From an uncultured Caryophanaceae bacterium (GTDB lineage Bacteria > Bacillota > Bacilli > Bacillales_A > Planococcaceae): DNA of 64,000 bases. The position numbers were made by a program, and so were the translations under genes. This document shows positions 1-64,000 of this stretch, in pieces. The notes beneath the pieces are model-generated. The model ran no database searches, was not told where the DNA came from, and saw only the letters and a list, made by a program, of their open reading frames with translations. Positions within the stretch are counted from its first letter, which is position 1; every line of letters begins with the position of its first letter. Location of the stretch: contig CAWJLH010000011.1 in NCBI GenBank assembly GCA_963843665.1, positions 33,677-97,676 on the forward strand, in the 5' to 3' direction.

Positions 1-1
1 G

Positions 2-943
2 GCAGGATTTGCGAAGTTGGGTTATCCGTCGAGACCGGTCACGATAAAAGGCAGGCAAGCTGCGGCGGCAGTCGGTCAGAGCTTGCTCATCCAGTCATAT
101 ATTGAGAAATTCAGTGAGCATAATATTATCCCTTCCCAGATTTTATTGACACGTAGCGATTTTTCTAACCGTGAACGTTATCGAAACGCCTTTGCAACCA
201 TGACGGAGCTATTGGATCGCGGAATTGTGCCGATTATCAATGAAAATGATACTGTTTCCGTTGAGGAATTGACGTTTGGTGATAATGATATGCTGTCTGC
301 ACTGGTCGGTGGTTTTCTCCATGCTGACCAGCTAATCATTTTGACAGATATCAACGGGCTGTATGAATCGAATCCACGAACCAATCCGAGGGCGAAACGA
401 TTCGATTACTTGGAACAGATTACCGATGATTTACTCCAAGGAGCGGACGAAACGGGATCGAAAGTCGGAACGGGCGGCATGAAGTCGAAGCTGTTGGCTG
501 CCAAAACGGCGACATCTTTGGGCGTATCTGTTTTCATCGGTACCGGAGAGGGTACCGAAAAATTGCTCAACATTGTAAGAGGGGATGGGGATGGCACCTA
601 TATTTCCAATCCTGATGTCGCAAAAATCAATAACAGCAGGCAATGGATCGTCCTGCATTCCGAAACAACCGGCAAGCTCTATGTAGATGAAGGGGCGGAA
701 CAAGCCATTTTATATAATGGAAAGAGCCTTTTGCCCGCAGGCGTGTTCAAAGTCAAAGGTACATTCCACAAAGGAGACGTCGTGGAAGTGTTCGGCTTGA
801 ACGGCCTGTTAGGTAAAGGGGAAGTGAGCTATTCATCGGATGAATTGAAAGATACGATTGAACAGCGCAACAAGGAACGGATTGCGGATATGCTGACATC
901 GACAGTTGAAGTCATTCACCGCGATCGTTGGGCGAAAATTTGA
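2..943 (+). CDS. proB: Glutamate 5-kinase (5'-truncated by window edge)
   Basis: Frame open from position 2. Motifs PIINENDTV, FGDND.LSALV, GTGGM.SKL and a C-terminal PUA domain; directly upstream of proA. Confidence 0.95.
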   Translation, partial: AGFAKLGYPSRPVTIKGRQAAAAVGQSLLIQSYIEKFSEHNIIPSQILLTRSDFSNRERYRNAFATMTELLDRGIVPIINENDTVSVEELTFGDNDMLSALVGGFLHADQLIILTDINGLYESNPRTNPRAKRFDYLEQITDDLLQGADETGSKVGTGGMKSKLLAAKTATSLGVSVFIGTGEGTEKLLNIVRGDGDGTYISNPDVAKINNSRQWIVLHSETTGKLYVDEGAEQAILYNGKSLLPAGVFKVKGTFHKGDVVEVFGLNGLLGKGEVSYSSDELKDTIEQRNKERIADMLTSTVEVIHRDRWAKI

Positions 944-958
944 AATGGGGGATGAAAG

Positions 959-2206
959 ATGAGTGAAGTGAACAACAAAGGCTTTGCCGCAAAGAAGGCA
1001 AGCTATGCACTGATCAATTGTACAACAGAGGAAAAAAATGCAGCCTTGTCATTGATTGCCGAACAATTATCAGCAGATCAAGCTGCAATTGTTAATGAAA
1101 ATCAAAAAGATCTGGTTGAAGGAAAAGCGAATGGACTATCTGACGCTGTCCTGGACCGGATCATGCTGAACGAAAACCGAATCCAAGGCATGGTACAGGC
1201 TGTCCACCTACTGGTTGAACTGAAGGATCCGATTGGCGAGATACTTGAAACAATCAATAAGGAAAACGGATTGCGGATTGAAACAAAACGCGTGCCGATC
1301 GGTGTCATCGGCATGATTTATGAAGCAAGACCCAATGTGACGGTTGACGCAGCCACATTGGCCATCAAAACCGGGAATGCCGTCATACTACGGGGCAGTT
1401 CTTCAGCGAAGCATTCGAATCAGGCGCTTATTAACTCCATTCATACTGCGCTTGCCAAGAGTGAACTTCCAGTAGATTCGGTTCAGTTAATTGAAGATAC
1501 AAGCCGTGAAACCGCAAAAGAATTGTTCCGATTAGATGAATACTTGGATGTTCTCATTCCGAGGGGCGGAAAAACACTTATTGAAACGGTCGTTCGTGAA
1601 GCGACGGTCCCTGTCATTCAAACAGGTGCAGGGAATTGTCACATCTATATCGATGAAACCGCAGATGCAGATATGGCAGAACGCATCGCGTTGAACGCCA
1701 AAATCCAACGTCCATCTGTCTGTAATGCTATTGAAACGATTGTCATCCATGATGATTGGTTTGCAAAACATGGCAAAGCGCTGATTGAAAAATTACAGAC
1801 CAATGATGTGGAAATTTTCGGGGATGAAACCGTTGTCCGCGAGTGTAACGGGGTACAGCTGGCATCAGCGGATGATTGGTCAATCGAATACCTCGGTTTG
1901 ACGGTAAGCGTAAAACTGGTTTCCAATTTGGAAGAAGCCATCGATCACATCAATCAGTACGGGACTAAGCATTCCGAAGCCATCATTACAAACAATGAGC
2001 AAAATGCGGCCTACTTCCTGAACCGTGTCGATGCGGCCGCCGTATACCATAATGCATCCACACGCTTTACAGATGGATTCGAATTCGGCTATGGTGCAGA
2101 AATCGGCATCAGCACACAAAAGTTACATGCGCGGGGGCCGATGGGATTGAAAGCATTGACGACAAGTAAATGCATGATTTTTGGACAAGGACAAGTACGG
2201 GTGTAG
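959..2206 (+). CDS. proA: Gamma-glutamyl phosphate reductase
   Basis: Motifs [38 protein letters not shown] and [12 protein letters not shown]. Confidence 0.97.
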
Positions 2207-2240
2207 TATACTAATAGAAGAGTACCGATAAAATAAGTAA

Positions 2241-2744
2241 ATGGAGTTGCTAAATATGGTAGAACAAGTAGCACGTTTCAAAGAAGCATTGGGTAATTAT
2301 CCGACTGGCGTTACTGTCGTGACAGCATTTGATGAGCAGAACCAGCCGTTAGGACTGACAGTCAATTCTTTTGCATCCGTGTCATTGGATCCATTGCTCA
2401 TTCTATGGTCCATCGACAAAAGATCGGCGTCCTATGACGCGGTTTTAAAGACGGACAAATTTGCGGTCAATATTTTAGCTGCAGACCAAAGTGATCTATG
2501 TACATTGTTTTCTAGTAAAGTAACGGATCGTTTCAGTCAATGCGGATGGGAAAAATCCGATTTGAACCTGCCTATCTTATCAGAATCACTGGCAGTTTTA
2601 CAATGTAAGACATACCAACAAGTAGAAGCCGGCGATCACACCATACTGATCGGTGAGGTGCTGGATATTCAAAATGCCGACAAAGAACCGCTATTGTATC
2701 ATCGTAGAACTATCGGAGGCATTCCGGAAGTATTTTATAACTAA
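2241..2744 (+). CDS. Flavin reductase family protein (HpaC/RutF-like)
   Basis: Motifs FKEALGNYPTGVTVVT, NSFASVSLDP.L and GDHTILIGEV. Confidence 0.9.
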   Translation: MELLNMVEQVARFKEALGNYPTGVTVVTAFDEQNQPLGLTVNSFASVSLDPLLILWSIDKRSASYDAVLKTDKFAVNILAADQSDLCTLFSSKVTDRFSQCGWEKSDLNLPILSESLAVLQCKTYQQVEAGDHTILIGEVLDIQNADKEPLLYHRRTIGGIPEVFYN

Positions 2745-2748
2745 TTAT

Positions 2749-2788
2749 AAAAAACGCACTGGAAGTTCAATCTCCATTGCGTTTTTTT
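2749..2788 (+). terminator. Intrinsic terminator
   Basis: AAAAAACGCA...TGCGTTTTTTT hairpin with T-tract after the flavin reductase gene. Confidence 0.7.
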
Positions 2789-2881
2789 ATGAACTTTTTA
2801 GGGGATGACGTAGATGACTGTCAGTCTTCGAAATTGCTGAGAAATTAAAGCGCGGGGACACTACTAGCCCCGCGTTGCTCT

Positions 2882-3805
2882 TTATTCCAACTCCAAGTGA
2901 TGTTTCAATGCATGAGATATTTCCTGCAATTCCAAGTCATTCATCATGTAGTACCAAATATTTCCATTCATTCGCTTGCCGGTCCCATTTTCAAAGCGCA
3001 GCTGTTCAACAGTCCCGACTGCATCCCGGTAGTTTTTCTGTACATAGATCATTTCATCGAATGTCATATTCGTTTTCACATTATCGCCCAATGCATTAAA
3101 AACACTTCGGTAATTCAGTAAGCTCGTCAATGAAGTCCCCTCTTCCAATACTCCATGAATGACCTGCTTCTGTCGCTCTTGCCGACCGAAATCACCATTA
3201 GGATCTCCTTTACGCATACGCACATAAGACAATGCTTCCTGGCCGTCCAACGTTATTTCACCAGCAGGGTAATGGTACGAATCCTGTTTGAAATCCAATG
3301 CATTGTTTACTGTCACGCCTCCGACTGCGTCGACGATTGTCGTGAAACTTTCCATATTGACCTCCACGACATAATCGATAGGCATATCCAACAAATGCTC
3401 TACGGAGTCCATTGACATCTCAATACCACCAAAAGCGTACGCATGATTGAGCTTATCCTTCGTACCGTGACCGACAATATCCGTATACGTATCCCGAGGA
3501 ATACTTACCATCTTCGTCGATTGGAGCTTCGGATTAACCGCCAACACAATCATCGTATCTGACCGCCCTTTATCGCCTTCCCGCTCATCGACGCCTAATA
3601 CGAGGACGGAAAACGGCTCTAACTTGCTGACATCGATTTGCACTTCCCGCATAGCTGACACTGGACGGCCAATGGGTTCATACATCCCTTTCAATGCCGA
3701 AGTCAAATCAAAATAGACACTCAACGCAAATCCGCCGATGGCTAGACCAACTACTGTTAGTACCCATGGCCACTTTTTCTGCTTCTTTCTATCTGAACGT
3801 TTCAT
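2882..3805 (-). CDS. LCP (LytR-CpsA-Psr) family cell-wall polymer ligase
   Basis: N-terminal TM helix, then LGVDER..D.GRSDT, SIPRDT, KLNHAY and DFGRQERQ. Start placed at the ATG (3805) following a GGAGG RBS. Confidence 0.92.
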   Translation of the reverse strand: MKRSDRKKQKKWPWVLTVVGLAIGGFALSVYFDLTSALKGMYEPIGRPVSAMREVQIDVSKLEPFSVLVLGVDEREGDKGRSDTMIVLAVNPKLQSTKMVSIPRDTYTDIVGHGTKDKLNHAYAFGGIEMSMDSVEHLLDMPIDYVVEVNMESFTTIVDAVGGVTVNNALDFKQDSYHYPAGEITLDGQEALSYVRMRKGDPNGDFGRQERQKQVIHGVLEEGTSLTSLLNYRSVFNALGDNVKTNMTFDEMIYVQKNYRDAVGTVEQLRFENGTGKRMNGNIWYYMMNDLELQEISHALKHHLELE

Positions 3806-4036
3806 TAATATTCCTCCATCATCGATAATCCGAAAAAGCATACGAAGTATTGACGTAATGACTTTTATGTAAGTTTCAACCAACTTTTGGCTTTTCGGGA
3901 AATGTCGACTAGGAAATCGAAGGGATAATACAAGATGCCTGTATGGCGATTCAACAGCAACAATCGAATTTGAACTGTTCTAAATACATGCTCTAGTTCT
4001 TAGAGTGTAACAACACCGAGAAATAGGGGGAGAAGC

Positions 4037-4915
4037 ATGCTAATCGATGGGGTATTTTCCGGAGGTGGTTTGAAAGGTTTTGCACTCGTAGGGGCGTATC
4101 AAGTATTGGAAGAAAAGGGCTATAAGTTCCAACGTGTTGCCGGTACAAGTGCAGGTGCCATTCTTGCAAGCTTTATAGCGGCGGGGTACTCTGCCAAGGA
4201 GATTGAAAAAATGTTGGATGAACTGGAGATTTCTGCTTTTCTGGATTCTCGTAAAACCATCCTTCCACTGCCGTTCATGAAATGGCTCCAACTGTATTGG
4301 CGACTTGGCATATACCAAGGTAAAGCACTGGAAAATTGGTTCTTGGAAAAATTGGCAGAGAAAGGGGTCTACTCATTTTCCGATGTGCCGGCTGGATCTT
4401 TGAAACTTGTCGCTTCCGATTTAACGAACGGCAAAATAATTGTCCTTCCCGATGACTTGGAGAGTTATGGAATTCGGCCGGATACATTCCCAATCGCCCG
4501 CGCTTTGCGCATGAGTTGCGGCATTCCGTTTTTCTTTGAACCTGTCAAGTTGCAAGTAGGTTCCGGTGATACAATCGTTGTTGACGGAGGCGTATTAAGC
4601 AATTTTCCTATGTGGTTATTTGAGGACGAAAAAGGAAAAAGGGAACGGCCGTTGCTAGGGTTAAAGCTAAGCCAAAACGGAGAAGAGCGGGAAGGATATC
4701 AAATCCGTAATGCCCTGAATTTGTTCGAAGCTCTATTTTCGACGATGAAGAACGCCCATGATGAAAGATATATTTCTAGAAAACACGAAAAAGATATCAT
4801 TTTCATCCCGGTAGAGGGGTACAGTGCGACACAATTTGATGTAGATGAAGAGACGAAAAATGCCTTGTTGGAAATCGGACGTAGCCGGACGAGACAATTT
4901 CTTAAGACATGGTAA
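4037..4915 (+). CDS. Patatin-like phospholipase (YqhO-like)
   Basis: Glycine loop SGGGLKG, nucleophile elbow GTSAG and DGG motif. Confidence 0.9.
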   Translation: MLIDGVFSGGGLKGFALVGAYQVLEEKGYKFQRVAGTSAGAILASFIAAGYSAKEIEKMLDELEISAFLDSRKTILPLPFMKWLQLYWRLGIYQGKALENWFLEKLAEKGVYSFSDVPAGSLKLVASDLTNGKIIVLPDDLESYGIRPDTFPIARALRMSCGIPFFFEPVKLQVGSGDTIVVDGGVLSNFPMWLFEDEKGKRERPLLGLKLSQNGEEREGYQIRNALNLFEALFSTMKNAHDERYISRKHEKDIIFIPVEGYSATQFDVDEETKNALLEIGRSRTRQFLKTW

Positions 4916-5015
4916 AGCGTTCACGATTTGTTCATTGAAATCCAGATTCTTCCCTTTCTTATTTACGCTAAATTTACTATAATAGAATCATATCAGAGAA
5001 GGAGTTGGGGAAGGC

Positions 5016-6752
5016 TTGAAGCCTATTTCTACATTTGCAACAAAAATCGTCGTCCTAGTCCTCTTAGTCGTTGGAATTACAGCAAGTGTCGGATGGTATT
5101 TTTTTGATGCGAATAAAGAAACCGCAATCTCATTTTCCAATCTGGAAAAAACAATCCAGGCCCAAAACGGTCAGCAAGTCTCTTTGAAAGAGAAGTCTGA
5201 CGGAACGGTATACTTGCAGACAAAAGACGCACTTTACGTGACACAAGTCCGTCCGCAAAGCCAGTTAGTCGAACAACTAGTGGAAAAATATAATATAACC
5301 TATAAATATTCCGACCAAAGCGGAACCGGTAGTTTGGTCATAGGCGGATTATTATTCGCGTCACTCATTACATTGTTTGTGCTCCATAAGAAAGGGAAGA
5401 TTGGCGTCGGTGCCTCTTCCATGAAAAACAGTGCATCCAAAGCAACCCCTCTACCGGATATTACGTTAAATGATATCGGTGGGCTCCCGGTGGAGATGAA
5501 AGAAGAGATTCACCAAACGTTGTCCATTGTTAAAGATCCGAAAGGTTCAATTGATCTTGGCATTAGTGCGCCCAATGGCATCTTGTTGTACGGACCGCCC
5601 GGAACGGGGAAGACTTTGCTCGCGCAAGCCATTGCACGGGAAATCGGCGCGACGTTCTTTTCCTCCAGCGGTGCATCCTTCACAGAGCTATTCGTAGGCG
5701 TCGGGGCTTCCCGCGTCCGCACCCTTTTTCAAAATGCAAGAAAGCATAAGCCTGCAGTCATTTTTATCGATGAGGTGGATGCCCTTGCGGCGAAACGGAA
5801 GACGCATGGCGGGGAAGAAGCGGAGAAAACATTGACCGAATTGCTCGTACAACTGGACGGCGGAAACGATAACGACGGCATTCTGTTCATTGCAGCGACG
5901 AATCGGAAAGATATGCTGGACGATGCATTCCTACGTCCAGGCCGGATTGATTATTCATTCCAAGTTCCATTGCCCGATACGATCGGAAGAAGAGAGATTA
6001 TCGATATTCACGCAAGAGGCAAGTTGCTAGCTGAGGATGTCGTGGCTTCCTTGGATGTTTTAGCGGAAAGCACATCCGGTTTTTCCGGTGCAGAGCTTAG
6101 CTCGCTTTTTGAAACGGCAAGCAGAAGGGCAATCCGGGATGGTCGCCAAGCGATTGATAAAAGCGATCTCGACTTTGCAATTGACCGGACAATCCTCGGA
6201 AGTACGTCCCGTTCCATGAACGACCCGGAAACAAAGCGGAGAGTGGCGATTCACGAATCGGGACACGCGCTTATCGCTGCGATCACCAAGCCTGGTTCTG
6301 TAAGGAAAGCGACCATCATTCCGCGTGGGCAGGCACTTGGCTATGTTGCACCAATTCAAAAAGAGCTTCATCTTTCGACATTCAGTGAATTATTGGACCA
6401 AGTGAGCATGATTCTTGCTGGCGGCGTCGCCGAGCGTATCTACCTCGGCGAACACAGTATTGGCGTAAGCGGAGATGTCCAACAAGCAAAGGACATTATT
6501 GAGCGTATGGTCGATACGGGGCTGCTTCAAGATGGATTTACGTTAACGTTCAATAAAGGCGAAAAAGAAGCGAAAATGCAACAGATTTTCGGAGATGCAC
6601 TTCAGAAGACAGAGCGCCTCCTACAAGAAAACACTGCTCAGTTCGAACAGCTAGTCGATGCGTTAATGCGCAAAGAAACGCTTGACGGTACAGAGGTTCA
6701 AACGATTGTTACCGGTAATGCTGTTGAATTGGAAACGGTGTGCGTTGGTTGA
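5016..6752 (+). CDS. FtsH-like membrane AAA+ zinc metalloprotease (paralog with shortened M41 domain)
   Basis: Two N-terminal TM helices, Walker A GPPGTGKT, pore motif FVGVGASRVR, Walker B IFIDEVD, SRH LRPGRID and HESGH zinc motif. TTG start. Confidence 0.85.
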   Translation: MKPISTFATKIVVLVLLVVGITASVGWYFFDANKETAISFSNLEKTIQAQNGQQVSLKEKSDGTVYLQTKDALYVTQVRPQSQLVEQLVEKYNITYKYSDQSGTGSLVIGGLLFASLITLFVLHKKGKIGVGASSMKNSASKATPLPDITLNDIGGLPVEMKEEIHQTLSIVKDPKGSIDLGISAPNGILLYGPPGTGKTLLAQAIAREIGATFFSSSGASFTELFVGVGASRVRTLFQNARKHKPAVIFIDEVDALAAKRKTHGGEEAEKTLTELLVQLDGGNDNDGILFIAATNRKDMLDDAFLRPGRIDYSFQVPLPDTIGRREIIDIHARGKLLAEDVVASLDVLAESTSGFSGAELSSLFETASRRAIRDGRQAIDKSDLDFAIDRTILGSTSRSMNDPETKRRVAIHESGHALIAAITKPGSVRKATIIPRGQALGYVAPIQKELHLSTFSELLDQVSMILAGGVAERIYLGEHSIGVSGDVQQAKDIIERMVDTGLLQDGFTLTFNKGEKEAKMQQIFGDALQKTERLLQENTAQFEQLVDALMRKETLDGTEVQTIVTGNAVELETVCVG

Positions 6753-6799
6753 ATGCGCACCAAGTACGAGGTTGTATGCCTAAATTCATATAGTGATAA

Positions 6800-6836
6800 T
6801 GAAAAAACAGCCATGTTGTATGGCTGTTTTTTTCAT
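6800..6836. terminator. Bidirectional intrinsic terminator
   Basis: ATGAAAAAACAGCCAT-gttgt-ATGGCTGTTTTTTTCAT between convergent genes. Confidence 0.8.
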
Positions 6837-6884
6837 GCCTATATAAGTTAGAATTGATGCGAGAACAGTACTCAGATAGATGAA

Positions 6885-7280
6885 TTAGTAATATGGAAGC
6901 TCGTTGCCTTCTAAATAGGCCTTCAAATTTGCCAAAGAATAATCGAAACCTTCTTGGTTAAACTGAACGGTCGTGCCAGCAGATTCTGCAGTTAACTTGA
7001 TGGTAATGAGTAAATCATTCGAATCCCAGTAATAAGTGAATTTTTCATAAGGGATAACTTCTTTAATCGTAAAATGCATGGTCATACTTTCATCTTCATT
7101 AAGATTGTTGTATGCGCTGGGCATTAGTGTGAAAGTTGCTCGCTGGCCGACCTCCAAAGTAGGAATTTTCCATTGGGATCCAGGAGCATACCAAACAGAA
7201 AATTTTTCGTCGTTCACAATCGCATTCCAAACTGCCTCTGTATCCTTTTGTATGTAAATGGTTGAAGTATCGCTACTCAA
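6885..7280 (-). CDS. SRPBCC/AHSA1-like ligand-binding domain protein
   Basis: TTG start at 7280 after AAGGGGG. Pattern IYIQK..E.VW.A......W plus EVIPYEKFTY.W and T.V.F.Q.GF. Confidence 0.75.
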   Translation of the reverse strand: MSSDTSTIYIQKDTEAVWNAIVNDEKFSVWYAPGSQWKIPTLEVGQRATFTLMPSAYNNLNEDESMTMHFTIKEVIPYEKFTYYWDSNDLLITIKLTAESAGTTVQFNQEGFDYSLANLKAYLEGNELPYY

Positions 7281-7392
7281 TTGACAAGCCCCCTTATCGA
7301 TCCTATTCAGTATAGAAAAGTCCAGAGGAAAAAACAAACGTGTTATGATGGATACATATATGGACAGCGATATGAGATGGGAGTGGAAAGGC

Positions 7393-7815
7393 ATGTATGA
7401 ACAAAAAACGAAAGAAACAGATGAAAGCGTTATCGAATTTATTGAAAATGTAGATAGTCCTAACAAAAGGGCAGATGCTTACCGCTTACTCGAACTGTTT
7501 ACGGAAATAACAGGCTTTGAAGCGAAAATGTGGGGGCCAAGCATTATCGGATTTGGATCGTATCATTATGTCTATAAAACAGGTCATGAAGGCGACGCAC
7601 CACTCGTCGCTTTCTCTCCGCGTAAAGCCAAAATCAGTCTGTACTTTGCACCGGGTGATACGGAACGTGAAGCGTTACTAGCCAAATTTGGGAAGCATAC
7701 GACTGGCAAGGCATGTGTGTACATTAACAAAGTAGATGATATCGATATTGAAGTATTAAAAGAGTTAATTACCCAATCAGCAAGATTCTTACAGAGCCAA
7801 TATCCTGCCGAATGA
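7393..7815 (+). CDS. DUF1801 (YdhG-like) domain protein
   Basis: MYEQKTKET..SV..FI, MWGPSIIGFGSYHY and GKACVYINK resemble this family. Confidence 0.85.
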   Translation: MYEQKTKETDESVIEFIENVDSPNKRADAYRLLELFTEITGFEAKMWGPSIIGFGSYHYVYKTGHEGDAPLVAFSPRKAKISLYFAPGDTEREALLAKFGKHTTGKACVYINKVDDIDIEVLKELITQSARFLQSQYPAE

Positions 7816-8017
7816 AAACATGCAGGTTACTATCCACGTTTTCATTGACTCTGTGGCACACCCTGACCTTTAGGATGTAAGTAGAGGGGGGCGTTTGAGA
7901 ATTTGGAAGAACTGCTAATACAAAAAAAGAACGTTTACACTATGAAATGAATCAAAAACACCAAAAGATATTGGATATCGAAGTATTTATCCGTAATGGG
8001 CGAGAGGGGTCAAAGGA

Positions 8018-8491
8018 ATGAATTGGCAAGAAGAGCGATTGATCAATGCACCGATTGATGTGGTGTGGCCTCTATTTGAGGAAGAACAGATTACACGGAT
8101 TATGCCAAAAGTAGTGGGAAATCGTTGGCTTGATAAAAAAACAGGAATGGTCGGTTCGACATACGAACAGACCTATCGAGAAGGAAAACGAAAAGAAACC
8201 TATGTGGTGGAAATTACGGAATTCGAAGATACGGATAATCGTAAACGTAAACGTATTCAGTTCCAGCTTGCACGAGCTTTTGAAATGGAATTAGGATTTA
8301 CAATGGAAAAAATAAGTGAAGAGCAGACGAAATTCATTTATTCCGGATCTAATCGTGGCATTAATTTTGTCGGTCGTGCGATGTTAAAAATCGGTAGTGA
8401 TAAAAATGCTGATCAAGTGATTTATGAATTTATGGATCGAGTGGAACAAGAAGCCATACAAGACCTCAACCTTAGCCCAATAAGCGATTAG
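8018..8491 (+). CDS. SRPBCC family protein
   Basis: INAPIDVVW N-terminal signature; RBS GAGGGG upstream. Confidence 0.7.
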   Translation: MNWQEERLINAPIDVVWPLFEEEQITRIMPKVVGNRWLDKKTGMVGSTYEQTYREGKRKETYVVEITEFEDTDNRKRKRIQFQLARAFEMELGFTMEKISEEQTKFIYSGSNRGINFVGRAMLKIGSDKNADQVIYEFMDRVEQEAIQDLNLSPISD

Positions 8492-8614
8492 GTAGCGTGA
8501 ACTCGGCTAGTTAATTGTTATGAGAATAGCATCACACATCAATGCATCCTTGTGATAATTATACAAATCCCGGATGGACAATTCGAAAGTATTCATCATT
8601 GGTAAAGTGAAAGG

Positions 8615-8824
8615 TTGAAGAGGGAAATGGAGATAAGAGAGACCGAAAGTTGTCCGCTCTGTAATCAATGCAATAATTGTTGCAATGGCAAAGAAAAATC
8701 AGAAGGTAATTGTTGGTGTACGGAAGAAGCTTTTCCGAATGGAATATTTCAACTTATCCCGCCAGAGCAATTATGGAAAACATGCATTTGCAAAAAATGT
8801 TTAGAACAGTTTACGAAGCATTAA
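8615..8824 (+). CDS. Cysteine-rich CWC family protein
   Basis: CPLC..CN.C, CWC and CICKKC motifs in about 69 aa. Confidence 0.85.
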   Translation: MKREMEIRETESCPLCNQCNNCCNGKEKSEGNCWCTEEAFPNGIFQLIPPEQLWKTCICKKCLEQFTKH

Positions 8825-8938
8825 CGGGGAAAGGATGGGGGATAACGAAAGAGGTCAACAGCCGATAAGAAAAGAGCACCTCATCAGTCTGCAAAATGAT
8901 TGATGTGGTGCTCTTTACCGTTGTCAAACCAAGCATAT

Positions 8939-9508
8939 TCATTTAGCTTCAGCGGTCCGAGTGTATAGAAGATGTGTCGATTTCAATCTATTTCGAACAG
9001 CAATACCGGCCCAGGCTGCCATGACCGCTTTTAATACGCCCACAATCAGAAAAGGAGCAAAACCGCCTGTAAATGCAGCAGTCCATGAAAGGTTTGCAAT
9101 AATTTTCAACCAAACCGTACCAAAAGTTAATGCAACAAACATTCCCAAGATGTTTGCAATGACTGCGTTTTTAATTGAAAAGCTGGTTTTTTCAAGAAAA
9201 TAACCTATGATAAATGCTGTTGGGATGAACCCTACTAAATACCCTCCAGTAGGTCCGAACAGGCTACCTAACCCCCCAGACATCTGAGCAAATACTGGTA
9301 TGCCAATCGCTCCCATGCATAAATAAATGACGATTGAAATTGTCCCATAGCGTGCGCCCAATATGGTTGCGGCAAGTCCGATAGCCAACGTTTGTCCGGT
9401 GATAGGGACTAAAGGTAATGGAATTGTAACTTGTGCAAGTACACCGATAATTGCAGCAAATAAAGATGAAACAATCATCATTCGTAATTTTAATCTTGAT
9501 TCTGGCAT
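8939..9508 (-). CDS. bioY: Biotin transporter BioY (ECF S-component)
   Basis: VPITGQTLA, GAIGIPVFA and GPTGGYLVGF; hydrophobic, 189 aa. Confidence 0.95.
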   Translation of the reverse strand: MPESRLKLRMMIVSSLFAAIIGVLAQVTIPLPLVPITGQTLAIGLAATILGARYGTISIVIYLCMGAIGIPVFAQMSGGLGSLFGPTGGYLVGFIPTAFIIGYFLEKTSFSIKNAVIANILGMFVALTFGTVWLKIIANLSWTAAFTGGFAPFLIVGVLKAVMAAWAGIAVRNRLKSTHLLYTRTAEAK

Positions 9509-9528
9509 TGTGTGAAAATCCTCCTTTG

Positions 9529-9555
9529 GTTAACTTGGAATTACACTTAGTTTAC
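9529..9555. promoter_or_regulatory. Putative BirA operator upstream of bioY
   Basis: GTTAAC-N15-GTTTAC, matching the known Bacillus BirA palindrome layout, 21 bp upstream of the bioY ATG. Confidence 0.7.
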
Positions 9556-9632
9556 TCATTGATTGTATATCAAACAATTTGCATTCGTCAATATGATTAT
9601 TTCAAAGGGCTGTTGCTGAGTAACGACTATAT

Positions 9633-9682
9633 GAAAAAGCCAGTGACCCAAACAATTCGAAATCGTTTGAGAAACTGGCTTT
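9633..9682 (-). terminator. Terminator of the que operon
   Basis: AAAAAGCCAGT...ACTGGCTTT hairpin immediately after the queE stop, with T-tract on the minus strand. Confidence 0.7.
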
Positions 9683-9684
9683 GT

Positions 9685-10392
9685 TTAGACGCCGCGTTTG
9701 TTCCCCCATACTAGCGCATGTAGCTGAGGTAATACTTTGGCATCATTCATAATTGGCGAGTGTACTGTATGTTCAATTAACCACTCGTAGCGATTCAACA
9801 ATTTCGATACGAGTTGTGCATCATCGGTAGTTGTTGTATCATCATTTCCTGTCTGCAAAAAGAAAGGATAGGACGGATAACGGCGATGTATTTCCTCTGC
9901 AAATTTAAAATCCGTTTCATTGAAAATGACAATTTTTAAACTGGCATTCGAATTAGCCAGCTTTTTCATAAATGCATCCAGTTTTTCGAAATCCGTAACC
10001 ATTCCTGAACTCGGTGGTTTCGGAGAAAGGGTGACATCATCTATTTTCAATAACCAATCCTGCCAAAAAGTGGCTTGGGTTTCAACCGCGACTTTCCATC
10101 CTTGTGCATGACAAAGGTCAACGAGCTCTCCAATGCCTTTATGTAGGGCAGGGTTTCCTCCTGATATCGTCACATGTGAAAAAGATTGCCCCCCGATTGC
10201 TTGGAGTTTCTCAATAATTTCACTAGGCTGTTTTAAAACGCTCTTACCTGTACCATCCCATGTAAAACTGGAATCACACCACGAACAAGAATAGTCGCAG
10301 CCAGCAGTGCGGACAAACATTGTTTTTTGTCCAATAACCATTCCCTCTCCTTGAATCGTGGGACCAAATACTTCCATCACAGGAATCTTCAT
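9685..10392 (-). CDS. queE: 7-carboxy-7-deazaguanine synthase (radical SAM)
   Basis: EVFGPTIQGEG, CDYSCSWCD (CxxxCxxC) and LPQLHALVWGN.RGV. Start overlaps the queD stop (ATGA). Confidence 0.95.
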   Translation of the reverse strand: MKIPVMEVFGPTIQGEGMVIGQKTMFVRTAGCDYSCSWCDSSFTWDGTGKSVLKQPSEIIEKLQAIGGQSFSHVTISGGNPALHKGIGELVDLCHAQGWKVAVETQATFWQDWLLKIDDVTLSPKPPSSGMVTDFEKLDAFMKKLANSNASLKIVIFNETDFKFAEEIHRRYPSYPFFLQTGNDDTTTTDDAQLVSKLLNRYEWLIEHTVHSPIMNDAKVLPQLHALVWGNKRGV

Positions 10393-10814
10393 GGCCGTTC
10401 CTCCTGTCCAGGACGGTAGATGACATAGCTTGTCGGCGTTTCGCGAACAATTACTTGCAGACAAGTAGGTTTATTGTCTCTGGTCCGGAGAACATCTTGA
10501 ATGGAGGACCAAATCTGTTCTGCCAATCGTTCGGTCGTCGGGAAGTGTTCTTTAAATTCTGGATGATCGTTCAGCACAGAATGATCATATTTATCGTGTA
10601 TCAGCTTTTTAAGCTGTTTAAAATCAATCAGAAACCCGAGTGTATCCAGCTCATTTCCACCAATGGTCACATTGATATGATACGTATGGCCATGCATGAC
10701 TTGGCATTTCCCAGCTTCTTCATGCGGGATGAAATGCGCTGCTGAAAAATGCATGTCTTTGTTTAATTCAAAACGATAGGCATGCTGAACTTGCGGATAA
10801 AATTGCTGCATCAT
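10389..10814 (-). CDS. queD: 6-carboxy-5,6,7,8-tetrahydropterin synthase
   Basis: FSAAH, C..MHGHTY, DFK.LK, PTTE and VRETPTS motifs. Confidence 0.95.
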
Positions 10815-11476
10815 TTGGCGGCACCTACTGACTTTTTGGATAAGTAAGCAGAAAGACCTTCATTGCGAAGTACACAAGCAGGGCATTCACCACAACCGGT
10901 ACTCGGTACTCCGTTATAGCAGGTAAGTGTTTTTTCCTGTACAAAGTCGAGCGCATCGAGCTCATCCGCCAATGCCCAAACATCGGACTTATTAAGCCAC
11001 ATTAATGGTGTATGAATGACAAATCGTCCGTCCATCGCCAAATTCAATGTTACATTCAATGATTTAATAAAATTATCACGGCAATCGGGATAGCCGCTGA
11101 AATCCGTTTCACTCACACCCGTGATTAAGTGCCGAGCACCGATTGCATCGGCATAGACCGCTGCAAAGGAAAGGAACAGATGATTCCTGCCTGGAACGAA
11201 TGTCGACGGCAATTCGCCATCCACTTCTTTCACTGCGATATCATCACGTGTCAAGGCATTTGCAGATAGCTGGTTGATCAGATTCATGTCCAGCACTTTA
11301 AAAGAAACGCCGAGTTCATCCGCAATTTTACGAGCGCACTCGATTTCGTCCGAGTGGCGTTGCCCATAGTCAAACGTCACTGTCGCGACTTCACGGAAAT
11401 TTTTCAATGCCCAAAATAGGCATGTCGTACTGTCTTGGCCACCACTGAAGACGACCACCGCTTTTTCATTTTTCAC
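10811..11476 (-). CDS. queC: 7-cyano-7-deazaguanine synthase
   Basis: [27 protein letters not shown] and CY...CG.CPAC. GTG start chosen 9 nt after AAGGAG. Confidence 0.96.
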
Positions 11477-11489
11477 TATCAACATCTCC

Positions 11490-11522
11490 TTAGTTTTTTA
11501 GAGAGGGAGTTTGCGAACCTCT
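11490..11522 (-). ncRNA. preQ1-I riboswitch
   Basis: Minus strand AGAGGTTCGCAAACTCCCTCTCTAAAAAACTAA matches the class I layout (AGAGGUUC-loop-CCUCU stem, A-rich tail, CUAA), directly 5' of queC. Confidence 0.92.
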
Positions 11523-11629
11523 TTTTTGGAACCTTGTTCATAATAACACACGAGTCGAGTATACGGGAGATAGGATGAATCGTCCTTTACAATAATAATC
11601 CTATTTGCCAATATGCTTACGATAAATAT

Positions 11630-11658
11630 GTATAATTTTTGTGGTAAGGTTCATCCTA
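11630..11658 (+). promoter_or_regulatory. sigmaG-like promoter
   Basis: GTATA-N17-CATCCTA upstream of the DUF1540 small ORF. Confidence 0.5.
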
Positions 11659-11679
11659 TAATAAAGGAGGTGTGTTGCC

Positions 11680-11835
11680 GTGTCTCAGGAAATTCTTTGT
11701 GAAGTGAATAATTGTAAGTTTTGGAGCTCTGGAAACAAATGTAGCGCGAAATCGATTTACGTTGTCAGTCAAAAAGGGAAACAAGCAGAGAGCAGTGAAG
11801 AAACGGATTGTAAAACATTCGTTCCAAGGGATTGA
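11680..11835 (+). CDS. DUF1540-like small Cys-rich protein (51 aa, absent from ORF track)
   Basis: Strong RBS AAAGGAGG, GTG start. MSQEILCEVNNCKFWSSGNKCSAKSIYVVSQKGKQAESSEETDCKTFVPRD shows the CxVxxC...C.A..I.V...ETDCKTF pattern. Confidence 0.85.
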   Translation: MSQEILCEVNNCKFWSSGNKCSAKSIYVVSQKGKQAESSEETDCKTFVPRD

Positions 11836-12078
11836 ACACGGCGGATTTTGGAACTAATTCAAGCTCTAAAAGCTTTGAGAAGGTCCGGAATCACACATAA
11901 GAAAGCCCTTTATTAAGGAAAACCTCCTTCTGTGATTGCCTATCACGGAAGGAGGTTTTTCTCATTTATTAAACTTTTTATGGCGTTATGTCAGTCGGTT
12001 AACCGAGCCGATTCCAACCCGACTCTACCCCGCATATCGTAGAGCAATGAATTATTTAACAAGGGGTGGAAATCTACG

Positions 12079-13866
12079 ATGAAGAAATACTTTGGCCATC
12101 ACAACCGAAAGAAACGACCCAATATTCTTTTTCTAATGGTTGATCAGGAACGATTCCCGACTGTCTATGAAACGGATGAATTACTGGAATGGCAAAAAGA
12201 AAATTTACTTGCACATGAAATGCTACGAAAAAACGGCATGGAATTTGTCAATCATTATGCAGGTAGCACAGCTTGTTCACCAAGTAGAACGACTTTGTAT
12301 ACAGGACAATATCCATCACTACACGGCGTCACCCAAACGCCGGGAGCTGCCAAACAATCATTTGACCCGGATCTGTATTGGCTCGATCCAAACACGGTTC
12401 CAACGATGGGCGATTATTTTCAGGCGGCAGGCTATGATACATTTTGGAAAGGGAAATGGCATGCATCGGATGAAGATATACTAATTCCAGGTACTAAAAA
12501 TGCCTATCTAAGCTATGATCCTATAACGGGTGTTCCTGATCATGCGCAAGAGAAGCTTTATGAAAAAGCGAATCGGCTAGATTCTTTTGGATTTTCCAAT
12601 TGGCTTGGCCCGGAACCCCACGGTGCAGATCCGCGAAATTCGGGGTCGTCCGCTAGAGTGGGTACGAGTGGTCGTGACGAGGTGTACGCTGCTGAAGTTG
12701 TCACACTAATCAACTCACTGGATGAATCAGCAAATTGCAATCAGCATGATAAGCCTTGGTTTATCATGTGTTCTTTGGTCAACCCGCACGATATTGCCTT
12801 ATATGGCGTATACTCCGCCATTTCCCCTAATTACAACTTTAAAGTTGACCCATCACTTCCACACATTCCACCGGCTCCGACAGTTGGGGAGTCACTCCTA
12901 ACAAAACCGACTGTCCATGAAAGCTATCGCGATACGTACCCAAAAATATTACAGCCGATTATTGACAATAATTTTTACCGCCAATTGTATTACAGCTTAA
13001 TGAAAAAAGCGGATGAAGAAATGCTGAAAGTGCTAAAGGCTCTCCAACAATCCAGCTTCTATGACAATACAATCGTTGTATTTACTGCGGATCATGGCGA
13101 ACAACTGGGCGCACACGGCGGTATGTACCAAAAGTGGTATTCAATGTATGAAGAATCCATTCATGTTCCATTCATCATTCATAATCCAAGTTTATTTCCA
13201 AAAGAAACATCCACAGAGATGTTAACGAGTCATGTTGACATCCTACCAACATTATTAGGCCTAACAGGCATCGACGCAGAAAAAGTCCAAGAAAAGCTTG
13301 TTAAAGACCATAATGAAGTCCATCCGTTAGTTGGTAGGAATCTGAAACCGTTTGTCTATGGGCATGATTCATTTTCTAGGGCAAATGAACCGCTCTATTT
13401 CATGACAGATGATGATATCTCGAAAGGTTTGCATCAAACGAATGCGGTGACAGGAAAACCGTATGAATCAGTTGTCCAACCGAGCCACATCGAAGCGGTC
13501 ATTACAACACTGGAAACCGGAACAGCGAATGAACGAGAGATTTGGAAATTTGCTCGTTACTATGATAACCCGCAGTTTTGGAGTGATCCAGGCGTTTCGG
13601 ATACGGTTATAACAAGGCAGGGCGATAGTTGTATGACCGAAACAAAAACAGAACCGGTACCAGAGCAATATGAACTGTATAATCTGACAAAGGATCCATT
13701 GGAAAGAATAAATTTAGCCGACCCATCACATGCAACAACAGAATCTACTGTCATTCAAAAACGATTGAGGAAACTACTATTCGAGCAATGCAAACAAAAA
13801 AGACTGACACCAACAAGCGGGGACGTTCCCGGAATGCCGCCATGTAGTGATATAGGAAAAAAATAA
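12079..13866 (+). CDS. Sulfatase (Cys-type, sulfatase-like hydrolase/transferase)
   Basis: RPNILFLMVDQ, signature CSPSR..LYTG, GKWH and FTADHG. Confidence 0.92.
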   Translation: MKKYFGHHNRKKRPNILFLMVDQERFPTVYETDELLEWQKENLLAHEMLRKNGMEFVNHYAGSTACSPSRTTLYTGQYPSLHGVTQTPGAAKQSFDPDLYWLDPNTVPTMGDYFQAAGYDTFWKGKWHASDEDILIPGTKNAYLSYDPITGVPDHAQEKLYEKANRLDSFGFSNWLGPEPHGADPRNSGSSARVGTSGRDEVYAAEVVTLINSLDESANCNQHDKPWFIMCSLVNPHDIALYGVYSAISPNYNFKVDPSLPHIPPAPTVGESLLTKPTVHESYRDTYPKILQPIIDNNFYRQLYYSLMKKADEEMLKVLKALQQSSFYDNTIVVFTADHGEQLGAHGGMYQKWYSMYEESIHVPFIIHNPSLFPKETSTEMLTSHVDILPTLLGLTGIDAEKVQEKLVKDHNEVHPLVGRNLKPFVYGHDSFSRANEPLYFMTDDDISKGLHQTNAVTGKPYESVVQPSHIEAVITTLETGTANEREIWKFARYYDNPQFWSDPGVSDTVITRQGDSCMTETKTEPVPEQYELYNLTKDPLERINLADPSHATTESTVIQKRLRKLLFEQCKQKRLTPTSGDVPGMPPCSDIGKK

Positions 13867-13870
13867 GAAA

Positions 13871-13903
13871 ATACGAGTTTATGAAAAAGTCATAAACTCG
13901 TAT
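13871..13903. terminator. Hairpin between convergent genes
   Basis: ATACGAGTTTATG-aaaaagt-CATAAACTCGTAT, 13-bp stem. Confidence 0.65.
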
Positions 13904-14712
13904 CATTTCATTTGATACGTATAATATGTATCGATTGGGATAAACAATCCGACTTTCCCATGCGTTTCATGTTCCAATGTGGCGAACACTACACCGATTA
14001 CTTGGCCGTCATGCTTCAGCACCGGACTGCCGCTATTCCCTCGATAGACAGGTGCTTTAATCATCATGACAGGTTCATCCCAATCCTTTAACAGGATTTC
14101 GCCAATAATCTTCCCTTCATTAGCAATGCCTGTAAAGCGCAGCGGATTGCCAATAAAGTAAATGGGTTCATTTTCTACAAAAGCCGGTTGGTCCGCAAGA
14201 GGTAAGAAGGGCAGATTGTTACCATCGACCTCTAATACAGCAAGGTCAATCGTCGGATAGGTTTCAACGACATTGGCGGAAAAACGACCGTCTTCCGGGA
14301 AACTGACAGATACTGTATCATTTCCTTCAACAACATGATAGTTCGTAAGTATCTTTCCTTCACTAGAGATGGAAAAGCCTGTTCCTTTGCTGTCGGCAGT
14401 CAAAATAACGACAACGGATTTTTTATAGGTGCTGATGTCTTCTTGCGTTGATAGTTGTGCGGAGGTCTTTAAAAAGTCGATGGCCGGTATGGAGTAAATT
14501 TCAAAAACTATGATGAATGTATTGACGACCATTACGATGGAAATTAGCCAAAATAACCATTTTGGAAAAGGTCGCTTCGGCTTGTTGTCCATTTTTTCGC
14601 AACCTTCTTTGGAAAGGGCCTCACGTTGGGCTTCCAACACTAACTCCTGCAGCTCTTCATCATCAATATCATTTTCGCCATGCTCGTATTGTTGTTTTTC
14701 TTCAGGATTCAT
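13903..14712 (-). CDS. Membrane-anchored trypsin-like (S1C) serine protease without PDZ domain
   Basis: One TM helix; catalytic triad motifs TNYHVV, DLAVL and GNSGSP. Confidence 0.9.
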   Translation of the reverse strand: MNPEEKQQYEHGENDIDDEELQELVLEAQREALSKEGCEKMDNKPKRPFPKWLFWLISIVMVVNTFIIVFEIYSIPAIDFLKTSAQLSTQEDISTYKKSVVVILTADSKGTGFSISSEGKILTNYHVVEGNDTVSVSFPEDGRFSANVVETYPTIDLAVLEVDGNNLPFLPLADQPAFVENEPIYFIGNPLRFTGIANEGKIIGEILLKDWDEPVMMIKAPVYRGNSGSPVLKHDGQVIGVVFATLEHETHGKVGLFIPIDTYYTYQMK

Positions 14713-14783
14713 ATCGTCACGCCCTAACTAGTCATCTATTCTTAGTATACACAAAACGGTAGAGACAACGCATGGGATTCGGG

Positions 14784-14813
14784 GAATGCCTCCATGTCTT
14801 TTGGACATACTAG
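14784..14813 (+). promoter_or_regulatory. sigmaG-like promoter of sspL
   Basis: GAATG-N18-CATACTA, 41 bp upstream of the sspL start. Confidence 0.6.
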
Positions 14814-14854
14814 AAAATGAAAAACGAAGTGATATCTAATCGGAGGTGAATGGA

Positions 14855-14989
14855 ATGTCGAAGAAAAATAATCTCAATAAAGGAAAGAAAGCACCGAGTG
14901 TGACGCCTCAAGGAAACATGGATACGGAATTTGGCGATGATCCGAAATCGAAACTTGAAAATGCGGCGAAAAAGAAAAATACAAAATAA
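14855..14989 (+). CDS. sspL: Small acid-soluble spore protein L-like (44 aa, absent from ORF track)
   Basis: RBS GGAGGTG. MSKKNNLNKGKKAPSVTPQGNMDTEFGDDPKSKLENAAKKKNTK resembles B. subtilis SspL (VTPQG...DPK..LE..AKK.NTK). Confidence 0.75.
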   Translation: MSKKNNLNKGKKAPSVTPQGNMDTEFGDDPKSKLENAAKKKNTK

Positions 14990-15036
14990 CGGTCCATAAA
15001 AAAACCAGCCAATTTGTAAAATTGGCTGGTGCATTT

Positions 15037-15684
15037 TTACCCTATCGTTGGAAACGTAATGACCAATTGACCATCGAGATTGACCACTTCGATGATTGCA
15101 TCACCAAATAAATACGGGGTGTCATTTTTGTCTTGAGGTGTTACTTTTTCATAAACGTTTTTAACAGATAATACTTGGAACGTCACGGGGATATAACGCC
15201 CTTTACTAAGTGTTTTCATATTTCCCATTAAAAACACTTCTTTGCTAGACGCTGCAAAGCTTAAATGGCCGATTTCCTTTTGTAGATTTCCGGAAACCAA
15301 TTTGATGCCTTGCAATAGTGAAATGATGCAAAGCATGAAGTCGTTATAGGTTTCAGTAGGCAATTTTTCATAGCCTAGTTGGACGAATAATGCATTGAAG
15401 CCGTTACGCACTTCTTTGAATGAAAAGAGATCCTCAATTTTCTTTCTGTTCTTTTCTTTCTCCAAATTTTTAATGATGTGCGTACTTTCTTCAAAATAAT
15501 CTTTTACAAAGCCCGTGTTCGCTTCCCTTTGAATCATGAAATCCGTAAGTTCTCGGATCACATTTATTTCTTCTGCTTCTTTTCGAACGAACATCAAAAA
15601 ACTGAAAAGATCTTTTTCATCAAAATTCCGTTCGGAGAATTTTTTGTAATAAGTTTCAACAATCAACTGTACTTTTTTATCCAC
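15037..15684 (-). CDS. Hypothetical protein (215 aa)
   Basis: Long open frame; GTG start 9 nt after AGGAG; no motif recognised. Confidence 0.75.
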   Translation of the reverse strand: MDKKVQLIVETYYKKFSERNFDEKDLFSFLMFVRKEAEEINVIRELTDFMIQREANTGFVKDYFEESTHIIKNLEKEKNRKKIEDLFSFKEVRNGFNALFVQLGYEKLPTETYNDFMLCIISLLQGIKLVSGNLQKEIGHLSFAASSKEVFLMGNMKTLSKGRYIPVTFQVLSVKNVYEKVTPQDKNDTPYLFGDAIIEVVNLDGQLVITFPTIG

Positions 15685-15920
15685 TAATTTCCGCTCCTGA
15701 CACACTTTTCGATTTAACAAGTCCCATAAATTCAAGGTCTTTCTTTAATCATATCATGTGTTGGTATGGATATTCAAAGAAGCCAAAGGTATAATTGTAT
15801 GAAGCATGTTTGAAATCACGGGACAGCACAACGAAAGTGCTCTATAATTGTATAAGCCAAAATCAAAAGTCAGTGATCTGAAAATAGATCCTGGCTTTTA
15901 TATGGTTATGGAAAGAAGGC

Positions 15921-18900
15921 ATGGTTATGAAACATCAATCATCCGTCCAGCAAGTACTACGGTGTGGTCTGGGTGTGACGGATAACGCCCGTAAAGGGAT
16001 TACTAAATTTGCAAAAGATGAGCACGCGTTTTTTGCGATGCAAGAAGCTTTTGATTTACATATTGAAAAACGTCCAAAGAATAAGCATGGCAAGATGTCG
16101 TTTACTTTCTTTTTTGATCAGGATACGAATGGTCCGTTAGCAAAACGAGTGGAAGGCAGAGTAGCTGTCATGGATTGTGTGTACCAGCATGACGGTTTTC
16201 TGGCGACAGGATTTCATGTAAGAGGCCGGAAAGAGTTGGTCCGCACCAACCGTCGCCTACCTGTCCGCTTGAAATTCGACCTTAGGCGTAACTCAGGTGT
16301 AGAGATGCCAATTGAATTATATACAAGCCTCCGGGAACTGCCCATTGCGGAAGAGCGATCCGAGTATGTGAAGAAGCGGATTTCCAGCTGGGAAGGTTAT
16401 TTGGGCATTCAGGAAAGGAATGCGGATGTCGCGGATGTGACTGCTGTTTTTTCGCGGGCAAGTTTTAATGAGGATTTCAGTAAATTACGTCTTGTTTGCA
16501 CGGGCTTGAAGGGACAGGATTGGCAGTCGATAAAAGGATTTAGCGCCAAAGTGAAGGGCGCAGCGTATGATATCGGCAACGTCGTGAATGTGAACAGGTC
16601 CAAAAGCGTCGTTGAAATCGAACTGAATCGCAATTTGAGAGAGAGAGCCAGAAAAAAGGAATGGCGCCCTAAATCGAATGATGAGGTCGTGTTCAGCAAC
16701 TTTGCGGAGCTGAGCCAAGTTAGAAGGTTACGGAAAGGGTTCAAAGATCTGCAAGATGGACTTGCCGCAAATCCGAATTTAGAAAAGGTCCTTTTTGAAG
16801 AACGACCGACTGTCCGCATCTCGAAGAACAACAAAAAGCTCGTTTTCCATAATACATTGAACGAATATCAGCGGGAAGCGGTTACTGGTGCGATGACCGC
16901 TAATGATCTCTATGTCATTCAAGGGCCTCCTGGAACAGGGAAAACGACTGTCATTTCCGAAATTTGTCATCAGAATGTCAAAGCGGGATTGCGGACCCTC
17001 GTCGCTTCCCAAGCGAATCTGGCCGTGGACAATGCACTTGGCCGATTACTGTCCCATCAGGATATCCGGATTCTGCGTTATGGACGGACGGAGAGCATCG
17101 AAGAGGAAGGGAAAAAGTTCATCGAAGAAAATGTGGCGCTAAATTGGAAGGAGCAGACACTGGCAGCTGTCACTGAACAACTCCAGTCCCATGTAGAAAA
17201 AGAAGCGCAATTGGAAGACGATTTAAATCGTTGTAGTAGGCAAATAGCAGACCTTCAACAAGAATTGGATAGTTTAGATAAAAAGATTGAAATGAAACAA
17301 GAAGCGCAGGCAGACTATCAGCTGCATTCCAAAGCGCTTGAAACTCTCACGAATAGAATGGAAAGCAAGACGGCGAAACGGGATGAACTCGTCAAGCGGT
17401 TAGCTAAGCTAGAGCAATCTGCCGACGATGCCGCGAATGACATCCTTAGCCTCGAACAGTTCCTTCAGACCGAAAGCATCAGCCCGGAGACGATTGAGCA
17501 AATGCAAATCGTCGAACGGCAAATCGGGAAGCTTCGTTCCTCCATAGGTTATCGGTATACATTGCAACAAATCGGTGAAGCGGTCAATATGTTGGCAGCG
17601 ACTCAGCAACAAGTGGAATTAACACGAAGTAAACTGAACGATTTGCATAAATGTTTACAAGGGATACAAAGCATCACTAAATTGGACGTATTAGAAAAAC
17701 ACATCCATGATTTCGGACTAGTTCCATCATTGCCTATTGACCGGAAAATGAATGAATTGCGCCGGCTAATCACCGAAGTCAAATCCAGCATGTCCAATGG
17801 GAACTACAGTGAATGGAATAAACTGAATGACCGGTTGTCAACTGCCATTGAAAATATCGAAGAGCTATTGAGGAAGAACGGCTTTCTCAAACAGACTTTA
17901 AAAAGAAGTGTTAACCAAAAATACACATCCGTTTCAGACATTCATGGGCTCATTGATCGTGTGGGGCGATTTTTAATCGATCCATTAACAAAACATCTTT
18001 TGGAAACGAGGAGCTATTCAGCTCAAAAATATGATACTCTTGAAAAAATTGCCGATGCATTAGAATTGTTACGTGAGAGAAAACACTATGTTCAGGCGCA
18101 GGCAGCAAAATTCCAACAACAGCAGCAACTGCTTCAGCAAACAAAAACGATATATGTGGTCATCAAAGAAGAAATAATCGGGGAAGTGCAGCAAACCATT
18201 GCGATGATAGAACAAGAAAGAGATGCTTTACAGCAGGATTCGGAAGGCAAACAAATCGAGCTGAGCGACCTTCGGCAAGCGAGCTCAAAACTACTTCAAC
18301 AGCTCGGTACTGTCGACGAATCGGCTTCGATTGGTACGATGGAAGAAGAATTGGACAGCAAAGAAAAAATATGGGCCACTTACGAAGAAAAGAAAAAATC
18401 TCTTGAACAGTACGCACAGCAGTTGGAAGCGAAAAAGAATGAGGCAGAGGTGACTTCCAAGCAGCTGGAAGACGATTCAACCTTGTTTCAGGTAATCACA
18501 CAGGAAATTGAAGAATTGCGCACAGAATTGGATGAACAGGAAAAACTACTTGCGGAACTAAAGGAAATCCTAAAACAAAATCCGGAAAAAGAGCGGCAAC
18601 AGGCACTTACTACATTCAATGATCTGTCACAAAAAGAAAAGTGGTTGAATAACGAGAAAGTACGATTGCCGATTACACATGCACTTCAGCAAGAATGGTT
18701 TACTCTCCTTACTGACGCCAATGATTATGATCTCGATGAAATCCGAAAGCTTTATGTGCGGCATGCTAATGTGATCGGCACCACATGTGTCGCGTCTGCG
18801 AGACGTGATTTCATGGACGAGTATCCGACATTTGATGTCGTCATCATTGACGAGGTTTCGAAAGCGACACCACCCGAACTGCTACTTCCGATGCTAAAAG

Positions 18901-19787
18901 GGAAAAAAATCATCTTAGTAGGTGATCATCATCAATTACCTCCGCTGATTGGACAGGAGACACTTGAGGAATTCCTAGAGGAAATCGACAATCGGGAAGA
19001 AAAGAAGGAATTTGAAAAATTGTTGAATGAATCGCTGTTCGAGCGCCTTTTCAGAACATTGCCCAAGCAAAATAAGACGATGCTTGGTATCCAGTACCGT
19101 ATGCATGAAGACATCATGCAAACCATCACGCCTTTTTATTCAGAAGGGAATTACCGTCTCCAATGTGGATTGACGGATTCCGATGCTGTACGTGATCACT
19201 TGTTGGATTCCCGCTATGTGCAAAGAAAGGACCATCTGCTGTGGTTCGATATGCCGAATAAACCGGATTATTTCGAGGAAAAGATGAAAGGCGGTACCAG
19301 CCGATTCAATCAGGCTGAGCTGACAATGGTTGAAAATCTTCTAATGGATTTGGATTCCGCTACCGCCAAGGCGAAGACAGAAGGTAGGATGGGGCAGGAA
19401 GACAAAAAGAGCGTCGGTGTCATCAGCTTTTACGGAGAGCAAGTGAAGCGAATAGACCGGTTAATTCAACAGGAATTGAATCCCCAGCATTTACATTGCA
19501 GAACGGGTTCAGTGGACAAGTTTCAAGGGATGGAAATGGACGTCATCCTATTGAGTTTCGTACGGAATCACAAGGAGAAAGGTGGCGACATCGGCTTCGC
19601 AAAAGACTATAGACGTTTGAATGTCGCCTTGTCACGCGCGCGTGAACTGCTCATTATTGTAGGAAGTTCGGAAATGTTTACCATAAGGACGAAACACCCG
19701 AGTTCGCGGGAAATGTATGGGCGTCTGTTAATGGATATTAAAAAGAAAAATGGCTTTCGGGATCATGAAGGCCATGTACTAACGTAA
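15921..19787 (+). CDS. Upf1/DNA2-like superfamily 1 helicase (AAA_11/AAA_12) with large coiled-coil insertion
   Basis: Q-motif LNEYQREAV, QGPPGTGKT, SQANLAVDN, IIDEVSKA, LVGDHHQLPP, QYRMH, VDKFQGME and RLNVALSRAR. Confidence 0.92.
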   Translation: MVMKHQSSVQQVLRCGLGVTDNARKGITKFAKDEHAFFAMQEAFDLHIEKRPKNKHGKMSFTFFFDQDTNGPLAKRVEGRVAVMDCVYQHDGFLATGFHVRGRKELVRTNRRLPVRLKFDLRRNSGVEMPIELYTSLRELPIAEERSEYVKKRISSWEGYLGIQERNADVADVTAVFSRASFNEDFSKLRLVCTGLKGQDWQSIKGFSAKVKGAAYDIGNVVNVNRSKSVVEIELNRNLRERARKKEWRPKSNDEVVFSNFAELSQVRRLRKGFKDLQDGLAANPNLEKVLFEERPTVRISKNNKKLVFHNTLNEYQREAVTGAMTANDLYVIQGPPGTGKTTVISEICHQNVKAGLRTLVASQANLAVDNALGRLLSHQDIRILRYGRTESIEEEGKKFIEENVALNWKEQTLAAVTEQLQSHVEKEAQLEDDLNRCSRQIADLQQELDSLDKKIEMKQEAQADYQLHSKALETLTNRMESKTAKRDELVKRLAKLEQSADDAANDILSLEQFLQTESISPETIEQMQIVERQIGKLRSSIGYRYTLQQIGEAVNMLAATQQQVELTRSKLNDLHKCLQGIQSITKLDVLEKHIHDFGLVPSLPIDRKMNELRRLITEVKSSMSNGNYSEWNKLNDRLSTAIENIEELLRKNGFLKQTLKRSVNQKYTSVSDIHGLIDRVGRFLIDPLTKHLLETRSYSAQKYDTLEKIADALELLRERKHYVQAQAAKFQQQQQLLQQTKTIYVVIKEEIIGEVQQTIAMIEQERDALQQDSEGKQIELSDLRQASSKLLQQLGTVDESASIGTMEEELDSKEKIWATYEEKKKSLEQYAQQLEAKKNEAEVTSKQLEDDSTLFQVITQEIEELRTELDEQEKLLAELKEILKQNPEKERQQALTTFNDLSQKEKWLNNEKVRLPITHALQQEWFTLLTDANDYDLDEIRKLYVRHANVIGTTCVASARRDFMDEYPTFDVVIIDEVSKATPPELLLPMLKGKKIILVGDHHQLPPLIGQETLEEFLEEIDNREEKKEFEKLLNESLFERLFRTLPKQNKTMLGIQYRMHEDIMQTITPFYSEGNYRLQCGLTDSDAVRDHLLDSRYVQRKDHLLWFDMPNKPDYFEEKMKGGTSRFNQAELTMVENLLMDLDSATAKAKTEGRMGQEDKKSVGVISFYGEQVKRIDRLIQQELNPQHLHCRTGSVDKFQGMEMDVILLSFVRNHKEKGGDIGFAKDYRRLNVALSRARELLIIVGSSEMFTIRTKHPSSREMYGRLLMDIKKKNGFRDHEGHVLT

Positions 19788-19805
19788 TACGGCAGGGGGG
19801 GTAGA

Positions 19806-20570
19806 ATGGATAAGCTAAAAAGAAAGTTAACACAAGAGCTGCAACAGGATTTTAATGTGAAAATCTTGGATTCCATGTCATGGAGCTTGCCTGTCCATTC
19901 GATTGAAATTGCATTTCAGACAGTGATGCGGACGAAAATGGATATTCTAATGAAAATGATGCTGATTTCTTTTCAAAAAGGGAAGATATCGACTGCTGAA
20001 GTGCTTAGCGAATTGCTCCTGGTTGAACCGCTTTTTATCGAAGATTTAATCCGTAAAATGACAAGTGCCCGGATGATTGAAAAAAACGATGGGCATTTCA
20101 ATTTGACAGGCACAGGCATGCAACAGCTTGAATCAGGGATTTTTATACATGAACCGGAAAACGATATGAAAAATGCGCTCTATAGCCCATGCCACCAGTC
20201 ATTTCTGCACGGAAACCCAGAGAGCTTAGCAGCTGAAGTGAAAGAAGTGTATCGCCATCACGCTGAATTTAATGACGATTGGAAGGTTGAACTCGTTGAG
20301 AAAACCGATTTACTGAATGCGCTTCAATCATTGGGCGTGGATTCTGCGGAGGGGAATGTGCAGATTGTAATTGCCGACATTGTCTCGGCAACTGCCGTTC
20401 AAACTGATTGGGTGCCTTGCATTGAATTCCGGTTGTATAACGAAGCGGAAGACTTACTTTTCGCACGCGTTTGGAATACGTTGACGGAGCAATGGGATGA
20501 AAGGCTTGAAAGCCAACTAAATGACAAAGAACGGAAAGTGTGGCGTGAGAATTACTTGGAAAAAGAATAA
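19806..20570 (+). CDS. Hypothetical protein with predicted N-terminal winged-helix (helicase partner)
   Basis: Starts 18 bp after the helicase stop with RBS GGGGGG. Segment EVLSELLLVEPLFIEDLIRKM...MIEK.DG.FNLT..G looks like a winged helix. Confidence 0.75.
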   Translation: MDKLKRKLTQELQQDFNVKILDSMSWSLPVHSIEIAFQTVMRTKMDILMKMMLISFQKGKISTAEVLSELLLVEPLFIEDLIRKMTSARMIEKNDGHFNLTGTGMQQLESGIFIHEPENDMKNALYSPCHQSFLHGNPESLAAEVKEVYRHHAEFNDDWKVELVEKTDLLNALQSLGVDSAEGNVQIVIADIVSATAVQTDWVPCIEFRLYNEAEDLLFARVWNTLTEQWDERLESQLNDKERKVWRENYLEKE

Positions 20571-20588
20571 AAGCCAACCTGTAAATAT

Positions 20589-20626
20589 AGCCCCCTTAAA
20601 CTAGTAGGTTTAAGGGGGCTTCTTTG
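20589..20626 (+). terminator. Intrinsic terminator closing the helicase operon
   Basis: AGCCCCCTTAAAC-tagtag-GTTTAAGGGGGCT followed by TCTTTG. Confidence 0.8.
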
Positions 20627-20745
20627 TGTACATGACTCGACTTTCACCCTGTATCAATCATAAGAAGGCGCTAATAGACTACAACTATAGAGATTAGCAG
20701 ATGGCTTAAAGTCTATTGACTAGAAAATAACCAGGGAGTGGGCGT

Positions 20746-22179
20746 ATGCCGGCACGTAAAGGAAAAGACTATATTAATCGGATTGACCAGCTGCAACCTA
20801 ATTTATGGATAGATGGTAAACTTGTGAAACATAAAATTTCCGAGCACGCTGCATTCAAAGGAATCATGAAAAGTCAGGCGGCATTATACGATATGCAGCA
20901 TGTTACCTCCTTAAAAGAGATCATGACGTATCTGTCACCGACTACAGGCCAGCGAGTGGGTGTGTCTTATTTACAGCCGAAAACAACAGAGGACCTTGTG
21001 AAAAGACGAGTGATGATTCAACAATGGGCGAAATCGAACAATGGCTTGATGGGGAGAAGTCCGGACTATATGAATACCGTCTTGATGGCGATGGCATCAT
21101 CTGCGGGTTTCCTAAAAGGGAAAGCGAACTGTTTTCCTGAGAACGTTCAATCATTCTATGAATATGTGCGTGAAAATGATCTCTCGATGACACATACATT
21201 TATCGATCCACAAGTGAATCGGACACAATTCTATTTCGAAGAGACCGATGAGCCGATTGCAGCAAAAGTGGTGGAGCGTAACGAAGAGGGAATTATCATC
21301 AAAGGTGCTCGTCTATTGGCAACGCAAGGAGGCATCACAGATGAAATCGTTGTGATTTCGGCGGGTGGGGTGGAGGAGAAAGCAACAGGCTATGCGTTTT
21401 CAATCCCTAGCAATAGTAACGGCTTGCGCTTTGTATGTCGGGAATCATTTGTAGGCGGCGACTCCGCATTTAACTATCCATTAAGTTCGCACTATGAAGA
21501 AATGGATACGATTGTCGTGTTCGACAATGTGTTGGTACCGTGGGAACGTGTATTTTATTTTGACAACATAGGCGTGGCCAATAGCTTCTTAAATGCTAGC
21601 TCGTTCTTACCTTTTACATTGCACCAGGTCGCTTCCAGACAAATCGTTAAAACCGAATTTGTGTTGGGCATTGTCCAATCCATTATTGAGACCATTAATA
21701 TCGCGGAGTACCAGCATGTCCAGGAGAAAGCTTCCGAAATCATTATTGCATTGGAATCGATGAAAGCATTAGTTATCAAATCGGAAGTCGAAGCTGAACT
21801 GGATGAATGGGGCTATATGCAACCCGATCGGATAACGTTGCAAGTCGCTAGTAATTACTTTCCGAGGATCTACCCGAAATTCACGGAAATCATTCAACTT
21901 TTAGGAGCAAGTGGCTTAATGTCTATCCCGACAGAAAACGCATTTCAGTCAACGATACGAAAAGATTTAAACCAGTATTTACAGGCGAAATCCACAAATG
22001 CTGAGGATCGTGTCAAGATTTTTCGTTTGGCATGGGATCTGACCATGAGTGCTTTCGGCACACGCGAAACGCTGTATGAACGATTTTTCTTTGGCGATCC
22101 AGTTAAACTGTCAGGGCAATTGTATCATGCTTATGATAAGGAGCCGTATGTGGCGCGAGTAAGGGATATGTTGGAGTGA
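20746..22179 (+). CDS. hpaB: 4-hydroxyphenylacetate 3-monooxygenase, oxygenase component
   Basis: G.MGRSPDYMN, HTFIDPQVNR, GARLLATQG, EEMD.IVVFDNVLVPWERVF and LYERFFFGDP. Confidence 0.9.
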   Translation: MPARKGKDYINRIDQLQPNLWIDGKLVKHKISEHAAFKGIMKSQAALYDMQHVTSLKEIMTYLSPTTGQRVGVSYLQPKTTEDLVKRRVMIQQWAKSNNGLMGRSPDYMNTVLMAMASSAGFLKGKANCFPENVQSFYEYVRENDLSMTHTFIDPQVNRTQFYFEETDEPIAAKVVERNEEGIIIKGARLLATQGGITDEIVVISAGGVEEKATGYAFSIPSNSNGLRFVCRESFVGGDSAFNYPLSSHYEEMDTIVVFDNVLVPWERVFYFDNIGVANSFLNASSFLPFTLHQVASRQIVKTEFVLGIVQSIIETINIAEYQHVQEKASEIIIALESMKALVIKSEVEAELDEWGYMQPDRITLQVASNYFPRIYPKFTEIIQLLGASGLMSIPTENAFQSTIRKDLNQYLQAKSTNAEDRVKIFRLAWDLTMSAFGTRETLYERFFFGDPVKLSGQLYHAYDKEPYVARVRDMLE

Positions 22180-22393
22180 AATTGGGTAGGTAATATGCGG
22201 TGGAAACCTAGAAAACTTGTCACAGTGTGAATAGGTTCAGAAGGTGGCAGACATTGCAAGAAACATGTTACTTCCAACAATCATTATTGTTGGAATTTTC
22301 ATGACTGCCACCTGTTTTTCTGCATTTGAACGAATTGTTTGTGTGAGCATAGTCTATAAAGAGTTTAGTTTAAATTGCGACGGAGGTAATTGA

Positions 22394-22885
22394 ATGATCA
22401 ACTTTCAATCTTTTAATGGGATCATTAGAATGATCAGTGATTTTCCGATTGGGCAAAGTGAAGTAAATGCAGGTTGCTATAAATTGATATCCGTTGATGA
22501 CGGGTATGGCAATGTGGTGAATTTCGTAATATCACCTACTACGTATTTTGTAGACCATGTCATGGTCAAGGTAGGGGATCGGGTAACGGGCTACTATGAT
22601 GCCAATGCACCTGTGCCACTCATCTACCCTCCGCAATATCAGGCACTTGTGATGGTGAAAGATAATCCTCATCAAAACGTGAAGGTAGATTATTTTAACA
22701 GCCAACTTATCAGTAGTGACGGTACGTTAAAATTGACTATTTCACCAAACACACTTCTTCTATTGGAAAATGGGCAAGCTTTTACAGGGAATCTTGCAAA
22801 TCGAAATCTGATTGTGATCTATGGTGCAAGTACAAGAAGCATACCAGCCCAAGCGACAGCATATAAAATTATCGTAATGTGCTAA
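22394..22885 (+). CDS. Conserved hypothetical protein
   Basis: RBS GGAGG; 163-aa beta-rich ORF; upstream CATAGTCTA resembles a sigmaK -10 element. Confidence 0.75.
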   Translation: MINFQSFNGIIRMISDFPIGQSEVNAGCYKLISVDDGYGNVVNFVISPTTYFVDHVMVKVGDRVTGYYDANAPVPLIYPPQYQALVMVKDNPHQNVKVDYFNSQLISSDGTLKLTISPNTLLLLENGQAFTGNLANRNLIVIYGASTRSIPAQATAYKIIVMC

Positions 22886-23008
22886 CTGTTTGATAATAGA
22901 TGTTTAAAACAATATCTGCCGAGATTGTGAAGAGGCTGTTGAAAGGGCAGGCAGTTAATAAAATGGCCTCTTCAAGATCTGGGCGCTTGCGTTCCAAACA
23001 ATTACCAT

Positions 23009-23089
23009 TCACTGCATGACAATTGTTACGATGATGCCAATGACAATTCCGACGAATACGGTTGCTCCATATATCAATACGCGCTTCAA
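23009..23089 (-). CDS. Putative 26-aa single-TM small protein
   Basis: RBS GAGGGG, 8 nt, TTG start; MKRVLIYGATVFVGIVIGIIVTIVMQ; downstream hairpin. Confidence 0.55.
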   Translation of the reverse strand: MKRVLIYGATVFVGIVIGIIVTIVMQ

Positions 23090-23371
23090 TTCGCCATCCC
23101 CTCATTTAGTTATTACTTGTAGTTTATTGATGAGAGGCCAAACATATTCGGTTAAATAAGAGACAAGCAAAAAAGAGTTATGGAACTAGCGGCCGTCTCT
23201 GTTTCTCTTTTCTGAATTCTTTTCAAACGTAAATATTGATATTCGATACCTACCAAAAAACGAGTAAACAATTGTGAGGTGGAAGGTTGAGCAAAGCGTT
23301 TAGTAACCTACTAAAACATATCGGCAATTTGTCGCATACAGAAGAAAGAGTGTTTCAATGGGGGAAACGCT

Positions 23372-23467
23372 ATGTTGAAACTTCTTTCTCTGTCAGTGAT
23401 CGTCTTACTAGTTACAATACTTTATTTTAAAAGCAACATTAAAATTTGCAGAGCTTTTCTAAATTGA
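23372..23467 (+). CDS. Putative 31-aa hydrophobic small protein
   Basis: RBS GGGGG, ATG start; MLKLLSLSVIVLLVTILYFKSNIKICRAFLN. Confidence 0.4.
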   Translation: MLKLLSLSVIVLLVTILYFKSNIKICRAFLN

Positions 23468-23539
23468 CGTTTTTTATCCTCGTACACACACATAAATCCA
23501 TTTACATGTGGAAGGCTATCGTTATGTGGAGGTGTATAT

Positions 23540-24901
23540 ATGGGGAAGAAAAAAGCAGATGGCGAGGACGAAATAGCGAGCCTTGCCTGGTGGCAATTAT
23601 CCCTAATCGGAGTAGGCTGTATAATTGGTACGGGATTTTTCCTGGCTTCAAGTATTGCGATTAAAATGACAGGACCCTCTGTAATTCTGGCCTTTATAAT
23701 GGCCGCGACTGCAACGTATATCGTGTTTGAAGCATTAGCGAAAATGTCCGCAGATGATCCACAGAAGGGGTCTTTCCGGACGTATGCCAAAAAAGCATAT
23801 GGACGTTGGGCTGGTTTTAGCAGTGGGTGGGTTTACTGGTGTTCCGAAATATTGATCATTGGTAGTCAACTTACAGCAATCTCGCTCTTGTCTAAATTTT
23901 GGTTTCCGGATGTAAAACTATGGATTTTTGCATCAATCTATGCCGTTTGCGGCCTAATTGTTCTGTTTATCGGTGCAAAAGCTTTCGGGAAGCTGGAAAG
24001 CATCTATGCGGTGATGAAAATTGCCGCGATTTTTATGTTTATTGTGATTGCTATATTAGCACTGACCGGGGTACTCGATGGAAATCCAAAGGAAGGAGTT
24101 CCTCAGTCTTTTGCCGAGTTTTTTCCAAAAGGAGTCATCGGGTTTTGGAGTGCCCTTATCTTTGCCTTTTTTGCGCATGGCGGAATTGAAGTGATGGGCG
24201 TAATGGCCATCCATCTAAAGAACAAAGAAGACGCTCCTAAATCAGGAAAAGTGATGCTAGGGCTACTTGCTGTCATTTACGTTACCTCGCTTTCATTGGC
24301 GCTATTACTGTTGCCTTATGATAAGTTCAGGGAGAATAAAAGCCCATTCGTTGAGGCTTTAGCAGGTGTGGGTGATATTGCGTTTTTCCCGCATGTATTT
24401 ACTGCTGCCATTATTATTGCCGGGTTTTCAACGATGTCTGCATCCCTTTTTTCGGTAACCACGATACTTGTGACAATATCTGAAGATGGGGATGCCCCTA
24501 AAATATTCAGTAAGCAAACGAAAAAGAAATTTAAAATGCCCTTACCGGCGATTATGCTGACTGCAAGCGGGCTTGTTCTTTCCATTGTCACTTCACTATT
24601 ATTGCCTGACAAAGTATACGAATATATAACGACTGCAGCGGCATTAATGCTGCTTTATAATTGGCTGTTCATTTTAACCATGTACCACAGGTTGATTGAA
24701 CCGACAACTGCAGATCAAGTCAAAAGAATCATTGGAATGTTTCTGGTCGTTGCAGCTGTCAGCGGTACGCTTGTTCATAAAACCAGTCGACCCGGCTTTT
24801 TTATCAGTCTAGTATTCCTGGCAGTAATCGGGGGAATTATTTTATTATTACGGAAAAAATGGAAAAAAGAAGAGACTCAAAAAAGTGCGTCAAAAGCCTG
24901 A
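23540..24901 (+). CDS. Amino acid permease (APC family)
   Basis: GCIIGTGFF, GSF..YA..AYG.WAGF..GW.YW and about 12 TM helices. Confidence 0.92.
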   Translation: MGKKKADGEDEIASLAWWQLSLIGVGCIIGTGFFLASSIAIKMTGPSVILAFIMAATATYIVFEALAKMSADDPQKGSFRTYAKKAYGRWAGFSSGWVYWCSEILIIGSQLTAISLLSKFWFPDVKLWIFASIYAVCGLIVLFIGAKAFGKLESIYAVMKIAAIFMFIVIAILALTGVLDGNPKEGVPQSFAEFFPKGVIGFWSALIFAFFAHGGIEVMGVMAIHLKNKEDAPKSGKVMLGLLAVIYVTSLSLALLLLPYDKFRENKSPFVEALAGVGDIAFFPHVFTAAIIIAGFSTMSASLFSVTTILVTISEDGDAPKIFSKQTKKKFKMPLPAIMLTASGLVLSIVTSLLLPDKVYEYITTAAALMLLYNWLFILTMYHRLIEPTTADQVKRIIGMFLVVAAVSGTLVHKTSRPGFFISLVFLAVIGGIILLLRKKWKKEETQKSASKA

Positions 24902-25503
24902 ATACCAAAGTATATTCCGAAACCTATAACTGATACGGAAGAAACAATGGAGATAATCTTCAGGAACTTGATAGATAATAATTTGCGGGCAACACTCGAT
25001 ATCGTAGCCATTGAAGTATCCCAAAGAATGATACCGACTATGATGGCCACGCTGTTAATAAAGATTTGATTCCCTGAAAAGGTTACGGTGGTTTCAGCAA
25101 GAACCGAACCATAAATCCCGAGCCAAAATAGAATCGTCAATGGATTCAATAATGACATGAAAAATCCTGCTGTAAACGAACGTGTTAGCTGAACCTTTTT
25201 ACCGGATTTCAAATCCAATGTAATTTTATGTAGCGTAAGCAAACCTTCAACGCCCGTATATGTAAGAACGAAACAACCAAATGACCATAGAATTATTTTA
25301 ACGAGAGGGAACTCAATAATTTGACCAATCCCTAAATACACCATCATCATATACACCACGTCCGCTAATAAAGCACCTATGCCCAAAATCCAGGCATGTG
25401 AAAATCCGTTCTTAATACCTGTATTAAGTAGTGCAGCGTTTACAGGGCCAATTGGCGCAGCTAAGGATACGCCTAAAAAGATGTAGGCAACAATTGAATT
25501 CAT
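24877..25503 (-). CDS. LysE family translocator (copy 1)
   Basis: LGVSLAAPIGPVN and SLLNPLTILFW. Confidence 0.92.
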   Translation of the reverse strand: MNSIVAYIFLGVSLAAPIGPVNAALLNTGIKNGFSHAWILGIGALLADVVYMMMVYLGIGQIIEFPLVKIILWSFGCFVLTYTGVEGLLTLHKITLDLKSGKKVQLTRSFTAGFFMSLLNPLTILFWLGIYGSVLAETTVTFSGNQIFINSVAIIVGIILWDTSMATISSVARKLLSIKFLKIISIVSSVSVIGFGIYFGIQAFDALF

Positions 25504-25656
25504 GTATAATTCCTCCCTTTAAATGATGTCCTTGCATCTTATTCAAAGGGAGTTACTTGTACAACTATACAAAGGGAAAAATTCTAAAGAAAAAATTCGA
25601 AAGTATACTCTTAATTTCAAAAAGGCGAGTTCAGCATAACGCTGAACTGGCCTTAT

Positions 25657-26889
25657 TTAGGCGGTTTTATTTGATTCTTCAATCTCCTCGACTTTAATGC
25701 ATTTAAAGACAATGAATAACAGGATTGCGCCGAGTACACCTGCTATGATGTAGCTGGCGTTCAAAAAACTCTTCATAGCGAGTGACATGATAGGGGGACC
25801 AGCTGCAACACCAATAAATCTGGCCGAGCTATAAAAGGAAGAGACTGTTCCTCTTAATTCTTTTTCAATATTCTCTGTTATTATGGCGTCAAGTGCGGGC
25901 AATAATGCGCCAATCGCTATTCCCACTATGCTCGTTACCACCAACAGAAGGATTAGTTTCTTGCTTGTGAATCCGACGAAAATGACACTGATGGACATTG
26001 CGATCAAGCAGATTATCATATACTTTTTAATCGTCTTCAAATTCCCTTTAATTGTTCGGCCGGAAATAAAAGAAGCAATACAGAGTAACAAAAGCGGGAT
26101 GGCCAGGACGAAACCTTTCTTAACGCCCTTGATATCATGAACTTTTTCAAGATTTTCCGATAAGAAAAATAACATACTGAATAAGATCAACATAACAAGG
26201 ACTCCATTTAGAAATACGGTATACAACCATTTTCCTTCTTTTTTAAATACTTTTTTTGTGTTACTTAAAAACTCTTTAAACTTCACTGGCTCATCTTTTT
26301 CTTTTGGAACTTTAACAAAGAAAAAAATGAGAGCGATGGAAATTAAACTGAGTGCTGAGATAGAGAAGAAAGGCAGAAACCATAAGATTGCGGCAAATAC
26401 TGAACCCAGGATGGGGCTTAACACTTTTCCAAAGGTATTCGATGTTTCAATAATGCCTAGACAAGAACTGGACTTTTCAGCGTCATCTTTATAGAGGTCT
26501 CCTACGAGCGGCAAAACAATTGGCATGGCACCAGCCGCCCCAACTCCCTGCAGGATTCTTCCAGCGATAATCATCATATAGGGTTCGTCCATTTTCCAGG
26601 AGGCAAACCCGGCAATCAGACCCCCTATCAACGCAAGGATTAGACTTGGCAATATCACCTTTTTCCTCCCGAATCGATCCGATAAATAACCGGCTACTGG
26701 TATAAGAAAAATAGCTGCAACTGAATAACTTGTTATGATCATACTGGATTGGAAGGAGGTGATTCCAACCTTATCTTCCAGTATCGGAAGGACCGGGATG
26801 AGCATGGAGTTCCCGAGTGTCATGACGAGAGGGACTGAAGCCAAGCTTACAACACACCATACACTTACCTTATCTGCACTTTTTTCCAT
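25657..26889 (-). CDS. MFS transporter
   Basis: Motif A GYLSDRFGRK, GRILQG.G and 12 TM helices; ATG after GAGGTG. Confidence 0.92.
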   Translation of the reverse strand: MEKSADKVSVWCVVSLASVPLVMTLGNSMLIPVLPILEDKVGITSFQSSMIITSYSVAAIFLIPVAGYLSDRFGRKKVILPSLILALIGGLIAGFASWKMDEPYMMIIAGRILQGVGAAGAMPIVLPLVGDLYKDDAEKSSSCLGIIETSNTFGKVLSPILGSVFAAILWFLPFFSISALSLISIALIFFFVKVPKEKDEPVKFKEFLSNTKKVFKKEGKWLYTVFLNGVLVMLILFSMLFFLSENLEKVHDIKGVKKGFVLAIPLLLLCIASFISGRTIKGNLKTIKKYMIICLIAMSISVIFVGFTSKKLILLLVVTSIVGIAIGALLPALDAIITENIEKELRGTVSSFYSSARFIGVAAGPPIMSLAMKSFLNASYIIAGVLGAILLFIVFKCIKVEEIEESNKTA

Positions 26890-27006
26890 TACCACACCTC
26901 GACTAATCCTAATTTTAATGGTCAAAGGTATGGTTTCCTAGCATGTTCTTTTTATGCGTTAAATGTGTTTTCTGAATCCCTTTGCTTCTCGTGAATCGCC
27001 GGCACA

Positions 27007-27633
27007 TCAAAAAAGCGCTTGATATGCCTGAATGCCAAAGTAGATGCCGAACCCAATCATCGAAATCGATGAAACAATGGAGACTCCTTTCAAAAACTTG
27101 TTGGATAATAATTTCCGCGCTCCGCCGGATAGAAAAGACATTATGAAATCGACCATACTAATGCCTAACAAAATGGCCGCACTATTCAAAATAAGTTGAA
27201 ATTCTGTAGAGACTCCAGCATTATTCGCAAGGATGGATCCATAGATTCCCAACCAAAAAAGGATGGTAAGTGGATTCAACAACGACATTAAGAAACCAGA
27301 TAGAATGGATTTTCTAAGGCGGACTCTTTTTCGGGATTTCAATCTCATCTCAATTTTTTGTTGGGAAAGTATATTTTCTATACCCGTATATAAGAGTACA
27401 AAACAGCCGAATGACCATAATATTATTTTCAATAAAGGTGATTCAACAAATTGACCTACACCAAAATAAACAATAAGCATATACATGATGTCTGTTGTTA
27501 ATGAACCGAGACTAAAAAACCAGGCATGAAAAAAACCATTTTTTAGACCCGTGTTTAATAGGACGGTCTTAACAGGTCCAATCGGTGCTGCCATAGATAC
27601 TCCTAATAAGATATAGGCAAATATAGAATTCAT
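27007..27633 (-). CDS. LysE family translocator (copy 2)
   Basis: LGVSMAAPIGPV and SLLNPLTILFW; close paralog of copy 1. Confidence 0.92.
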   Translation of the reverse strand: MNSIFAYILLGVSMAAPIGPVKTVLLNTGLKNGFFHAWFFSLGSLTTDIMYMLIVYFGVGQFVESPLLKIILWSFGCFVLLYTGIENILSQQKIEMRLKSRKRVRLRKSILSGFLMSLLNPLTILFWLGIYGSILANNAGVSTEFQLILNSAAILLGISMVDFIMSFLSGGARKLLSNKFLKGVSIVSSISMIGFGIYFGIQAYQALF

Positions 27634-27807
27634 GTATCGTCCTCCACTCAAATGACATCACTGCATTTTATTCAACGTGAACGACTTATACGACTAGTTG
27701 GAGAAGAATCCGGGATGATAGTTGAGTCGAAGGAAACCCGAACTATGGCCTTGACACCGATTAGATTACTTTCTTCCTTTTGATTATTATGCAAAGTCGT
27801 ATTCGCA

Positions 27808-29709
27808 TTATCTATCCAGAAGAAATTTACTATCATAACGAGCGAGTGCAAGCAAAGGGAAAATAAGGTGGTAGCTATGGTAGTGGATGTAGAAAGCACC
27901 GCCCATCCCTTGCCCGACCGGATAGGACAGAATCCAATCCGTTTGATTGTAGGATTTCAGCAAATAGGCGATTCCCGCATTCATTTCTGGGGTTATTTGA
28001 TCTGAAACAGCAATGAGTGCATCTAATGCCCAAGCTGTTTGAGTGACATTACTGGCTCCGAGAGGGACATATGTGGAATTGTGATCACTTTTACAAGATT
28101 CACCCCAGCCGCCGTCGGAATTTTGAATGGCAAGAAGCCAGCGAACCGCCTTTTGGATCACTGGGCTGTCTTTGCTTTCACCGGCTGCGATGAGACCGGT
28201 AATTGCCGCCCAGGTTCCGTAAATATAGCAAATACCCCAGCGGCCGTACCATGAACCGTCTTCTTCTTGATGATGAGCGAGCCATTCGACTCCACGCTTC
28301 ATCATTTCATGATTTTTAGGTAAGTCTGTGTATCCACCCAGGAATTCGAGAGTTCTTCCGGTTAAATCGGCACTACTGGAATCGGTCAATAAAAATTGTC
28401 CACCTTCAATTGGCAGCAAGTTCAGGAATGGATTGTCAACATTTTTTTCGAAGGAAGCCCATCCACCATCCTTATTCTGCATCGACATAACCCAACGGAT
28501 GCCCTTGTTCCAAGCTTGATAAAAGCTGGGTTCTGAGTGGACAAGTTGCGAAAAAGCCCTTAGTGAAGCGGTGGTGTCATCTATGTCAGGGTTTATCGTA
28601 TTACTAGCGGAGAATCCCCATCCTCCAGGTAAGACACCGGGATTATGAATGGCCCAATCGCCATAGTTGAACTGCTGCCGGCCAGCTAAGTATTGATTTG
28701 CCTTTTGTATGACCGATTCAGTAGGGGGAACGCCTGCGATTTGAAGAACATAGCTAATTAATGAGGTATTCCACACCGTTGCAGTTGTATATTGCATATG
28801 TGTATGACCATGAATTGTACACCTCATTGCTTTCAACCCTTGGATTGCCCTTACAATAATTGGATCATTGTTGGCATGACCAAGGGAGAGCAGGGCAAAG
28901 ATCATTAGAAATGTGGAACTGAAATAACTGTAAAAGGTTCCATCCGGCTCAATGTGATTGAGCATATATTGTTTCGTCCGATGGATGGCGGATGATTGGA
29001 TTGTTTGAGGTAGGCCTAGTAAGCTTTTAAGGCCATTGTCAATCATCGGAAAAAGTTCATCGATGCCTTGCCCGTCAAAAAACTCATCTGTTTCTGTTGA
29101 CAGGGAAAGGTCGGATAGATCGGGGCTCCTTTTAGTTGTTTTGATGTATTTCTTATTTGCCAATATCAGGATAGGAGCGATATTGGCCCTTCCATAGACG
29201 GAAAAATCATAAAAGTTAATCGGAAAGTGAGAGGGGAGGAGAATCACTTCAATCGGTATTGGGAAATAAACGGGCCATGGATATTGGCCAGTTAACGCCA
29301 GCATGATTTTTGTGAACAGATGCGATTTCTCAAGACCACCATTTGCTAGAATGAATTTTTTTGCTGCAAGCATCCGAGTGTCTTCCTTGCTTACATAGCC
29401 GGAATAGAGGAGGGAATAATAGGCCTCGATTGTAGCGGATACATTCCCTTCGCCCTCATCGTGAAATAGTTTCCAAGCACCGTTTGTCTCCTGCTTACTG
29501 CTGATTCTTTCTGTTAATTGATAGATCAAGTCTTCGTCATTTATATCCAATGTTCTTAATAAGATAATCATATAGGCGTCCGTCGAAATACCGGTTTCAA
29601 AAGGGTAATCCCATGAACCGTCAAGTGTCTGCTCCCTTTTTAGCTGTTCAATCAATCGCCCGATTTCAGGCTTTGCATCCTGTTTCAACGCATCATCATC
29701 TCCCTTCAT
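27808..29709 (-). CDS. sqhC: Squalene-hopene cyclase family terpene cyclase (sporulenol synthase-like)
   Basis: Catalytic DIDDTT; QW repeats QETNGAW, QNKDGGW, QEEDGSWYGRWG and QNSDGGWGE. Confidence 0.9.
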   Translation of the reverse strand: MKGDDDALKQDAKPEIGRLIEQLKREQTLDGSWDYPFETGISTDAYMIILLRTLDINDEDLIYQLTERISSKQETNGAWKLFHDEGEGNVSATIEAYYSLLYSGYVSKEDTRMLAAKKFILANGGLEKSHLFTKIMLALTGQYPWPVYFPIPIEVILLPSHFPINFYDFSVYGRANIAPILILANKKYIKTTKRSPDLSDLSLSTETDEFFDGQGIDELFPMIDNGLKSLLGLPQTIQSSAIHRTKQYMLNHIEPDGTFYSYFSSTFLMIFALLSLGHANNDPIIVRAIQGLKAMRCTIHGHTHMQYTTATVWNTSLISYVLQIAGVPPTESVIQKANQYLAGRQQFNYGDWAIHNPGVLPGGWGFSASNTINPDIDDTTASLRAFSQLVHSEPSFYQAWNKGIRWVMSMQNKDGGWASFEKNVDNPFLNLLPIEGGQFLLTDSSSADLTGRTLEFLGGYTDLPKNHEMMKRGVEWLAHHQEEDGSWYGRWGICYIYGTWAAITGLIAAGESKDSPVIQKAVRWLLAIQNSDGGWGESCKSDHNSTYVPLGASNVTQTAWALDALIAVSDQITPEMNAGIAYLLKSYNQTDWILSYPVGQGMGGAFYIHYHSYHLIFPLLALARYDSKFLLDR

Positions 29710-29783
29710 AAAGGTCGCTCATATACATATATATACCTGTTTAGAATCAGGTATGACGATAGAATTCGTAGCGGAGGTGACCC

Positions 29784-30941
29784 ATGTTCACTATATTAAG
29801 AAAGATTGGAGGAAAACGGAGACTTCCGGAAAACTTACTTTCTATAAAAAAGGATTTAATGAATGATGATCGTGTTTCGATACAGGAAGAGCAGAACTTG
29901 TCCAATGAAGATCAGCTACTACTCCAATCAATCCGGTTAAAAACTGAACGGTTAAATGTAAATAATATTACCAGAACAAAAGCTTACCTCGACTTTTATA
30001 CGATTCATCCAGAAATCCACTGGGCATTCCTTGGCCATATGGTATCAAGGAATGGTGGATGGAACATGACAGACCTAAATGGAGAATTTCTTTCTAGACT
30101 GATGCACCAACAAACGAAACAAGATTTTTTCTCGTTTTTGGAACGTGGAAACTGGTTGATATTCCAGGATGCCTATCCACAGTTTCTACTCTATGGGGAG
30201 AGCAAATTCCAAAATCGGAATCTATTTTATTTATTGCCTTACTTGGAAGTCTCCCGATTTATGGAAGTGATTTGGAATCATTTCTGGAGAGACAGAGATT
30301 GCTATATCCTTGCAATTGCGCTCGTCATAAATGAACAAAATTACTTGGAGAGCAGAATCGTGCAAAATCCTTTATATAGGAAAAAGGTTATTCAGACGCT
30401 GGAATTCATGCTTCAAGATTTTTTATCATTCAATCATATATTGTTTCCATACAATGAGATTGGAAAGCAGGGAGGGAAGGCGGCTCTTGTTGGACTGACG
30501 CTCCATTATTTCGGTTCACTTCATGAGCGTATTATACTTGGAAAGCGACTCTACCAATTGTTGTTTCAAGACAGGGAATTGCTAGAGGACGTGCATCGCT
30601 GGGCATCCGCGCATCCGCATACGGGGTCACGAAAGGATTATTGGCCGGATGTCTTTAATGATGTAAACGAAGGAGTGCCCGGAGCACCGATGACGAAAAG
30701 GCTAAAATCTTGCCTGTTAAGAAAGGGTGCGCTTCGGTTGTTTAGTCCGAGGCTTGAGTATGCGTGGCATACTGTCAACCATGCTACGGCAGAATCTGGT
30801 GAATGGTATGAGCATTGGTATATGATTGAATATTTATTAGAAGAAAAAGTACCGATCAATGGAAAGATAGTGGGGGGGTACTGTGAGACACTTGAAAAGC
30901 TCGAGCTTGCAACAATCGCCAAAACGACGATTTTTACGTAA
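29784..30941 (+). CDS. DUF2515 family protein
   Basis: NNITRTKAYLDFY..HPEIHWAFL.HMVSRNGGWNMTDL and HTGSR.DYW; RBS GGAGGTG. Confidence 0.8.
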   Translation: MFTILRKIGGKRRLPENLLSIKKDLMNDDRVSIQEEQNLSNEDQLLLQSIRLKTERLNVNNITRTKAYLDFYTIHPEIHWAFLGHMVSRNGGWNMTDLNGEFLSRLMHQQTKQDFFSFLERGNWLIFQDAYPQFLLYGESKFQNRNLFYLLPYLEVSRFMEVIWNHFWRDRDCYILAIALVINEQNYLESRIVQNPLYRKKVIQTLEFMLQDFLSFNHILFPYNEIGKQGGKAALVGLTLHYFGSLHERIILGKRLYQLLFQDRELLEDVHRWASAHPHTGSRKDYWPDVFNDVNEGVPGAPMTKRLKSCLLRKGALRLFSPRLEYAWHTVNHATAESGEWYEHWYMIEYLLEEKVPINGKIVGGYCETLEKLELATIAKTTIFT

Positions 30942-31335
30942 TGCAAGTTTGTATATCCCTGCTTTATTAGTTGCGTCTTTGTTGGGCACATATTTGGATT
31001 TGTTTTTTGTGGGTAATAACATGTATGCGTTCCCGGTACGGCCTTTCCCTGCTGTATTTTCGATAAATATTGCTTTTACATTACTAATCCTTCCCTTTTT
31101 CACATGGTTTTTTCTCTTTATCATCGAGAAATTGTCAATGTGGGGGAGACCTGTTTTCATTCTTCTGCTCAGTATACTTGCACCAATTATGGAGAAATTC
31201 GCGGTACATTGGGGGTTTTTCAGTCATTCTGATCATTGGAACCCTGTGTATTCCCTTGTAGGCTATTTTTTGTTCCTCATACTGATTTGGAAATTTTTCA
31301 ATTGGAGCAAAGCAAGGAATGGAAATTCTCTGTAA
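30883..31335 (+). CDS. Membrane protein (CBO0543-like)
   Basis: Four hydrophobic segments with YLDLFFV...Y.FP.RP and H..W..VYS. Overlaps the upstream gene; start uncertain. Confidence 0.65.
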   Translation: MRHLKSSSLQQSPKRRFLRNASLYIPALLVASLLGTYLDLFFVGNNMYAFPVRPFPAVFSINIAFTLLILPFFTWFFLFIIEKLSMWGRPVFILLLSILAPIMEKFAVHWGFFSHSDHWNPVYSLVGYFLFLILIWKFFNWSKARNGNSL

Positions 31336-31556
31336 TTTCATACTATCTTATTTGTATGAGTAACTATCACCTGAAACTAAAAAATCGCTTATAAATTCAT
31401 TATTTACCATATGTCCCACCCAAAAAAACTTGCGAAAACAAAAAAAGTATTTTATTGTAAATAAGGAAATATTGACGAAGGCATTCCTTCTACATTGAAA
31501 TAGAATTACAATGTAGAAAAACAAAAGATTTTACTGGTACCAAAGGAGATATACAG

Positions 31557-32045
31557 GTGATTTTTGAAAAAAATAATAGAATCCGAAAAAAAATATTCAA
31601 ATCGATTGATGGACTTACGGACGAACAGTTCAACAAGATCCCTTCCAATGGCGGATGGTCGCCCAAACAAATCATTGAACATCTTGTACGTATGGAAACA
31701 GTAATTGCTACAAATATATTGAAAGAATTAAAGAATCCCGATAGTCCAAAATCGTTGACTAAACCGATTGCATTGTCTACGATTCGTATCGTGAAAGTGA
31801 AAGCCCCAGAATATACCGTGCCCACTGAAGTGTTCAAGTCCAAACTGGAGATGCAAAATGAACTTTATGAGTCACGTCTCTTCCTATTAGATGTTTATGA
31901 ATCTAGCACAGACGACGAACTTCGGGAGAAATCAATGAAACACCCAATCTTTGGTCAAGTTCCATTGATACAATGGTTTTTATTTGTCGGAATGCATGAA
32001 AAACGACATTTTAAACAGTTGAAGAAAACGATAGAAACGGACTAA
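31557..32045 (+). CDS. DinB family protein
   Basis: WSPKQIIEHL, HP.FG and HEKRH..Q. Confidence 0.88.
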   Translation: MIFEKNNRIRKKIFKSIDGLTDEQFNKIPSNGGWSPKQIIEHLVRMETVIATNILKELKNPDSPKSLTKPIALSTIRIVKVKAPEYTVPTEVFKSKLEMQNELYESRLFLLDVYESSTDDELREKSMKHPIFGQVPLIQWFLFVGMHEKRHFKQLKKTIETD

Positions 32046-32120
32046 AAGCGGAAATCAGCCATCTATGAGAATGGCTGATTCCTTTTTATTTGAAAATCGA
32101 GCAGAAAAGAAGGAGTTAGT

Positions 32121-33494
32121 ATGACAGCAACTACGGGAAAGAAAGATATTGGCAAAAAGCTGAACTTATTTCATTTGACGTGGCCGATTTTTTTGGAAGT
32201 TTTTCTTTTTATGTTAATGGGAATTGCAGATACCTTCATGTTAAGTGCATTGTCAGACAACGCGGTGTCAGGCGTGGGGGCTGCAAATCAGTATATTCAT
32301 ATTGCAATACTCATCCTTGAGGTGGTTGGGAATGGGGCGGCGATTGTCGTCTCACAATATATTGGGTCGAAAAGATACCTCGAAGCATCAAAAATTTCAG
32401 CGTTAGCAGTTACGTTGAATTTGATTGTCGGGCTCATTATGAGTGTCCTTTTTGTCATCTTCTCAAGAAATATTATGATTGCCATGAATTTGCAAGGAGA
32501 TGTGCTAGATTACGCTACCAAATACCTGATTATTGTAGGAGGTGCCATTTTCCTGCAAGCGATTATTAACTCATTGGCTGCCATCATTCGCGTACACGGT
32601 TTTACAAAACAGACAATGCTAGTTTCGCTAGGGATGAATGTTTTTCACGTAGTTGGGAACTATTTGCTCATTTTCGGGAAGTTCGGTTTTCCGGAATTAG
32701 GTGTGCAAGGGGCTGCGATTTCTTCAGTCGTCAGTCGTCTACTCGCGATGCTTGTGTTTTTCTGGTTGCTGTATAGAGTGATGGAATATCGGGTGGAATT
32801 CCGCTATTACATAACCTTGTCAAAAGAATATATCCGCAAAATATTACAGATCGGCATTCCGTCCGCATTTGAACAAATCATGTACCAAGGTTGCCAAATC
32901 ATCTTTTTATATTACGTCACCTATTTAGGGGCGGAATCATTAGCGGCAAGGCAATATGCGGTGAACATCTCGATGTTTACGTATCTGTTCGCCATTGCAA
33001 TCGGGATGGGAACCGCAATCATTGTTGGCCGTTTTGTCGGTGGTGATGAAAAAGAAGAGGCATACAAGAGTGTACGGACAAGCGTTAAGTGGGCACTGCT
33101 ATTTACACTTTTCATGGTGACGCTCGTCATGATCTTCCGCTATCCGTTGCTGAAGCTATTTACGGATAATCCGGACGTCATTGAGATAGGAGCAACCGTT
33201 TTGTTACTCAGTATTTTGCTTGAAACGGGTCGAACGATGAATATTGTAATTATCAACTCGTTACGTGCAGCCGGGGATGCAAAATATCCCGTCATCATCG
33301 GTGCATTTTCCATGGTAGCAATGAGTTTGCCTTTAGGTTACTTGTTAGTGTTCCAATGGAACCTGGGGCTCGTCGGTATCTGGCTGGCAATTGCTATGGA
33401 TGAATGGATACGGGCTACAATTATGTACTTCCGCTGGAAAAGTAGAAGATGGGAAAGATATGCGCTCGTTTCACCGAATAAGAAAATTGGATGA
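32121..33494 (+). CDS. MATE family efflux transporter
   Basis: DT.ML, VSQYIG, FGFPELGVQGAA, GIPSAFE and LRAAGD. Confidence 0.93.
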   Translation: MTATTGKKDIGKKLNLFHLTWPIFLEVFLFMLMGIADTFMLSALSDNAVSGVGAANQYIHIAILILEVVGNGAAIVVSQYIGSKRYLEASKISALAVTLNLIVGLIMSVLFVIFSRNIMIAMNLQGDVLDYATKYLIIVGGAIFLQAIINSLAAIIRVHGFTKQTMLVSLGMNVFHVVGNYLLIFGKFGFPELGVQGAAISSVVSRLLAMLVFFWLLYRVMEYRVEFRYYITLSKEYIRKILQIGIPSAFEQIMYQGCQIIFLYYVTYLGAESLAARQYAVNISMFTYLFAIAIGMGTAIIVGRFVGGDEKEEAYKSVRTSVKWALLFTLFMVTLVMIFRYPLLKLFTDNPDVIEIGATVLLLSILLETGRTMNIVIINSLRAAGDAKYPVIIGAFSMVAMSLPLGYLLVFQWNLGLVGIWLAIAMDEWIRATIMYFRWKSRRWERYALVSPNKKIG

Positions 33495-33878
33495 AAGCAG
33501 ATAATCCTTCTAGAACAAACGTATGCGTAGGTTGAACAAAGGAATACAACGTAGGCGAACTCTAGCGACGAAACGGATTTGATGGTATTCATTTGTACAA
33601 TATAGATAGTTGGAATTTATTGAGCATTCCTCGAAATGAGGAATGCTTTTTTTGATTGAATTTAAATTTGCAACAAAAATATAGTGAAAACAAATAAAGA
33701 TTTATTGCAATTCGATAAAATCTATAGTAAAATCAAATTTGTAATAAATAGAGAGGTGCTTATTTGTAGGACGAGAAACATTCTTTTTTTAGGATAGTTA
33801 TTTATTGAACGATGAATTTCTAATAGGAATTAGTTTATATCTTTCTAGTAATCACAGAAAGGATTGAAGGGGAGGAGC

Positions 33879-34460
33879 ATGATGGGAGAAAAAGAGATTT
33901 ATCTCCTTTTAACGGATACAGGAACGATTTTAACAAGGCTGATTAAGTCATATACAAAAAAACCTTATAATCATGCCTCAATCGTTTTTGATACTGAATT
34001 AGTTGAGGTATATAGTTTTGGTAGAAAAACAGCGAAGAACCCTTATATTGGAGGATTTGTTCGAGAAGATATTCATTCCGTTTTATTTAAACAAGCAGAT
34101 TGTGCAATCTATTCATTAACCGTAACAAATGACGAATTTCAAAAGATGTATCAATATATCCAAGAAATGGCTGTCAAAAAGGAGTGTTATCGCTATAATT
34201 TTATAGGATTATTTGGTGTACTGTTTAAAAAACCGATAAAAAGAAAGAACGCTTTCTTCTGTTCTCAATTTGTGGCATCTGTCCTAAAGGAAAGTAACGC
34301 CATTGACTTTGAAAAAGATCTTTCCCTAGTTGAACCAAGTGACTTGCCTTATTCAGCAAATTTCCAATTGATTTATGAAGGCAGATTAAAAGATTATCAA
34401 AATAGAGGCATGAAGGGAAGAGTTCAAGTAACTTTTCCAGTAGTCCCGGTCAAAATGTAA
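33879..34460 (+). CDS. Permuted papain-like (NlpC/P60, YiiX/YebB-like) amidase candidate
   Basis: His motif YNHASI precedes Cys motif FFCSQFV; RBS GGAGG. Confidence 0.65.
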   Translation: MMGEKEIYLLLTDTGTILTRLIKSYTKKPYNHASIVFDTELVEVYSFGRKTAKNPYIGGFVREDIHSVLFKQADCAIYSLTVTNDEFQKMYQYIQEMAVKKECYRYNFIGLFGVLFKKPIKRKNAFFCSQFVASVLKESNAIDFEKDLSLVEPSDLPYSANFQLIYEGRLKDYQNRGMKGRVQVTFPVVPVKM

Positions 34461-34535
34461 TTCGATGATATTGCATTTTGCTATATGTGTTAAGTGATGA
34501 AGTCAAATTAATAATAAATAGGTGAGGTGCTTTAT

Positions 34536-35018
34536 ATGAAACGAGGTTCAACAAACTTTTTAAAAATAGCTGTTGTTTTTCTTGGAATCCCAATACTAGC
34601 TGTATGTATATTTGTGTTGCCTACACTAGCGAAAGATGCAGCAGAAAGTAATTCAGAGTTCGCTTATGTAGTATATGGATTTGTAACCGTTATGTATGTA
34701 TCGGCGATACCGTATTTTGTTGCATTGTATCAAGCATTTAAACTGTTAAATTATATTGACAAGAACAAAGCATTCTCGGAAATATCTGTAAAACACTTAA
34801 AAAATATAAAACATTGTGCAATCACAATCAGTGGTTTGCATGTAATTGGACTGCCATTCATCTTTATCTTTGCGCAGTTAGACGACGCCCCGGGTGTGGT
34901 ATTGGTTGGAATGCTTTTTATTTTTGCTCCAATGGTTATCGCTGTCTTTGCTGCTGTTCTACAAAGATTTTTGCAAGAAGCGATTACCATAAAATCTGAA
35001 AATGATTTAACGGTCTGA
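34536..35018 (+). CDS. DUF2975 membrane protein
   Basis: Four TM segments; ending A..IKSENDLTV; adjacent to an HTH gene. Confidence 0.88.
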   Translation: MKRGSTNFLKIAVVFLGIPILAVCIFVLPTLAKDAAESNSEFAYVVYGFVTVMYVSAIPYFVALYQAFKLLNYIDKNKAFSEISVKHLKNIKHCAITISGLHVIGLPFIFIFAQLDDAPGVVLVGMLFIFAPMVIAVFAAVLQRFLQEAITIKSENDLTV

Positions 35019-35028
35019 GGTGAAGAAA

Positions 35029-35250
35029 ATGGCGATTATAATCAATATTGATGTGATGCTGGCTAAGAGAAAAATGAGTGTGACAGAACTTTCGGGGAGG
35101 GTCGGAATAACTATGGCTAACCTTTCCATATTGAAAAATGGAAAGGCAAGAGCGATTCGATTATCAACCTTAGAGGCAATTTGTAAGGCATTGGATTGTC
35201 AGCCTGGAGATGTTTTAGAATACAAAAGCGATGTAGCCACAAATGCATAA
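35029..35250 (+). CDS. Cro/C1-type HTH transcriptional regulator (YozG-like)
   Basis: GITMANLSILKNGKARAIRLSTL..IC..L.CQPGD. Confidence 0.92.
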   Translation: MAIIINIDVMLAKRKMSVTELSGRVGITMANLSILKNGKARAIRLSTLEAICKALDCQPGDVLEYKSDVATNA

Positions 35251-35285
35251 TAAAGTAGAATTAAATAAAAAGAACATAACAGAAA

Positions 35286-35311
35286 AGAGCTTGGTGAGAT
35301 AACCAAGCTCT
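35286..35311. repeat. Left copy of 26-bp hairpin direct repeat flanking the IS
   Basis: AGAGCTTGGTGAGATAACCAAGCTCT, identical to 36776-36801. Confidence 0.95.
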
Positions 35312-36775
35312 ATTTTGTTAATTAATGTATTATGTGCGAAAAATAGCCTTATCTCATAGCTGTCTCAATTCCTATCATGCCCTTGTTGGCGTTTTCCACG
35401 TCCAGCTGGCGAACTTCTTAAGATTTTGGGCAGCGAAAGTAAGCATCGCCTGCATGGACAATTTTTTTAGCCCCCTTAGGGTTGTCCATCGCATGCCATG
35501 CTTTTCTTTGCTGTCGGCAAAGACGCGTTCTACGGTCTCTTTACGCTTCCCATATATTTCTTTGATTTGATGATTGTGCCTTAAATCTTCAGCTGTATCC
35601 AGATAGTCTTGCCATATATGACGCTGGATCATCTTTTGTTGATTCTTACTTTGTGTGCATTGGCTGATTACTGGACATGATGCGCAAATAGAAGGAGTTG
35701 ATGCATATTGGCGGTATCCTTCCTTTGTGGTCGTCCGATATTTTAGGACCTGTCCTTCTGGACAGATATAGCAGTCATAGTGCTCATCATAGACATACTC
35801 ATGTTTTTTGAAGAAGCCTTCCTTGGTCATCGGTCGTTTGTATGGAAGTGCAGGAAGGATCTGATTCTCTAGAAGAAAGTTTGCAATAGCTGGTGTTTTG
35901 TAGGCTGCATCAGCGGCAACGACAACTGGACGTCTTACCGTATCGATGATTTTCTGGACTAGCGGTTGAAGCATGTGACTGTCGTGAACATTACCTGGAG
36001 TAACTATGTTTGCGAGCACAAATCCCTTTTCATCCGTCGCTGCATGGAAAGAATAGGCAAACTGTTTTGTCCGTTCGTCTTTTACGTAGTAGCCACTCTC
36101 CGGGTCTGTTGTTGACTCCTTGATCTCCTTGTACTCTTCCTTTTCAAACTTTTCTAGAGGGAACGGTTTCTTCCCATTCTCTTCTCGGTCAATGTTGAGC
36201 TCCTCCTGGAGCTTCTTCTCATATGCTTTACTCTCTTTACGGACGACCTTCTTTTGAAACTTTTGTTTGTTCGCACTCGCTTTTACATGGGTAGAATCGA
36301 TGAAGACGTGATTTGAGCTAAGGAGCCCGCGATCTGCAACTTCCTTCAACACTTTATAGAAAATCTGTTCGAATAGATCTGTGTCTGCGAAACGACGGAC
36401 ATAGTTTTTTCCGAACGTGGAGAAATGGGGAACCTCAGTATGGAAACCAAAGCCGAGAAACCAGCGGTATGCCATGTTCGTTTCAATCTCTTTAATGGTC
36501 TGGCGCATAGATCTTATGCCGAAGGTATATTGGATGAATGTCATTTTAATCAATACCACTGGATCGATGCTAGGTCTCCCTACTGTCGAGTAAAGGTCCT
36601 CAACCAATGGATAGATGAATGAAAAATCAATTGCTGCATCTAATTTGCGAACAAGATGATCTTGCGGGACCAGCTGTTCAATGGTCAGCATTTCCATCTG
36701 TTCGCGTTCGTTGATCTGATTCTTCGTCATCATATCCATCACCTCATTTATTTTTTAGGAGACACTGTTGATTGG
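35312..36775 (-). mobile_element. IS1182-family insertion sequence (about 1.46 kb)
   Basis: A single transposase bounded by identical 26-bp repeats. Exact ends depend on how the repeat is interpreted. Confidence 0.88.
35375..36742 (-). CDS. IS1182-family DDE transposase
   Basis: PQDHLVRK, GRPSIDP, AYRWFLG, IDSTHVKASA, ADAAY and KRKETVERVFADSKE.HG.R. Confidence 0.93.
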   Translation of the reverse strand: MMDMMTKNQINEREQMEMLTIEQLVPQDHLVRKLDAAIDFSFIYPLVEDLYSTVGRPSIDPVVLIKMTFIQYTFGIRSMRQTIKEIETNMAYRWFLGFGFHTEVPHFSTFGKNYVRRFADTDLFEQIFYKVLKEVADRGLLSSNHVFIDSTHVKASANKQKFQKKVVRKESKAYEKKLQEELNIDREENGKKPFPLEKFEKEEYKEIKESTTDPESGYYVKDERTKQFAYSFHAATDEKGFVLANIVTPGNVHDSHMLQPLVQKIIDTVRRPVVVAADAAYKTPAIANFLLENQILPALPYKRPMTKEGFFKKHEYVYDEHYDCYICPEGQVLKYRTTTKEGYRQYASTPSICASCPVISQCTQSKNQQKMIQRHIWQDYLDTAEDLRHNHQIKEIYGKRKETVERVFADSKEKHGMRWTTLRGLKKLSMQAMLTFAAQNLKKFASWTWKTPTRA

Positions 36776-36801
36776 AGAGCTTGGTGAGATAACCAAGCTC
36801 T
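36776..36801. repeat. Right copy of 26-bp hairpin direct repeat flanking the IS
   Basis: AGAGCTTGGTGAGATAACCAAGCTCT. Confidence 0.95.
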
Positions 36802-36842
36802 TTTCTGTGAATTTACGCATGTTTTTCTTTTAACAGGTCAGT

Positions 36843-37139
36843 TTAGTCGATTGAAGCGGTAATTCCTTCGCCCTCATGGAACAGTAACTCGATACTAGTT
36901 GCAAAAGGATCCTTGTTCAAATATTCATCGATCCACAAACGCAGTGCAGCAATGATATCCGCTGTCATGAACACCTGTTGCTGTCCGTTTACTGTGACTT
37001 CTGCTGAAAAACTTTGCGCTTCCTCATCGTCATAGTAAAGTTCGACTTCAACTTCCTCGGGCATGGCGTACTTTTTACGAGCGTGATAAAGGCAAATGGC
37101 ATTAATGATATCTTGCTCGGAAATCATTAACTTCTCCAT
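36843..37139 (-). CDS. YxcD/DUF2653 family protein
   Basis: ISEQDIINAIC, VEVEL.YD and FSAEV. Confidence 0.75.
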   Translation of the reverse strand: MEKLMISEQDIINAICLYHARKKYAMPEEVEVELYYDDEEAQSFSAEVTVNGQQQVFMTADIIAALRLWIDEYLNKDPFATSIELLFHEGEGITASID

Positions 37140-37582
37140 GGGTTAACATCCTCTTTTTTCTTTTTAGCCTTCAGAAGGTCAAAGATTTTCTTGATGATTA
37201 CAACGATAAAGATGATTGCGAGCGCATTGATGGCGAAACCTAAAATGGATCCAAGTATGCCCATATTGGCAAAGAGGCTACCGAATAGCAAGCCAGCAAT
37301 TCCACCGATGAAGAGTCCTTTCATTAGTCCTCCGTTCATGAAACCGCCGTTTTTCTTTGCTGTATTTGATGATTTAGCGGCAGTGGAAGAATCGTCTTTT
37401 TTTGTTTGACTATCCGATTTGTTGATCTGGTTTGTATTATTGGTGCTATTATTCGTATTGAAGCTTTTCTTTCCGGACTTGTACCGTTTTGCTTCGGCTG
37501 TCGTGTGATCATTGAAAACATAGTTTCCAAGTGGTGATACGAGAAGCGTTAGCACCAGCAATGCTGCGAATAATTTTTTCAT
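37127..37582 (-). CDS. Exported/membrane hypothetical protein
   Basis: Signal peptide, AK.YKSGKKSF, low-complexity linker, GLMKGLFIGGIAGLLFG TM segments. Confidence 0.8.
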   Translation of the reverse strand: MKKLFAALLVLTLLVSPLGNYVFNDHTTAEAKRYKSGKKSFNTNNSTNNTNQINKSDSQTKKDDSSTAAKSSNTAKKNGGFMNGGLMKGLFIGGIAGLLFGSLFANMGILGSILGFAINALAIIFIVVIIKKIFDLLKAKKKKEDVNPWRS

Positions 37583-37765
37583 AATTTAAACCCTCCGTTA
37601 GTTTTGTATGAGTTTTTAAGTACATACCTTCATACCTAGTCTATACTATATTTACGTTACAATCCAAAGAAAGTTTCACTTTTTCATGTGAATAATATGT
37701 TAAGATATAGTTTTGTACTGGGAGTTGTAGTTTTTTTATTTTACCAAGGAAAAGGTGGATTACAT

Positions 37766-39841
37766 TTGGGAAGAATGGAACGTAGGCGACAACAGAAACG
37801 GTTTAATGGATTTAGGGAATGGTATAAATCTAAAAGGCTGATCAAGATACTTTGCATCAGTAGTATAGGTGTATTTGTGTGTGGCCTGTTGGTTTTGAAT
37901 TTGTTGATTAACTTCAGTGATGTCAGTAAACTGGAAGAGGTGGAACCAAGGCCGACATTTATTTATGATCAAAACGGGGAAATTGCCAGTAAGATTTCGT
38001 ATTCCAAAATTGAAGGAGTCCCTTTAGAACAAATTCCCAAAGAGTTGATAGAAGCGATCATATCTACAGAGGACCAACATTATTACAAACATAACGGCGT
38101 CAATTATTTCGGCATTGCACGGGCATTCACGCAAAACCTGTTAAAAGGAGAAGTCGTCGCCGGTGGGAGTACAATCACCCAACAGCTTTCGAAAAATATC
38201 TTCCTGACCGAAGAACGTACTTATACACGTAAATTCAAAGAACTTATTCTAACTAAAAAAATTGAGAAAGAGTATTCAAAAGATGAAATAATGGAACGCT
38301 ACTTAAATCAAATCTATTTTGGCGAAGGGGCATGGGGCGTGCAACGGGCTTCCCAAGCCTATTTTGGTAAAGATGTAACGCAATTAACCTTAAACGAATC
38401 TGCGACGCTAGCGGGAGTTATTAAAGCGCCAACCCACTTATCGCCTTACAAAAACATGGGGAAATCAATAAAGAGAAGAAATATCGTATTGTCGCTGATG
38501 AAAAGTGAAGGCTATATCAGTCAAACTGAGTATGAGCGGGCAATTGAAGAAGAAATCGTGTTGGCAGATGAAACAACACCCGATTATAGAGGGAAATACC
38601 CGTATTATATTGACCAAATCGTCGAAGAGGCAGTAACAAAGTATGGTTTGACCAAAAACGAAGTGCTAGCTGGAGGACTACATATTCACACAGAATTGAA
38701 TCCTGTCATTCAAGATGCGATTGAAGAAGTTTATGAAGATGAAAACAACTTTCCGGACAGTAAGCCGGACCAACTTATCCAAAGTGGTGGGATCTTCCTG
38801 AATCCGAAAACGGGTGGTATCCAAGCACTTGTCGGTGGAAGGGGGGACTATACATATGAACGTTTTAACAATGCAACAGAGTTAGTCAGACAACCAGGGT
38901 CGGCGTTGAAACCGATAGCGGCCTATACACCTGCATTAGAGCATGGTTATGAGATTTCCGATATTCTTGTTGATGCACCTATCAATATTAATGGGTATTC
39001 GCCACAAAACTTTGACAAACAATTTCGGGGGCAAGTCACCATGTATGATGCAGTCGTCAATTCTTATAATATTCCTCCCGTCAAGTTATTGCATGAAATC
39101 GGAATTGAGAATGGGATGCGTACAGTAGAGCGGTTTGGGATACCCTTGGAAGAAAAAGATCGAAATCTTGGTTTAGCATTAGGGGGCTTGCACAAAGGTA
39201 CGTCGCCTCTTTTAATGGCCCAGGCATTTTCCGTTTTTCCGAATGATGGGGTGATGATGGAAGCGCATGCCATTACGGAGATAAAAGATTCTGAAGGCGA
39301 AATCATCGAGAAATGGAATGAAAAGTCAGTTAAAGTGACAGAAGCAGAGGTTGCCCAGAAAATGACCTATATGCTGCAAGGTGCTGTGGAAACCGGGACA
39401 GCCAAAGGAGCACAAATTACCGGTTTAGAAATAGCCGGTAAAACCGGTACAACGCAACTTCCTTTCCCAGTGGCGGACGGATCGAAGGATCATTGGTTCG
39501 TCGGTTTTACACCAGATATCGTTGGGGCGATTTGGTTAGGGTATGATAAAACGGATCCCGAACACTATTTAACAACTACTAGCAGTTACACGGCTCCCTC
39601 CATCTTTCAAAAAGTCCTATCTAAATCCAAGAGTGAATTACCCAACAAGGCATTCAATCTGCCATTAGTAGAGAAATACAAAAAAGAGTTAGAAAAAAAG
39701 AAGGAGCAGAAAAAAGAGAAAGAAAGAGAGAAAGCCAACAAAAAAGAAAAACGAAAAGAAAAGGGAAAAAAGGAGCGAGAGAAGGAAAAGAAGAAGAAAG
39801 AAAAAGAGAAGAGAAAAAGAGGAGAGGAAAAAAGAGCGTAA
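37766..39841 (+). CDS. Class A penicillin-binding protein (transglycosylase-transpeptidase)
   Basis: STED..YY.H.G, GGSTITQQL.KN, RQPGSALKP (SxxK), SYN and KTGT. Lys/Glu-rich tail; start placed at TTG after AAGGTGG. Confidence 0.93.
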   Translation: MGRMERRRQQKRFNGFREWYKSKRLIKILCISSIGVFVCGLLVLNLLINFSDVSKLEEVEPRPTFIYDQNGEIASKISYSKIEGVPLEQIPKELIEAIISTEDQHYYKHNGVNYFGIARAFTQNLLKGEVVAGGSTITQQLSKNIFLTEERTYTRKFKELILTKKIEKEYSKDEIMERYLNQIYFGEGAWGVQRASQAYFGKDVTQLTLNESATLAGVIKAPTHLSPYKNMGKSIKRRNIVLSLMKSEGYISQTEYERAIEEEIVLADETTPDYRGKYPYYIDQIVEEAVTKYGLTKNEVLAGGLHIHTELNPVIQDAIEEVYEDENNFPDSKPDQLIQSGGIFLNPKTGGIQALVGGRGDYTYERFNNATELVRQPGSALKPIAAYTPALEHGYEISDILVDAPININGYSPQNFDKQFRGQVTMYDAVVNSYNIPPVKLLHEIGIENGMRTVERFGIPLEEKDRNLGLALGGLHKGTSPLLMAQAFSVFPNDGVMMEAHAITEIKDSEGEIIEKWNEKSVKVTEAEVAQKMTYMLQGAVETGTAKGAQITGLEIAGKTGTTQLPFPVADGSKDHWFVGFTPDIVGAIWLGYDKTDPEHYLTTTSSYTAPSIFQKVLSKSKSELPNKAFNLPLVEKYKKELEKKKEQKKEKEREKANKKEKRKEKGKKEREKEKKKKEKEKRKRGEEKRA

Positions 39842-39848
39842 GCAGAAA

Positions 39849-39878
39849 GAGAAAGAGAAAGAGAAAGAGAAAGAGAAA
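39849..39878 (+). repeat. (GAGAAA)5 tandem repeat just past the PBP stop
   Basis: Five perfect hexamer copies. Confidence 0.9.
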
Positions 39879-40001
39879 AGGGAGTAGAAATAAGGAGGGA
39901 AAAACGGAGGATTCAACTGCACGAAACGCAACTGATTTTTGAGACGTTTTCACCATCCATCTGCACCTCCCATATGTATAGAGAAGAAAGGGGTGGGTAA
40001 G

Positions 40002-40304
40002 ATGGTTTCAATGGAACCAATAATGTTAGAAGGTTTTACATTTACGGCGGTGACCGTCCGATTGCCTAAGACCACTTTGTTAACCGTTTCGAATGACAAA
40101 GGCTATATTATGTGCGGGGCGTTAGATGTCGGGCTGCTGAATACACAGTTGCACGATCGGAAAATAATTGCGGGGCGTGCGGTCGGTGTGAAGACCATAG
40201 AGCAATTGTTAAAAGCCCCGCTTGAATCAGTTACACTCGAAGCGGAACGACTTGGGATACGGGCTGGCATGAGCGGGGAACAGGCTTTATTGAAAATGCT
40301 CTAA
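40002..40304 (+). CDS. yunC: YunC/DUF1805 family protein
   Basis: LPKTTLL, GYIMCGALDV, AGRAVGV.TI..LL.APL and GM.G..AL.KM. Confidence 0.88.
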   Translation: MVSMEPIMLEGFTFTAVTVRLPKTTLLTVSNDKGYIMCGALDVGLLNTQLHDRKIIAGRAVGVKTIEQLLKAPLESVTLEAERLGIRAGMSGEQALLKML

Positions 40305-40309
40305 TAACG

Positions 40310-40417
40310 AAAAGCGCAGGGCACCAAGCATAAGTCAATCCAGCAACGTAGCGGTTTTGGCCACATAGCTCGCTAGATTGCTAATAGCCCGAAAGTCTGG
40401 CGCCCGGAGCCTGGACA
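40310..40417. repeat. Degenerate Bacillaceae-type interspersed intergenic repeat
   Basis: Begins AAAAGCGCAGG, contains AAGCATAAG and ends GCGCCCGGAGCCTGGACA, resembling such repeats as I recall them; not verified. Confidence 0.45.
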
Positions 40418-40622
40418 GAATGTATCGTGAGTGACGCCTTCCATCTGCTTAGGAGATGGGGGGCTTTTCATTTTTGTCGAGACAATGGTGTACAGACCAC
40501 TTTCTTGCATTCGTTACTGTACCATTTTGATGTGAAATTCGGTACAATAGGTCTCTAATGATTTACAGGCTACAAGAGCATTTTTTTGATTTAGCGTCAT
40601 TCACATCAACAGGGAGGTTCAT

Positions 40623-41480
40623 ATGTTTTTTATCGAAGCTAAACGGATTACCGTCGTGATTTTCGGCTCATTCTTATTGGCTATTTCACTCAACTTTTTC
40701 CTTATCAACGCCAACGTCTATGCAAGTGGATTTGCAGGTGCTGCACAGTTAGCTTCAAGTGTCATTGAAGACTATTTAGGGATCTCGATCAGTACAGGAA
40801 TTCTACTACTCATCTTCAATATTCCGGTTTTTATATTAGGATGGTTCAAAGTAGGACGAGGATTCACCATCTACAGCATTGTATCAGTTATCTTTGCAAC
40901 GCTATTTATGGAAATCTTACCAGTTTTAACTGTCTCGGATGATATCATTTTAAATGCAGTGTTTGGTGGAGTCATTGCAGGGGTAGGTGTCGGCTTATCC
41001 TTAAAATTGGGTGCTTCAACAGGCGGTATGGATATTGTGGCAATGGTTTTATCACGTTTACAAGATAAACCAATCGGTACATATTTTTTAATCCTGAACG
41101 GCGTCATTATCGTTCTAGCAGGTATCGTCTATGAACCCGAAAATGCGTTATATACGATGCTGACTTTATATGTAACAACAGCAGTCATCGACATGATTCA
41201 TACACGCCATGAAAAAGTGACGGCAATGATCGTGACACGCAAAGCGGATGAATTGCAGCAGGCCATTCATCAAAAAATGGTGCGCGGCATAACCATTCTT
41301 CCTGCTAAAGGCGCCTATTCTAAAGAAGATAAAAGTATGATGTACCTAGTAATCACCCGTTATGAATTGTATGATTTGGAAACAATTATAAAGGAAATCG
41401 ACCCTCATGCCTTTACGAATGTCGTTCAAACAGTAGGTATATTCGGGTTCTTCAGACGTGAAGGAGAAGTCATCAAGTAA
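40623..41480 (+). CDS. YitT family membrane protein
   Basis: SGFAG.AQL, STGGMDI and C-terminal RGIT...KGAYS...IDP.AF. Confidence 0.9.
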   Translation: MFFIEAKRITVVIFGSFLLAISLNFFLINANVYASGFAGAAQLASSVIEDYLGISISTGILLLIFNIPVFILGWFKVGRGFTIYSIVSVIFATLFMEILPVLTVSDDIILNAVFGGVIAGVGVGLSLKLGASTGGMDIVAMVLSRLQDKPIGTYFLILNGVIIVLAGIVYEPENALYTMLTLYVTTAVIDMIHTRHEKVTAMIVTRKADELQQAIHQKMVRGITILPAKGAYSKEDKSMMYLVITRYELYDLETIIKEIDPHAFTNVVQTVGIFGFFRREGEVIK

Positions 41481-41618
41481 AGTAGCATTAGCTAGAAAGC
41501 AACCATTCATCTGGTTGCTTTTTCTCATTCTTTGAGAAGTATGCTACAATTGATAGAAAATTGTAATTTATTTTACGGGAGCATTTGGATGTTTATCATA
41601 TTTAAGGGGGCAAATTTA

Positions 41619-42557
41619 ATGAGAAAAAATGAACCGATCCAATTGAATGATCGAATCCATTTAATAGATGGCTATGATATGGGAGTAGCTGAACGGACGG
41701 GCACATATGTCATCAACGAGGAAGAGTTGACGATTGTGGAAACGGGTCCAAGTCCATCAGTGAATTACGTGAAAGATGGATTAAAATCGCTTGGATTTTC
41801 GTTAGATCAAGTGAAATATATCATAGTAACACACATACACTTGGATCATGCCGGCGGGGTAGGGCTACTTCTTCAAGATTGCCCGAATGCCCAAGTTGTC
41901 GTCCATCCAAGAGGTGCACGGCATTTAGCGGAACCCGAAAGATTAATTGCCGGAGCAAAAGTAGTCTACGGAGACAGGTTTTCGGAGCTATTTGACCCGA
42001 TTCTACCTGTATCTGAAAACCGATTGCTCATAAAAGGGGAGGGAGGTACTTTGAAAATAGGACCGACCTGCACATTGGAATTTTTGGATACGCCCGGCCA
42101 CTCCAAACACCATTTCAGTATTTACGATCCGGTCAGTAACGGCCTATTTACCGGAGACACGGTCGGTGTTCGATATTCGCAATTGATCCGTGACGGTGTC
42201 CAGCTATTCTTGCCATCCACTTCACCGAACCAATTCGATCCCGAAGCGATGCGGGGGGCGATTGACCGTATGTTGGAGATGAATCTGGATGCTATATACT
42301 ATGGACATTTTGGAATGACCAACGAACCGGATAGGGCACTCCGTCAAGTAGCGGAATGGCTGTCCGTTTTCATGGACGAAGCCCAAGCTGTCGTGGCAGA
42401 AAAAGGCGGGCATGTCTTGCTTGCGGAACGGTTGACCACTCGTGTGAAGGAATACTTAAAAAAGCAAGGCGTGATTGATGATCATAGCGAATTGAGAATC
42501 ATTGATCTGGATATGGAAGTAAGCGCGATGGGAATCATGGATTTTCTATCCAAATAA
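41619..42557 (+). CDS. MBL-fold metallo-hydrolase
   Basis: THIHLDHAGG, TPGH..HH, TGD and GHFG. Confidence 0.92.
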   Translation: MRKNEPIQLNDRIHLIDGYDMGVAERTGTYVINEEELTIVETGPSPSVNYVKDGLKSLGFSLDQVKYIIVTHIHLDHAGGVGLLLQDCPNAQVVVHPRGARHLAEPERLIAGAKVVYGDRFSELFDPILPVSENRLLIKGEGGTLKIGPTCTLEFLDTPGHSKHHFSIYDPVSNGLFTGDTVGVRYSQLIRDGVQLFLPSTSPNQFDPEAMRGAIDRMLEMNLDAIYYGHFGMTNEPDRALRQVAEWLSVFMDEAQAVVAEKGGHVLLAERLTTRVKEYLKKQGVIDDHSELRIIDLDMEVSAMGIMDFLSK

Positions 42558-42675
42558 ATCCGCAATGTGAATAAAACTACAATCCGGGTATGAAAAAAAT
42601 ACGAATGACATATACATGAATGTAAAAGGTCCTATTGCCCGTGGAATGGGCGATAAACCAGTCGGGGGAAATACG

Positions 42676-44532
42676 ATGAGAAAAACGGTATTCATGATTG
42701 TTATTGTTATGCTTTTATGTAGTTTCCCATTGAATCTAGAGGCGGCAAAAAATCAGGCAAACACGCCGTCAGGAATTCCTTATCCTGAACTGAAAGACCG
42801 TGTGGATGATTATGCTGCCAAATATATCGGTTCCAAAACGGCTGGAGCATCCGTAGTTATTATGAAGGACGGGGAATTGATCGTGAACTCGTCCTATGGT
42901 TATTTGGATCGGGAAAATCAAGTAGAAGTCACATCCGATACGGTTTTTGAGTGGGGTTCTGCAACCAAGCTACTTGTCTGGACGAGTGTAATGCAACTTG
43001 TTGAACAAGGGAAACTTGACTTGGAAGAAGATATACAAGCCTATTTGCCAGAAGGATTTTTGACAAAGTTGCATTATGATACACCAATCACAATGCTGAA
43101 TCTTATGCACCATGACGCGGGATGGGAGGACAAATATACAGATTTGTTCTACCTTTCAGCTGAAGAAGTGAAACCATTGAAGGATATGTTGCAGATTACT
43201 GAACCGAGTCAGGTCCATCAGCCGGGAGAATTCGTTGCCTATTCAAATTATGGGGTTGCACTGGCGGGCTATATTGTAGAAAGGATCACTGGTCAACCAT
43301 TTTATGAGTATGTTAATGATAACCTATTTGCCATTCTTGATATGAGCGACACGGCCATCCATCCATCCCAAGAAGATAATCAAGCTGTGGCAGGAAAGAG
43401 AGATTCCATACATGGCTATCTAGTGAATAAAAAAGGGGAATTCAGTCGTTCAAAAAACGACCGTGTCTATATCGGCTTGTATCCCGCCGGTAGTGCAATC
43501 GGGACAGCCGAGGATGCCGCGAAATTCATTGGAGCATTGATGCCGCAAGAAGGCGAAAAAAGCCCATTGTTCCAAAGCAATCATACCTTACATGAAATGC
43601 TCACGACGAGTGATACCTATGGCAATGGACTGCCCAGAAATTCCCACGGATTTTGGGAAGGGATGTATACTGTAGATGTATTGGAACACGGGGGGAATAC
43701 GGACAGTTTTTCAAGTAATTTCACTTTTTCCAAGGAAGAGAATCTAGGCGTCATTGTCATGACAAACCAGGCGGGCGAATCAGGGCTCAGCTACGGATTA
43801 CCAACATTGGTATATGGCAAATATCCTGCGGCAGAAGAGGAAAAGATGTTGCCATCTGCGCATGAACTTGAAGGAAGTTATGGGATGGCAAGGCAACCTT
43901 ACGAAGGGTTCACGAAAATGATGGGTTTCCTGATGATTGATAAGTTGAAAGTGGAAGATGACAGTAAATTTACTGCTCTTGGGATGTCGTTTGAACAGGT
44001 AGCCCCTTATGTATACCGGTCAACGAATGAATATAACCTTTTCCTTCATTTTACGATGAATGACGGTGAAGTAGCAAAGGTATCGATGATGACCAGCGAT
44101 TTAATGCCTACAACTTTCAACCAGAAACTGTTCATGATGATCAGTTTTTTATGCGCGGTAGCTTGCGTCTTATCTATCATTATTTCCCTGTTAATAACCC
44201 TTATTGGTAGAATAAGAAATCGAAAAAATGCAATCCAGTTTACCACTCTTAAAAAATGGACGTTTTTATTGGACTTGGCGGGCGGAATTGCAATCGTTAA
44301 TTTCGTTTTACTTGCCGTAAGGACAATTGAATATGTATCGTATGCCTCTCTCGCAATTCATTTCTGGATTTTTTATGTATATATCGCATTGGTGGCCGTT
44401 TCTGTATGCGTAATTAGTGGAAAGTGGAAGCTGGCAACAGGCACAAGAATACAAAAAATAGGTATTATACTTTCTTGTCTAACCGCTTTGGTCCTGTCTA
44501 CCTTGATCATTGCTTGGGATCTCTATAAATAA
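42676..44532 (+). CDS. Serine hydrolase (class C beta-lactamase-like) with C-terminal membrane anchor
   Basis: Signal peptide; SATK (SxxK), YSN and HGG motifs; three C-terminal TM helices. Confidence 0.88.
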   Translation: MRKTVFMIVIVMLLCSFPLNLEAAKNQANTPSGIPYPELKDRVDDYAAKYIGSKTAGASVVIMKDGELIVNSSYGYLDRENQVEVTSDTVFEWGSATKLLVWTSVMQLVEQGKLDLEEDIQAYLPEGFLTKLHYDTPITMLNLMHHDAGWEDKYTDLFYLSAEEVKPLKDMLQITEPSQVHQPGEFVAYSNYGVALAGYIVERITGQPFYEYVNDNLFAILDMSDTAIHPSQEDNQAVAGKRDSIHGYLVNKKGEFSRSKNDRVYIGLYPAGSAIGTAEDAAKFIGALMPQEGEKSPLFQSNHTLHEMLTTSDTYGNGLPRNSHGFWEGMYTVDVLEHGGNTDSFSSNFTFSKEENLGVIVMTNQAGESGLSYGLPTLVYGKYPAAEEEKMLPSAHELEGSYGMARQPYEGFTKMMGFLMIDKLKVEDDSKFTALGMSFEQVAPYVYRSTNEYNLFLHFTMNDGEVAKVSMMTSDLMPTTFNQKLFMMISFLCAVACVLSIIISLLITLIGRIRNRKNAIQFTTLKKWTFLLDLAGGIAIVNFVLLAVRTIEYVSYASLAIHFWIFYVYIALVAVSVCVISGKWKLATGTRIQKIGIILSCLTALVLSTLIIAWDLYK

Positions 44533-44772
44533 AATATATGTTGAAGTATTTAACTGGAATATTGACCAGCAAAGGTGCCTTAACAGCGGTAGCCTGGCTT
44601 ATCACGTGAGTATCCGCTAAGCGCCGGAGCGGATTTAAAGAAATACTTTATTTTAAATCCTATAATTTCTTGGAATATAGTATAAAAAGAAATTGGGTTC
44701 TGATACTTAATTTTTAAGTAAAGACATGGTAGACTTAACTATTGATCTTTAATAGTTAAAGGACGTGTTTGT

Positions 44773-45774
44773 ATGGTAGGTCGTAATGAACCATGTCCGT
44801 GTGGTAGCGGAAAAAAATATAAGAAATGTTGTGAATCGAAAGCGACATTTTCAATAGAGGCAGCGCAAGCGGAAGAGTTGGAAAGAATTTTACAAGTCTT
44901 TTACGAAGAGTATCCCGAACGGCGTGACGTACGTGCATACTTGGATGTTGTGGAGAAATGGAAAGAAAAACTGGATACTTATCTAATGGAGGAAATGATT
45001 GAGGCCATAGTTATGGACGAATTCTTTTTCCATCACAAGCCCGAGATTTGGACGAATTATCTTGAAAAGCAACGCAAGAAAATTGTCCGTCCATCTGTCG
45101 TAAATGTGTTGGAAGCATGGAACAATCCGCGTGCCTTCATCGGAGAGGTCGTCGCGATGGATGAAGCGTATCTTTCTGTAAAAAGTATTTTTGAAGATGA
45201 AACGATCTTCCTTAGACGTGAAAGCGAGAAGCCTGTCCCAGTTGGTGTCCATCTCTATTGTTTCATTTTACCGGATGGTACATCCAAGGAACACCACTAC
45301 TTGGCTATTTCTAGCTTGATTTTCTTCCCGACGGACCACCATAAAGTGTTCGGGGAGATTGCGAAACAGTTTGAATCGCAACAAGAACTATCAGTATCCG
45401 CGTTTTTAAAAGAAAATGGCATGGCATTTTGGAAGTTGCTTGGTGAGGATGGTTACGAAGGTGAGGAATTCACAAATTTTGAGTCAGGCGTTCTTCAGAA
45501 AGCGATGGAGTTTCTTGGTGATAAAGACCGGGATTCCGAGAAACTGTTGGAAATTGTCGAAGACTATTTAGTGGAGCAGCAACCGAATGCGCGGAAAGAG
45601 GTAGCGATTGCGGCCGGAGCGATCCGATTCGGTCAGGAAAACGCCCTATTTGAACCGCTTCACCTAACCGTTAAGGAAATTGCCGAGTGGTTTGAAGTGT
45701 CAACATCTTCTTTAAACAAATACTATCATGATTTGAATACGTATTATACTAGCAAAAAAAATGAAAAAGTATAA
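44773..45774 (+). CDS. SEC-C motif protein
   Basis: N-terminal GRNEPCPCGSGKKYKKCC; C-terminal HTH-like TVKEIAEWFEVSTSSL. Confidence 0.88.
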   Translation: MVGRNEPCPCGSGKKYKKCCESKATFSIEAAQAEELERILQVFYEEYPERRDVRAYLDVVEKWKEKLDTYLMEEMIEAIVMDEFFFHHKPEIWTNYLEKQRKKIVRPSVVNVLEAWNNPRAFIGEVVAMDEAYLSVKSIFEDETIFLRRESEKPVPVGVHLYCFILPDGTSKEHHYLAISSLIFFPTDHHKVFGEIAKQFESQQELSVSAFLKENGMAFWKLLGEDGYEGEEFTNFESGVLQKAMEFLGDKDRDSEKLLEIVEDYLVEQQPNARKEVAIAAGAIRFGQENALFEPLHLTVKEIAEWFEVSTSSLNKYYHDLNTYYTSKKNEKV

Positions 45775-45790
45775 GATGTTCCTTATAACT

Positions 45791-45835
45791 AAAACATCCC
45801 ACTCAATGGGTAAACCCGATTGAGTGGGATGTTTT
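45791..45835 (+). terminator. Intrinsic terminator
   Basis: AAAACATCCCACTCAAT...ATTGAGTGGGATGTTTT. Confidence 0.8.
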
Positions 45836-45840
45836 AAGAA

Positions 45841-46861
45841 CGTAAAATGGGATGGGTAAGCATCACCAATATCACATTCGGCATCGCAACCGCAATTTTC
45901 TATTTCCAGATGGGAAGTGTCATGGCACTGCAATTCGGAGCGGCCAATGCTATTATCTCGGCAGGTATACGCCATTATCGTAGCAGGTATCCTTGGAAGC
46001 ATTATCGTTTATTTGTCGGCAAAATCCGGCATGAACGTCAACTTATTATCCCGCGGAGGATTCGGTTACATCGGGGCCTCGTTAACCTCATTAATTTACG
46101 CATCGAATTTTATCATGTATTGTGCATTTGAAGGCATGATTCTGGTCGCTGCGATCCATGCTTATTTCCCCGCCATCCCTGTATGGCTCCTGATTGTCGT
46201 CTTTGGTTCATTGGTCATTCCATTAAACTGGTTCGGCATTAAACAATTGGACAAACTACAGAAATGGTCACTGCCGATTTTTTTCATCTTCTTGGTAGCG
46301 GCAATTATCGTCTCGTTCAACGTCTCGTCGCAGTACGCGGGTAATTTCTGGACCTATATGCCTGAAGGCGTCCAAATCGGCGGAACTGCATTGCTATTAT
46401 GCATAGGAATGCAGCACGGCATTATGGGACTGACGGCGTTAATCGCCTCGGATTACGCGCGTTTCCTGAAACCGAAAGACTTGAAAATCGGTTCAATCGC
46501 CATCGGTTTTATTCCGCAGATTTTCTGTTTTGGCGTGATGGGTGGCCTCGGTATTTGGTTCGGTGTTACACTTGGCGAAGCAAATCCTGGTGTTTACATT
46601 GTTGTCTTGTTAGGGCTCGGTGGTGTGCTATTTACAGTGCTGACACAAATCCGCATCAACATCACAAATATTTACAGCAGCTCGCTGTCCCTGTCGAACT
46701 TTTTTGAAAACATGTTCGGCTTTAAGCCAGGCCGTCGCTTTTGGGTGGTGGTGGGAGGAGTCGCTGCAATGATTCTGATGCTCGGCGGCATCGTCGACCA
46801 TCTCGGTATCGCAATGACTTTCCAAGGCGTTGCATTGATGAGTAACTATTTATATCAATAA
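45841..46861 (+). pseudogene. Purine-cytosine permease family transporter, frameshifted and truncated
   Basis: Frame change near 45964 joins ORF 45847 to ORF 45917 (AIISA-VYAIIVAG). No RBS or N-terminus after the terminator; ends abruptly at QGVALMSNYLYQ. Confidence 0.75.
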
Positions 46862-46998
46862 AGTATACGAAATCAGCCATCACATGTAGATGGTTGATTA
46901 TCCATGTAGCCAAGCAATTATGTAAATGATTTTTATAAAACAAATAGTTGTATATACTTAAACCATGATGTGCAAAAAACAACAAGGGGGAAATTTAC

Positions 46999-47580
46999 AT
47001 GACAACAGAAAATCAAATCGGCAATGAAAAGGAGTTGCCATTAGAGCAACGTGAAGAATTACTCGGAATATTGAAAGCCCGTTTTGAGAAAAACATGAAC
47101 CGACATGAAGGTCTTGAATGGGCCGAAGTAGAAGCGAAGTTGGAAACGAATCCTGAAAAACTCTGGACGCTCAATGAAATGGAAGTAACGGGCGGCGAAC
47201 CGGATGTTGTTGGTCATGATGAAAAGAAAGGCGAATACATTTTTTGTGATTGTTCAGCAGAAAGCCCTAAAGGTCGTAGAAGTGTTTGCTATGACCGTGA
47301 AGCGCTGGAGTCAAGGAAAAAGCACAAACCGGAAAATAACGCGATTGATATGGCAACTACCATGGGTATTGAACTTTTAACAGAAGAACAATATAGAGCG
47401 TTGCAGAAACTTGGAAATTTCGATTTGAAAACGTCTAGTTGGGTGCAAACACCCTCTGCTATTAGAGAACTCGGCGGTGCTCTATTTTGCGATTATCGCT
47501 ACGCGCATGTCTTTGTGTATCACAATGGAGCAGACTCATACTATGCTGCAAGAGGATTCCGAGGCATGTTAAGGGTTTGA
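46999..47580 (+). CDS. DUF4256 family protein
   Basis: ME.TGGEPDVV, DCSAESPKGRRS.CYD and SYYAARGFRG.L.V. Confidence 0.88.
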   Translation: MTTENQIGNEKELPLEQREELLGILKARFEKNMNRHEGLEWAEVEAKLETNPEKLWTLNEMEVTGGEPDVVGHDEKKGEYIFCDCSAESPKGRRSVCYDREALESRKKHKPENNAIDMATTMGIELLTEEQYRALQKLGNFDLKTSSWVQTPSAIRELGGALFCDYRYAHVFVYHNGADSYYAARGFRGMLRV

Positions 47581-47738
47581 ATTTTGCATCGACAGCTAAG
47601 TTTTAATTTGGCAAATGATCACCTTGGAAAAGCTTTTATTTACCTAATTGATCCTTATTTTTATCGAAAAACAAGCAAAATTCGGGCTGGATCCAATACG
47701 GGTTCAGTCCTTTTTCTTTATCCAATACTGCAAATATA

Positions 47739-47789
47739 TTGACTGGACACTGTTTGGTGTCCTATAATGAAAAGACACTAAATGGTGTC
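47739..47789 (+). promoter_or_regulatory. sigmaA promoter with two GACAC-N6-GTGTC operator boxes
   Basis: TTGACT-N18-TATAAT; boxes at 47746-47761 (in the spacer) and 47774-47789. Confidence 0.7.
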
Positions 47790-47815
47790 CTATTCAACTA
47801 AAAGGGGGGAGGATT

Positions 47816-48136
47816 TTGAATAACACTTTACAAGAGCGGGATGTTTTTGTAGCGATTGCAGATCCAACAAGGCGTAAATTAATACGTTTATTGGCAGATG
47901 CAGAAGAGTTACCACTTCACGAACTAACTGCTCAATTTCAAATAGGGCGTACGGCAGTTTCTAAACATTTGACCATTCTTAAAACAGCTGATTTAGTAAC
48001 ACACCGAAAAATAGGTAGAGAAACAAGGTATCGACTAAATGCAGCACCTCTACAGGAAGTTAAAGATTGGTTATCGTTTTATGAAGAGTTTTGGGTTGAA
48101 AGAGCACTATTACTAAAAAATATATTGGAGGAATAA
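47816..48136 (+). CDS. ArsR/SmtB family transcriptional regulator
   Basis: FVAIADPTRR, AVSKHL.IL and GRETRYRL. Confidence 0.92.
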   Translation: MNNTLQERDVFVAIADPTRRKLIRLLADAEELPLHELTAQFQIGRTAVSKHLTILKTADLVTHRKIGRETRYRLNAAPLQEVKDWLSFYEEFWVERALLLKNILEE

Positions 48137-48138
48137 AA

Positions 48139-48528
48139 GTGGCGGATTTATCATTAGATTTTCAATTCAAGAGTCCTATCGATAAAGTATGGAACGCTTT
48201 AACAAATCCGGATATCCTTGCGCAATGGGTAATGGAAAATAATTTTCAACCGATCGTGGGATACAGATGCCAGTTTCGCAATGAGGCAATCGGTTTAATT
48301 GTAGATAGTGAAGTATTGGTAGTGGACGAGCCATATCGGTTATCGTACACATGGATAGGTGGCCCGATAGACACGGTAGTGACTTGGACATTGAAGCAAG
48401 AGGATGGAATAACCTACTTGCATCTTGAACAGACTGGATTCGAAAAAGAAGGTCAAGCATTCAATGGGGCGAAATACGGTTGGGCGTATAAGATTGAAGA
48501 ACTTAACAAGTTGTTAGGGGAAGATTAA
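48139..48528 (+). CDS. SRPBCC/AHSA1 domain protein
   Basis: PIDKVWNALT..D.LAQW and RLSYTW; coupled to the ArsR gene. Confidence 0.88.
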   Translation: MADLSLDFQFKSPIDKVWNALTNPDILAQWVMENNFQPIVGYRCQFRNEAIGLIVDSEVLVVDEPYRLSYTWIGGPIDTVVTWTLKQEDGITYLHLEQTGFEKEGQAFNGAKYGWAYKIEELNKLLGED

Positions 48529-48723
48529 GAACCAACCTCGGTGGCTCCTGAAAATGTAGCGATTATCCATGCGGAGGATACTATTGTGAAAGCAAGCTAT
48601 GACTATACAAAGGAATTGATCCGTATCCCTTGGAATGATCAGGTTGAATACTCACTTCTTAAGAAAATGATTGGGTTTAATATTCAGGACAAGGAAAGCT
48701 GTACAATTTTTCGGAGAAAATAG
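48529..48723 (+). pseudogene. 3' fragment of a YdhG/DUF1801 (iron chaperone-like) gene
   Basis: VAPE...Y.YTKELIRIPW...V.YSLL.KMI.FNI.DK..C resembles the C-terminal half of this family; no RBS or N-terminal half. Confidence 0.6.
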
Positions 48724-48781
48724 TAAGATTACCACTTGAAAGTATGCGAATGCTTCTAGCGGTTTATAAGGAGTTAGTGAC

Positions 48782-49490
48782 ATGAGTTTTATAAAAGACG
48801 CGTTAGCAATATTCAAAAAGAGAGAGTTATTATTTTTAGAGAGCAGCAAAGAATCCGAAGATGTGTATAGTTTTTTATTCGAAAAAGACAAGGAATTATC
48901 TTGGAAAGCAGGGCAACATGGTTTGTTCAGTATTACACATAAGAAAATAAAAAATCCTACGCGACCATTTACTGTGGCATCCGCATCTACAGAGAATATT
49001 GTTAAACTAACAATGAAAATGAACGATAATCCGAGTGAGTTTAAACAAGCTATGCTAGAACTAAAACAGGGAATGAAAATAAGTATGGCTGGGCCTGTCG
49101 GGTCATTTTACTTGAAAGAAGACCGTCCTACAATGCTGATTGCAGGTGGGATTGGAATTACACCATTCCGGGCAATATTAAAACAAATAGCGGCAGAAAG
49201 AAAAAGTATCAGAGAAGCCGATACACCTACTCTATTTGGATAGCAAAAAGACATATCTATATAAAGATGAACTCGATGGAATTGCTGATAATACTTCAAT
49301 CAGCGTAACTTACCTTGATTCAAAGGATGACTTACATCAGAAGATAGACAAGTTTGTCGACTTATATACGAACAATGGGAATTACTTTATTGCGGGACCG
49401 AAGGCGATGGTGGATTCGATTTCTAGTTATTTACAAAGTGGAACTATTTCAAAACGGAATATTAAAAAGGATACCTTTTATGGGTATTAA
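48782..49490 (+). pseudogene. FNR-like FAD/NAD(P)-binding oxidoreductase split by a +1 frameshift
   Basis: RPFT, GPVG and IAGGIGITPF in frame 1; YFIAGP.AMV in frame 2. Removing A49211 gives a continuous ORF of about 235 aa. Confidence 0.75.
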
Positions 49491-49605
49491 TTGAATGAAT
49501 GTTACCCGATAATGATGAATCATTTTTACTACAATTGAGTGAATTCATAACTGAGCCATAATTGGCCCGAATTATGCAATTTATGCCGGTCCTAGTATGT
49601 TTCGT

Positions 49606-50805
49606 TCAGGTTGATTTTTCATTACTAGCTTCTACTGGTAACGCTTTCTTGCTCCCAATAAGATACAATAACAATATAATAATCATAAAAGAGGCAGAAT
49701 AACTAAAAGTCATGCCGTACCCAACATTTTTTGCTAGGAATCCAAGTCCTACTGATCCAACGGCCAAACCAAAATCTATAAAAATAAGGAGCATCGAATT
49801 GGCTGTTGCTTTTTTCTCCGGTGGAACAAGAGTTAATGCCCAAGCCTGGATAATTGGATGGATGATGGCAAATGCGATTCCGAATAATACCCCTGAAACT
49901 AAAACCATCCACATACTTGTAGAGAAGCCTAAAAGAATCAAGCCTACAGCCCCTGAAATAGCAGCTGGAATAATAAGGACTCTGTGACCGAATTTATCGA
50001 AAATTTTACCAGAAAAAGCTCGGAATATTACCATTGCAATCCCTTGTGCGATAAAAAACTGTGAAATACTTCCGCCAACATTGATCTCTTTTCCAAACGC
50101 CCCCATAAAGTTGACTGTTCCGGCAATCGCCATATAATTGAACGCTACCAAAATACATGGAAGAAGGACGCGCTTATCGAACATGTACTTATAGAAAGGT
50201 TCATTATTCGTTTCCTGTGGACTTTCTTTTTCTTTTTTAACCGTATTCTTTGTGAATAAACTACACACAAACGAAAAAGACATAAGACCGAGAGTTAACA
50301 TCATCATTGAATCAAATGAAAAATTTGCAAGATAAGAGATTGCGATAAGTGGCCCCATTGTCGTCCCAACGCTTGTTGACATTGCGAAAAAAACAATGCC
50401 CTCACCTAACCGAGATTTAGGAACAATATTACTTGATATCGTAAAGACTAAAATCGTAAGCATACTAAATCCAATACCTTGTAGTGCTCTAATGAATATT
50501 AAAAATCCAATGGAGTCATTTACAAAGGTAAGAGCGATTGTTCCTATGAAATATAGAAGGGAAATAATGAGGAGCAATTTCATATTCACTTTTTGGATAA
50601 TAACACTTGCGAAGAAGCGTGTAATTAGTGATGCTACCATTAAGGTCGTCGTCATGATTCCTGCAATTGTAGGATTATCACTAATCGTTGATACAAAAAT
50701 CGGGAAACCTGCTGTAATTATATAAAAGGAAGCGAACATGACTAAAGACAATAATATAATAATTAAATATTGATTTGTCCATAGTTTAACTTTTTCTTTA
50801 CCCAT
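49606..50805 (-). CDS. MFS transporter
   Basis: 12 TM helices; RALQGIG, P.SRLGEG and GKIFDKFG.R. Confidence 0.9.
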   Translation of the reverse strand: MGKEKVKLWTNQYLIIILLSLVMFASFYIITAGFPIFVSTISDNPTIAGIMTTTLMVASLITRFFASVIIQKVNMKLLLIISLLYFIGTIALTFVNDSIGFLIFIRALQGIGFSMLTILVFTISSNIVPKSRLGEGIVFFAMSTSVGTTMGPLIAISYLANFSFDSMMMLTLGLMSFSFVCSLFTKNTVKKEKESPQETNNEPFYKYMFDKRVLLPCILVAFNYMAIAGTVNFMGAFGKEINVGGSISQFFIAQGIAMVIFRAFSGKIFDKFGHRVLIIPAAISGAVGLILLGFSTSMWMVLVSGVLFGIAFAIIHPIIQAWALTLVPPEKKATANSMLLIFIDFGLAVGSVGLGFLAKNVGYGMTFSYSASFMIIILLLYLIGSKKALPVEASNEKST

Positions 50806-50949
50806 GATAGATACAACCGCCTTTCGATGGCAATTACTAATAATAGTGATGATTTATACGTGGAAATTGCTATTTAAATCATGACAGATTTATTCTTACC
50901 TTATTATCAAGAAATATTCAGAGTTGTTTTCAACTTAAATAAGTAAAAT

Positions 50950-51578
50950 GCATCCGTAGATGGATTACACAGATTTTTCTGGTACCGTGATTTGGAAGGG
51001 AATCTCCTGGATATCGAAACAGCAGCTGTAGAAGTGATTAATATTATAAGAACGATTGCAGCAATCGCCATATTCATCAATTTCATTACACTCGCGGTGC
51101 ATCATTTTCCAGAAGAACGGGAGAAACTGCTATCTGACGATGTAAATTATGCACATATGTTTGTACAAGTAGTTCGCCGTTATTATCCGTTTTTCCCTTT
51201 TACCGTAGCACTTGTGAAAAAAGATTTCATCTGGAATGGCTATGAATTTGAAAAAGGCACATTAGCCTTGCTGGATCTTATGGGATAAATCACGACCCAA
51301 CGAGTTGGGAAAACCCTGATGTATTTAACCCTGACCGTTTTCGTGATTGGAAAGGTAGCCCATTCGGTTTCATTCCACAAGGGGGTGGTGACTATTTTAT
51401 GGGACATCGGTGTGCAGGGGAGTGGGTCACGATTGAAGTCATGAAAATGAGTCTGGATGTTCTAGTGAATTGAATGGATTACGAAGTGCCTGAACAAGAT
51501 TTAAGCTTTAGCATGGTTAGTATGCCGAGTATTCCCCGTAGCAAAGTCATGATCACAAATGTACAGCGAAGAGATTAG
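50950..51578 (+). pseudogene. cypC: Cytochrome P450 CYP152 (fatty-acid peroxygenase-like) remnant
   Basis: [12 protein letters not shown](Y)G.NHDP across a frameshift near 51280, IPQGGG and heme motif GHRCAGE. In-frame TGA at 51471; the 5' half is missing. Confidence 0.8.
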
Positions 51579-51857
51579 TTTTTCTAATCCCTGAATTATT
51601 AAAAGTGAATTGACTTTGTTATTGTCTGATCTAACGTCAATGCAGGTCTCGAAAATCCCACTTTAAAAAATGTACACTAGAAACCAGCTCAACGTATCTC
51701 AATGGCTGTTTTTTTGCTAGTGAACTTCCCGCCATGTCGGGATAATTTTGTTTATTCTATAGACTCAAGCCAAGCGGATATGCTGCCCCATAACTTGAAA
51801 GTGCTTATATGCTTGTCCATATTTTCGTGCTATGATGCAGTTAGTACGGAGGGATGA

Positions 51858-53012
51858 ATGATGAATCATCAACGCTGGCTTTCACAGAACTTTTTTATAT
51901 TTTTTATCACATGGGGTGTATTCTTGCCTTATTGGACGGGGTGGCTTGTCCAGGCAAAAGGGTTGAGTGTACAGGAAGCAAGTCTGATTATGGGGTTCGG
52001 ATTAGTGGCACGTGGGATATCGACGTTGTTCGCCTTTCCGCTGGCCTCTAAATTTTGGAGCAGTCAACGAGTTATTCTAATTTTAACAATAGGCTCGCTC
52101 ATAGCGACCATACTTTATCTTCCTGCCACATCGTTTACCATGCTTTTTGCCGTTACAATTCTCTTTAGTGCCATATATCCCTCTCTGCTTCCGGCAGTTG
52201 AAAGTACGGCTGGCGCTTTAATGCAACAGAAGAATGTCCATTATGGAAAAAGTCGATCGTATGGTTCAATCGGCTTCGTGGTCTCTGTGCTAATCATTAG
52301 TATGCTGACAGGTTATTTCGGTGAGCAGGCAATTTTATGGAGCATGATTGCAGGGCTCTTTTTAATGCTTATCATGTGTTTTCAACCGGCACCTGCTATT
52401 CTGCACGATAAACCGATGGCGAAGGATCGTAAGGAATCACTTTCGATGCGAGGTTTATGGAATGTGAAAAGTTTTCCTATTGTGTTACTTGTCGTTATAT
52501 TGATACAAGGGGCACATGCATCTTACTATAATTATGGATATATTTATTTACAGGACTTAGGTGTGAGCAATTACTTCATAGGCCTGATTATTAATATTGC
52601 CGTCTTGTTTGAAATCCTTTACTTTGCAAAGGCCGATCATTTATTTAAGAATTGGAAGCCTTCATCCTTATTAATCCTAGCAGCCTTAGGATCAACTTTC
52701 CGCTGGGTAATCGTATATTTATTCCCGAATGTGTGGATTTTTATGGTTTCACAAAGCTTACATGCGTTCTCTTTCGGCATCGCACATATTGCATTTATTC
52801 AATACATTACTAAAAATTTACCAAGACAGCAAATCCCAAATGCACAAGGTGTTTATTCGGCCATCGCGCTGAGTTTGAGCACTGCTGTTTTAACACTAAT
52901 CGGAGGCTATCTATACGAGGTTTCCCCTGGACTGGCGTTTTTAGGAATGACTGTGTGCACTGTGCCGGCTATGTTAATTCTTCTAATGACGAGAAAGCAT
53001 TATGATTATTAA
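51858..53012 (+). CDS. MFS transporter (HcaT/MFS_1-like)
   Basis: GVFLPYW..WL, YG.SRSYGS.GF and Q.LHAFSFG..H. Confidence 0.88.
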   Translation: MMNHQRWLSQNFFIFFITWGVFLPYWTGWLVQAKGLSVQEASLIMGFGLVARGISTLFAFPLASKFWSSQRVILILTIGSLIATILYLPATSFTMLFAVTILFSAIYPSLLPAVESTAGALMQQKNVHYGKSRSYGSIGFVVSVLIISMLTGYFGEQAILWSMIAGLFLMLIMCFQPAPAILHDKPMAKDRKESLSMRGLWNVKSFPIVLLVVILIQGAHASYYNYGYIYLQDLGVSNYFIGLIINIAVLFEILYFAKADHLFKNWKPSSLLILAALGSTFRWVIVYLFPNVWIFMVSQSLHAFSFGIAHIAFIQYITKNLPRQQIPNAQGVYSAIALSLSTAVLTLIGGYLYEVSPGLAFLGMTVCTVPAMLILLMTRKHYDY

Positions 53013-53274
53013 TCAAGGAAACGATACCCTAAAGATTAAATGAAATTTGTTAGACGAATTCAAAAAGCCGAATCCTACAGGATATCGGTTTTTTTTCATA
53101 CTCTATAACACCTTTTCGCCTAGAACCGTAGCTCAGGTATAAAGGGATGGTTGGCAGGTTCTCACACAACTCCAACTCAATTTCGAAAACAATTCGAGTA
53201 TAATCTACCTAATATTTAGAATATTGTTGTATAGTACTAAGAGACACGGTAATAGAATGAGGGGGCTTGGGGGA

Positions 53275-54534
53275 ATGATGGCAAATAAGTTACTGACAAG
53301 CGTTAAAGAGTTGCGTCAGCATCTACATGTACATACAGTCAGTGCGGGATTAGTTGCGGCGATTTTTGGATGTACAGGCCCTGCTTTGATAATCATTGGG
53401 GGTGCAACAAGTGGTGGATTGACGTATGTAGAGACGATTAGCTGGATATTTGCTGTTTATTTTTTTAGTGGATTACTTGGCATATTTTTATCATTCAAGT
53501 ATCGTCAGCCAATCGCAGGTGCACACTCCATTGCTGGAGCGGTTTTAGTGGCCGGTGCTTTGACGCATTTTTCATTACAAGAAGCAATCGGGGCATATTT
53601 AGTTGCCCATCTCCTTGTAATTATGCTCGGTGCGTCCGGCTTAATCGACAAAGTGATGCAATGGATTCCGGTCCCGATTGTCATGGGCATGATTGTTGGC
53701 GTGATGATCCGTTTTTCGACGGAAATGATTACGTCTGTTACGATTTCACCCTTACTAGCGGGTTCAGCGATTCTCGCTTTTTTACTTTCTACACGGATGT
53801 TGAAAAAAGTTCCTCCTGTTTTATCCGCATTGCTGATTGCTATTCTGTTAGCCTTCTTTACGAATGAATTTCAAATTCAAAACGCGCAGCATGCACTGAT
53901 ACTTCCACAGTTGATTGTGCCGACATTTAGTTTTGATGCCATTGTGTCGATTGGAATTCCACTTGCGTTACTAATCATCTGTACAGAAAATGCCCAAGCA
54001 GCAGGTGTATTAATGGCTCAAGGGTACAAACCGCCAAATAATGCGATGGCGATGTACGGTTCCATCGTTGGCCTAATCGGTTCATTTTTCGGTGCACATG
54101 CTATAAATATCGCGGGACCTATGACAGCGATTTGTTCCGCAGAAGAAGTCGGGGAAAAGGGTAGTCGGTATGCTGCTGCTGTTGTATGTGGAGGATTATT
54201 TTCGACTTTTGGACTGTTTGCGGGCATTGTCGTTCCGTTAGTCATTGCCATGCCGAGTGTAATCGTGAGTGTTATTGCTGGACTTGCCATGCTTGGAGTT
54301 CTAATTAATTCCCTCAAAACGGCTTTTTCAGCTAACCAATTTCAAATGGGGGCTTTTTTCGCTTTGATTATCGGTATGTCAGGTGTGACTTTCTTCAATA
54401 TCAGTGCACCTTTATGGGCAATTGTTGGCAGTTTGTTCGTCTCTTTTGTTGTGGAAAAAGACCATTTTATGCGGAGAGTAAAGTTAGATAGAGCGAAGAA
54501 CTCAAAAGCTTTAATGGAGGCGACAGAAAAATAA
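53275..54534 (+). CDS. benE: Benzoate/H+ symporter BenE family transporter
   Basis: YRQPI..A.S..GA, Q...VL...GYKPP and N.AGPMTAIC. Confidence 0.82.
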   Translation: MMANKLLTSVKELRQHLHVHTVSAGLVAAIFGCTGPALIIIGGATSGGLTYVETISWIFAVYFFSGLLGIFLSFKYRQPIAGAHSIAGAVLVAGALTHFSLQEAIGAYLVAHLLVIMLGASGLIDKVMQWIPVPIVMGMIVGVMIRFSTEMITSVTISPLLAGSAILAFLLSTRMLKKVPPVLSALLIAILLAFFTNEFQIQNAQHALILPQLIVPTFSFDAIVSIGIPLALLIICTENAQAAGVLMAQGYKPPNNAMAMYGSIVGLIGSFFGAHAINIAGPMTAICSAEEVGEKGSRYAAAVVCGGLFSTFGLFAGIVVPLVIAMPSVIVSVIAGLAMLGVLINSLKTAFSANQFQMGAFFALIIGMSGVTFFNISAPLWAIVGSLFVSFVVEKDHFMRRVKLDRAKNSKALMEATEK

Positions 54535-54791
54535 GGATGGTTCAAATGGTTAAGGAGGTAGACTGTGAAAGCGACTAATCCCAAGGTAGATCGCTTTTAC
54601 TCAATGTGAGTTTGTAGAATATACAAACTTACACGTAATGAAAGATTATGTTGGAGGATTAGGTAGCGAAACAGACGTCGTGGTTGGGTTCTTGCTGACA
54701 ATTATCGAATTATCTCCAATAACTATAATGAAAAAATACAGAAATATTAGTTTTTTTGTATGTATGTAATTGCTTCTACACATATAATATG

Positions 54792-54852
54792 TTGACAGTT
54801 ATTAGATAGGGCGTATAGTTAGCTTTAGTAACAGTTACTAAAGCTAACTATA
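54792..54852 (+). promoter_or_regulatory. sigmaA promoter overlapped by a perfect 39-bp palindrome (MarR operator candidate)
   Basis: TTGACA-N16-TATAGT; TATAGTTAGCTTTAGTAAC-A-GTTACTAAAGCTAACTATA at 54814-54852. Confidence 0.8.
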
Positions 54853-54862
54853 TTATGAAAGG

Positions 54863-55303
54863 GTGAATAGATTGGAAGGTTTTTTACGTCATTTTTTGCG
54901 TCTCTACCGACCATTGATCACATCGCTGAATGAGCTATTAAGTCCATTTGAACTCTCCTATTCGTTATGGCAGGTTATATATTACGTGAAACATGCTGGA
55001 CCTTCGACGCTTGTCGATATTTCAACTTACTTCGAAGTTGAAAAGCCTACCATTACAAGAAGGGTCCACCGTTTGGAAAACCTTCAAATCGTCAAGCAAA
55101 TACCTGGTACCGATCGACGTGAAAAGATTATTCAGCTGACGGATATAGGGGAAGAGATTTACCAAGTGTGCCGTGGAAAAATAACGGACTTGGAGAAAAG
55201 CGTGATGGAAGGGATTCCGAAAGAAAAGCAATCTGTTCTTTTTCAACTATTACCCGAACTACGGGAAAACATTCTGGATAAAGAAGGTCATAATCATGAA
55301 TAA
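54863..55303 (+). CDS. MarR family transcriptional regulator
   Basis: VEKPTITR.V.RLE, DRREK.I.LT..G. Confidence 0.92.
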   Translation: MNRLEGFLRHFLRLYRPLITSLNELLSPFELSYSLWQVIYYVKHAGPSTLVDISTYFEVEKPTITRRVHRLENLQIVKQIPGTDRREKIIQLTDIGEEIYQVCRGKITDLEKSVMEGIPKEKQSVLFQLLPELRENILDKEGHNHE

Positions 55304-56483
55304 GCCAAGATTATGGACGAAGGATTTTCTCGTAGTGTCATCTATCAATTTCTTGATCACACTAACCTTTTATTCGTTAGTGGTGACGATTGCAGTTTAT
55401 GCGGTAGATGAATTCAACGCTTCTGAGAGCCAAGCGGGACTTGTAACGGGTATTTTTATCATCGGGACATTATTCGGACGGTTATTTATCGGACGATATA
55501 TCGATTCGATTGGTCGCAAAAGAACTTTGTTTATTGGTTTACTTTTTTTTACATTAACCGCCATTTTATATTTTGTAAATCTCGGACTTACTTTCCTGCT
55601 GATAAACCGTTTAATCCACGGAATTGCGATGGGGGTGGCGAGTACGGCGACCGGGACGATTGTGGCGCAAACAATACCGGCTACAAGAAGAGGGGAAGGC
55701 ATCGGCTATTACAGCATGAGTGCAACTTTGGCTACTGCGATTGGACCATTCATCGGGCTATTCATGAGCCAGCATACAAGTTATCAAATGATTTTTATCT
55801 TCTGTCTTGGATTAGGTGTCATCAGTCTTCTAATCGCCTTCTTCCTCCATATTCCGGTAGTGGAAATACCGCTGAAAACTTCTGAAAAGAAAGGATTTAA
55901 ACTATCCAACTATATTGAACCCAGAGCATTGCCGATTGCCTTTGTTACGCTAGCAATCGCACTCTGTTACTCCAGTGTCCTTTCTTTTATAAATTTCTAC
56001 GCGATTGAGATAGATTTAGTTGAAACAGCAGGCTTTTTCTTCTTGGTCTACGCAATAGCAATACTCGTCTCTCGCCCATTTACCGGTCGTTTAATGGATT
56101 TGAAAGGTGCGAACTTCGTTATGTTTCCTGCCTTTGTACTTTTTATAGCAGGCTTACTTCTTTTAAGTACAGCGCAAAGTGGTATCATCATGTTGATTGC
56201 CGGCGCACTTATCGGTCTTGGCTTCGGAAATATGCAATCGAGCACCCAGGCAATTGCCATTAAATTGACACCCACTCATCGGATGGGCCTTGCAACATCA
56301 ACTTTTTTTATCGCTCTTGATGCAGGCCTTGGATTCGGTCCCTATCTCCTCGGATTCCTGATTCCGGCAACCGGATACAGTACGATGTATGGCATTATGG
56401 GCATCCTGGTTCTAGCAACTTCCGTTCTATATTATTTCTTACACGGCAAGAAAGAGCGTATAATCGAAGAATTATATACTTGA
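55296..56483 (+). CDS. MFS transporter
   Basis: GRYIDSIGRK, RRGEGIGYY; overlaps the marR stop. Confidence 0.92.
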   Translation: MNKPRLWTKDFLVVSSINFLITLTFYSLVVTIAVYAVDEFNASESQAGLVTGIFIIGTLFGRLFIGRYIDSIGRKRTLFIGLLFFTLTAILYFVNLGLTFLLINRLIHGIAMGVASTATGTIVAQTIPATRRGEGIGYYSMSATLATAIGPFIGLFMSQHTSYQMIFIFCLGLGVISLLIAFFLHIPVVEIPLKTSEKKGFKLSNYIEPRALPIAFVTLAIALCYSSVLSFINFYAIEIDLVETAGFFFLVYAIAILVSRPFTGRLMDLKGANFVMFPAFVLFIAGLLLLSTAQSGIIMLIAGALIGLGFGNMQSSTQAIAIKLTPTHRMGLATSTFFIALDAGLGFGPYLLGFLIPATGYSTMYGIMGILVLATSVLYYFLHGKKERIIEELYT

Positions 56484-56578
56484 GTAAATCCAGATTTATT
56501 GATCGAATCATGCAATGCCCCTCTCCTTGTATTTGTATTAGCTTAGGATGGAAATGTCTAAGGTAGCACAAGCATTTA

Positions 56579-56607
56579 GGATAAAAGCAAAATCATTTTC
56601 ATACACT
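56579..56607 (+). promoter_or_regulatory. sigmaE-like promoter
   Basis: GGATAAA-N14-CATACACT upstream of the yqhV-like gene. Confidence 0.6.
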
Positions 56608-56687
56608 CTTAAAAGTACAAGCGGCGAGATTGAAAAGTTCGTCGATTGCTCGTGATATTGCATGAGAGTGAAGAGGGGGCAATTTGA

Positions 56688-56954
56688 TTGATTGAAAAGG
56701 CGCTATTAATGATTATCCTTTTGCGGATTTTTTCAGGAAGTGTAGATATCACGGCTGCGATGTTTATGTATAAATTTAATGACTTGGAAAAAGCATTTTA
56801 TATTAACACATTGTTGGCATTAGTAGGCCCAGTTGTGCTGATCATTACAACGGGAATCGCATTATTTGGTCTAGCTGAAAAGATTTCAGTGACACGTATG
56901 GTTTGCCTGTTCAGCGGAATCGTTCTCATTCTTTATAGTCTGAAAGCTGATTAG
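56688..56954 (+). CDS. yqhV: YqhV/DUF2619 family membrane protein
   Basis: LR.FSG..D.TAA..M.KFN..EKA..IN..LALVGP. Confidence 0.82.
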   Translation: MIEKALLMIILLRIFSGSVDITAAMFMYKFNDLEKAFYINTLLALVGPVVLIITTGIALFGLAEKISVTRMVCLFSGIVLILYSLKAD

Positions 56955-57202
56955 GAACGAAGGGTTTAATAGAAAGCTACCCCCATTCTCGATGAATGGG
57001 GGTTTTCACGTCGTCTACTATAAGTTTATATGTATTCGCTTGATTGTAGCTAAGTGAGGCAAAACACCAAATACCAAATGCATCTAGGATATTAATTGCC
57101 CGTGTAGAGATTGAAAAATTTACTTTTAGATCATAGTAGGTTAAACTAACGTAGATAATGATTGTCCGGGTTAAGATTAATGGAAAGAAAGTGGTGAAGA
57201 CC

Positions 57203-57682
57203 ATGCAAATGAAGACCGGCGTTGAGCAATCTGTGTACGCCATTCTGTTACTTAAGATGTTACCGGATAAAGCCGTACTGCCTGGAGAGGCAATTAGTAA
57301 ACAAATGGGAACATCACCGACTTATTTTCAGAAATTGTTAAGGAAATTAGTTAGGGCGGACTTGATTACATCGGTTCCGGGAGTGAAGGGCGGCTTTAAA
57401 TTAAAGAAAAAACCTGAAGAGATTCGGGTGTATGATGTTTATCTTGCAGTAGAAGGTCAACAATCTCTTTATTCCCCGAGCGGAATACTGGATGACATGC
57501 TTGAATTGGAACAAGACGATGGTTGCTGTTTATTGACGGACTTGATGGATGAGGCTGAATCCACTTGGAAAACGGTATTGAAGCGTGAAACCATAGCATC
57601 TTTATATGAAGAAACAACTAATCGTTTTCCTGATAAAGTAGAGGACTTAAAAGAGTGGATAATTAGAAAAATGGTCTTATAA
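57203..57682 (+). CDS. Rrf2 family transcriptional regulator (no Fe-S Cys triad)
   Basis: SPTYFQKLLRKLV.ADLI.SVPG.KGGF.L; only cysteines are a CC pair. Promoter TTTACT-N17-TAAACT at 57119-57147. Confidence 0.9.
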   Translation: MQMKTGVEQSVYAILLLKMLPDKAVLPGEAISKQMGTSPTYFQKLLRKLVRADLITSVPGVKGGFKLKKKPEEIRVYDVYLAVEGQQSLYSPSGILDDMLELEQDDGCCLLTDLMDEAESTWKTVLKRETIASLYEETTNRFPDKVEDLKEWIIRKMVL

Positions 57683-57711
57683 GAAAAGGCGCGTAAATAG
57701 GAGTAAACTAA

Positions 57712-58659
57712 ATGGCTACTATTCAAACACATCATGGTTTTGCACGTACCTTTAAAAAACATCACTTAACGCTAGGACTAACATTTCCTTTGGAATCATA
57801 TAGGGGAAGCTTTCCAACGATGGATTTGGAAGCGCAAATGACACTGGCGAAAAAGGCGGAAAAGCTAGGGTTCGCCTCCTTGTTTGTAAGAGATTCTCCG
57901 CTATACGACCCGAATTTCGGTGATGTCGGAGCCCTTTACGATCCGTGGGTTTTTCTTTCTTATGTAGCAGCACACACTGAACAAATTGCACTGGGTACTG
58001 CAAGTATTGTGACAACGTTGCGACATCCCCTTCACGTAGCAAAGGCAGCTGCATCATTAGACAAAATAGCGAATCAACGCTTTTTATTGGGTGTTGCGAC
58101 CGGAGACCGCCCCATCGAATTCCCAGCATTTAGAGTGGAGCAAAACGAAAGTGCAGCATTGTTTAAAGAGTCTATAGCTGTAATGAAAAAAATCTGGGGA
58201 GAATCCTTCCCGCAATTTGAGACAGAGAGGGTCGAAATGCTTCAAGGAGATATTGTCCCCAAACCGGTATTCTCAGATATCCCTGTTTTTGGAACTGGCT
58301 ATTCAGGCCAAACGATTGAATGGTTAGCTGAGCATACGGATGGTTGGCTATTTTATTCGCAAGGGGTTAATGAACAGCGCGAACTTGTTAAGAAATGGCG
58401 AGAAGCAGCCGGTCGCTTCAAACCATTTAGTCAATTTTTAGCGATTGACTTATCGGAACATCCAAATGAAGCGCCGAAACCAATCCAGGGTGGGTTTAGA
58501 TCAGGTACTGGGTTTTTAATAGATTATCTCCGTGCCTATGAGGATGCGGGTGTGAATCATGTGATGTTCGGAATGAAGTACGGAACGCGTCCTGCAGATG
58601 AAGTGATTCAGGAATTGGGGGAATATGTGCTTCCTCATTTCCCTACAAATATATCATGA
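57712..58659 (+). CDS. LLM-class (luciferase-like) oxidoreductase
   Basis: RD.PLYDP.FGD, I.LGTASIV..LRHP and GVATGDRP.EF. Confidence 0.9.
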   Translation: MATIQTHHGFARTFKKHHLTLGLTFPLESYRGSFPTMDLEAQMTLAKKAEKLGFASLFVRDSPLYDPNFGDVGALYDPWVFLSYVAAHTEQIALGTASIVTTLRHPLHVAKAAASLDKIANQRFLLGVATGDRPIEFPAFRVEQNESAALFKESIAVMKKIWGESFPQFETERVEMLQGDIVPKPVFSDIPVFGTGYSGQTIEWLAEHTDGWLFYSQGVNEQRELVKKWREAAGRFKPFSQFLAIDLSEHPNEAPKPIQGGFRSGTGFLIDYLRAYEDAGVNHVMFGMKYGTRPADEVIQELGEYVLPHFPTNIS

Positions 58660-58675
58660 AAGAAGTGGAAGACAG

Positions 58676-58921
58676 ATGATTAAAGGTTTAGACCGAATAA
58701 ATGAATTGGCAAAAAAAGAGCGCGAAATCGGTTTGACGAATGCTGAAATGGTTGAACAAACGGTCTTGCAGCAAGATTATTTACGAGAAATCCGCGGGCA
58801 AGTTCTTAACACGGTTTCAGGGATGACGGTGCTCGATCCACTTGGAAATGATGTCACACCCGAAAAAGTTCGTGAACAGAAAAAATTGCAAGCCAATCAG
58901 GAAGCGGAGAAAGGACGTTAA
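58676..58921 (+). CDS. DUF896 (YnzC-like) small protein
   Basis: RINELAKK....GLT..E..EQ..L...YL and V.DP.GNDVTPEK. Confidence 0.88.
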   Translation: MIKGLDRINELAKKEREIGLTNAEMVEQTVLQQDYLREIRGQVLNTVSGMTVLDPLGNDVTPEKVREQKKLQANQEAEKGR

Positions 58922-58925
58922 TTAA

Positions 58926-59930
58926 ATGAGATTAAGTGTACTGGACCAAGCACCGATTACAAAAGGGAATCGTGCACCGGATGCTTTGAAAAAAGCAGAA
59001 GAACTGGCCATTTTAGCAGATGAATTAGGCTATCATCGAATGTGGATGGCGGAGCATCATGGTACAACCGCTTTTGCAAGTTCAGCTCCGGAAGTGACGG
59101 CTGCTCATCTGGCTGCAAAAACGAAAAGTATTCGAATTGGCACCGGTGGTATCATGATGATGCATTATTCACCATTGAAATTGGCCGAAGTGTTTAAAAC
59201 ATTGAGTGCACTTTCACCGGGGCGCATTGATTTTGGTGTTGGGCGCGCTCCAGGAGGGGATAATCATTCCATCTATGCGCTATCAGAAGGACGTCAACCG
59301 ATGGTAAATAATATGTATGAAAAATTGGATACGGCCCTGCAATTGATCAACGATGAAGTACCTGTAGACAGTTTGTACAATAAAACAATCGCAACTCCGT
59401 CCCAAGTCGTTTTGCCAGAAGCTTGGCTGTTGGGATCTAGCGGTAACAGTGCCATACAAGCCGGACGTCGGGGTATTGGCTATTCGTTTGCGCAGTTTTT
59501 CAACGGCGAGATGACGAAAGAAATTTTAGAGGCTTATAAAAGTAATTTTCAGCCTTCCGCTTTTATGGAGAAACCGGAAATCACGGTTTCCTATATGGTG
59601 ACTACGGCTGAAACAAAAGAAGAAGCTGAGTTTGAGGCAGTACCTCAAGATATTGCACGTCTCATGCTAATGAAGGGCAGAATCGGTCAATCGTTGACAC
59701 CTGAAGAAGCCCGAGACTATCCATTGACAGAAATGGATCGAATGACCATTCAACAAAATCGTAAACTGCATCTAGTAGGAGCGGTGGAAGAAATCGCAAC
59801 ATTACTGCAAGAAGAACAAGCGCATTATGGATTCGATGAAGCGATGATTTGCAGCATCCCTCATTCACAAGAGAAACGTTTGAATGTGTATCGCTTATTG
59901 GCACGGGAATTGTTTTTAGAAAGGAAGTAA
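58926..59930 (+). CDS. LLM-class flavin-dependent oxidoreductase (luciferase family)
   Basis: [25 protein letters not shown] and GVGRAPG. Confidence 0.92.
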
Positions 59931-59934
59931 TGAA

Positions 59935-60813
59935 ATGAAGGACTATTTAGTAAAAGCAATTGCGTATAATGATCAAGTCCGTGCATATGCAGTGATTACA
60001 ACAGAAACTGTTGGAGAAGCCCAACGTCGCCATCAGACATGGCCAACTGCATCAGCTGCGCTTGGTCGATCCATGACAGCCAGTGTAATATTGGGGGCAA
60101 TGCTTAAAGGCGAGGAAAAAATAACGGTTAAAATAGATGGCGGCGGACCGATCGGCACCATTCTGGTAGATGCAAATACGAAAGGGGAAGTTCGGGGATA
60201 TGTTACAAATCCTCAAACTCATTTTGACCTAAATGCACAGGGGAAGTTAGATGTGCAGCAAGCAGTTGGAACAAATGGAATGCTCACAGTATCAAAAGAT
60301 ATCGGATTACAACAACCCTTTGTCGGACATGTTCCACTCATCTCAGGTGAATTAGGTGACGACTTTACATCCTATATCGTTCATTCAGAGCAAGTTCCTT
60401 CTTCTGTAGGGGTAGGTGTTTTAGTAAATCCGGATCAGACAATTCAAGCCGCGGGTGGATTCATCATTCAACTGCTACCTGGTACAAATGATGAGACAAT
60501 TACGAGGATTGAAGAACGTTTGAAAGAAATTATGCCCATTTCTTCAATGGTTGAGCAAGGGATGACGCCAGAACAGATACTTGAACAAGTACTGGGTGCC
60601 GGAAATGTGAAATTTTTAGAGAAGATGCCTATCCATTTCCAATGTCAATGTTCTAAAGAGAGAATTACCAATGCCATCGTCAGCTTGGGAAGTGAAGAGA
60701 TCCAAGACATGATTCAGACTGATGGAAAAGCTGATGCTCAATGTCATTTTTGCAATGAAAATTACCATTTTTCAAAAAAAGATCTGGAATTATTATTGGA
60801 AGATGCAAGATAA
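59935..60813 (+). CDS. hslO: Hsp33 redox-regulated chaperone
   Basis: ASAALGR, G.VPLISGE.G.D and Zn-switch CQC...CHFC. Confidence 0.95.
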
Positions 60814-60966
60814 CAAAGAAACTATTCATGTGACATCACAATCACTAAAAGCCATTCTCATATTTTTATTGAGATGGCTTCTTCTGTTTACTCTTCAAGC
60901 AGATCCAATAACACAATTACAAAACTAGCAGATTATATGAAAAAAATTCTACGATTAAAGTACCGA

Positions 60967-61275
60967 TTATGTGCATTGAAATGAGATGATTTGGTCTAAA
61001 TCCGTTCCCCACGGAATCCACACAGCGCCGGTCCATTTATAACCTGTTGTTGAAACATAATCGATGTAAGTTGGATGGAACCAAAAAGAACTTCGATTGA
61101 CGAGCCTTATATACGTATCACGATATAAACAACCACGCAAAGCTCCTGGATCTATAGAAAATGGCATAGGTTGATGTTCAGGTACAGTGGAAGGGGGTGG
61201 GGTAGTGGGGGCAATCCCTTTTTCTGTAGGTGAGTGTTGGGGCTTATGTGGGTCCGGCGTGAATGAGTCAGTCAA
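60967..61275 (-). CDS. Pro-rich hypothetical protein (spore-coat-like)
   Basis: TTG start after AAGGAGG; IDPGA.RGCLYR.TYI.L.N..SFWF.P pattern. Confidence 0.7.
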   Translation of the reverse strand: MTDSFTPDPHKPQHSPTEKGIAPTTPPPSTVPEHQPMPFSIDPGALRGCLYRDTYIRLVNRSSFWFHPTYIDYVSTTGYKWTGAVWIPWGTDLDQIISFQCT

Positions 61276-61369
61276 ATTGTACGCCTCCTTTGGAAGTATC
61301 ATCGAAATAGCATATGTAAGTTAAATAATTTGGGAACGGCCATTCCTGGAATTTTACTTTGATCTGGAC

Positions 61370-61420
61370 AAAAAAGAGCGAGTCATTCCACGATCTAATC
61401 GGGAATGACTCGCTCTTTTT
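61370..61420 (-). terminator. Terminator of the pha operon
   Basis: AAAAAAGAGCGAGTCATTCC...GGAATGACTCGCTCTTTTT. Confidence 0.85.
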
Positions 61421-61442
61421 AATAGAACTTGACGTTTAAAGT

Positions 61443-62531
61443 TTACTTTGAACGAGTTGTCAACCAGTTGTCTACAAGCGGATAGAGTTCATTGTTTGCT
61501 TTACGTCCAACAACGATTGAAACGTGTCCTGTATCCATCAAGTGATACGTCTTGTCTTTACTTGATATTTTATTCATCAACGGTTCAACTTGCTTAGGAT
61601 TGGCAATATTATCACGTTTACCGGCAATATTTAAGACATTTGCTGTAATCTGACCGAGATCAACTTTACGTCCACGGATGTAAAGCTGATCGTTAATAAG
61701 CTTATTTTCCTGGTAAAATTCGCGGATCCATTGACGATATGCTTCGCCTGGGAATGGGATTCCATCATTCAACCATTTTTGCATAAGCTTCCAATTTTGA
61801 ATAAACGCCTCATTATCCGCACGATTTGCCAGTCCGACGTAAGGTCCGTAAACATTAGCAATCGGGTTTAATAATTTGTTCCCGAAGTCAATCATATCAT
61901 GCGGAATAAGTCCAAGTGTATCGACCAGTTTATCTAAATTGAAGTAACGTTTATCTAAGAAGTTCGAATAGAGGCCAGCATCTTCAAAATCAAATGGGCT
62001 CGTCATGAATATTAAATTTCGAATCGGCAAATTTGGATGGAGTGCAGCAAAAATCGAAGTCATTGTTCCACCCATACAATACCCTAATAAACTGATTTCG
62101 TCAGCCTCTGATGTTCGTAACACCTTTTTGATGGCACGCGGAATGTAATCCAGGATAAAATCATCGAACTTTAAATGACGGTCCTCGTGACCAAATGTGC
62201 CCCAATCTAGTAAGTACACATCATGTCCTTGGTTTGTCAAATGTTCGATTAAACTATTCCCAGGTGATAAGTCCAAGATATAAGGTTTGTTAATCAATGC
62301 GTAAATCATTAAAATCGGCACTTTGTTCGTCTTCTTATTGTTTGGCTGATAGCGATAAAGTTTTGCTTTATTTTTAGTCCAGATTACTTCTTTCGGTGTT
62401 TGCCCGACTTGAGGCTCTGGATCCGTCGTCAAAACTTCAGTTACCCGTTTCAGTCGATGGTAGCCGTCTTTGTATTCATCGGGCATTTGATCCACCCAAC
62501 TATCCAATTCTTTTACGCTCGAATAAATCAT
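61443..62531 (-). CDS. phaC: PHA synthase catalytic subunit (class IV, class III-like PhaC)
   Basis: GQTPKE, YALINKPYILDL, lipase box GYCMGG, catalytic D (KRDNI) and GHVS. Confidence 0.95.
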   Translation of the reverse strand: MIYSSVKELDSWVDQMPDEYKDGYHRLKRVTEVLTTDPEPQVGQTPKEVIWTKNKAKLYRYQPNNKKTNKVPILMIYALINKPYILDLSPGNSLIEHLTNQGHDVYLLDWGTFGHEDRHLKFDDFILDYIPRAIKKVLRTSEADEISLLGYCMGGTMTSIFAALHPNLPIRNLIFMTSPFDFEDAGLYSNFLDKRYFNLDKLVDTLGLIPHDMIDFGNKLLNPIANVYGPYVGLANRADNEAFIQNWKLMQKWLNDGIPFPGEAYRQWIREFYQENKLINDQLYIRGRKVDLGQITANVLNIAGKRDNIANPKQVEPLMNKISSKDKTYHLMDTGHVSIVVGRKANNELYPLVDNWLTTRSK

Positions 62532-62615
62532 TATTCTCCTCCTAAAACAAGTTTTCCGGTCACAGATAGGGCTTCCTTATCGAAAACGACTATGCGTGAT
62601 AGGAATAAAGCATTA

Positions 62616-63401
62616 TTACATGTACAGACCGCCATTTACATTGATTGTCTGCCCTGTTATATAGCTAGATTTTGCCAGGTAGATAACCGCCTCGGCAATT
62701 TCGTCCACTTGGCCAAGACGTTGCATCGGTACTTTTGAAATAATAGATTGCTTGACATTCTCCGGCATCGCCGCAACCATTTCAGTTTCGATAAAGCCTG
62801 GGCAGACTGCATTTACAGTGATACCGTTTCTTGCTGTCTCCAACGCGAGGGATTTTGTGAATCCGATCATACCGGCTTTGGAAGCAGAATAGTTAGTTTG
62901 ACCAAATCCACCAGCTTGTCCGATGATTGAACTGATATTGATGATACGGCCTGATTTTTGCTCCAACATTTCATTGATAACTGCGGAAGTTGTCCGATAT
63001 ACACTATTTAAATTCACATCGATGACTTCGTTCCAATCATCTTCAGACATTTTTCGGAAAGTACGATCTCTTGTAATACCGGCATTATTGACAAGAATAT
63101 CAATTTTACCGTAACGTTCTTTTACCGCGCCGATAAAATGTTGAATACCATTGCCATCTGAAACGTCGGCTTTGATCGCATAAGATGTGCCACCCTCTTC
63201 TTCAATCGCTTTTACAACTGCTGCGGCACTTTCAGTATTTGACTGATAGTTGATTGCCACGTAAGCTCCGTTTCGCGCCAATTCTTTTGCGATTGCAGCG
63301 CCAATACCGCGAGAGCCTCCAGTTACGACTGCTACTTTTCCTTCAAGTGGTTTTAGGGTAACCTTTTTTCCGATTTCTTCTGTGATTGTCATTGTGTGCA
63401 C
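62616..63401 (-). CDS. phaB: Acetoacetyl-CoA reductase
   Basis: TGGSRGIG, NNAGITRD, NISS and YSASK; lies between phaR and phaC. Confidence 0.93.
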   Translation of the reverse strand: MHTMTITEEIGKKVTLKPLEGKVAVVTGGSRGIGAAIAKELARNGAYVAINYQSNTESAAAVVKAIEEEGGTSYAIKADVSDGNGIQHFIGAVKERYGKIDILVNNAGITRDRTFRKMSEDDWNEVIDVNLNSVYRTTSAVINEMLEQKSGRIINISSIIGQAGGFGQTNYSASKAGMIGFTKSLALETARNGITVNAVCPGFIETEMVAAMPENVKQSIISKVPMQRLGQVDEIAEAVIYLAKSSYITGQTINVNGGLYM

Positions 63402-63445
63402 GCTCCTTCTGATGTGGTTAGATGTATAGAATTTCTAAATCTATG

Positions 63446-63895
63446 TTATTTTTTCGTACTTTGAGCAGGGGCTACGGCCGCAGCTGTCTGCTGTACTCTC
63501 GTTTCATCTATGAAAGTTAGCACCCTATCCAATTTTTTGTCTAAATTTGCAACAGCCCTTTTCAGCTGACTGATATCTTTTGTTGTTTCGTCGTTTGCCG
63601 TTGCATCATCGATTTTATCTTCAAGATCATCCACTTTGTTCTCCAGGTTGATAATGAGTGATGCAACGTTTGAAATTTCGTCGCGTGTAGGCATGTTCAC
63701 TTGTTTCAAATAAGTTTCGGTCATTTTAGAAACAACCTCTTGATACTGTAAATAACTATTCAGCGTCTGCCCCATTCCTTCAGAGAAAGATTCTTTCCCT
63801 AATGATTCCTGGAGTACATCGCTCCAAGATGCTTCAGTTTTTTCATAGATGTCTTTCCACAACGTGAATGGATCAAATTGCATTTTCTGAGTCAA
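63446..63895 (-). CDS. phaR: PHA synthase subunit PhaR
   Basis: FDPF..WK..Y.KTE..W and NMPTR.EI..VA.LIINLE.KVD; TTG start. Confidence 0.9.
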   Translation of the reverse strand: MTQKMQFDPFTLWKDIYEKTEASWSDVLQESLGKESFSEGMGQTLNSYLQYQEVVSKMTETYLKQVNMPTRDEISNVASLIINLENKVDDLEDKIDDATANDETTKDISQLKRAVANLDKKLDRVLTFIDETRVQQTAAAVAPAQSTKK

Positions 63896-64000
63896 ACAAC
63901 ATCATCTCCTTTTCCAAACTATGAGCCTTCCAAAGTACATTTTCATTGTACAGTAGACGATTTTTTTTATCAATTAAAATAATTAAAATTGTCCGACTAG

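Follow-up and report, generated by a model that had tools for sequence, protein, structure and literature searches.

A kinase-less, effector-less helicase pair in a Caryophanaceae bacterium, probably derived from type I-like Mokosh

The window analysed here is a stretch of 64,000 nucleotides from an uncultured Caryophanaceae bacterium, and the locus of interest consists of two adjacent genes with their signals (Table 1). A sequence-only reading had described a helicase of 1288 residues, followed after 18 bp by a 254-residue gene and a strong terminator, as a closed two-gene unit and a candidate defence system. Both reading frames, the gap and the terminator are present as described, but the start of the helicase needs a correction. 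ATG 15927 is the likelier start, because it lies 7 nt from the ribosome-binding site GAAAGAAGG, which ends at 15919, and because homologues start at this position. From there the protein has 1286 residues, as in the database copy P0144, and this is probably its true length.

Table 1. Features of the two-gene locus, in window coordinates
Feature	Position	Strand	Basis or remark
Two sigma-70-type promoter-like sites (TGGATA-17-TATAAT, GGGACA-17-TATAAT)	15767..15848	+	Consensus scan; matches to consensus alone
5'-leader stem-loop followed by U-run, AAAAGTCAGTGATCT-GAAAAT-AGATCCTGGCTTTT	15865..15899	+	RNA fold -21.3 kcal/mol, z = -3.7
MkoA-like Upf1-family SF1B helicase	15921..19787	+	1288 aa as longest ORF; likely start ATG 15927
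Basic N-terminal region, residues 1-312, pI 9.9	15921..16856	+	Two beta-barrels and a joining long helix, ahead of core
Helicase motif I (Walker A, GPPGTGKT)	16923..16946	+	
Predicted coiled coil of about 500 aa, inserted between motifs Ia and II	17193..18695	+	
Helicase motifs II (DEVS), III, IV, V and VI	18840..19643	+	
Spacer, 18 nt, with G-rich ribosome-binding site	19788..19805	+	
Acidic protein, 254 aa, pI 4.9; by homology the MkoB N-terminal domain without PLD nuclease	19806..20570	+	Profile and BLASTP
Winged helix-turn-helix, residues about 46-112 of the partner	19941..20141	+	AlphaFold2 model, Foldseek
Intrinsic terminator, 14-bp stem, 7 G-C pairs, T-rich tail	20589..20620	+	Ends operon

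The unit is indeed closed, since the upstream neighbour (15037..15735, minus strand) runs divergently and is served by a bidirectional terminator of its own (15004-15030), and the downstream neighbour is a gene for an HpaB-type hydroxylase. The promoter-like sites lie in the divergent intergenic region 5' of the helicase gene, and the -10 box ACTATAAT is kept at several homologous loci. The leader stem-loop is found at 9 loci, and 3 of the 13 pairs of its stem retain pairing despite changes on both sides. No Rfam family matches this conserved element, a candidate attenuator or mRNA stabiliser. Among homologues the spacing between the two genes varies from -38 nt, where they overlap, to a gap of +22 nt.

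The core of the helicase matches the PADLOC MkoA model PDLC03920 with an E-value of 1.6e-112, and Pfam identifies AAA_11 (6e-39) and AAA_12 (8e-45; residues 1035-1250). All catalytic motifs had been reported as intact, and they are: motifs I, Ia and II lie at residues 335-342, 360-373 and 974-982, and motifs III, IV, V and VI at 999-1008, 1057-1062, 1195-1207 and 1233-1241. The best matches by sequence to solved structures are IGHMBP2 (1.5e-36), DNA2 (2e-30) and UPF1 (5e-28), together with SEN1. All seven motifs are shared with the eukaryotic Upf1-like SF1B helicases (UPF1, IGHMBP2, DNA2, SEN1/SETX, MOV10L1). However, the protein described here is bacterial, has a dedicated small partner and lacks the CH, R3H and nuclease domains, and its insertion far exceeds inserts 1B and 1C of Upf1 in size.

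The N-terminal region, modelled by AlphaFold2 with a pLDDT of 81, has a mean pairwise identity of 57% among homologues, and its residues 113-312 are common to cyanobacterial MkoA-like proteins. Foldseek finds a weak, non-significant resemblance to the barrel/stalk region of Upf1, SETX and Sen1, and PADLOC gives no match for this part of the protein.

Further along, a coiled coil of about 500 residues is predicted to be inserted into the first RecA domain. The insertion is poor in Pro and Gly (about 3%) and rich in E, K, Q, L, A and R (57-62%), its length is constant in all homologues, and it weakly matches the coiled coils of SMC, Rad50, JetC and LmuB models. Its arms are variable (23-24% identity) and its middle (residues 586-720, window 17676-18080) is better kept (34%), compared with 73-79% in the helicase core. 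The only DFG tripeptide falls within this coiled coil, and neither protein has a kinase Pfam match or an HRD motif.

The partner carries a net charge of about -16. In its AlphaFold2 model (pLDDT 88.9) a winged helix is combined with a beta-sheet module, and Foldseek aligns the former to the winged helices of MotA, MarR, CggR and MntR over 60-75 columns at an rmsd of about 2 A, which bears out the helix-turn-helix-like segment noticed earlier. Pfam matches to HTH_45 and Rrf2 are weak and fall short of the cut-off. The partner and the helicase both lack an HxK(x4)D motif. Neither a PLD nor a kinase domain, nor a remnant of either, is present in the pair, and no PLD remnant lies nearby.

Next, we compared the pair with the two components of Mokosh. 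The partner has no direct match to the PADLOC MkoB models, and the link runs via intermediate sequences, every step of which is highly significant. A profile of 37 partner homologues matches the N-terminal residues, about 20-265, of about 20 proteins of 511-619 residues, with E-values of 2e-48, 7e-48, 6e-33 and down to 1e-4, scaled to the whole library of 1.84 billion proteins. Ten of the long matches were scanned. Nine contain PLDc_2 and match PADLOC MkoB at 1e-21 to 5e-37, while the tenth, of 430 residues, matches MkoB at 3e-9 without PLDc_2. In BLASTP, residues 8-250 of the partner align to P0298 with 31% identity (E = 2e-35), and the invariant residues W26, D46, K50, R150, E207, D216, R221-W-N, W230-D and W246 are retained there. 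The short forms are acidic (pI 4.4-5.2), as are the N-domains of MkoB (pI 4.6-5.5).

A metagenomic locus, L025, connects both genes at once. Its helicase aligns to the one described here over the full length (residues 15-1284, 37% identity), and the gene downstream encodes a 604-residue MkoB with PLDc_2, whose N-terminal residues, about 265, align with the whole partner. On sequence grounds, the helicase is a member of a kinase-less MkoA lineage and the partner is the MkoB N-terminal domain minus the PLD nuclease. Similarity to MkoB N-termini, the absence of which would have counted against the proposal of an effector-less Mokosh variant, is clearly present, and the kinship part of that proposal stands.

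The nearest complete relatives, L025, L029, L030 and L024, all combine a kinase-less helicase and its long insertion with a PLD partner. In L023, which lies within a BREX-1 operon on a Nostoc plasmid, the MkoB N-domain is instead fused to the ADP-ribosyltransferase DarT beside the same helicase type; as judged from the sequences, this is a swap of effector from PLD to DarT. In these five relatives the insert between motifs Ia and II is long, and the partners start with the same acidic domain around a winged helix; the difference is that they go on to bear PLD or DarT. Outside L025 the helicases align over the core and the pre-helicase region. These coiled-coil MkoA-like helicases of Bacillota and cyanobacteria are not separately named in the literature that we consulted. 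The contexts of several effector-keeping relatives include BREX, hsdR/restriction-modification, toxin-antitoxin and resolvase or transposase/transposon genes. However, some of the PLD-containing relatives (B. smithii, L030) lie among metabolic genes too, so context alone cannot separate defence from non-defence.

Type I Mokosh (MkoA and the PLD nuclease MkoB; Millman et al. 2022, 10.1101/2022.05.11.491447) has the same gene order, with the helicase first and the partner directly downstream. The Upf1/COG1112 helicase core and a partner homologous along its whole length to the MkoB N-domain are likewise shared. In contrast, the Ser/Thr kinase domain is missing from the helicase gene here, the N-terminal region and the coiled coil are unmatched by the MkoA models, and the pair is chromosomal, seemingly vertical and outside defence islands. 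The missing PLD nuclease is the effector of Mokosh, and defence in E. coli requires both its active site and the helicase ATP site (10.1101/2022.05.11.491447). Nuclease-NTPase defence systems generally form complexes (10.1101/2025.07.10.664194), although type I Mokosh was not purifiable in the latter study. The logic of two genes, a helicase and a small partner, is also that of Hachiman (HamA nuclease and HamB helicase) and other such pairs. In Hachiman the helicase restrains its partner until a nucleic-acid signal is sensed (PMC12278908), which may serve as a working analogy for the coupling of the MkoB N-domain to MkoA. HamB is, however, an SF2 helicase, and our partner lacks a nuclease fold and matches HamA neither in sequence nor in fold.

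Among the matches listed (at most 120 per list), the two genes are adjacent at 19 loci in Sporosarcina, Psychrobacillus, Rummeliibacillus and relatives, and Filibacter also carries the truncated pair; in two species they are unlinked and both intact. The neighbours are ordinary genes for transport and metabolism whose order is partly syntenic from one species to another, yet the flanking genes vary among many loci and the pair is not at one fixed position. Around the 19 loci there is no defence-island or mobile-element context, PADLOC gives only generic-domain matches on 150 neighbouring ORFs, and plasmids, phages and viral contigs yielded no relatives of the partner. Purifying selection acts on both genes: at dS 0.27-1.0, the helicase has a dN/dS of 0.12-0.14 and the partner one of 0.08-0.26. 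Their pairwise identities are strongly correlated (r = 0.985, 171 pairs), and the genus-wide pattern with co-divergence looks vertical.

The sequence-only reading had called the pair a candidate defence system, and the survey of neighbourhoods for defence islands went largely against this. The ordinary neighbourhoods, the lack of mobile contigs for the partner, the spread over several genera and the unlinked genes in two species leave that part of the claim unsupported by context. A Mokosh variant that still works against phages is in our view rather unlikely. Its helicase might abort infection unaided, for example by stripping phage RNA or replication intermediates or by blocking them, or it might rely on a nuclease encoded elsewhere. 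In its favour, the two genes both have homologues in Mokosh, all ATPase/helicase motifs are intact, purifying selection acts on both genes, and close architectural relatives lie in BREX-1 and beside hsdR and toxin-antitoxin genes. Chromosomally fixed defence genes are also known in general. Against this stand the need for the PLD active site in E. coli, the vertical-looking pattern without islands or mobile contigs, and the unlinking of the genes, which is unusual for defence operons.

It is much less probable that the partner is an ordinary winged-helix transcription regulator of the helicase or of neighbouring genes. The winged helix, the weak Rrf2 and HTH_45 matches and the JGI label "DNA-binding IscR family transcriptional regulator" (IscR/Rrf2 family) of some homologues would fit, as would its persistence as a separate gene when unlinked. 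However, Rrf2 scores 16.9 bits where the cut-off is 30, the TIGR00738 match falls outside the winged helix and the cluster-binding cysteines of Rrf2 are lacking. Further, the homology to MkoB extends beyond the helix-turn-helix over the whole protein, which is strongly acidic and co-diverges with the helicase. Least credible of all is a decaying remnant of a Mokosh system, or two unrelated genes that lie together by chance, functionless today. The effector domain is gone, but the low dN/dS, the adjacency at 19 loci, the intact frames with invariant motifs (more than 100 helicase and 300 partner sequences) and the diversification of the short-form clade into about 38 clusters at 50% identity contradict it.

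We therefore consider it likely that the locus derives from a two-gene, type I-like Mokosh, has neither effector nor kinase and is probably exapted, with the partner as a putative adaptor. The effector part of MkoB would have been lost once or a few times, and the truncated pair would then have spread vertically through Sporosarcina, Psychrobacillus, Filibacter, Rummeliibacillus and relatives, at ordinary chromosomal sites and under purifying selection. Conservation and charge suggest that the partner docks on the helicase, plausibly at its basic N-terminal region or midway along the coiled coil. Together the two would use ATP to translocate 5'->3' on RNA, DNA or hybrids, and would remodel or clear their substrate without cutting it themselves; cleavage, if any, would need a factor encoded elsewhere.

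A fixed, lineage-specific role in nucleic-acid surveillance or maintenance is more likely today than that of a classical mobile anti-phage system, and some antiviral role may remain. Since purifying selection has preserved both genes despite the loss of the nuclease, the helicase and its putative adaptor would be useful to these bacteria without any nucleic-acid cutting of their own.

Homology of the whole of P254, the 254-aa protein encoded 3' of the helicase gene, to the N-termini of MkoB, together with the lack of any PLD motif or remnant, indicates that P254 is, to judge from its sequence, the N-terminal domain of MkoB without the nuclease. No model of Pfam, NCBIfam or PADLOC matched P254 significantly, and a direct scan with the PADLOC MkoB models was negative. 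The decisive search used a profile of 37 P254 homologues against 1.84 billion representative proteins. It gave 91 matches: about 40 are clusters of short proteins, and in about 20 longer proteins (511-619 aa) the N-terminal ~20-265 residues align with all of P254. For the long PLD-bearing proteins P0298, P0299 and P0306 (residues ~19-265) the E-values are 2e-48, 7e-48 and 6e-33, with others down to 1e-4. Nine of ten long proteins scanned contain PLDc_2 at about 310-450 and match PADLOC MkoB at 1e-21 to 5e-37; the remaining one (430 aa) matches MkoB at 3e-9 and has no PLDc_2.

The closest long protein is P0298, whose gene lies beside a resolvase gene and 16 nt 3' of the gene for a 1325-aa helicase (metagenomic locus L025). 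BLASTP aligns residues 8-250 of P254 with 19-264 of P0298 (31% identity, E = 2e-35), and the invariant residues of the P254 family are retained. The L025 helicase in turn aligns with residues 15-1284 of the window helicase at 37% identity. Comparing the P254 profile with single cyanobacterial MkoB-like proteins by hhalign gave E-values of 0.001 and 0.03 (probability 20% or less), a result superseded by the library-wide search. The similarity to MkoB N-termini, on which the sequence-only reading had staked its proposal of a Mokosh-related defence system lacking kinase and PLD nuclease, is therefore present. The absence of the PLD nuclease from the partner is borne out: P254 contains neither PLDc_2 nor the HxK(x4)D motif. 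Five MkoB C-terminal halves found nothing by tblastn at E <= 1 in the 64-kb window and all short-form loci, and there is no MkoB or PLD match anywhere in the window.

In total 341 homologues of P254 were found, nearly all of about 250 aa; the named ones belong to Sporosarcina, Filibacter, Psychrobacillus and a few 'Bacillus sp.' strains. An AlphaFold2 model from 37 sequences (pLDDT 88.9) predicts a helix at the N-terminus, a long beta-hairpin, a winged helix (~46-112), strands that complete the sheet and a C-terminal helix, so that the wHTH-like segment noticed earlier is a winged helix in the model. Foldseek against the PDB and viral libraries matched the winged helix alone and found no structural match for the beta-sheet module; by sequence, the P254 profile has no match in the PDB.

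The helicase has AAA_11 (residues 313-516 and a second stretch) and AAA_12 (1035-1250) by Pfam, and all seven SF1B motifs (I, Ia, II, III, IV, V and VI) are intact, as had been read. The motif set of Upf1-like SF1B helicases, in two RecA-like domains, is thus present, and the best sequence matches among solved structures are IGHMBP2, DNA2, UPF1, SEN1 and SETX. The comparison with MkoA that had been called for was positive: by far the best family matches are the PADLOC MkoA models PDLC03920 (1.6e-112) and PDLC03921 (5e-98). Scanning the helicase in four pieces places this match in the core, where residues 313-495 and 879-1275 align with model positions 617-1099 of 1112, while no PADLOC defence model matches the coiled coil or the N-terminal region.

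An insertion of ~500 aa separates motif Ia (residue 373) from motif II (residue 974). With about 3% Pro + Gly and 57-62% E/K/Q/L/A/R it is predicted to be a coiled coil. Its arms are conserved in length among homologues, with 23-24% identity, against 34% in the middle (586-720) and 73-79% in the RecA core. Coiled-coil matches to SMC, Rad50, JetC and LmuB are weak, and those to SMC, Rad50 and JetC (E 4e-8 to 0.01) cover the coiled-coil region only. An SMC/Rad50-type ATPase was rejected: the ATPase here is SF1 (AAA_11/AAA_12), not an ABC head split by a coiled coil. The PLuB, ProA and Hhe helicase families were rejected as well, with NCBIfam scores far under the cut-off. Residues 1-312 are basic (pI 9.9) and 57% identical among homologues; their AlphaFold2 model (pLDDT 81) has a long helix linking two beta-barrels. 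Foldseek finds weak likeness to barrel and stalk elements of Upf1, SETX and Sen1, all at E > 0.01, and the fold is therefore described here only as beta-barrels plus a stalk-like helix.

Mokosh type I, as first described, carries a Ser/Thr kinase in the helicase gene, whereas Pfam finds no kinase family in the helicase here at E <= 0.1 and the HRD motif is missing, in keeping with what had been seen by eye. The kinase is not universal, since the precomputed Pfam listings of the complete, PLD-bearing relatives L025, L029 and L030 likewise show none. In type II one polypeptide, MkoC, joins an N-terminal helicase to a C-terminal PLD, whereas here there are two genes; type II was rejected, as the MkoC match (3e-37) spans the helicase motifs only and includes no PLD. 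Among plasmids, tblastn with the helicase returned 368 records, every one below 60% identity, and many are annotated 'serine/threonine protein kinase', which is the classical type I form of MkoA. The top three are cyanobacterial, and share also residues 113-424 and a long insert at the equivalent place.

Both genes thus go back to a two-gene Mokosh system of the form that has a coiled coil and no kinase. The pair has no effector domain, and its context is ordinary chromosome. Because it lacks two features that define type I, namely the PLD nuclease and the kinase of the first description, it is better classed as a variant derived from Mokosh than as a Mokosh system.

Where relatives have kept an effector, the context tends the opposite way: they form singleton clusters, and nearby lie genes of BREX, restriction-modification or toxin-antitoxin systems or for a resolvase or transposase; a B. 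smithii copy amid metabolic genes is an exception. In Cyanobacterium sp. HL-69 the helicase gene comes after hsdR, amid toxin-antitoxin genes, and the next gene encodes a 594-aa MkoB (PADLOC 1.3e-30, PLDc_2). On a Nostoc sp. C052 plasmid the order is a MkoA-like helicase, a fusion of an N-terminus matching MkoB (about 1e-9) with a C-terminal DarT ssDNA ADP-ribosyltransferase, and a DarG-like ADP-ribosylglycohydrolase.

At least 120 full-length relatives of the helicase (1257-1304 aa) have 50-71% identity, setting aside the window's own 100% copy; those listed include many Sporosarcina and Psychrobacillus species, Filibacter and one Lederbergia record. The distribution is taken from this full-length search, as a query with the N-terminal 312 aa returned only 23 truncated gene fragments. 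Rummeliibacillus and 'Lysinibacillus' alkalisoli have short partners too. The two genes stand side by side in 19 loci, spaced by -38 to +22 nt and set among transporter and metabolic genes: the flanks include genes for pseudouridine synthase, HAD hydrolase, proline dehydrogenase, YflT stress proteins and ABC systems. Synteny is partial, in blocks common to species groups. The defence-island association by which the sequence-only reading was to be judged is not seen at these loci. Among 150 neighbouring ORFs PADLOC recognised no defence system; the matches are generic (ABC-type ATPases, trypsin-like protease, patatin, WYL), with one strong match to an uncharacterised PADLOC candidate family, PDC-S04 (7.6e-53). 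No relative of the partner was found on plasmids, phages or viral contigs. Type I Mokosh, in contrast, is associated with defence islands or mobile elements and patchily distributed.

The two genes are not always linked. In Sporosarcina sp. NPDC096371 they lie about 66 kb apart on one contig, and in S. beigongshangi on different contigs; both are full length, and the partner is found between genes for a MalK-like ABC ATPase and a trypsin-like peptidase. On the helicase side, a third species (YIM B06819) is arranged in the same way. Both genes are under purifying selection and co-diverge: where dS is unsaturated (0.27-1.0), pairwise dN/dS of the helicase is 0.12-0.14 and that of the partner 0.08-0.26, and the correlation between their pairwise identities is r = 0.985 (171 pairs). 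A neighbour-joining tree without bootstrap places most short forms in one clade, with the PLD-bearing P0298, P0299 and P0306 near the base; its basal order is unsettled, and a single loss of the PLD is not established by it.

In several arrangements that otherwise differ, a Trypsin_2-family peptidase gene lies no more than about 1.5 kb from the partner. It is near the partner in the window and in L016, L017, L018 and L031, with most loci lacking it; it was set aside as a trans-acting effector and is probably leftover ancestral synteny. In S. luteola, S. newyorkensis and Lederbergia (L020, L021 and L022) genes for YflT-family general-stress and DUF2382 proteins flank the pair, which hints at a stress-related neighbourhood in this sub-lineage.

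Features of the operon, its surroundings and compared loci (positions in the window unless a locus is named)
Feature	Position	Strand	Remark
Helicase gene	15921-19787	+	1288 aa, longest ORF
Partner gene (P254)	19806-20570	+	254 aa
Sigma-70-like promoter matches upstream of helicase	15767-15795 and 15820-15848		consensus match only
Leader stem-loop, then U-run	15865-15899	+	between -10 box and ribosome-binding site
Ribosome-binding site of helicase, GAAAGAAGG	end at 15919		
Operon terminator	20589-20620		14-bp G+C-rich hairpin, T-rich tail
Divergent upstream gene	15037-15735	-	232 aa
Bidirectional terminator of divergent gene	15004-15030		
Probably spurious ORF	14810-15034	-	74 aa, low-complexity
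Trypsin_2 peptidase gene	13903-14712; L016 12238-13065; L018 10799-11596; L031 7846-8649	-	
Queuosine-precursor cluster	9685-11485	-	~4.4 kb upstream
Patatin-like phospholipase gene	4037-4915	+	
578-aa protein gene	5016-6752	+	Walker A and HExGH motif, FtsH-like
Swapped-effector Mokosh-like module	L023 (Nostoc sp. C052 plasmid pC052_C) 5614-12362		between pglX and pglZ, BREX-1 operon

Both ORFs lie where they had been placed, 18 nt apart with a G-rich ribosome-binding site between them, and the strong terminator is confirmed. ATG 15927 is the likelier start of the helicase than 15921, as it aligns with the starts of homologues and fits the 1286-aa database copy P0144. The unit is closed on both sides, as had been proposed, because the upstream gene is divergent and has its own terminator, the operon ends in a terminator, and the downstream neighbour encodes an unrelated HpaB-type hydroxylase. 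The G+C of the operon (0.43-0.45) is near that of the surrounding window, and no tRNA was found in the window.

In the helicase leader a stem-loop folds at -21.3 kcal/mol (z = -3.7). It is found also 5' of the helicase start in L006-L010 and L012-L014, with pairing maintained at three pairs despite two-sided changes, and is missing in loci of the L001-L005 type. Rfam has no family match in the operon or leader. The element may attenuate transcription or stabilise the 5' end of the mRNA.

The divergent 232-aa gene has no Pfam or PADLOC match and keeps its position in L006, L007, L008 and L013 (67-72% identity), including loci without an adjacent partner. Since it is kept in only 5 loci and matches no family, we leave it out of the system. 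The 74-aa ORF overlaps the terminator of this gene. Further upstream, family matches to QueC, a radical-SAM (QueE-like) and a PTPS (6-pyruvoyl-tetrahydropterin-synthase, QueD-like) protein fit queuosine-precursor biosynthesis, ordinary metabolism unconnected with the pair. The patatin-like and 578-aa proteins are probably the source of the 'Effector phospholipase' and 'IetA/TRIP13' matches of PADLOC in the window, which look like generic domain matches and not a defence system; a patatin gene is near the pair in L020 and L021 too.

What might such a pair do? The N-domain of MkoB may be the adaptor that joins an effector to the helicase: partners differ in having PLD, DarT or nothing beyond this domain, but the domain itself is constant; it is acidic throughout (pI 4.4-5.5) against the strongly basic N-terminus of the helicase; and nuclease-NTPase defence pairs in general form complexes (10.1101/2025.07.10.664194). 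The truncated pair would rely on the helicase activity by itself or on a further factor from another locus. It is unlikely simply to have kept the original mechanism, as the PLD active site was needed for Mokosh defence (10.1101/2022.05.11.491447), and a fixed role in surveillance or maintenance seems more likely than classical mobile defence. A tentative reading, possible but short of probable, is that Mokosh minus its nuclease has been exapted as a chromosomal, vertically inherited machine for nucleic-acid surveillance or remodelling. It would be a bacterial counterpart of nuclease-free helicase complexes of the Upf1/MOV10 type. The acidic N-domain might sit on the helicase's basic N-terminal region, as a regulatory lid or as a mimic of nucleic acid, and might also be a universal adaptor, with Mokosh helicases taking interchangeable effectors (PLD, DarT or none).

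Other explanations start from the same observations. The pair might retain an active antiviral role that is independent of a nuclease, given its descent from a defence system and its intact motor; we consider this improbable, and the short-form loci lie in an ordinary chromosomal context. The loss of the effector domain could also mark a relic, a reading that is poorly supported next to the purifying selection on both genes. Equally poorly supported is the partner as a transcription regulator. The source annotation names it Rrf2/IscR, which was rejected (Rrf2 16.9 bits against a cut-off of 30, TIGR00738 18.9 against 73.3), and its likeness to Rrf2/IscR or MarR regulators is limited to the generic winged-helix fold.

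Mokosh is described as among the more prevalent defence systems. Its mechanism is not settled in the papers found, and type I could not be purified in a broad biochemical survey (10.1101/2025.07.10.664194). A full-text literature search for Mokosh, MkoA and MkoB, incomplete in coverage, found no description of an effector-less Mokosh lineage, nor a paper on the MkoB N-domain as a separate module. As the partner does not match the MkoB models of PADLOC v2, loci of this type offer that program no complete Mokosh pair.

The locus is a natural separation-of-function variant, in which the sensing and motor module, helicase plus MkoB N-domain, is selected without an effector. This defines the N-terminal ~260 residues of MkoB as an independent conserved module, and the PLD and DarT versions in relatives suggest that it couples interchangeable effectors to the helicase. 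The pair is also a candidate case of a defence system turned into a fixed chromosomal gene pair, and bears on possible shifts between immune and housekeeping roles of immune helicases such as the relatives of Upf1, MOV10L1 and ZNFX1.

Follow-up and report, generated by a model that had tools for sequence, protein, structure and literature searches.

A candidate C109-switched Rrf2 operon encoding two luciferase-like monooxygenases, a DUF896 protein and an apparently relocated Hsp33

The window, a 64,000-nucleotide stretch from an uncultured, Sporosarcina-like Caryophanaceae bacterium of soil, carries adjacent genes for an Rrf2 regulator, two luciferase-like monooxygenases (LLM1 and LLM2), a DUF896 protein and the chaperone Hsp33 (Table 1). 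We propose, with moderate confidence, that these genes constitute an autoregulated stress operon switched through Rrf2 residue C109, in which a relocated hslO has been captured by an older Rrf2-LLM module. Judging from the evidence below, the regulator is most likely an uncharacterised single-cysteine repressor that acts as a thiol- or electrophile-stress switch. The preliminary description gave no earlier account of this gene combination, and we likewise found none in the literature consulted.

Table 1 Features of the Rrf2-hslO region (positions in the window)
Feature	Position	Strand	Remarks
5′ boundary: GC-rich hairpin	56979-57003	+	after DUF2619 gene (56688-56954)
-35 element TTTACT	57119-57124	+	TTTACTTTT block kept by most of the 37 different upstream regions
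-10 element TAAACT	57142-57147	+	17 bp after -35
Candidate Rrf2 operator, 27-bp 12-3-12 inverted repeat TAACGTAGATAA-TGA-TTGTCCGGGTTA	57147-57173	+	sequence conservation
Rrf2 gene	57203-57682	+	159 aa
LLM1 (TIGR03571) gene	57712-58659	+	315 aa, zero Cys
DUF896 gene	58676-58921	+	81 aa, YnzC-like, small, helical
LLM2 (TIGR03558, MsnO8/YhbW type) gene	58926-59930	+	334 aa
hslO (Hsp33) gene	59935-60813	+	292 aa
3′ boundary: terminator-like hairpin	60850-60879, U-rich tail to 60889	+	after hslO

The gene calls agree exactly with the five co-oriented genes and the gaps of 29, 16, 4 and 4 bp (in the order from Rrf2 to hslO) reported in the preliminary description, and a Shine-Dalgarno-like sequence precedes each of the five genes. 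The view of a tightly packed single unit behind one promoter also held, the promoter being conserved in position and sequence. The upstream boundary hairpin has a 10-pair stem; the terminator scan lists it on the minus strand, and on the plus strand the palindrome is followed by TTTTCAC. At the other end, the 91-nt stretch that holds the downstream hairpin has a fold z-score of -2.7, and a convergent ORF (60967-61302, minus strand) lies beyond it. Between the two boundary hairpins, the scan lists no plus-strand terminator-like site. The arrangement recurs, with order and orientation kept, in about 35 genomes of several genera and is therefore far beyond chance; its flanks change, and the genes upstream of the operon vary from genome to genome. 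From this organisation we infer that the five genes are co-transcribed. The adjacency might instead carry no regulatory meaning, with hslO relying on its own promoter or on constitutive read-through and Rrf2 controlling only itself or distant genes, and the two genomes with DUF896-hslO and no Rrf2 gene would suit such an arrangement. Gaps of 4 bp are, however, too small to house a promoter upstream of either LLM2 or hslO, and the retention of gene order amid changing flanks, together with the lack of listed plus-strand terminator-like sites within the unit, makes this explanation very improbable indeed.

The promoter, TTTACT-N17-TAAACT, has weak hexamers (8 of 12 consensus matches) and is not listed by the consensus scan; in a set of 37 non-identical upstream regions that spans several genera, it is nonetheless conserved in both position and sequence. 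In related loci, the -10 hexamer (TAAACT, TAGACT, TATTAT, TAAGAT) keeps its position immediately 5′ of the operator, and the candidate operator overlaps the end of this hexamer and the expected transcription start. The operator core, a 15-mer at 57153-57167, has the consensus GGATAA-N3-TTATCC. Allowing at most two mismatches, this core is present 36-96 nt 5′ of the Rrf2 start in 41 of 42 Rrf2-bearing loci, against a background of 103 sites elsewhere in 1.8 Mb. The window's own operator differs from the core consensus at two positions, and the sole other match in the 64 kb at the same threshold is at position 30379. A longer Rrf2 ORF from the ATG at 57158 would begin inside the candidate operator, and this start is probably not used; Rrf2 homologues are 159-160 aa long.

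Profile searches assigned the regulator to the Rrf2 family (PF02082, 96.9 bits against a cut-off of 30, E 1.4e-27; TIGR00738, 91.1 against 73.3), and the top matches of a Foldseek fold search were all Rrf2 proteins. Its subfamily is separate and tight: seven representatives were found at E<=1e-30, after which identity falls to about 30-38%. In IscR, NsrR and RirA, an iron-sulfur cluster is ligated by three cysteines, located in the connector and where the helix begins (C93, C99 and C105 in NsrR, for example). These three are missing from the window's Rrf2, which scored 27-41 bits against equivalog cut-offs of 182-275 for this type, and CymR, the Rrf2 regulator of cysteine metabolism, was rejected at 36.4 bits (NF047409, cut-off 195). 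The only cysteines present are C108 and C109, residues 1-107 being cysteine-free. The preliminary description was thus right about the lack of the IscR/NsrR cysteine set, but its CC pair holds in part only: both cysteines exist, yet C109 is invariant in 121 close homologues and kept in relatives at 29-48% identity, whereas C108 is found in 110 of the 121 and is absent from those relatives. Because only C109 is invariant, we assign the protein to the monothiol rather than the vicinal-dithiol type. The AF2 model places both residues at the start of helix 108-128, and C109 matches the single conserved cysteine at the N-terminus of the dimerisation helix that characterises the monothiol proteins SifR and YwnA (SSN cluster 6; PMC9218516).

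SifR of S. pneumoniae and YwnA of B. subtilis are monothiol quinone sensors (PMC9218516) with one conserved helix-start cysteine per subunit and, like the window's Rrf2, no iron-sulfur ligands; in this class, alkylation of the cysteine by quinones frees the protein from DNA, and the regulated genes encode oxidoreductases, dependent on flavin or NAD(P)H, that detoxify electrophiles. SifR senses through C102, which corresponds to YwnA C97 (PMC9218516); the latter, with SaiR C96, is reported as the same conserved cysteine as HypR C99, at the N-terminus of the dimer-interface helix (PMC6067689). Nevertheless, the window's Rrf2 lies outside the SifR/YwnA sequence cluster (about 40% identity or more), and the match to YwnA (1XD7) is confined to the winged helix (residues 13-91, E 1.7e-7). 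The motif around the cysteine is (C)CLL in place of CPV, the operator is GGATAA-N3-TTATCC in place of TGTAA-N9-TTACA, and no chaperone is known in the SifR/YwnA regulons.

The resemblance to HypR-merA of Staphylococcus aureus, whose regulator senses hypochlorite and disulfide stress (PMC6067689), is one of description. In both systems a cluster-free Rrf2 repressor is the first gene of the operon that it represses (here predicted), a conserved cysteine occupies the N-terminus of the dimer helix, and the targets include a flavoenzyme, the role of MerA being oxidant defence. The 12-3-12 inverted repeat overlapping the -10 element is likewise shared, and such repeats are typical of other full-length Rrf2 sites (PMC6067689). 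In contrast, sensing by HypR relies on an intersubunit disulfide between C33, in the turn of the HTH, and C99; since C108 and C109 are its only cysteines, the window's Rrf2 has no C33 equivalent, and the HypR two-cysteine type was rejected. The half-site also differs (TGTAAC-type versus GGATAA), as do the targets (MerA versus LLMs and Hsp33). A SaiR-type protein was rejected too: SaiR of Bacillus anthracis has a C-X7-C pair in its connector (PMC9218516), whereas the cysteines here are adjacent and one is invariant, and the effector of SaiR-spxA2 is the transcription factor SpxA2 instead of a chaperone.

Among solved Rrf2 proteins, the regulator is closer to the [2Fe-2S] protein RsrR of Streptomyces venezuelae (6HSD) than to YwnA. 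RsrR is its best full-length match, in sequence (E 1e-10, residues 2-155) as well as in fold, the extra C-terminal helices included, which lends some weight to the idea that the window's Rrf2 carries an RsrR-like, subunit-bridging iron-sulfur cluster and that its signal is redox state, nitric oxide or iron-sulfur status instead of a modified thiol. Of the RsrR ligand positions (E8, H12, C90 and C110), two are kept, namely E8 and C109, which aligns with RsrR C110, and C108 offers an extra thiol in most members. However, H12 is replaced by Y12, C90 by P92 and the allosteric switch W9 by Q9, Y12 and Q9 being invariant in 34 Rrf2 homologues; an RsrR-type cluster is therefore unlikely. Moreover, 11 of the 121 close homologues lack C108, as do more distant relatives, and one cysteine per subunit fits the monothiol class (PMC9218516). 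We thus consider the iron-sulfur explanation quite improbable, and the earlier grouping of this Rrf2 with cluster-free, thiol-type proteins is borne out by its two cysteines and by the Tyr and Pro at the H12 and C90 positions. A lone cysteine does not in itself reveal which signal is sensed, and by analogy with HypR C99, which is also needed for DNA binding, C109 could be structural (PMC6067689).

By sequence, the hslO product is the redox-regulated holdase chaperone Hsp33/HslO, scoring 378.9 bits with the NF001033 equivalog (cut-off 244) and matching PF01430 over residues 3-280 as a full-length protein. Its only four cysteines form the zinc-cysteine switch (C237-x-C239 ... C270-x-x-C273), and an alignment of 83 Hsp33 sequences shows each of the four conserved in every member. 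All 47 Bacillaceae loci retrieved have the order tilS-hprT-ftsH-coaX-hslO-(yacD)-cysK. They encode the same full-length chaperone with the four zinc cysteines, at 68-75% identity, but the hslO of the window lacks the tilS-hprT-ftsH-coaX-yacD-cysK neighbours and stands behind a candidate Rrf2 operator. Indeed, none of the Rrf2-linked hslO loci has tilS, hprT, ftsH, coaX or cysK as a neighbour, which confirms the suggestion that hslO lies away from its position beside ftsH-coaX. In the set of 88 loci examined, the two arrangements excluded each other, and no genome fell into both classes. Median Hsp33 identity was 71% between the two locus classes versus 76% within each class, and the Hsp33 tree is compatible with family-level groupings. 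The Rrf2-linked Hsp33 thus behaves as an orthologue, and its gene therefore looks relocated and not like a divergent second copy. The preliminary description had left both options open ("second or relocated"); synteny classes, identities and tree favour relocation, and the operon hslO is presumably the only copy in the genome, the genome scan having covered the best 80 of 416 relatives, matched by exact 8-residue words.

A two-gene module of Rrf2 and one LLM, with 75-78% Rrf2 identity and the same operator, occurs in Paenibacillus, Bacillus, Psychrobacillus and B. thuringiensis. The five-gene form is found in Sporosarcina, Paenisporosarcina, Jeotgalibacillus, Lysinibacillus, Solibacillus and Domibacillus, and Rrf2-DUF896-hslO or Rrf2-hslO, with no LLM, in Planococcus and Planomicrobium. 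Rrf2 with a single LLM is widespread in Bacillales and probably the ancestral unit, to which DUF896 and hslO appear to have been added in Planococcaceae, Solibacillus and Domibacillus. The direction of recruitment is thus the reverse of the one first proposed, in which Hsp33 was recruited together with the LLMs: it was hslO and DUF896 that joined the widespread Rrf2-LLM module. LLM1 is missing from one locus (L009) and all Planococcus loci, and LLM2 from two loci (L003 and L005) and from Planococcus; both enzymes are dispensable, as Planococcus has Rrf2-DUF896-hslO.

The chaperone-free, probably ancestral unit of Rrf2 and one LLM also speaks for a different type of signal. Rrf2 might be a ligand-responsive repressor for a specific organic compound oxidised by the LLMs in catabolism or detoxification, involving no thiol chemistry, with hslO and DUF896 as passengers that gained a convenient promoter. 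Near the module, Psychrobacillus has meta-cleavage genes and a glyoxalase, B. thuringiensis a FAD aromatic hydroxylase, and Bacillus sp. a nitroreductase and MarR. Such hints of aromatic metabolism point the same way, but these neighbours are not conserved between genomes. Furthermore, Planococcus, which lacks both LLMs, still keeps Rrf2, the operator and hslO, so that the conserved job of the regulator there cannot be sensing an LLM substrate, and the sole invariant cysteine occupies the sensing position of SifR and HypR. We therefore judge compound sensing to be possible but unlikely.

In the favoured reading of a C109-switched operon, a dimeric, cluster-free Rrf2 would bind the 27-bp palindrome over the end of the -10 element and the transcription start, and in unstressed cells would shut off its own gene, both LLM genes, DUF896 and hslO. 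C109, at the N-terminus of the dimerisation helix, is expected to face the DNA-binding domain of the partner subunit. Its modification by an oxidant or electrophile that attacks thiols (hypochlorite, disulfide stress, quinones or aldehydes) would release the repressor from DNA. Derepression would then supply Hsp33, a protein that is itself switched on after translation when its zinc-cysteine centre is oxidised, thus giving two layers of redox control. The LLM enzymes would be made at the same time and may act on a small-molecule stressor or on a damage product. Repression, the nature of the signal and the role of the LLMs in the operon are all inferred. Historically, a housekeeping hslO in the Planococcaceae lineage would have left the ftsH-coaX-hslO-cysK region, to be captured by the pre-existing Rrf2-LLM module.

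A bolder proposal, which we put forward only tentatively and regard as doubtful, is that a new monothiol Rrf2 subfamily with a GGATAA-N3-TTATCC operator is the dedicated switch for the cell's sole Hsp33, with the DUF896 protein as an Hsp33 partner (co-chaperone, client adaptor or activity modulator) and the LLMs destroying or repairing a defined oxidant- or electrophile-derived metabolite. If true, this would reveal a hitherto unrecognised two-tier redox circuit and provide a first handle on orphan LLM families with no known substrate, members of which respond to stress in E. coli and B. subtilis by induction.

LLM1 belongs to the BA3436 family (TIGR03571, 390.3 bits against a cut-off of 303.9), and its closest structure, 2B81 (E 1.4e-80), was deposited merely as "Luciferase-like monooxygenase". 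LLM2 scored 341.3 bits with TIGR03558 (cut-off 166.95) and 206 bits with the E. coli YhbW model NF007802; its closest structure is 4US5. We take YwcH of B. subtilis to be a member of the LLM2 family (TIGR03558, MsnO8/YhbW). Like LLM2, the products of E. coli yhbW and of ywcH in B. subtilis nfrA-ywcH (Spx regulon, heat) are MsnO8/YhbW-family LLMs, theirs being induced by oxidative or electrophile stress; unlike it, they are regulated by SoxS and Spx instead of Rrf2, and the five-gene operon contains no flavin reductase gene, NfrA-like or other. YhbW is reported in the SoxRS regulon and rises 77-fold with vanillin, soxS not being required, and the purified protein was inactive in the one assay reported (PMC6561319). 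Among the Spx-controlled genes induced by allicin is ywcH (PMC6943732).

The DUF896 protein matched PF05979 with 82.8 bits (cut-off 24.2), and YnzC (2HEP) is its closest structure. The SOS-regulated YnzC equivalog was rejected, as NF002711 gave 66 bits (cut-off 112), NF002422 48.6 bits (cut-off 143) and NF002452 40.6 bits (cut-off 144); the protein passes only the general DUF896 domain threshold, and its gene lies within the Rrf2 operon, not beside lexA. In about 30 loci, the DUF896 gene stands directly 5′ of hslO or of LLM2-hslO. Two of these loci have no Rrf2 gene, and the DUF896-hslO pairing persists even where Rrf2 has been lost.

The unit comprises five genes, which encode an Rrf2-family regulator, a luciferase-like flavin oxidoreductase of TIGR03571 type (LLM1), a DUF896 protein, a second such oxidoreductase of TIGR03558 type (LLM2) and the chaperone Hsp33 (hslO). 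Gene calls, family cut-offs and boundary hairpins confirm its preliminary description as five co-oriented genes with gaps of 29, 16, 4 and 4 bp, and a Shine-Dalgarno-like sequence lies 5' of each gene. Between the two bounding hairpins a consensus scan listed no terminator-like site on the plus strand, and an Rfam search of 56400-61500 gave no credible structured RNA, the sole match falling far under its gathering score. We infer that the genes are co-transcribed. A search of sequencing runs found no transcriptome sharing words with this sequence: apart from DNA runs from soil or groundwater it gave one metatranscriptome, which was unrelated. The reading that the genes are merely adjacent, with no regulatory meaning, is weakened by the 4-bp gaps and by a gene order conserved across genera. 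The start of the longest Rrf2 open reading frame (174 aa, ATG at 57158), chosen in the metagenome annotation, lies within the predicted operator. The true start probably lies 45 nt further downstream, because homologues, in agreement with the shorter form, are 159-160 aa long and a Shine-Dalgarno-like GGTGAAG precedes position 57203.

Features of the five-gene unit, its control region and the downstream polyhydroxyalkanoate cluster
Feature	Position	Strand	Length	Annotation
GC-rich hairpin	56979-57003			closes upstream DUF2619 gene
-35 TTTACT	57119-57124	+		window's version of conserved TTTACTTTT block
-10-like hexamer TAAACT	57142-57147	+		17 bp past -35; position-conserved
Candidate operator	57147-57173	+		TAACGTAGATAA-TGA-TTGTCCGGGTTA
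Rrf2	57203-57682	+	159 aa	PF02082 and TIGR00738 above curated cut-offs
LLM1	57712-58659	+	315 aa	TIGR03571 (BA3436 family) above cut-off
DUF896	58676-58921	+	81 aa	PF05979 above cut-off
LLM2	58926-59930	+	334 aa	TIGR03558 (MsnO8 family) above cut-off; E. coli YhbW model 206 bits
HslO/Hsp33	59935-60813	+	292 aa	NF001033 equivalog 379 bits vs cut-off 244
Hairpin with U-rich tail	60850-60879			after hslO
PhaC-like synthase	61443-62531	-		
Short-chain dehydrogenase	62616-63401	-		
PhaE-like subunit	63446-63895	-		

A 148-kb contig from a soil metagenome (L001) codes for an identical Hsp33 protein, and the closest named genomes belong to Sporosarcina species (Hsp33 84-89%, Rrf2 85-91% identity). 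The five window proteins, together with the neighbours of canonical Bacillaceae hslO, were mapped onto all 88 fetched loci, among which two mutually exclusive classes stand out, with no genome having loci in both. In the canonical class (47 loci, every one bearing the title of a Bacillaceae-type genus or MAG, including Bacillus, Cytobacillus, Peribacillus, Robertmurraya and others) the order is tilS-hprT-ftsH-coaX-hslO-(yacD)-cysK-folP-dusB-lysS. In the other class, hslO lies behind a window-type Rrf2 with zero canonical neighbours; the synteny survey found this arrangement in approximately 35 loci, from Sporosarcina, Paenisporosarcina, Jeotgalibacillus, Lysinibacillus, Planococcus and Planomicrobium, to which the Rrf2 search added Solibacillus and Domibacillus. 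Median Hsp33 identity is 71% between the classes versus 76% within each, and all four zinc cysteines are kept in 83/83 sequences. In a neighbour-joining tree the Rrf2-linked proteins occupy clades compatible with family-level groupings, not a long-branched paralogue group. A scan of one genome per species (best 80 of 416 relatives, shared exact 8-mers required) gave one hslO locus per genome, except for duplicate assemblies of one Cytobacillus strain. Thus, of the two options first offered, a second or a relocated Hsp33, relocation is favoured and the pattern of a divergent paralogue was not seen; the data are what would be expected, rather than proof for this genome, if the window hslO is an orthologous housekeeping gene whose location changed in the Planococcaceae lineage. 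One Bacillaceae locus, on a 1.88-Mb Mesobacillus maritimus chromosome (L081, 9755-10882), has DUF896-hslO between pncA-like and mnmA-like genes and no Rrf2; in the tree its Hsp33 groups with the Planococcaceae clade, no canonical ftsH-linked copy from this genome is among the best 80 of 416 relatives, and it may represent transfer or replacement.

Flanking genes vary between genera, so the unit travels as a block. The full five-gene form is present in 11 loci and in two more with extra LLM2 or Rrf2 matches nearby (L006 and L011); LLM2 is missing from L003 and L005, LLM1 from L009, both LLMs from 15 Planococcus or Planomicrobium loci (Rrf2-DUF896-hslO), and three loci retain Rrf2-hslO. DUF896-hslO without Rrf2 is found in L061 and L081. 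In Sporosarcina sp. E16_8 (L011), LLM2 (9128-9970) aligns over just 281 residues with its 5' end gapped and may be a frameshift or pseudogene, and a distant second Rrf2 (29% identity; 12729-13091) lies about 2 kb downstream of hslO.

Outside this class the window Rrf2 is conserved to an unusual degree, being 75-78% identical to proteins of Paenibacillus lautus, a Bacillus sp., Psychrobacillus vulpis and B. thuringiensis, in all of which just one LLM and no chaperone come after Rrf2. This LLM is of LLM2 type in Paenibacillus, Bacillus sp. and Psychrobacillus (75-83% identity in the first two) and of LLM1 type in B. thuringiensis, where it is cut by an insertion sequence. In the two B. thuringiensis loci (L083, 6512-8358; L084, 6153-7963) a rve-family transposase element has cut the LLM1-type gene to 157 aa, and Rrf2 and the operator are intact despite the insertion. 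Because Rrf2 with a single LLM occurs without the chaperone in these four taxa, gene content indicates that Rrf2-LLM is a widespread module, which hslO and DUF896 joined later in one lineage; in Planococcus, by the same comparison, the LLMs were lost and Rrf2 and hslO retained. An alternative in which Rrf2 is a ligand-specific catabolic switch and hslO a passenger is weakened by this retention of Rrf2, operator and hslO in Planococcus without any LLM.

Alignment of the 160 nt 5' of the Rrf2 start across all loci revealed three conserved elements, namely the TTTACTTTT block, a -10-like hexamer and an inverted repeat that directly abuts the -10, with the consensus TAACnnGGATAA-N3-TTATCCnnGTTA. 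The 15-bp core of this repeat, GGATAA-N3-TTATCC, was found with at most two mismatches 36-96 nt upstream of Rrf2 in 41/42 loci, against a background of 103 such sites per 1.8 Mb of locus sequence; a single further match in the 64-kb window, at 30379, lies within chance expectation. The promoter hexamers match just 8/12 consensus positions and the promoter at 57119 is absent from the list of a consensus promoter scan, so the promoter call rests on cross-genome conservation. The HypR operator is likewise a 12-3-12 repeat overlapping the -10, and similar repeats have been called typical of other full-length Rrf2 sites (PMC6067689). The operator position predicts repression by promoter occlusion, with autoregulation. 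In Planococcus dechangensis (L061, 9600-9760) the Rrf2 gene is gone, the TTTATTT promoter block still precedes DUF896-hslO and the operator is degraded (GGATATGTCCCTGTCC), so that by sequence this locus resembles a naturally derepressed variant. A second near-operator sequence, GTATAA(G/A)(G/C)CTTATCC, either another Rrf2 site or conserved coding DNA, is common to several Planococcus loci, 9-11 kb downstream of hslO (L022 19728, L025 17808, L027 18531, L030 18396 and L043 20848).

Consistent with the preliminary description, Rrf2 lacks the IscR/NsrR cysteine set: its only cysteines are C108 and C109, and it matches the defining features of neither IscR/NsrR nor RsrR. Its CC pair is however not conserved as such. 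C109 is invariant in 121/121 sequences, whereas C108 is present in 110/121, and in relatives at 29-48% identity only the position aligned with C109 is kept; vicinal-dithiol sensing was therefore down-weighted. The best solved relative by both sequence (E 1e-10, residues 2-155) and fold is the [2Fe-2S] regulator RsrR, whose ligand C110 aligns with C109 and whose E8 is kept, as would suit an RsrR-like iron-sulfur sensor. This possibility is weakened by the loss of two RsrR ligands and the switch residue: H12, C90 and W9 are replaced by Tyr, Pro and Gln, and Y12 and Q9 are invariant in 34 Rrf2 homologues. In the AlphaFold model (pLDDT 76) the connector 89-107 is disordered and C108/C109 occupy the first turn of a long helix, 108-128. 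HypR C99 similarly lies at the N-terminus of the dimer-interface helix, SaiR C96 and YwnA C97 being the same conserved cysteine (PMC6067689), and the sensing C102 of SifR is the counterpart of YwnA C97 (PMC9218516). By analogy, the window Rrf2 would have its closest functional match in the monothiol class of SifR/YwnA, although it falls outside their sequence cluster and its operator differs; unlike HypR it has no C33 equivalent, and unlike SaiR no C-X7-C. Searched exhaustively, 1.8 billion cluster representatives yielded a tight subfamily of seven at E<=1e-30, with a few relatives next at 45-49% identity and, below these, generic Rrf2 proteins at about 30-38%; the nearest paralogue clusters are all named generically 'Rrf2 family'.

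We propose that in the unstressed cell an Rrf2 dimer bound to the candidate operator would block its own promoter. When C109, predicted to lie where the dimer helix meets the DNA-binding domain of the partner subunit, is modified by a thiol-reactive oxidant or electrophile, Rrf2 would leave the DNA, allowing the operon to be transcribed as one message. Hsp33 would thereby be ready to be activated once oxidation unfolds its zinc centre, and the LLMs might act on some stress-related small molecule.

Properties of the cargo proteins can be set beside this model. The Hsp33 cysteines are exactly those of the zinc switch, C237-x-C239 and C270-x-x-C273; LLM1 and DUF896 have no cysteine and LLM2 has one. 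The nearest structures of LLM1 (2B81) and LLM2 (4US5) are both deposited simply as 'luciferase-like monooxygenase', and none of the five gene assignments is a flavin reductase. Members of both LLM families are strongly stress-induced in model organisms. YwcH of B. subtilis, which we take to belong to the same family as LLM2, is encoded in the heat-induced nfrA-ywcH operon. ywcH is also listed among Spx-controlled allicin-induced genes (PMC6943732). E. coli YhbW was reported in the SoxRS regulon, yet its induction is soxS-independent; with vanillin, an aromatic aldehyde, it rose 77-fold, more than any other protein, and after purification it showed no activity in the one assay reported (PMC6561319). 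These family-level hints link the LLMs to stress. The DUF896 protein resembles YnzC (2HEP), which is SOS-regulated in bacilli, and scores under the cut-offs of all three DUF896 equivalog models. Because DUF896 accompanies hslO even in loci without Rrf2, its distribution suggests a functional tie to the chaperone.

The body of literature searched gave no description of the unit or its Rrf2 subfamily, in keeping with the initial impression that the combination is undescribed. Thiol-based Rrf2 repressors of detoxification operons are already known in HypR, SaiR and SifR; what appears new from the comparisons here is an Rrf2 subfamily with its own operator and new cargo, above all a likely sole hslO. 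The conserved regulatory unit is well supported, and the thiol/electrophile signal is our proposal. Among chaperones activated post-translationally by redox, Hsp33 is the textbook case; hslO transcription is usually treated as heat-shock or housekeeping. If the proposal holds, the likely sole hslO of a whole bacterial family would be under a thiol-type Rrf2, wiring stress defence at two levels, and would show cleanly, in nature, how relocation can rewire a housekeeping gene. Should the signal be ordinary disulfide or quinone stress, the system would extend the HypR/SifR/SaiR group usefully but incrementally. The operon also provides a tractable entry to a very highly conserved Rrf2 subfamily with a clear operator, to DUF896/YnzC proteins and to two LLM families.

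In the near-identical L001, about 3.25 kb (10880-14290) absent from the window (at about 60956) lies between hslO and a convergent ORF; it carries the binding-protein, permease and ATPase genes of an amino-acid ABC transporter, preceded by a lysine riboswitch (RF00168, 97.5 bits). This difference is a strain-level indel independent of the operon. The transporter prompted us to consider a sulfur/cysteine link, which was rejected: it has its own riboswitch and is not in the window, and Rrf2 is not CymR (36 bits against a cut-off of 195). The ORF converging on hslO (111 aa, 60967-61302, minus strand) has a proline-rich N-terminus and is 97% conserved in L001 and L002; neither Pfam nor NCBIfam gave a match. 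Beyond it lies the polyhydroxyalkanoate cluster (61443-63895); further along, L001 also encodes a PhaP phasin and a PadR regulator. Upstream of the DUF2619 gene, a MarR-family regulator (54863-55303) and an MFS transporter (55296-56483) overlap by 8 nt, and this pair also precedes the operon in L003, L005 and the Domibacillus locus L091.
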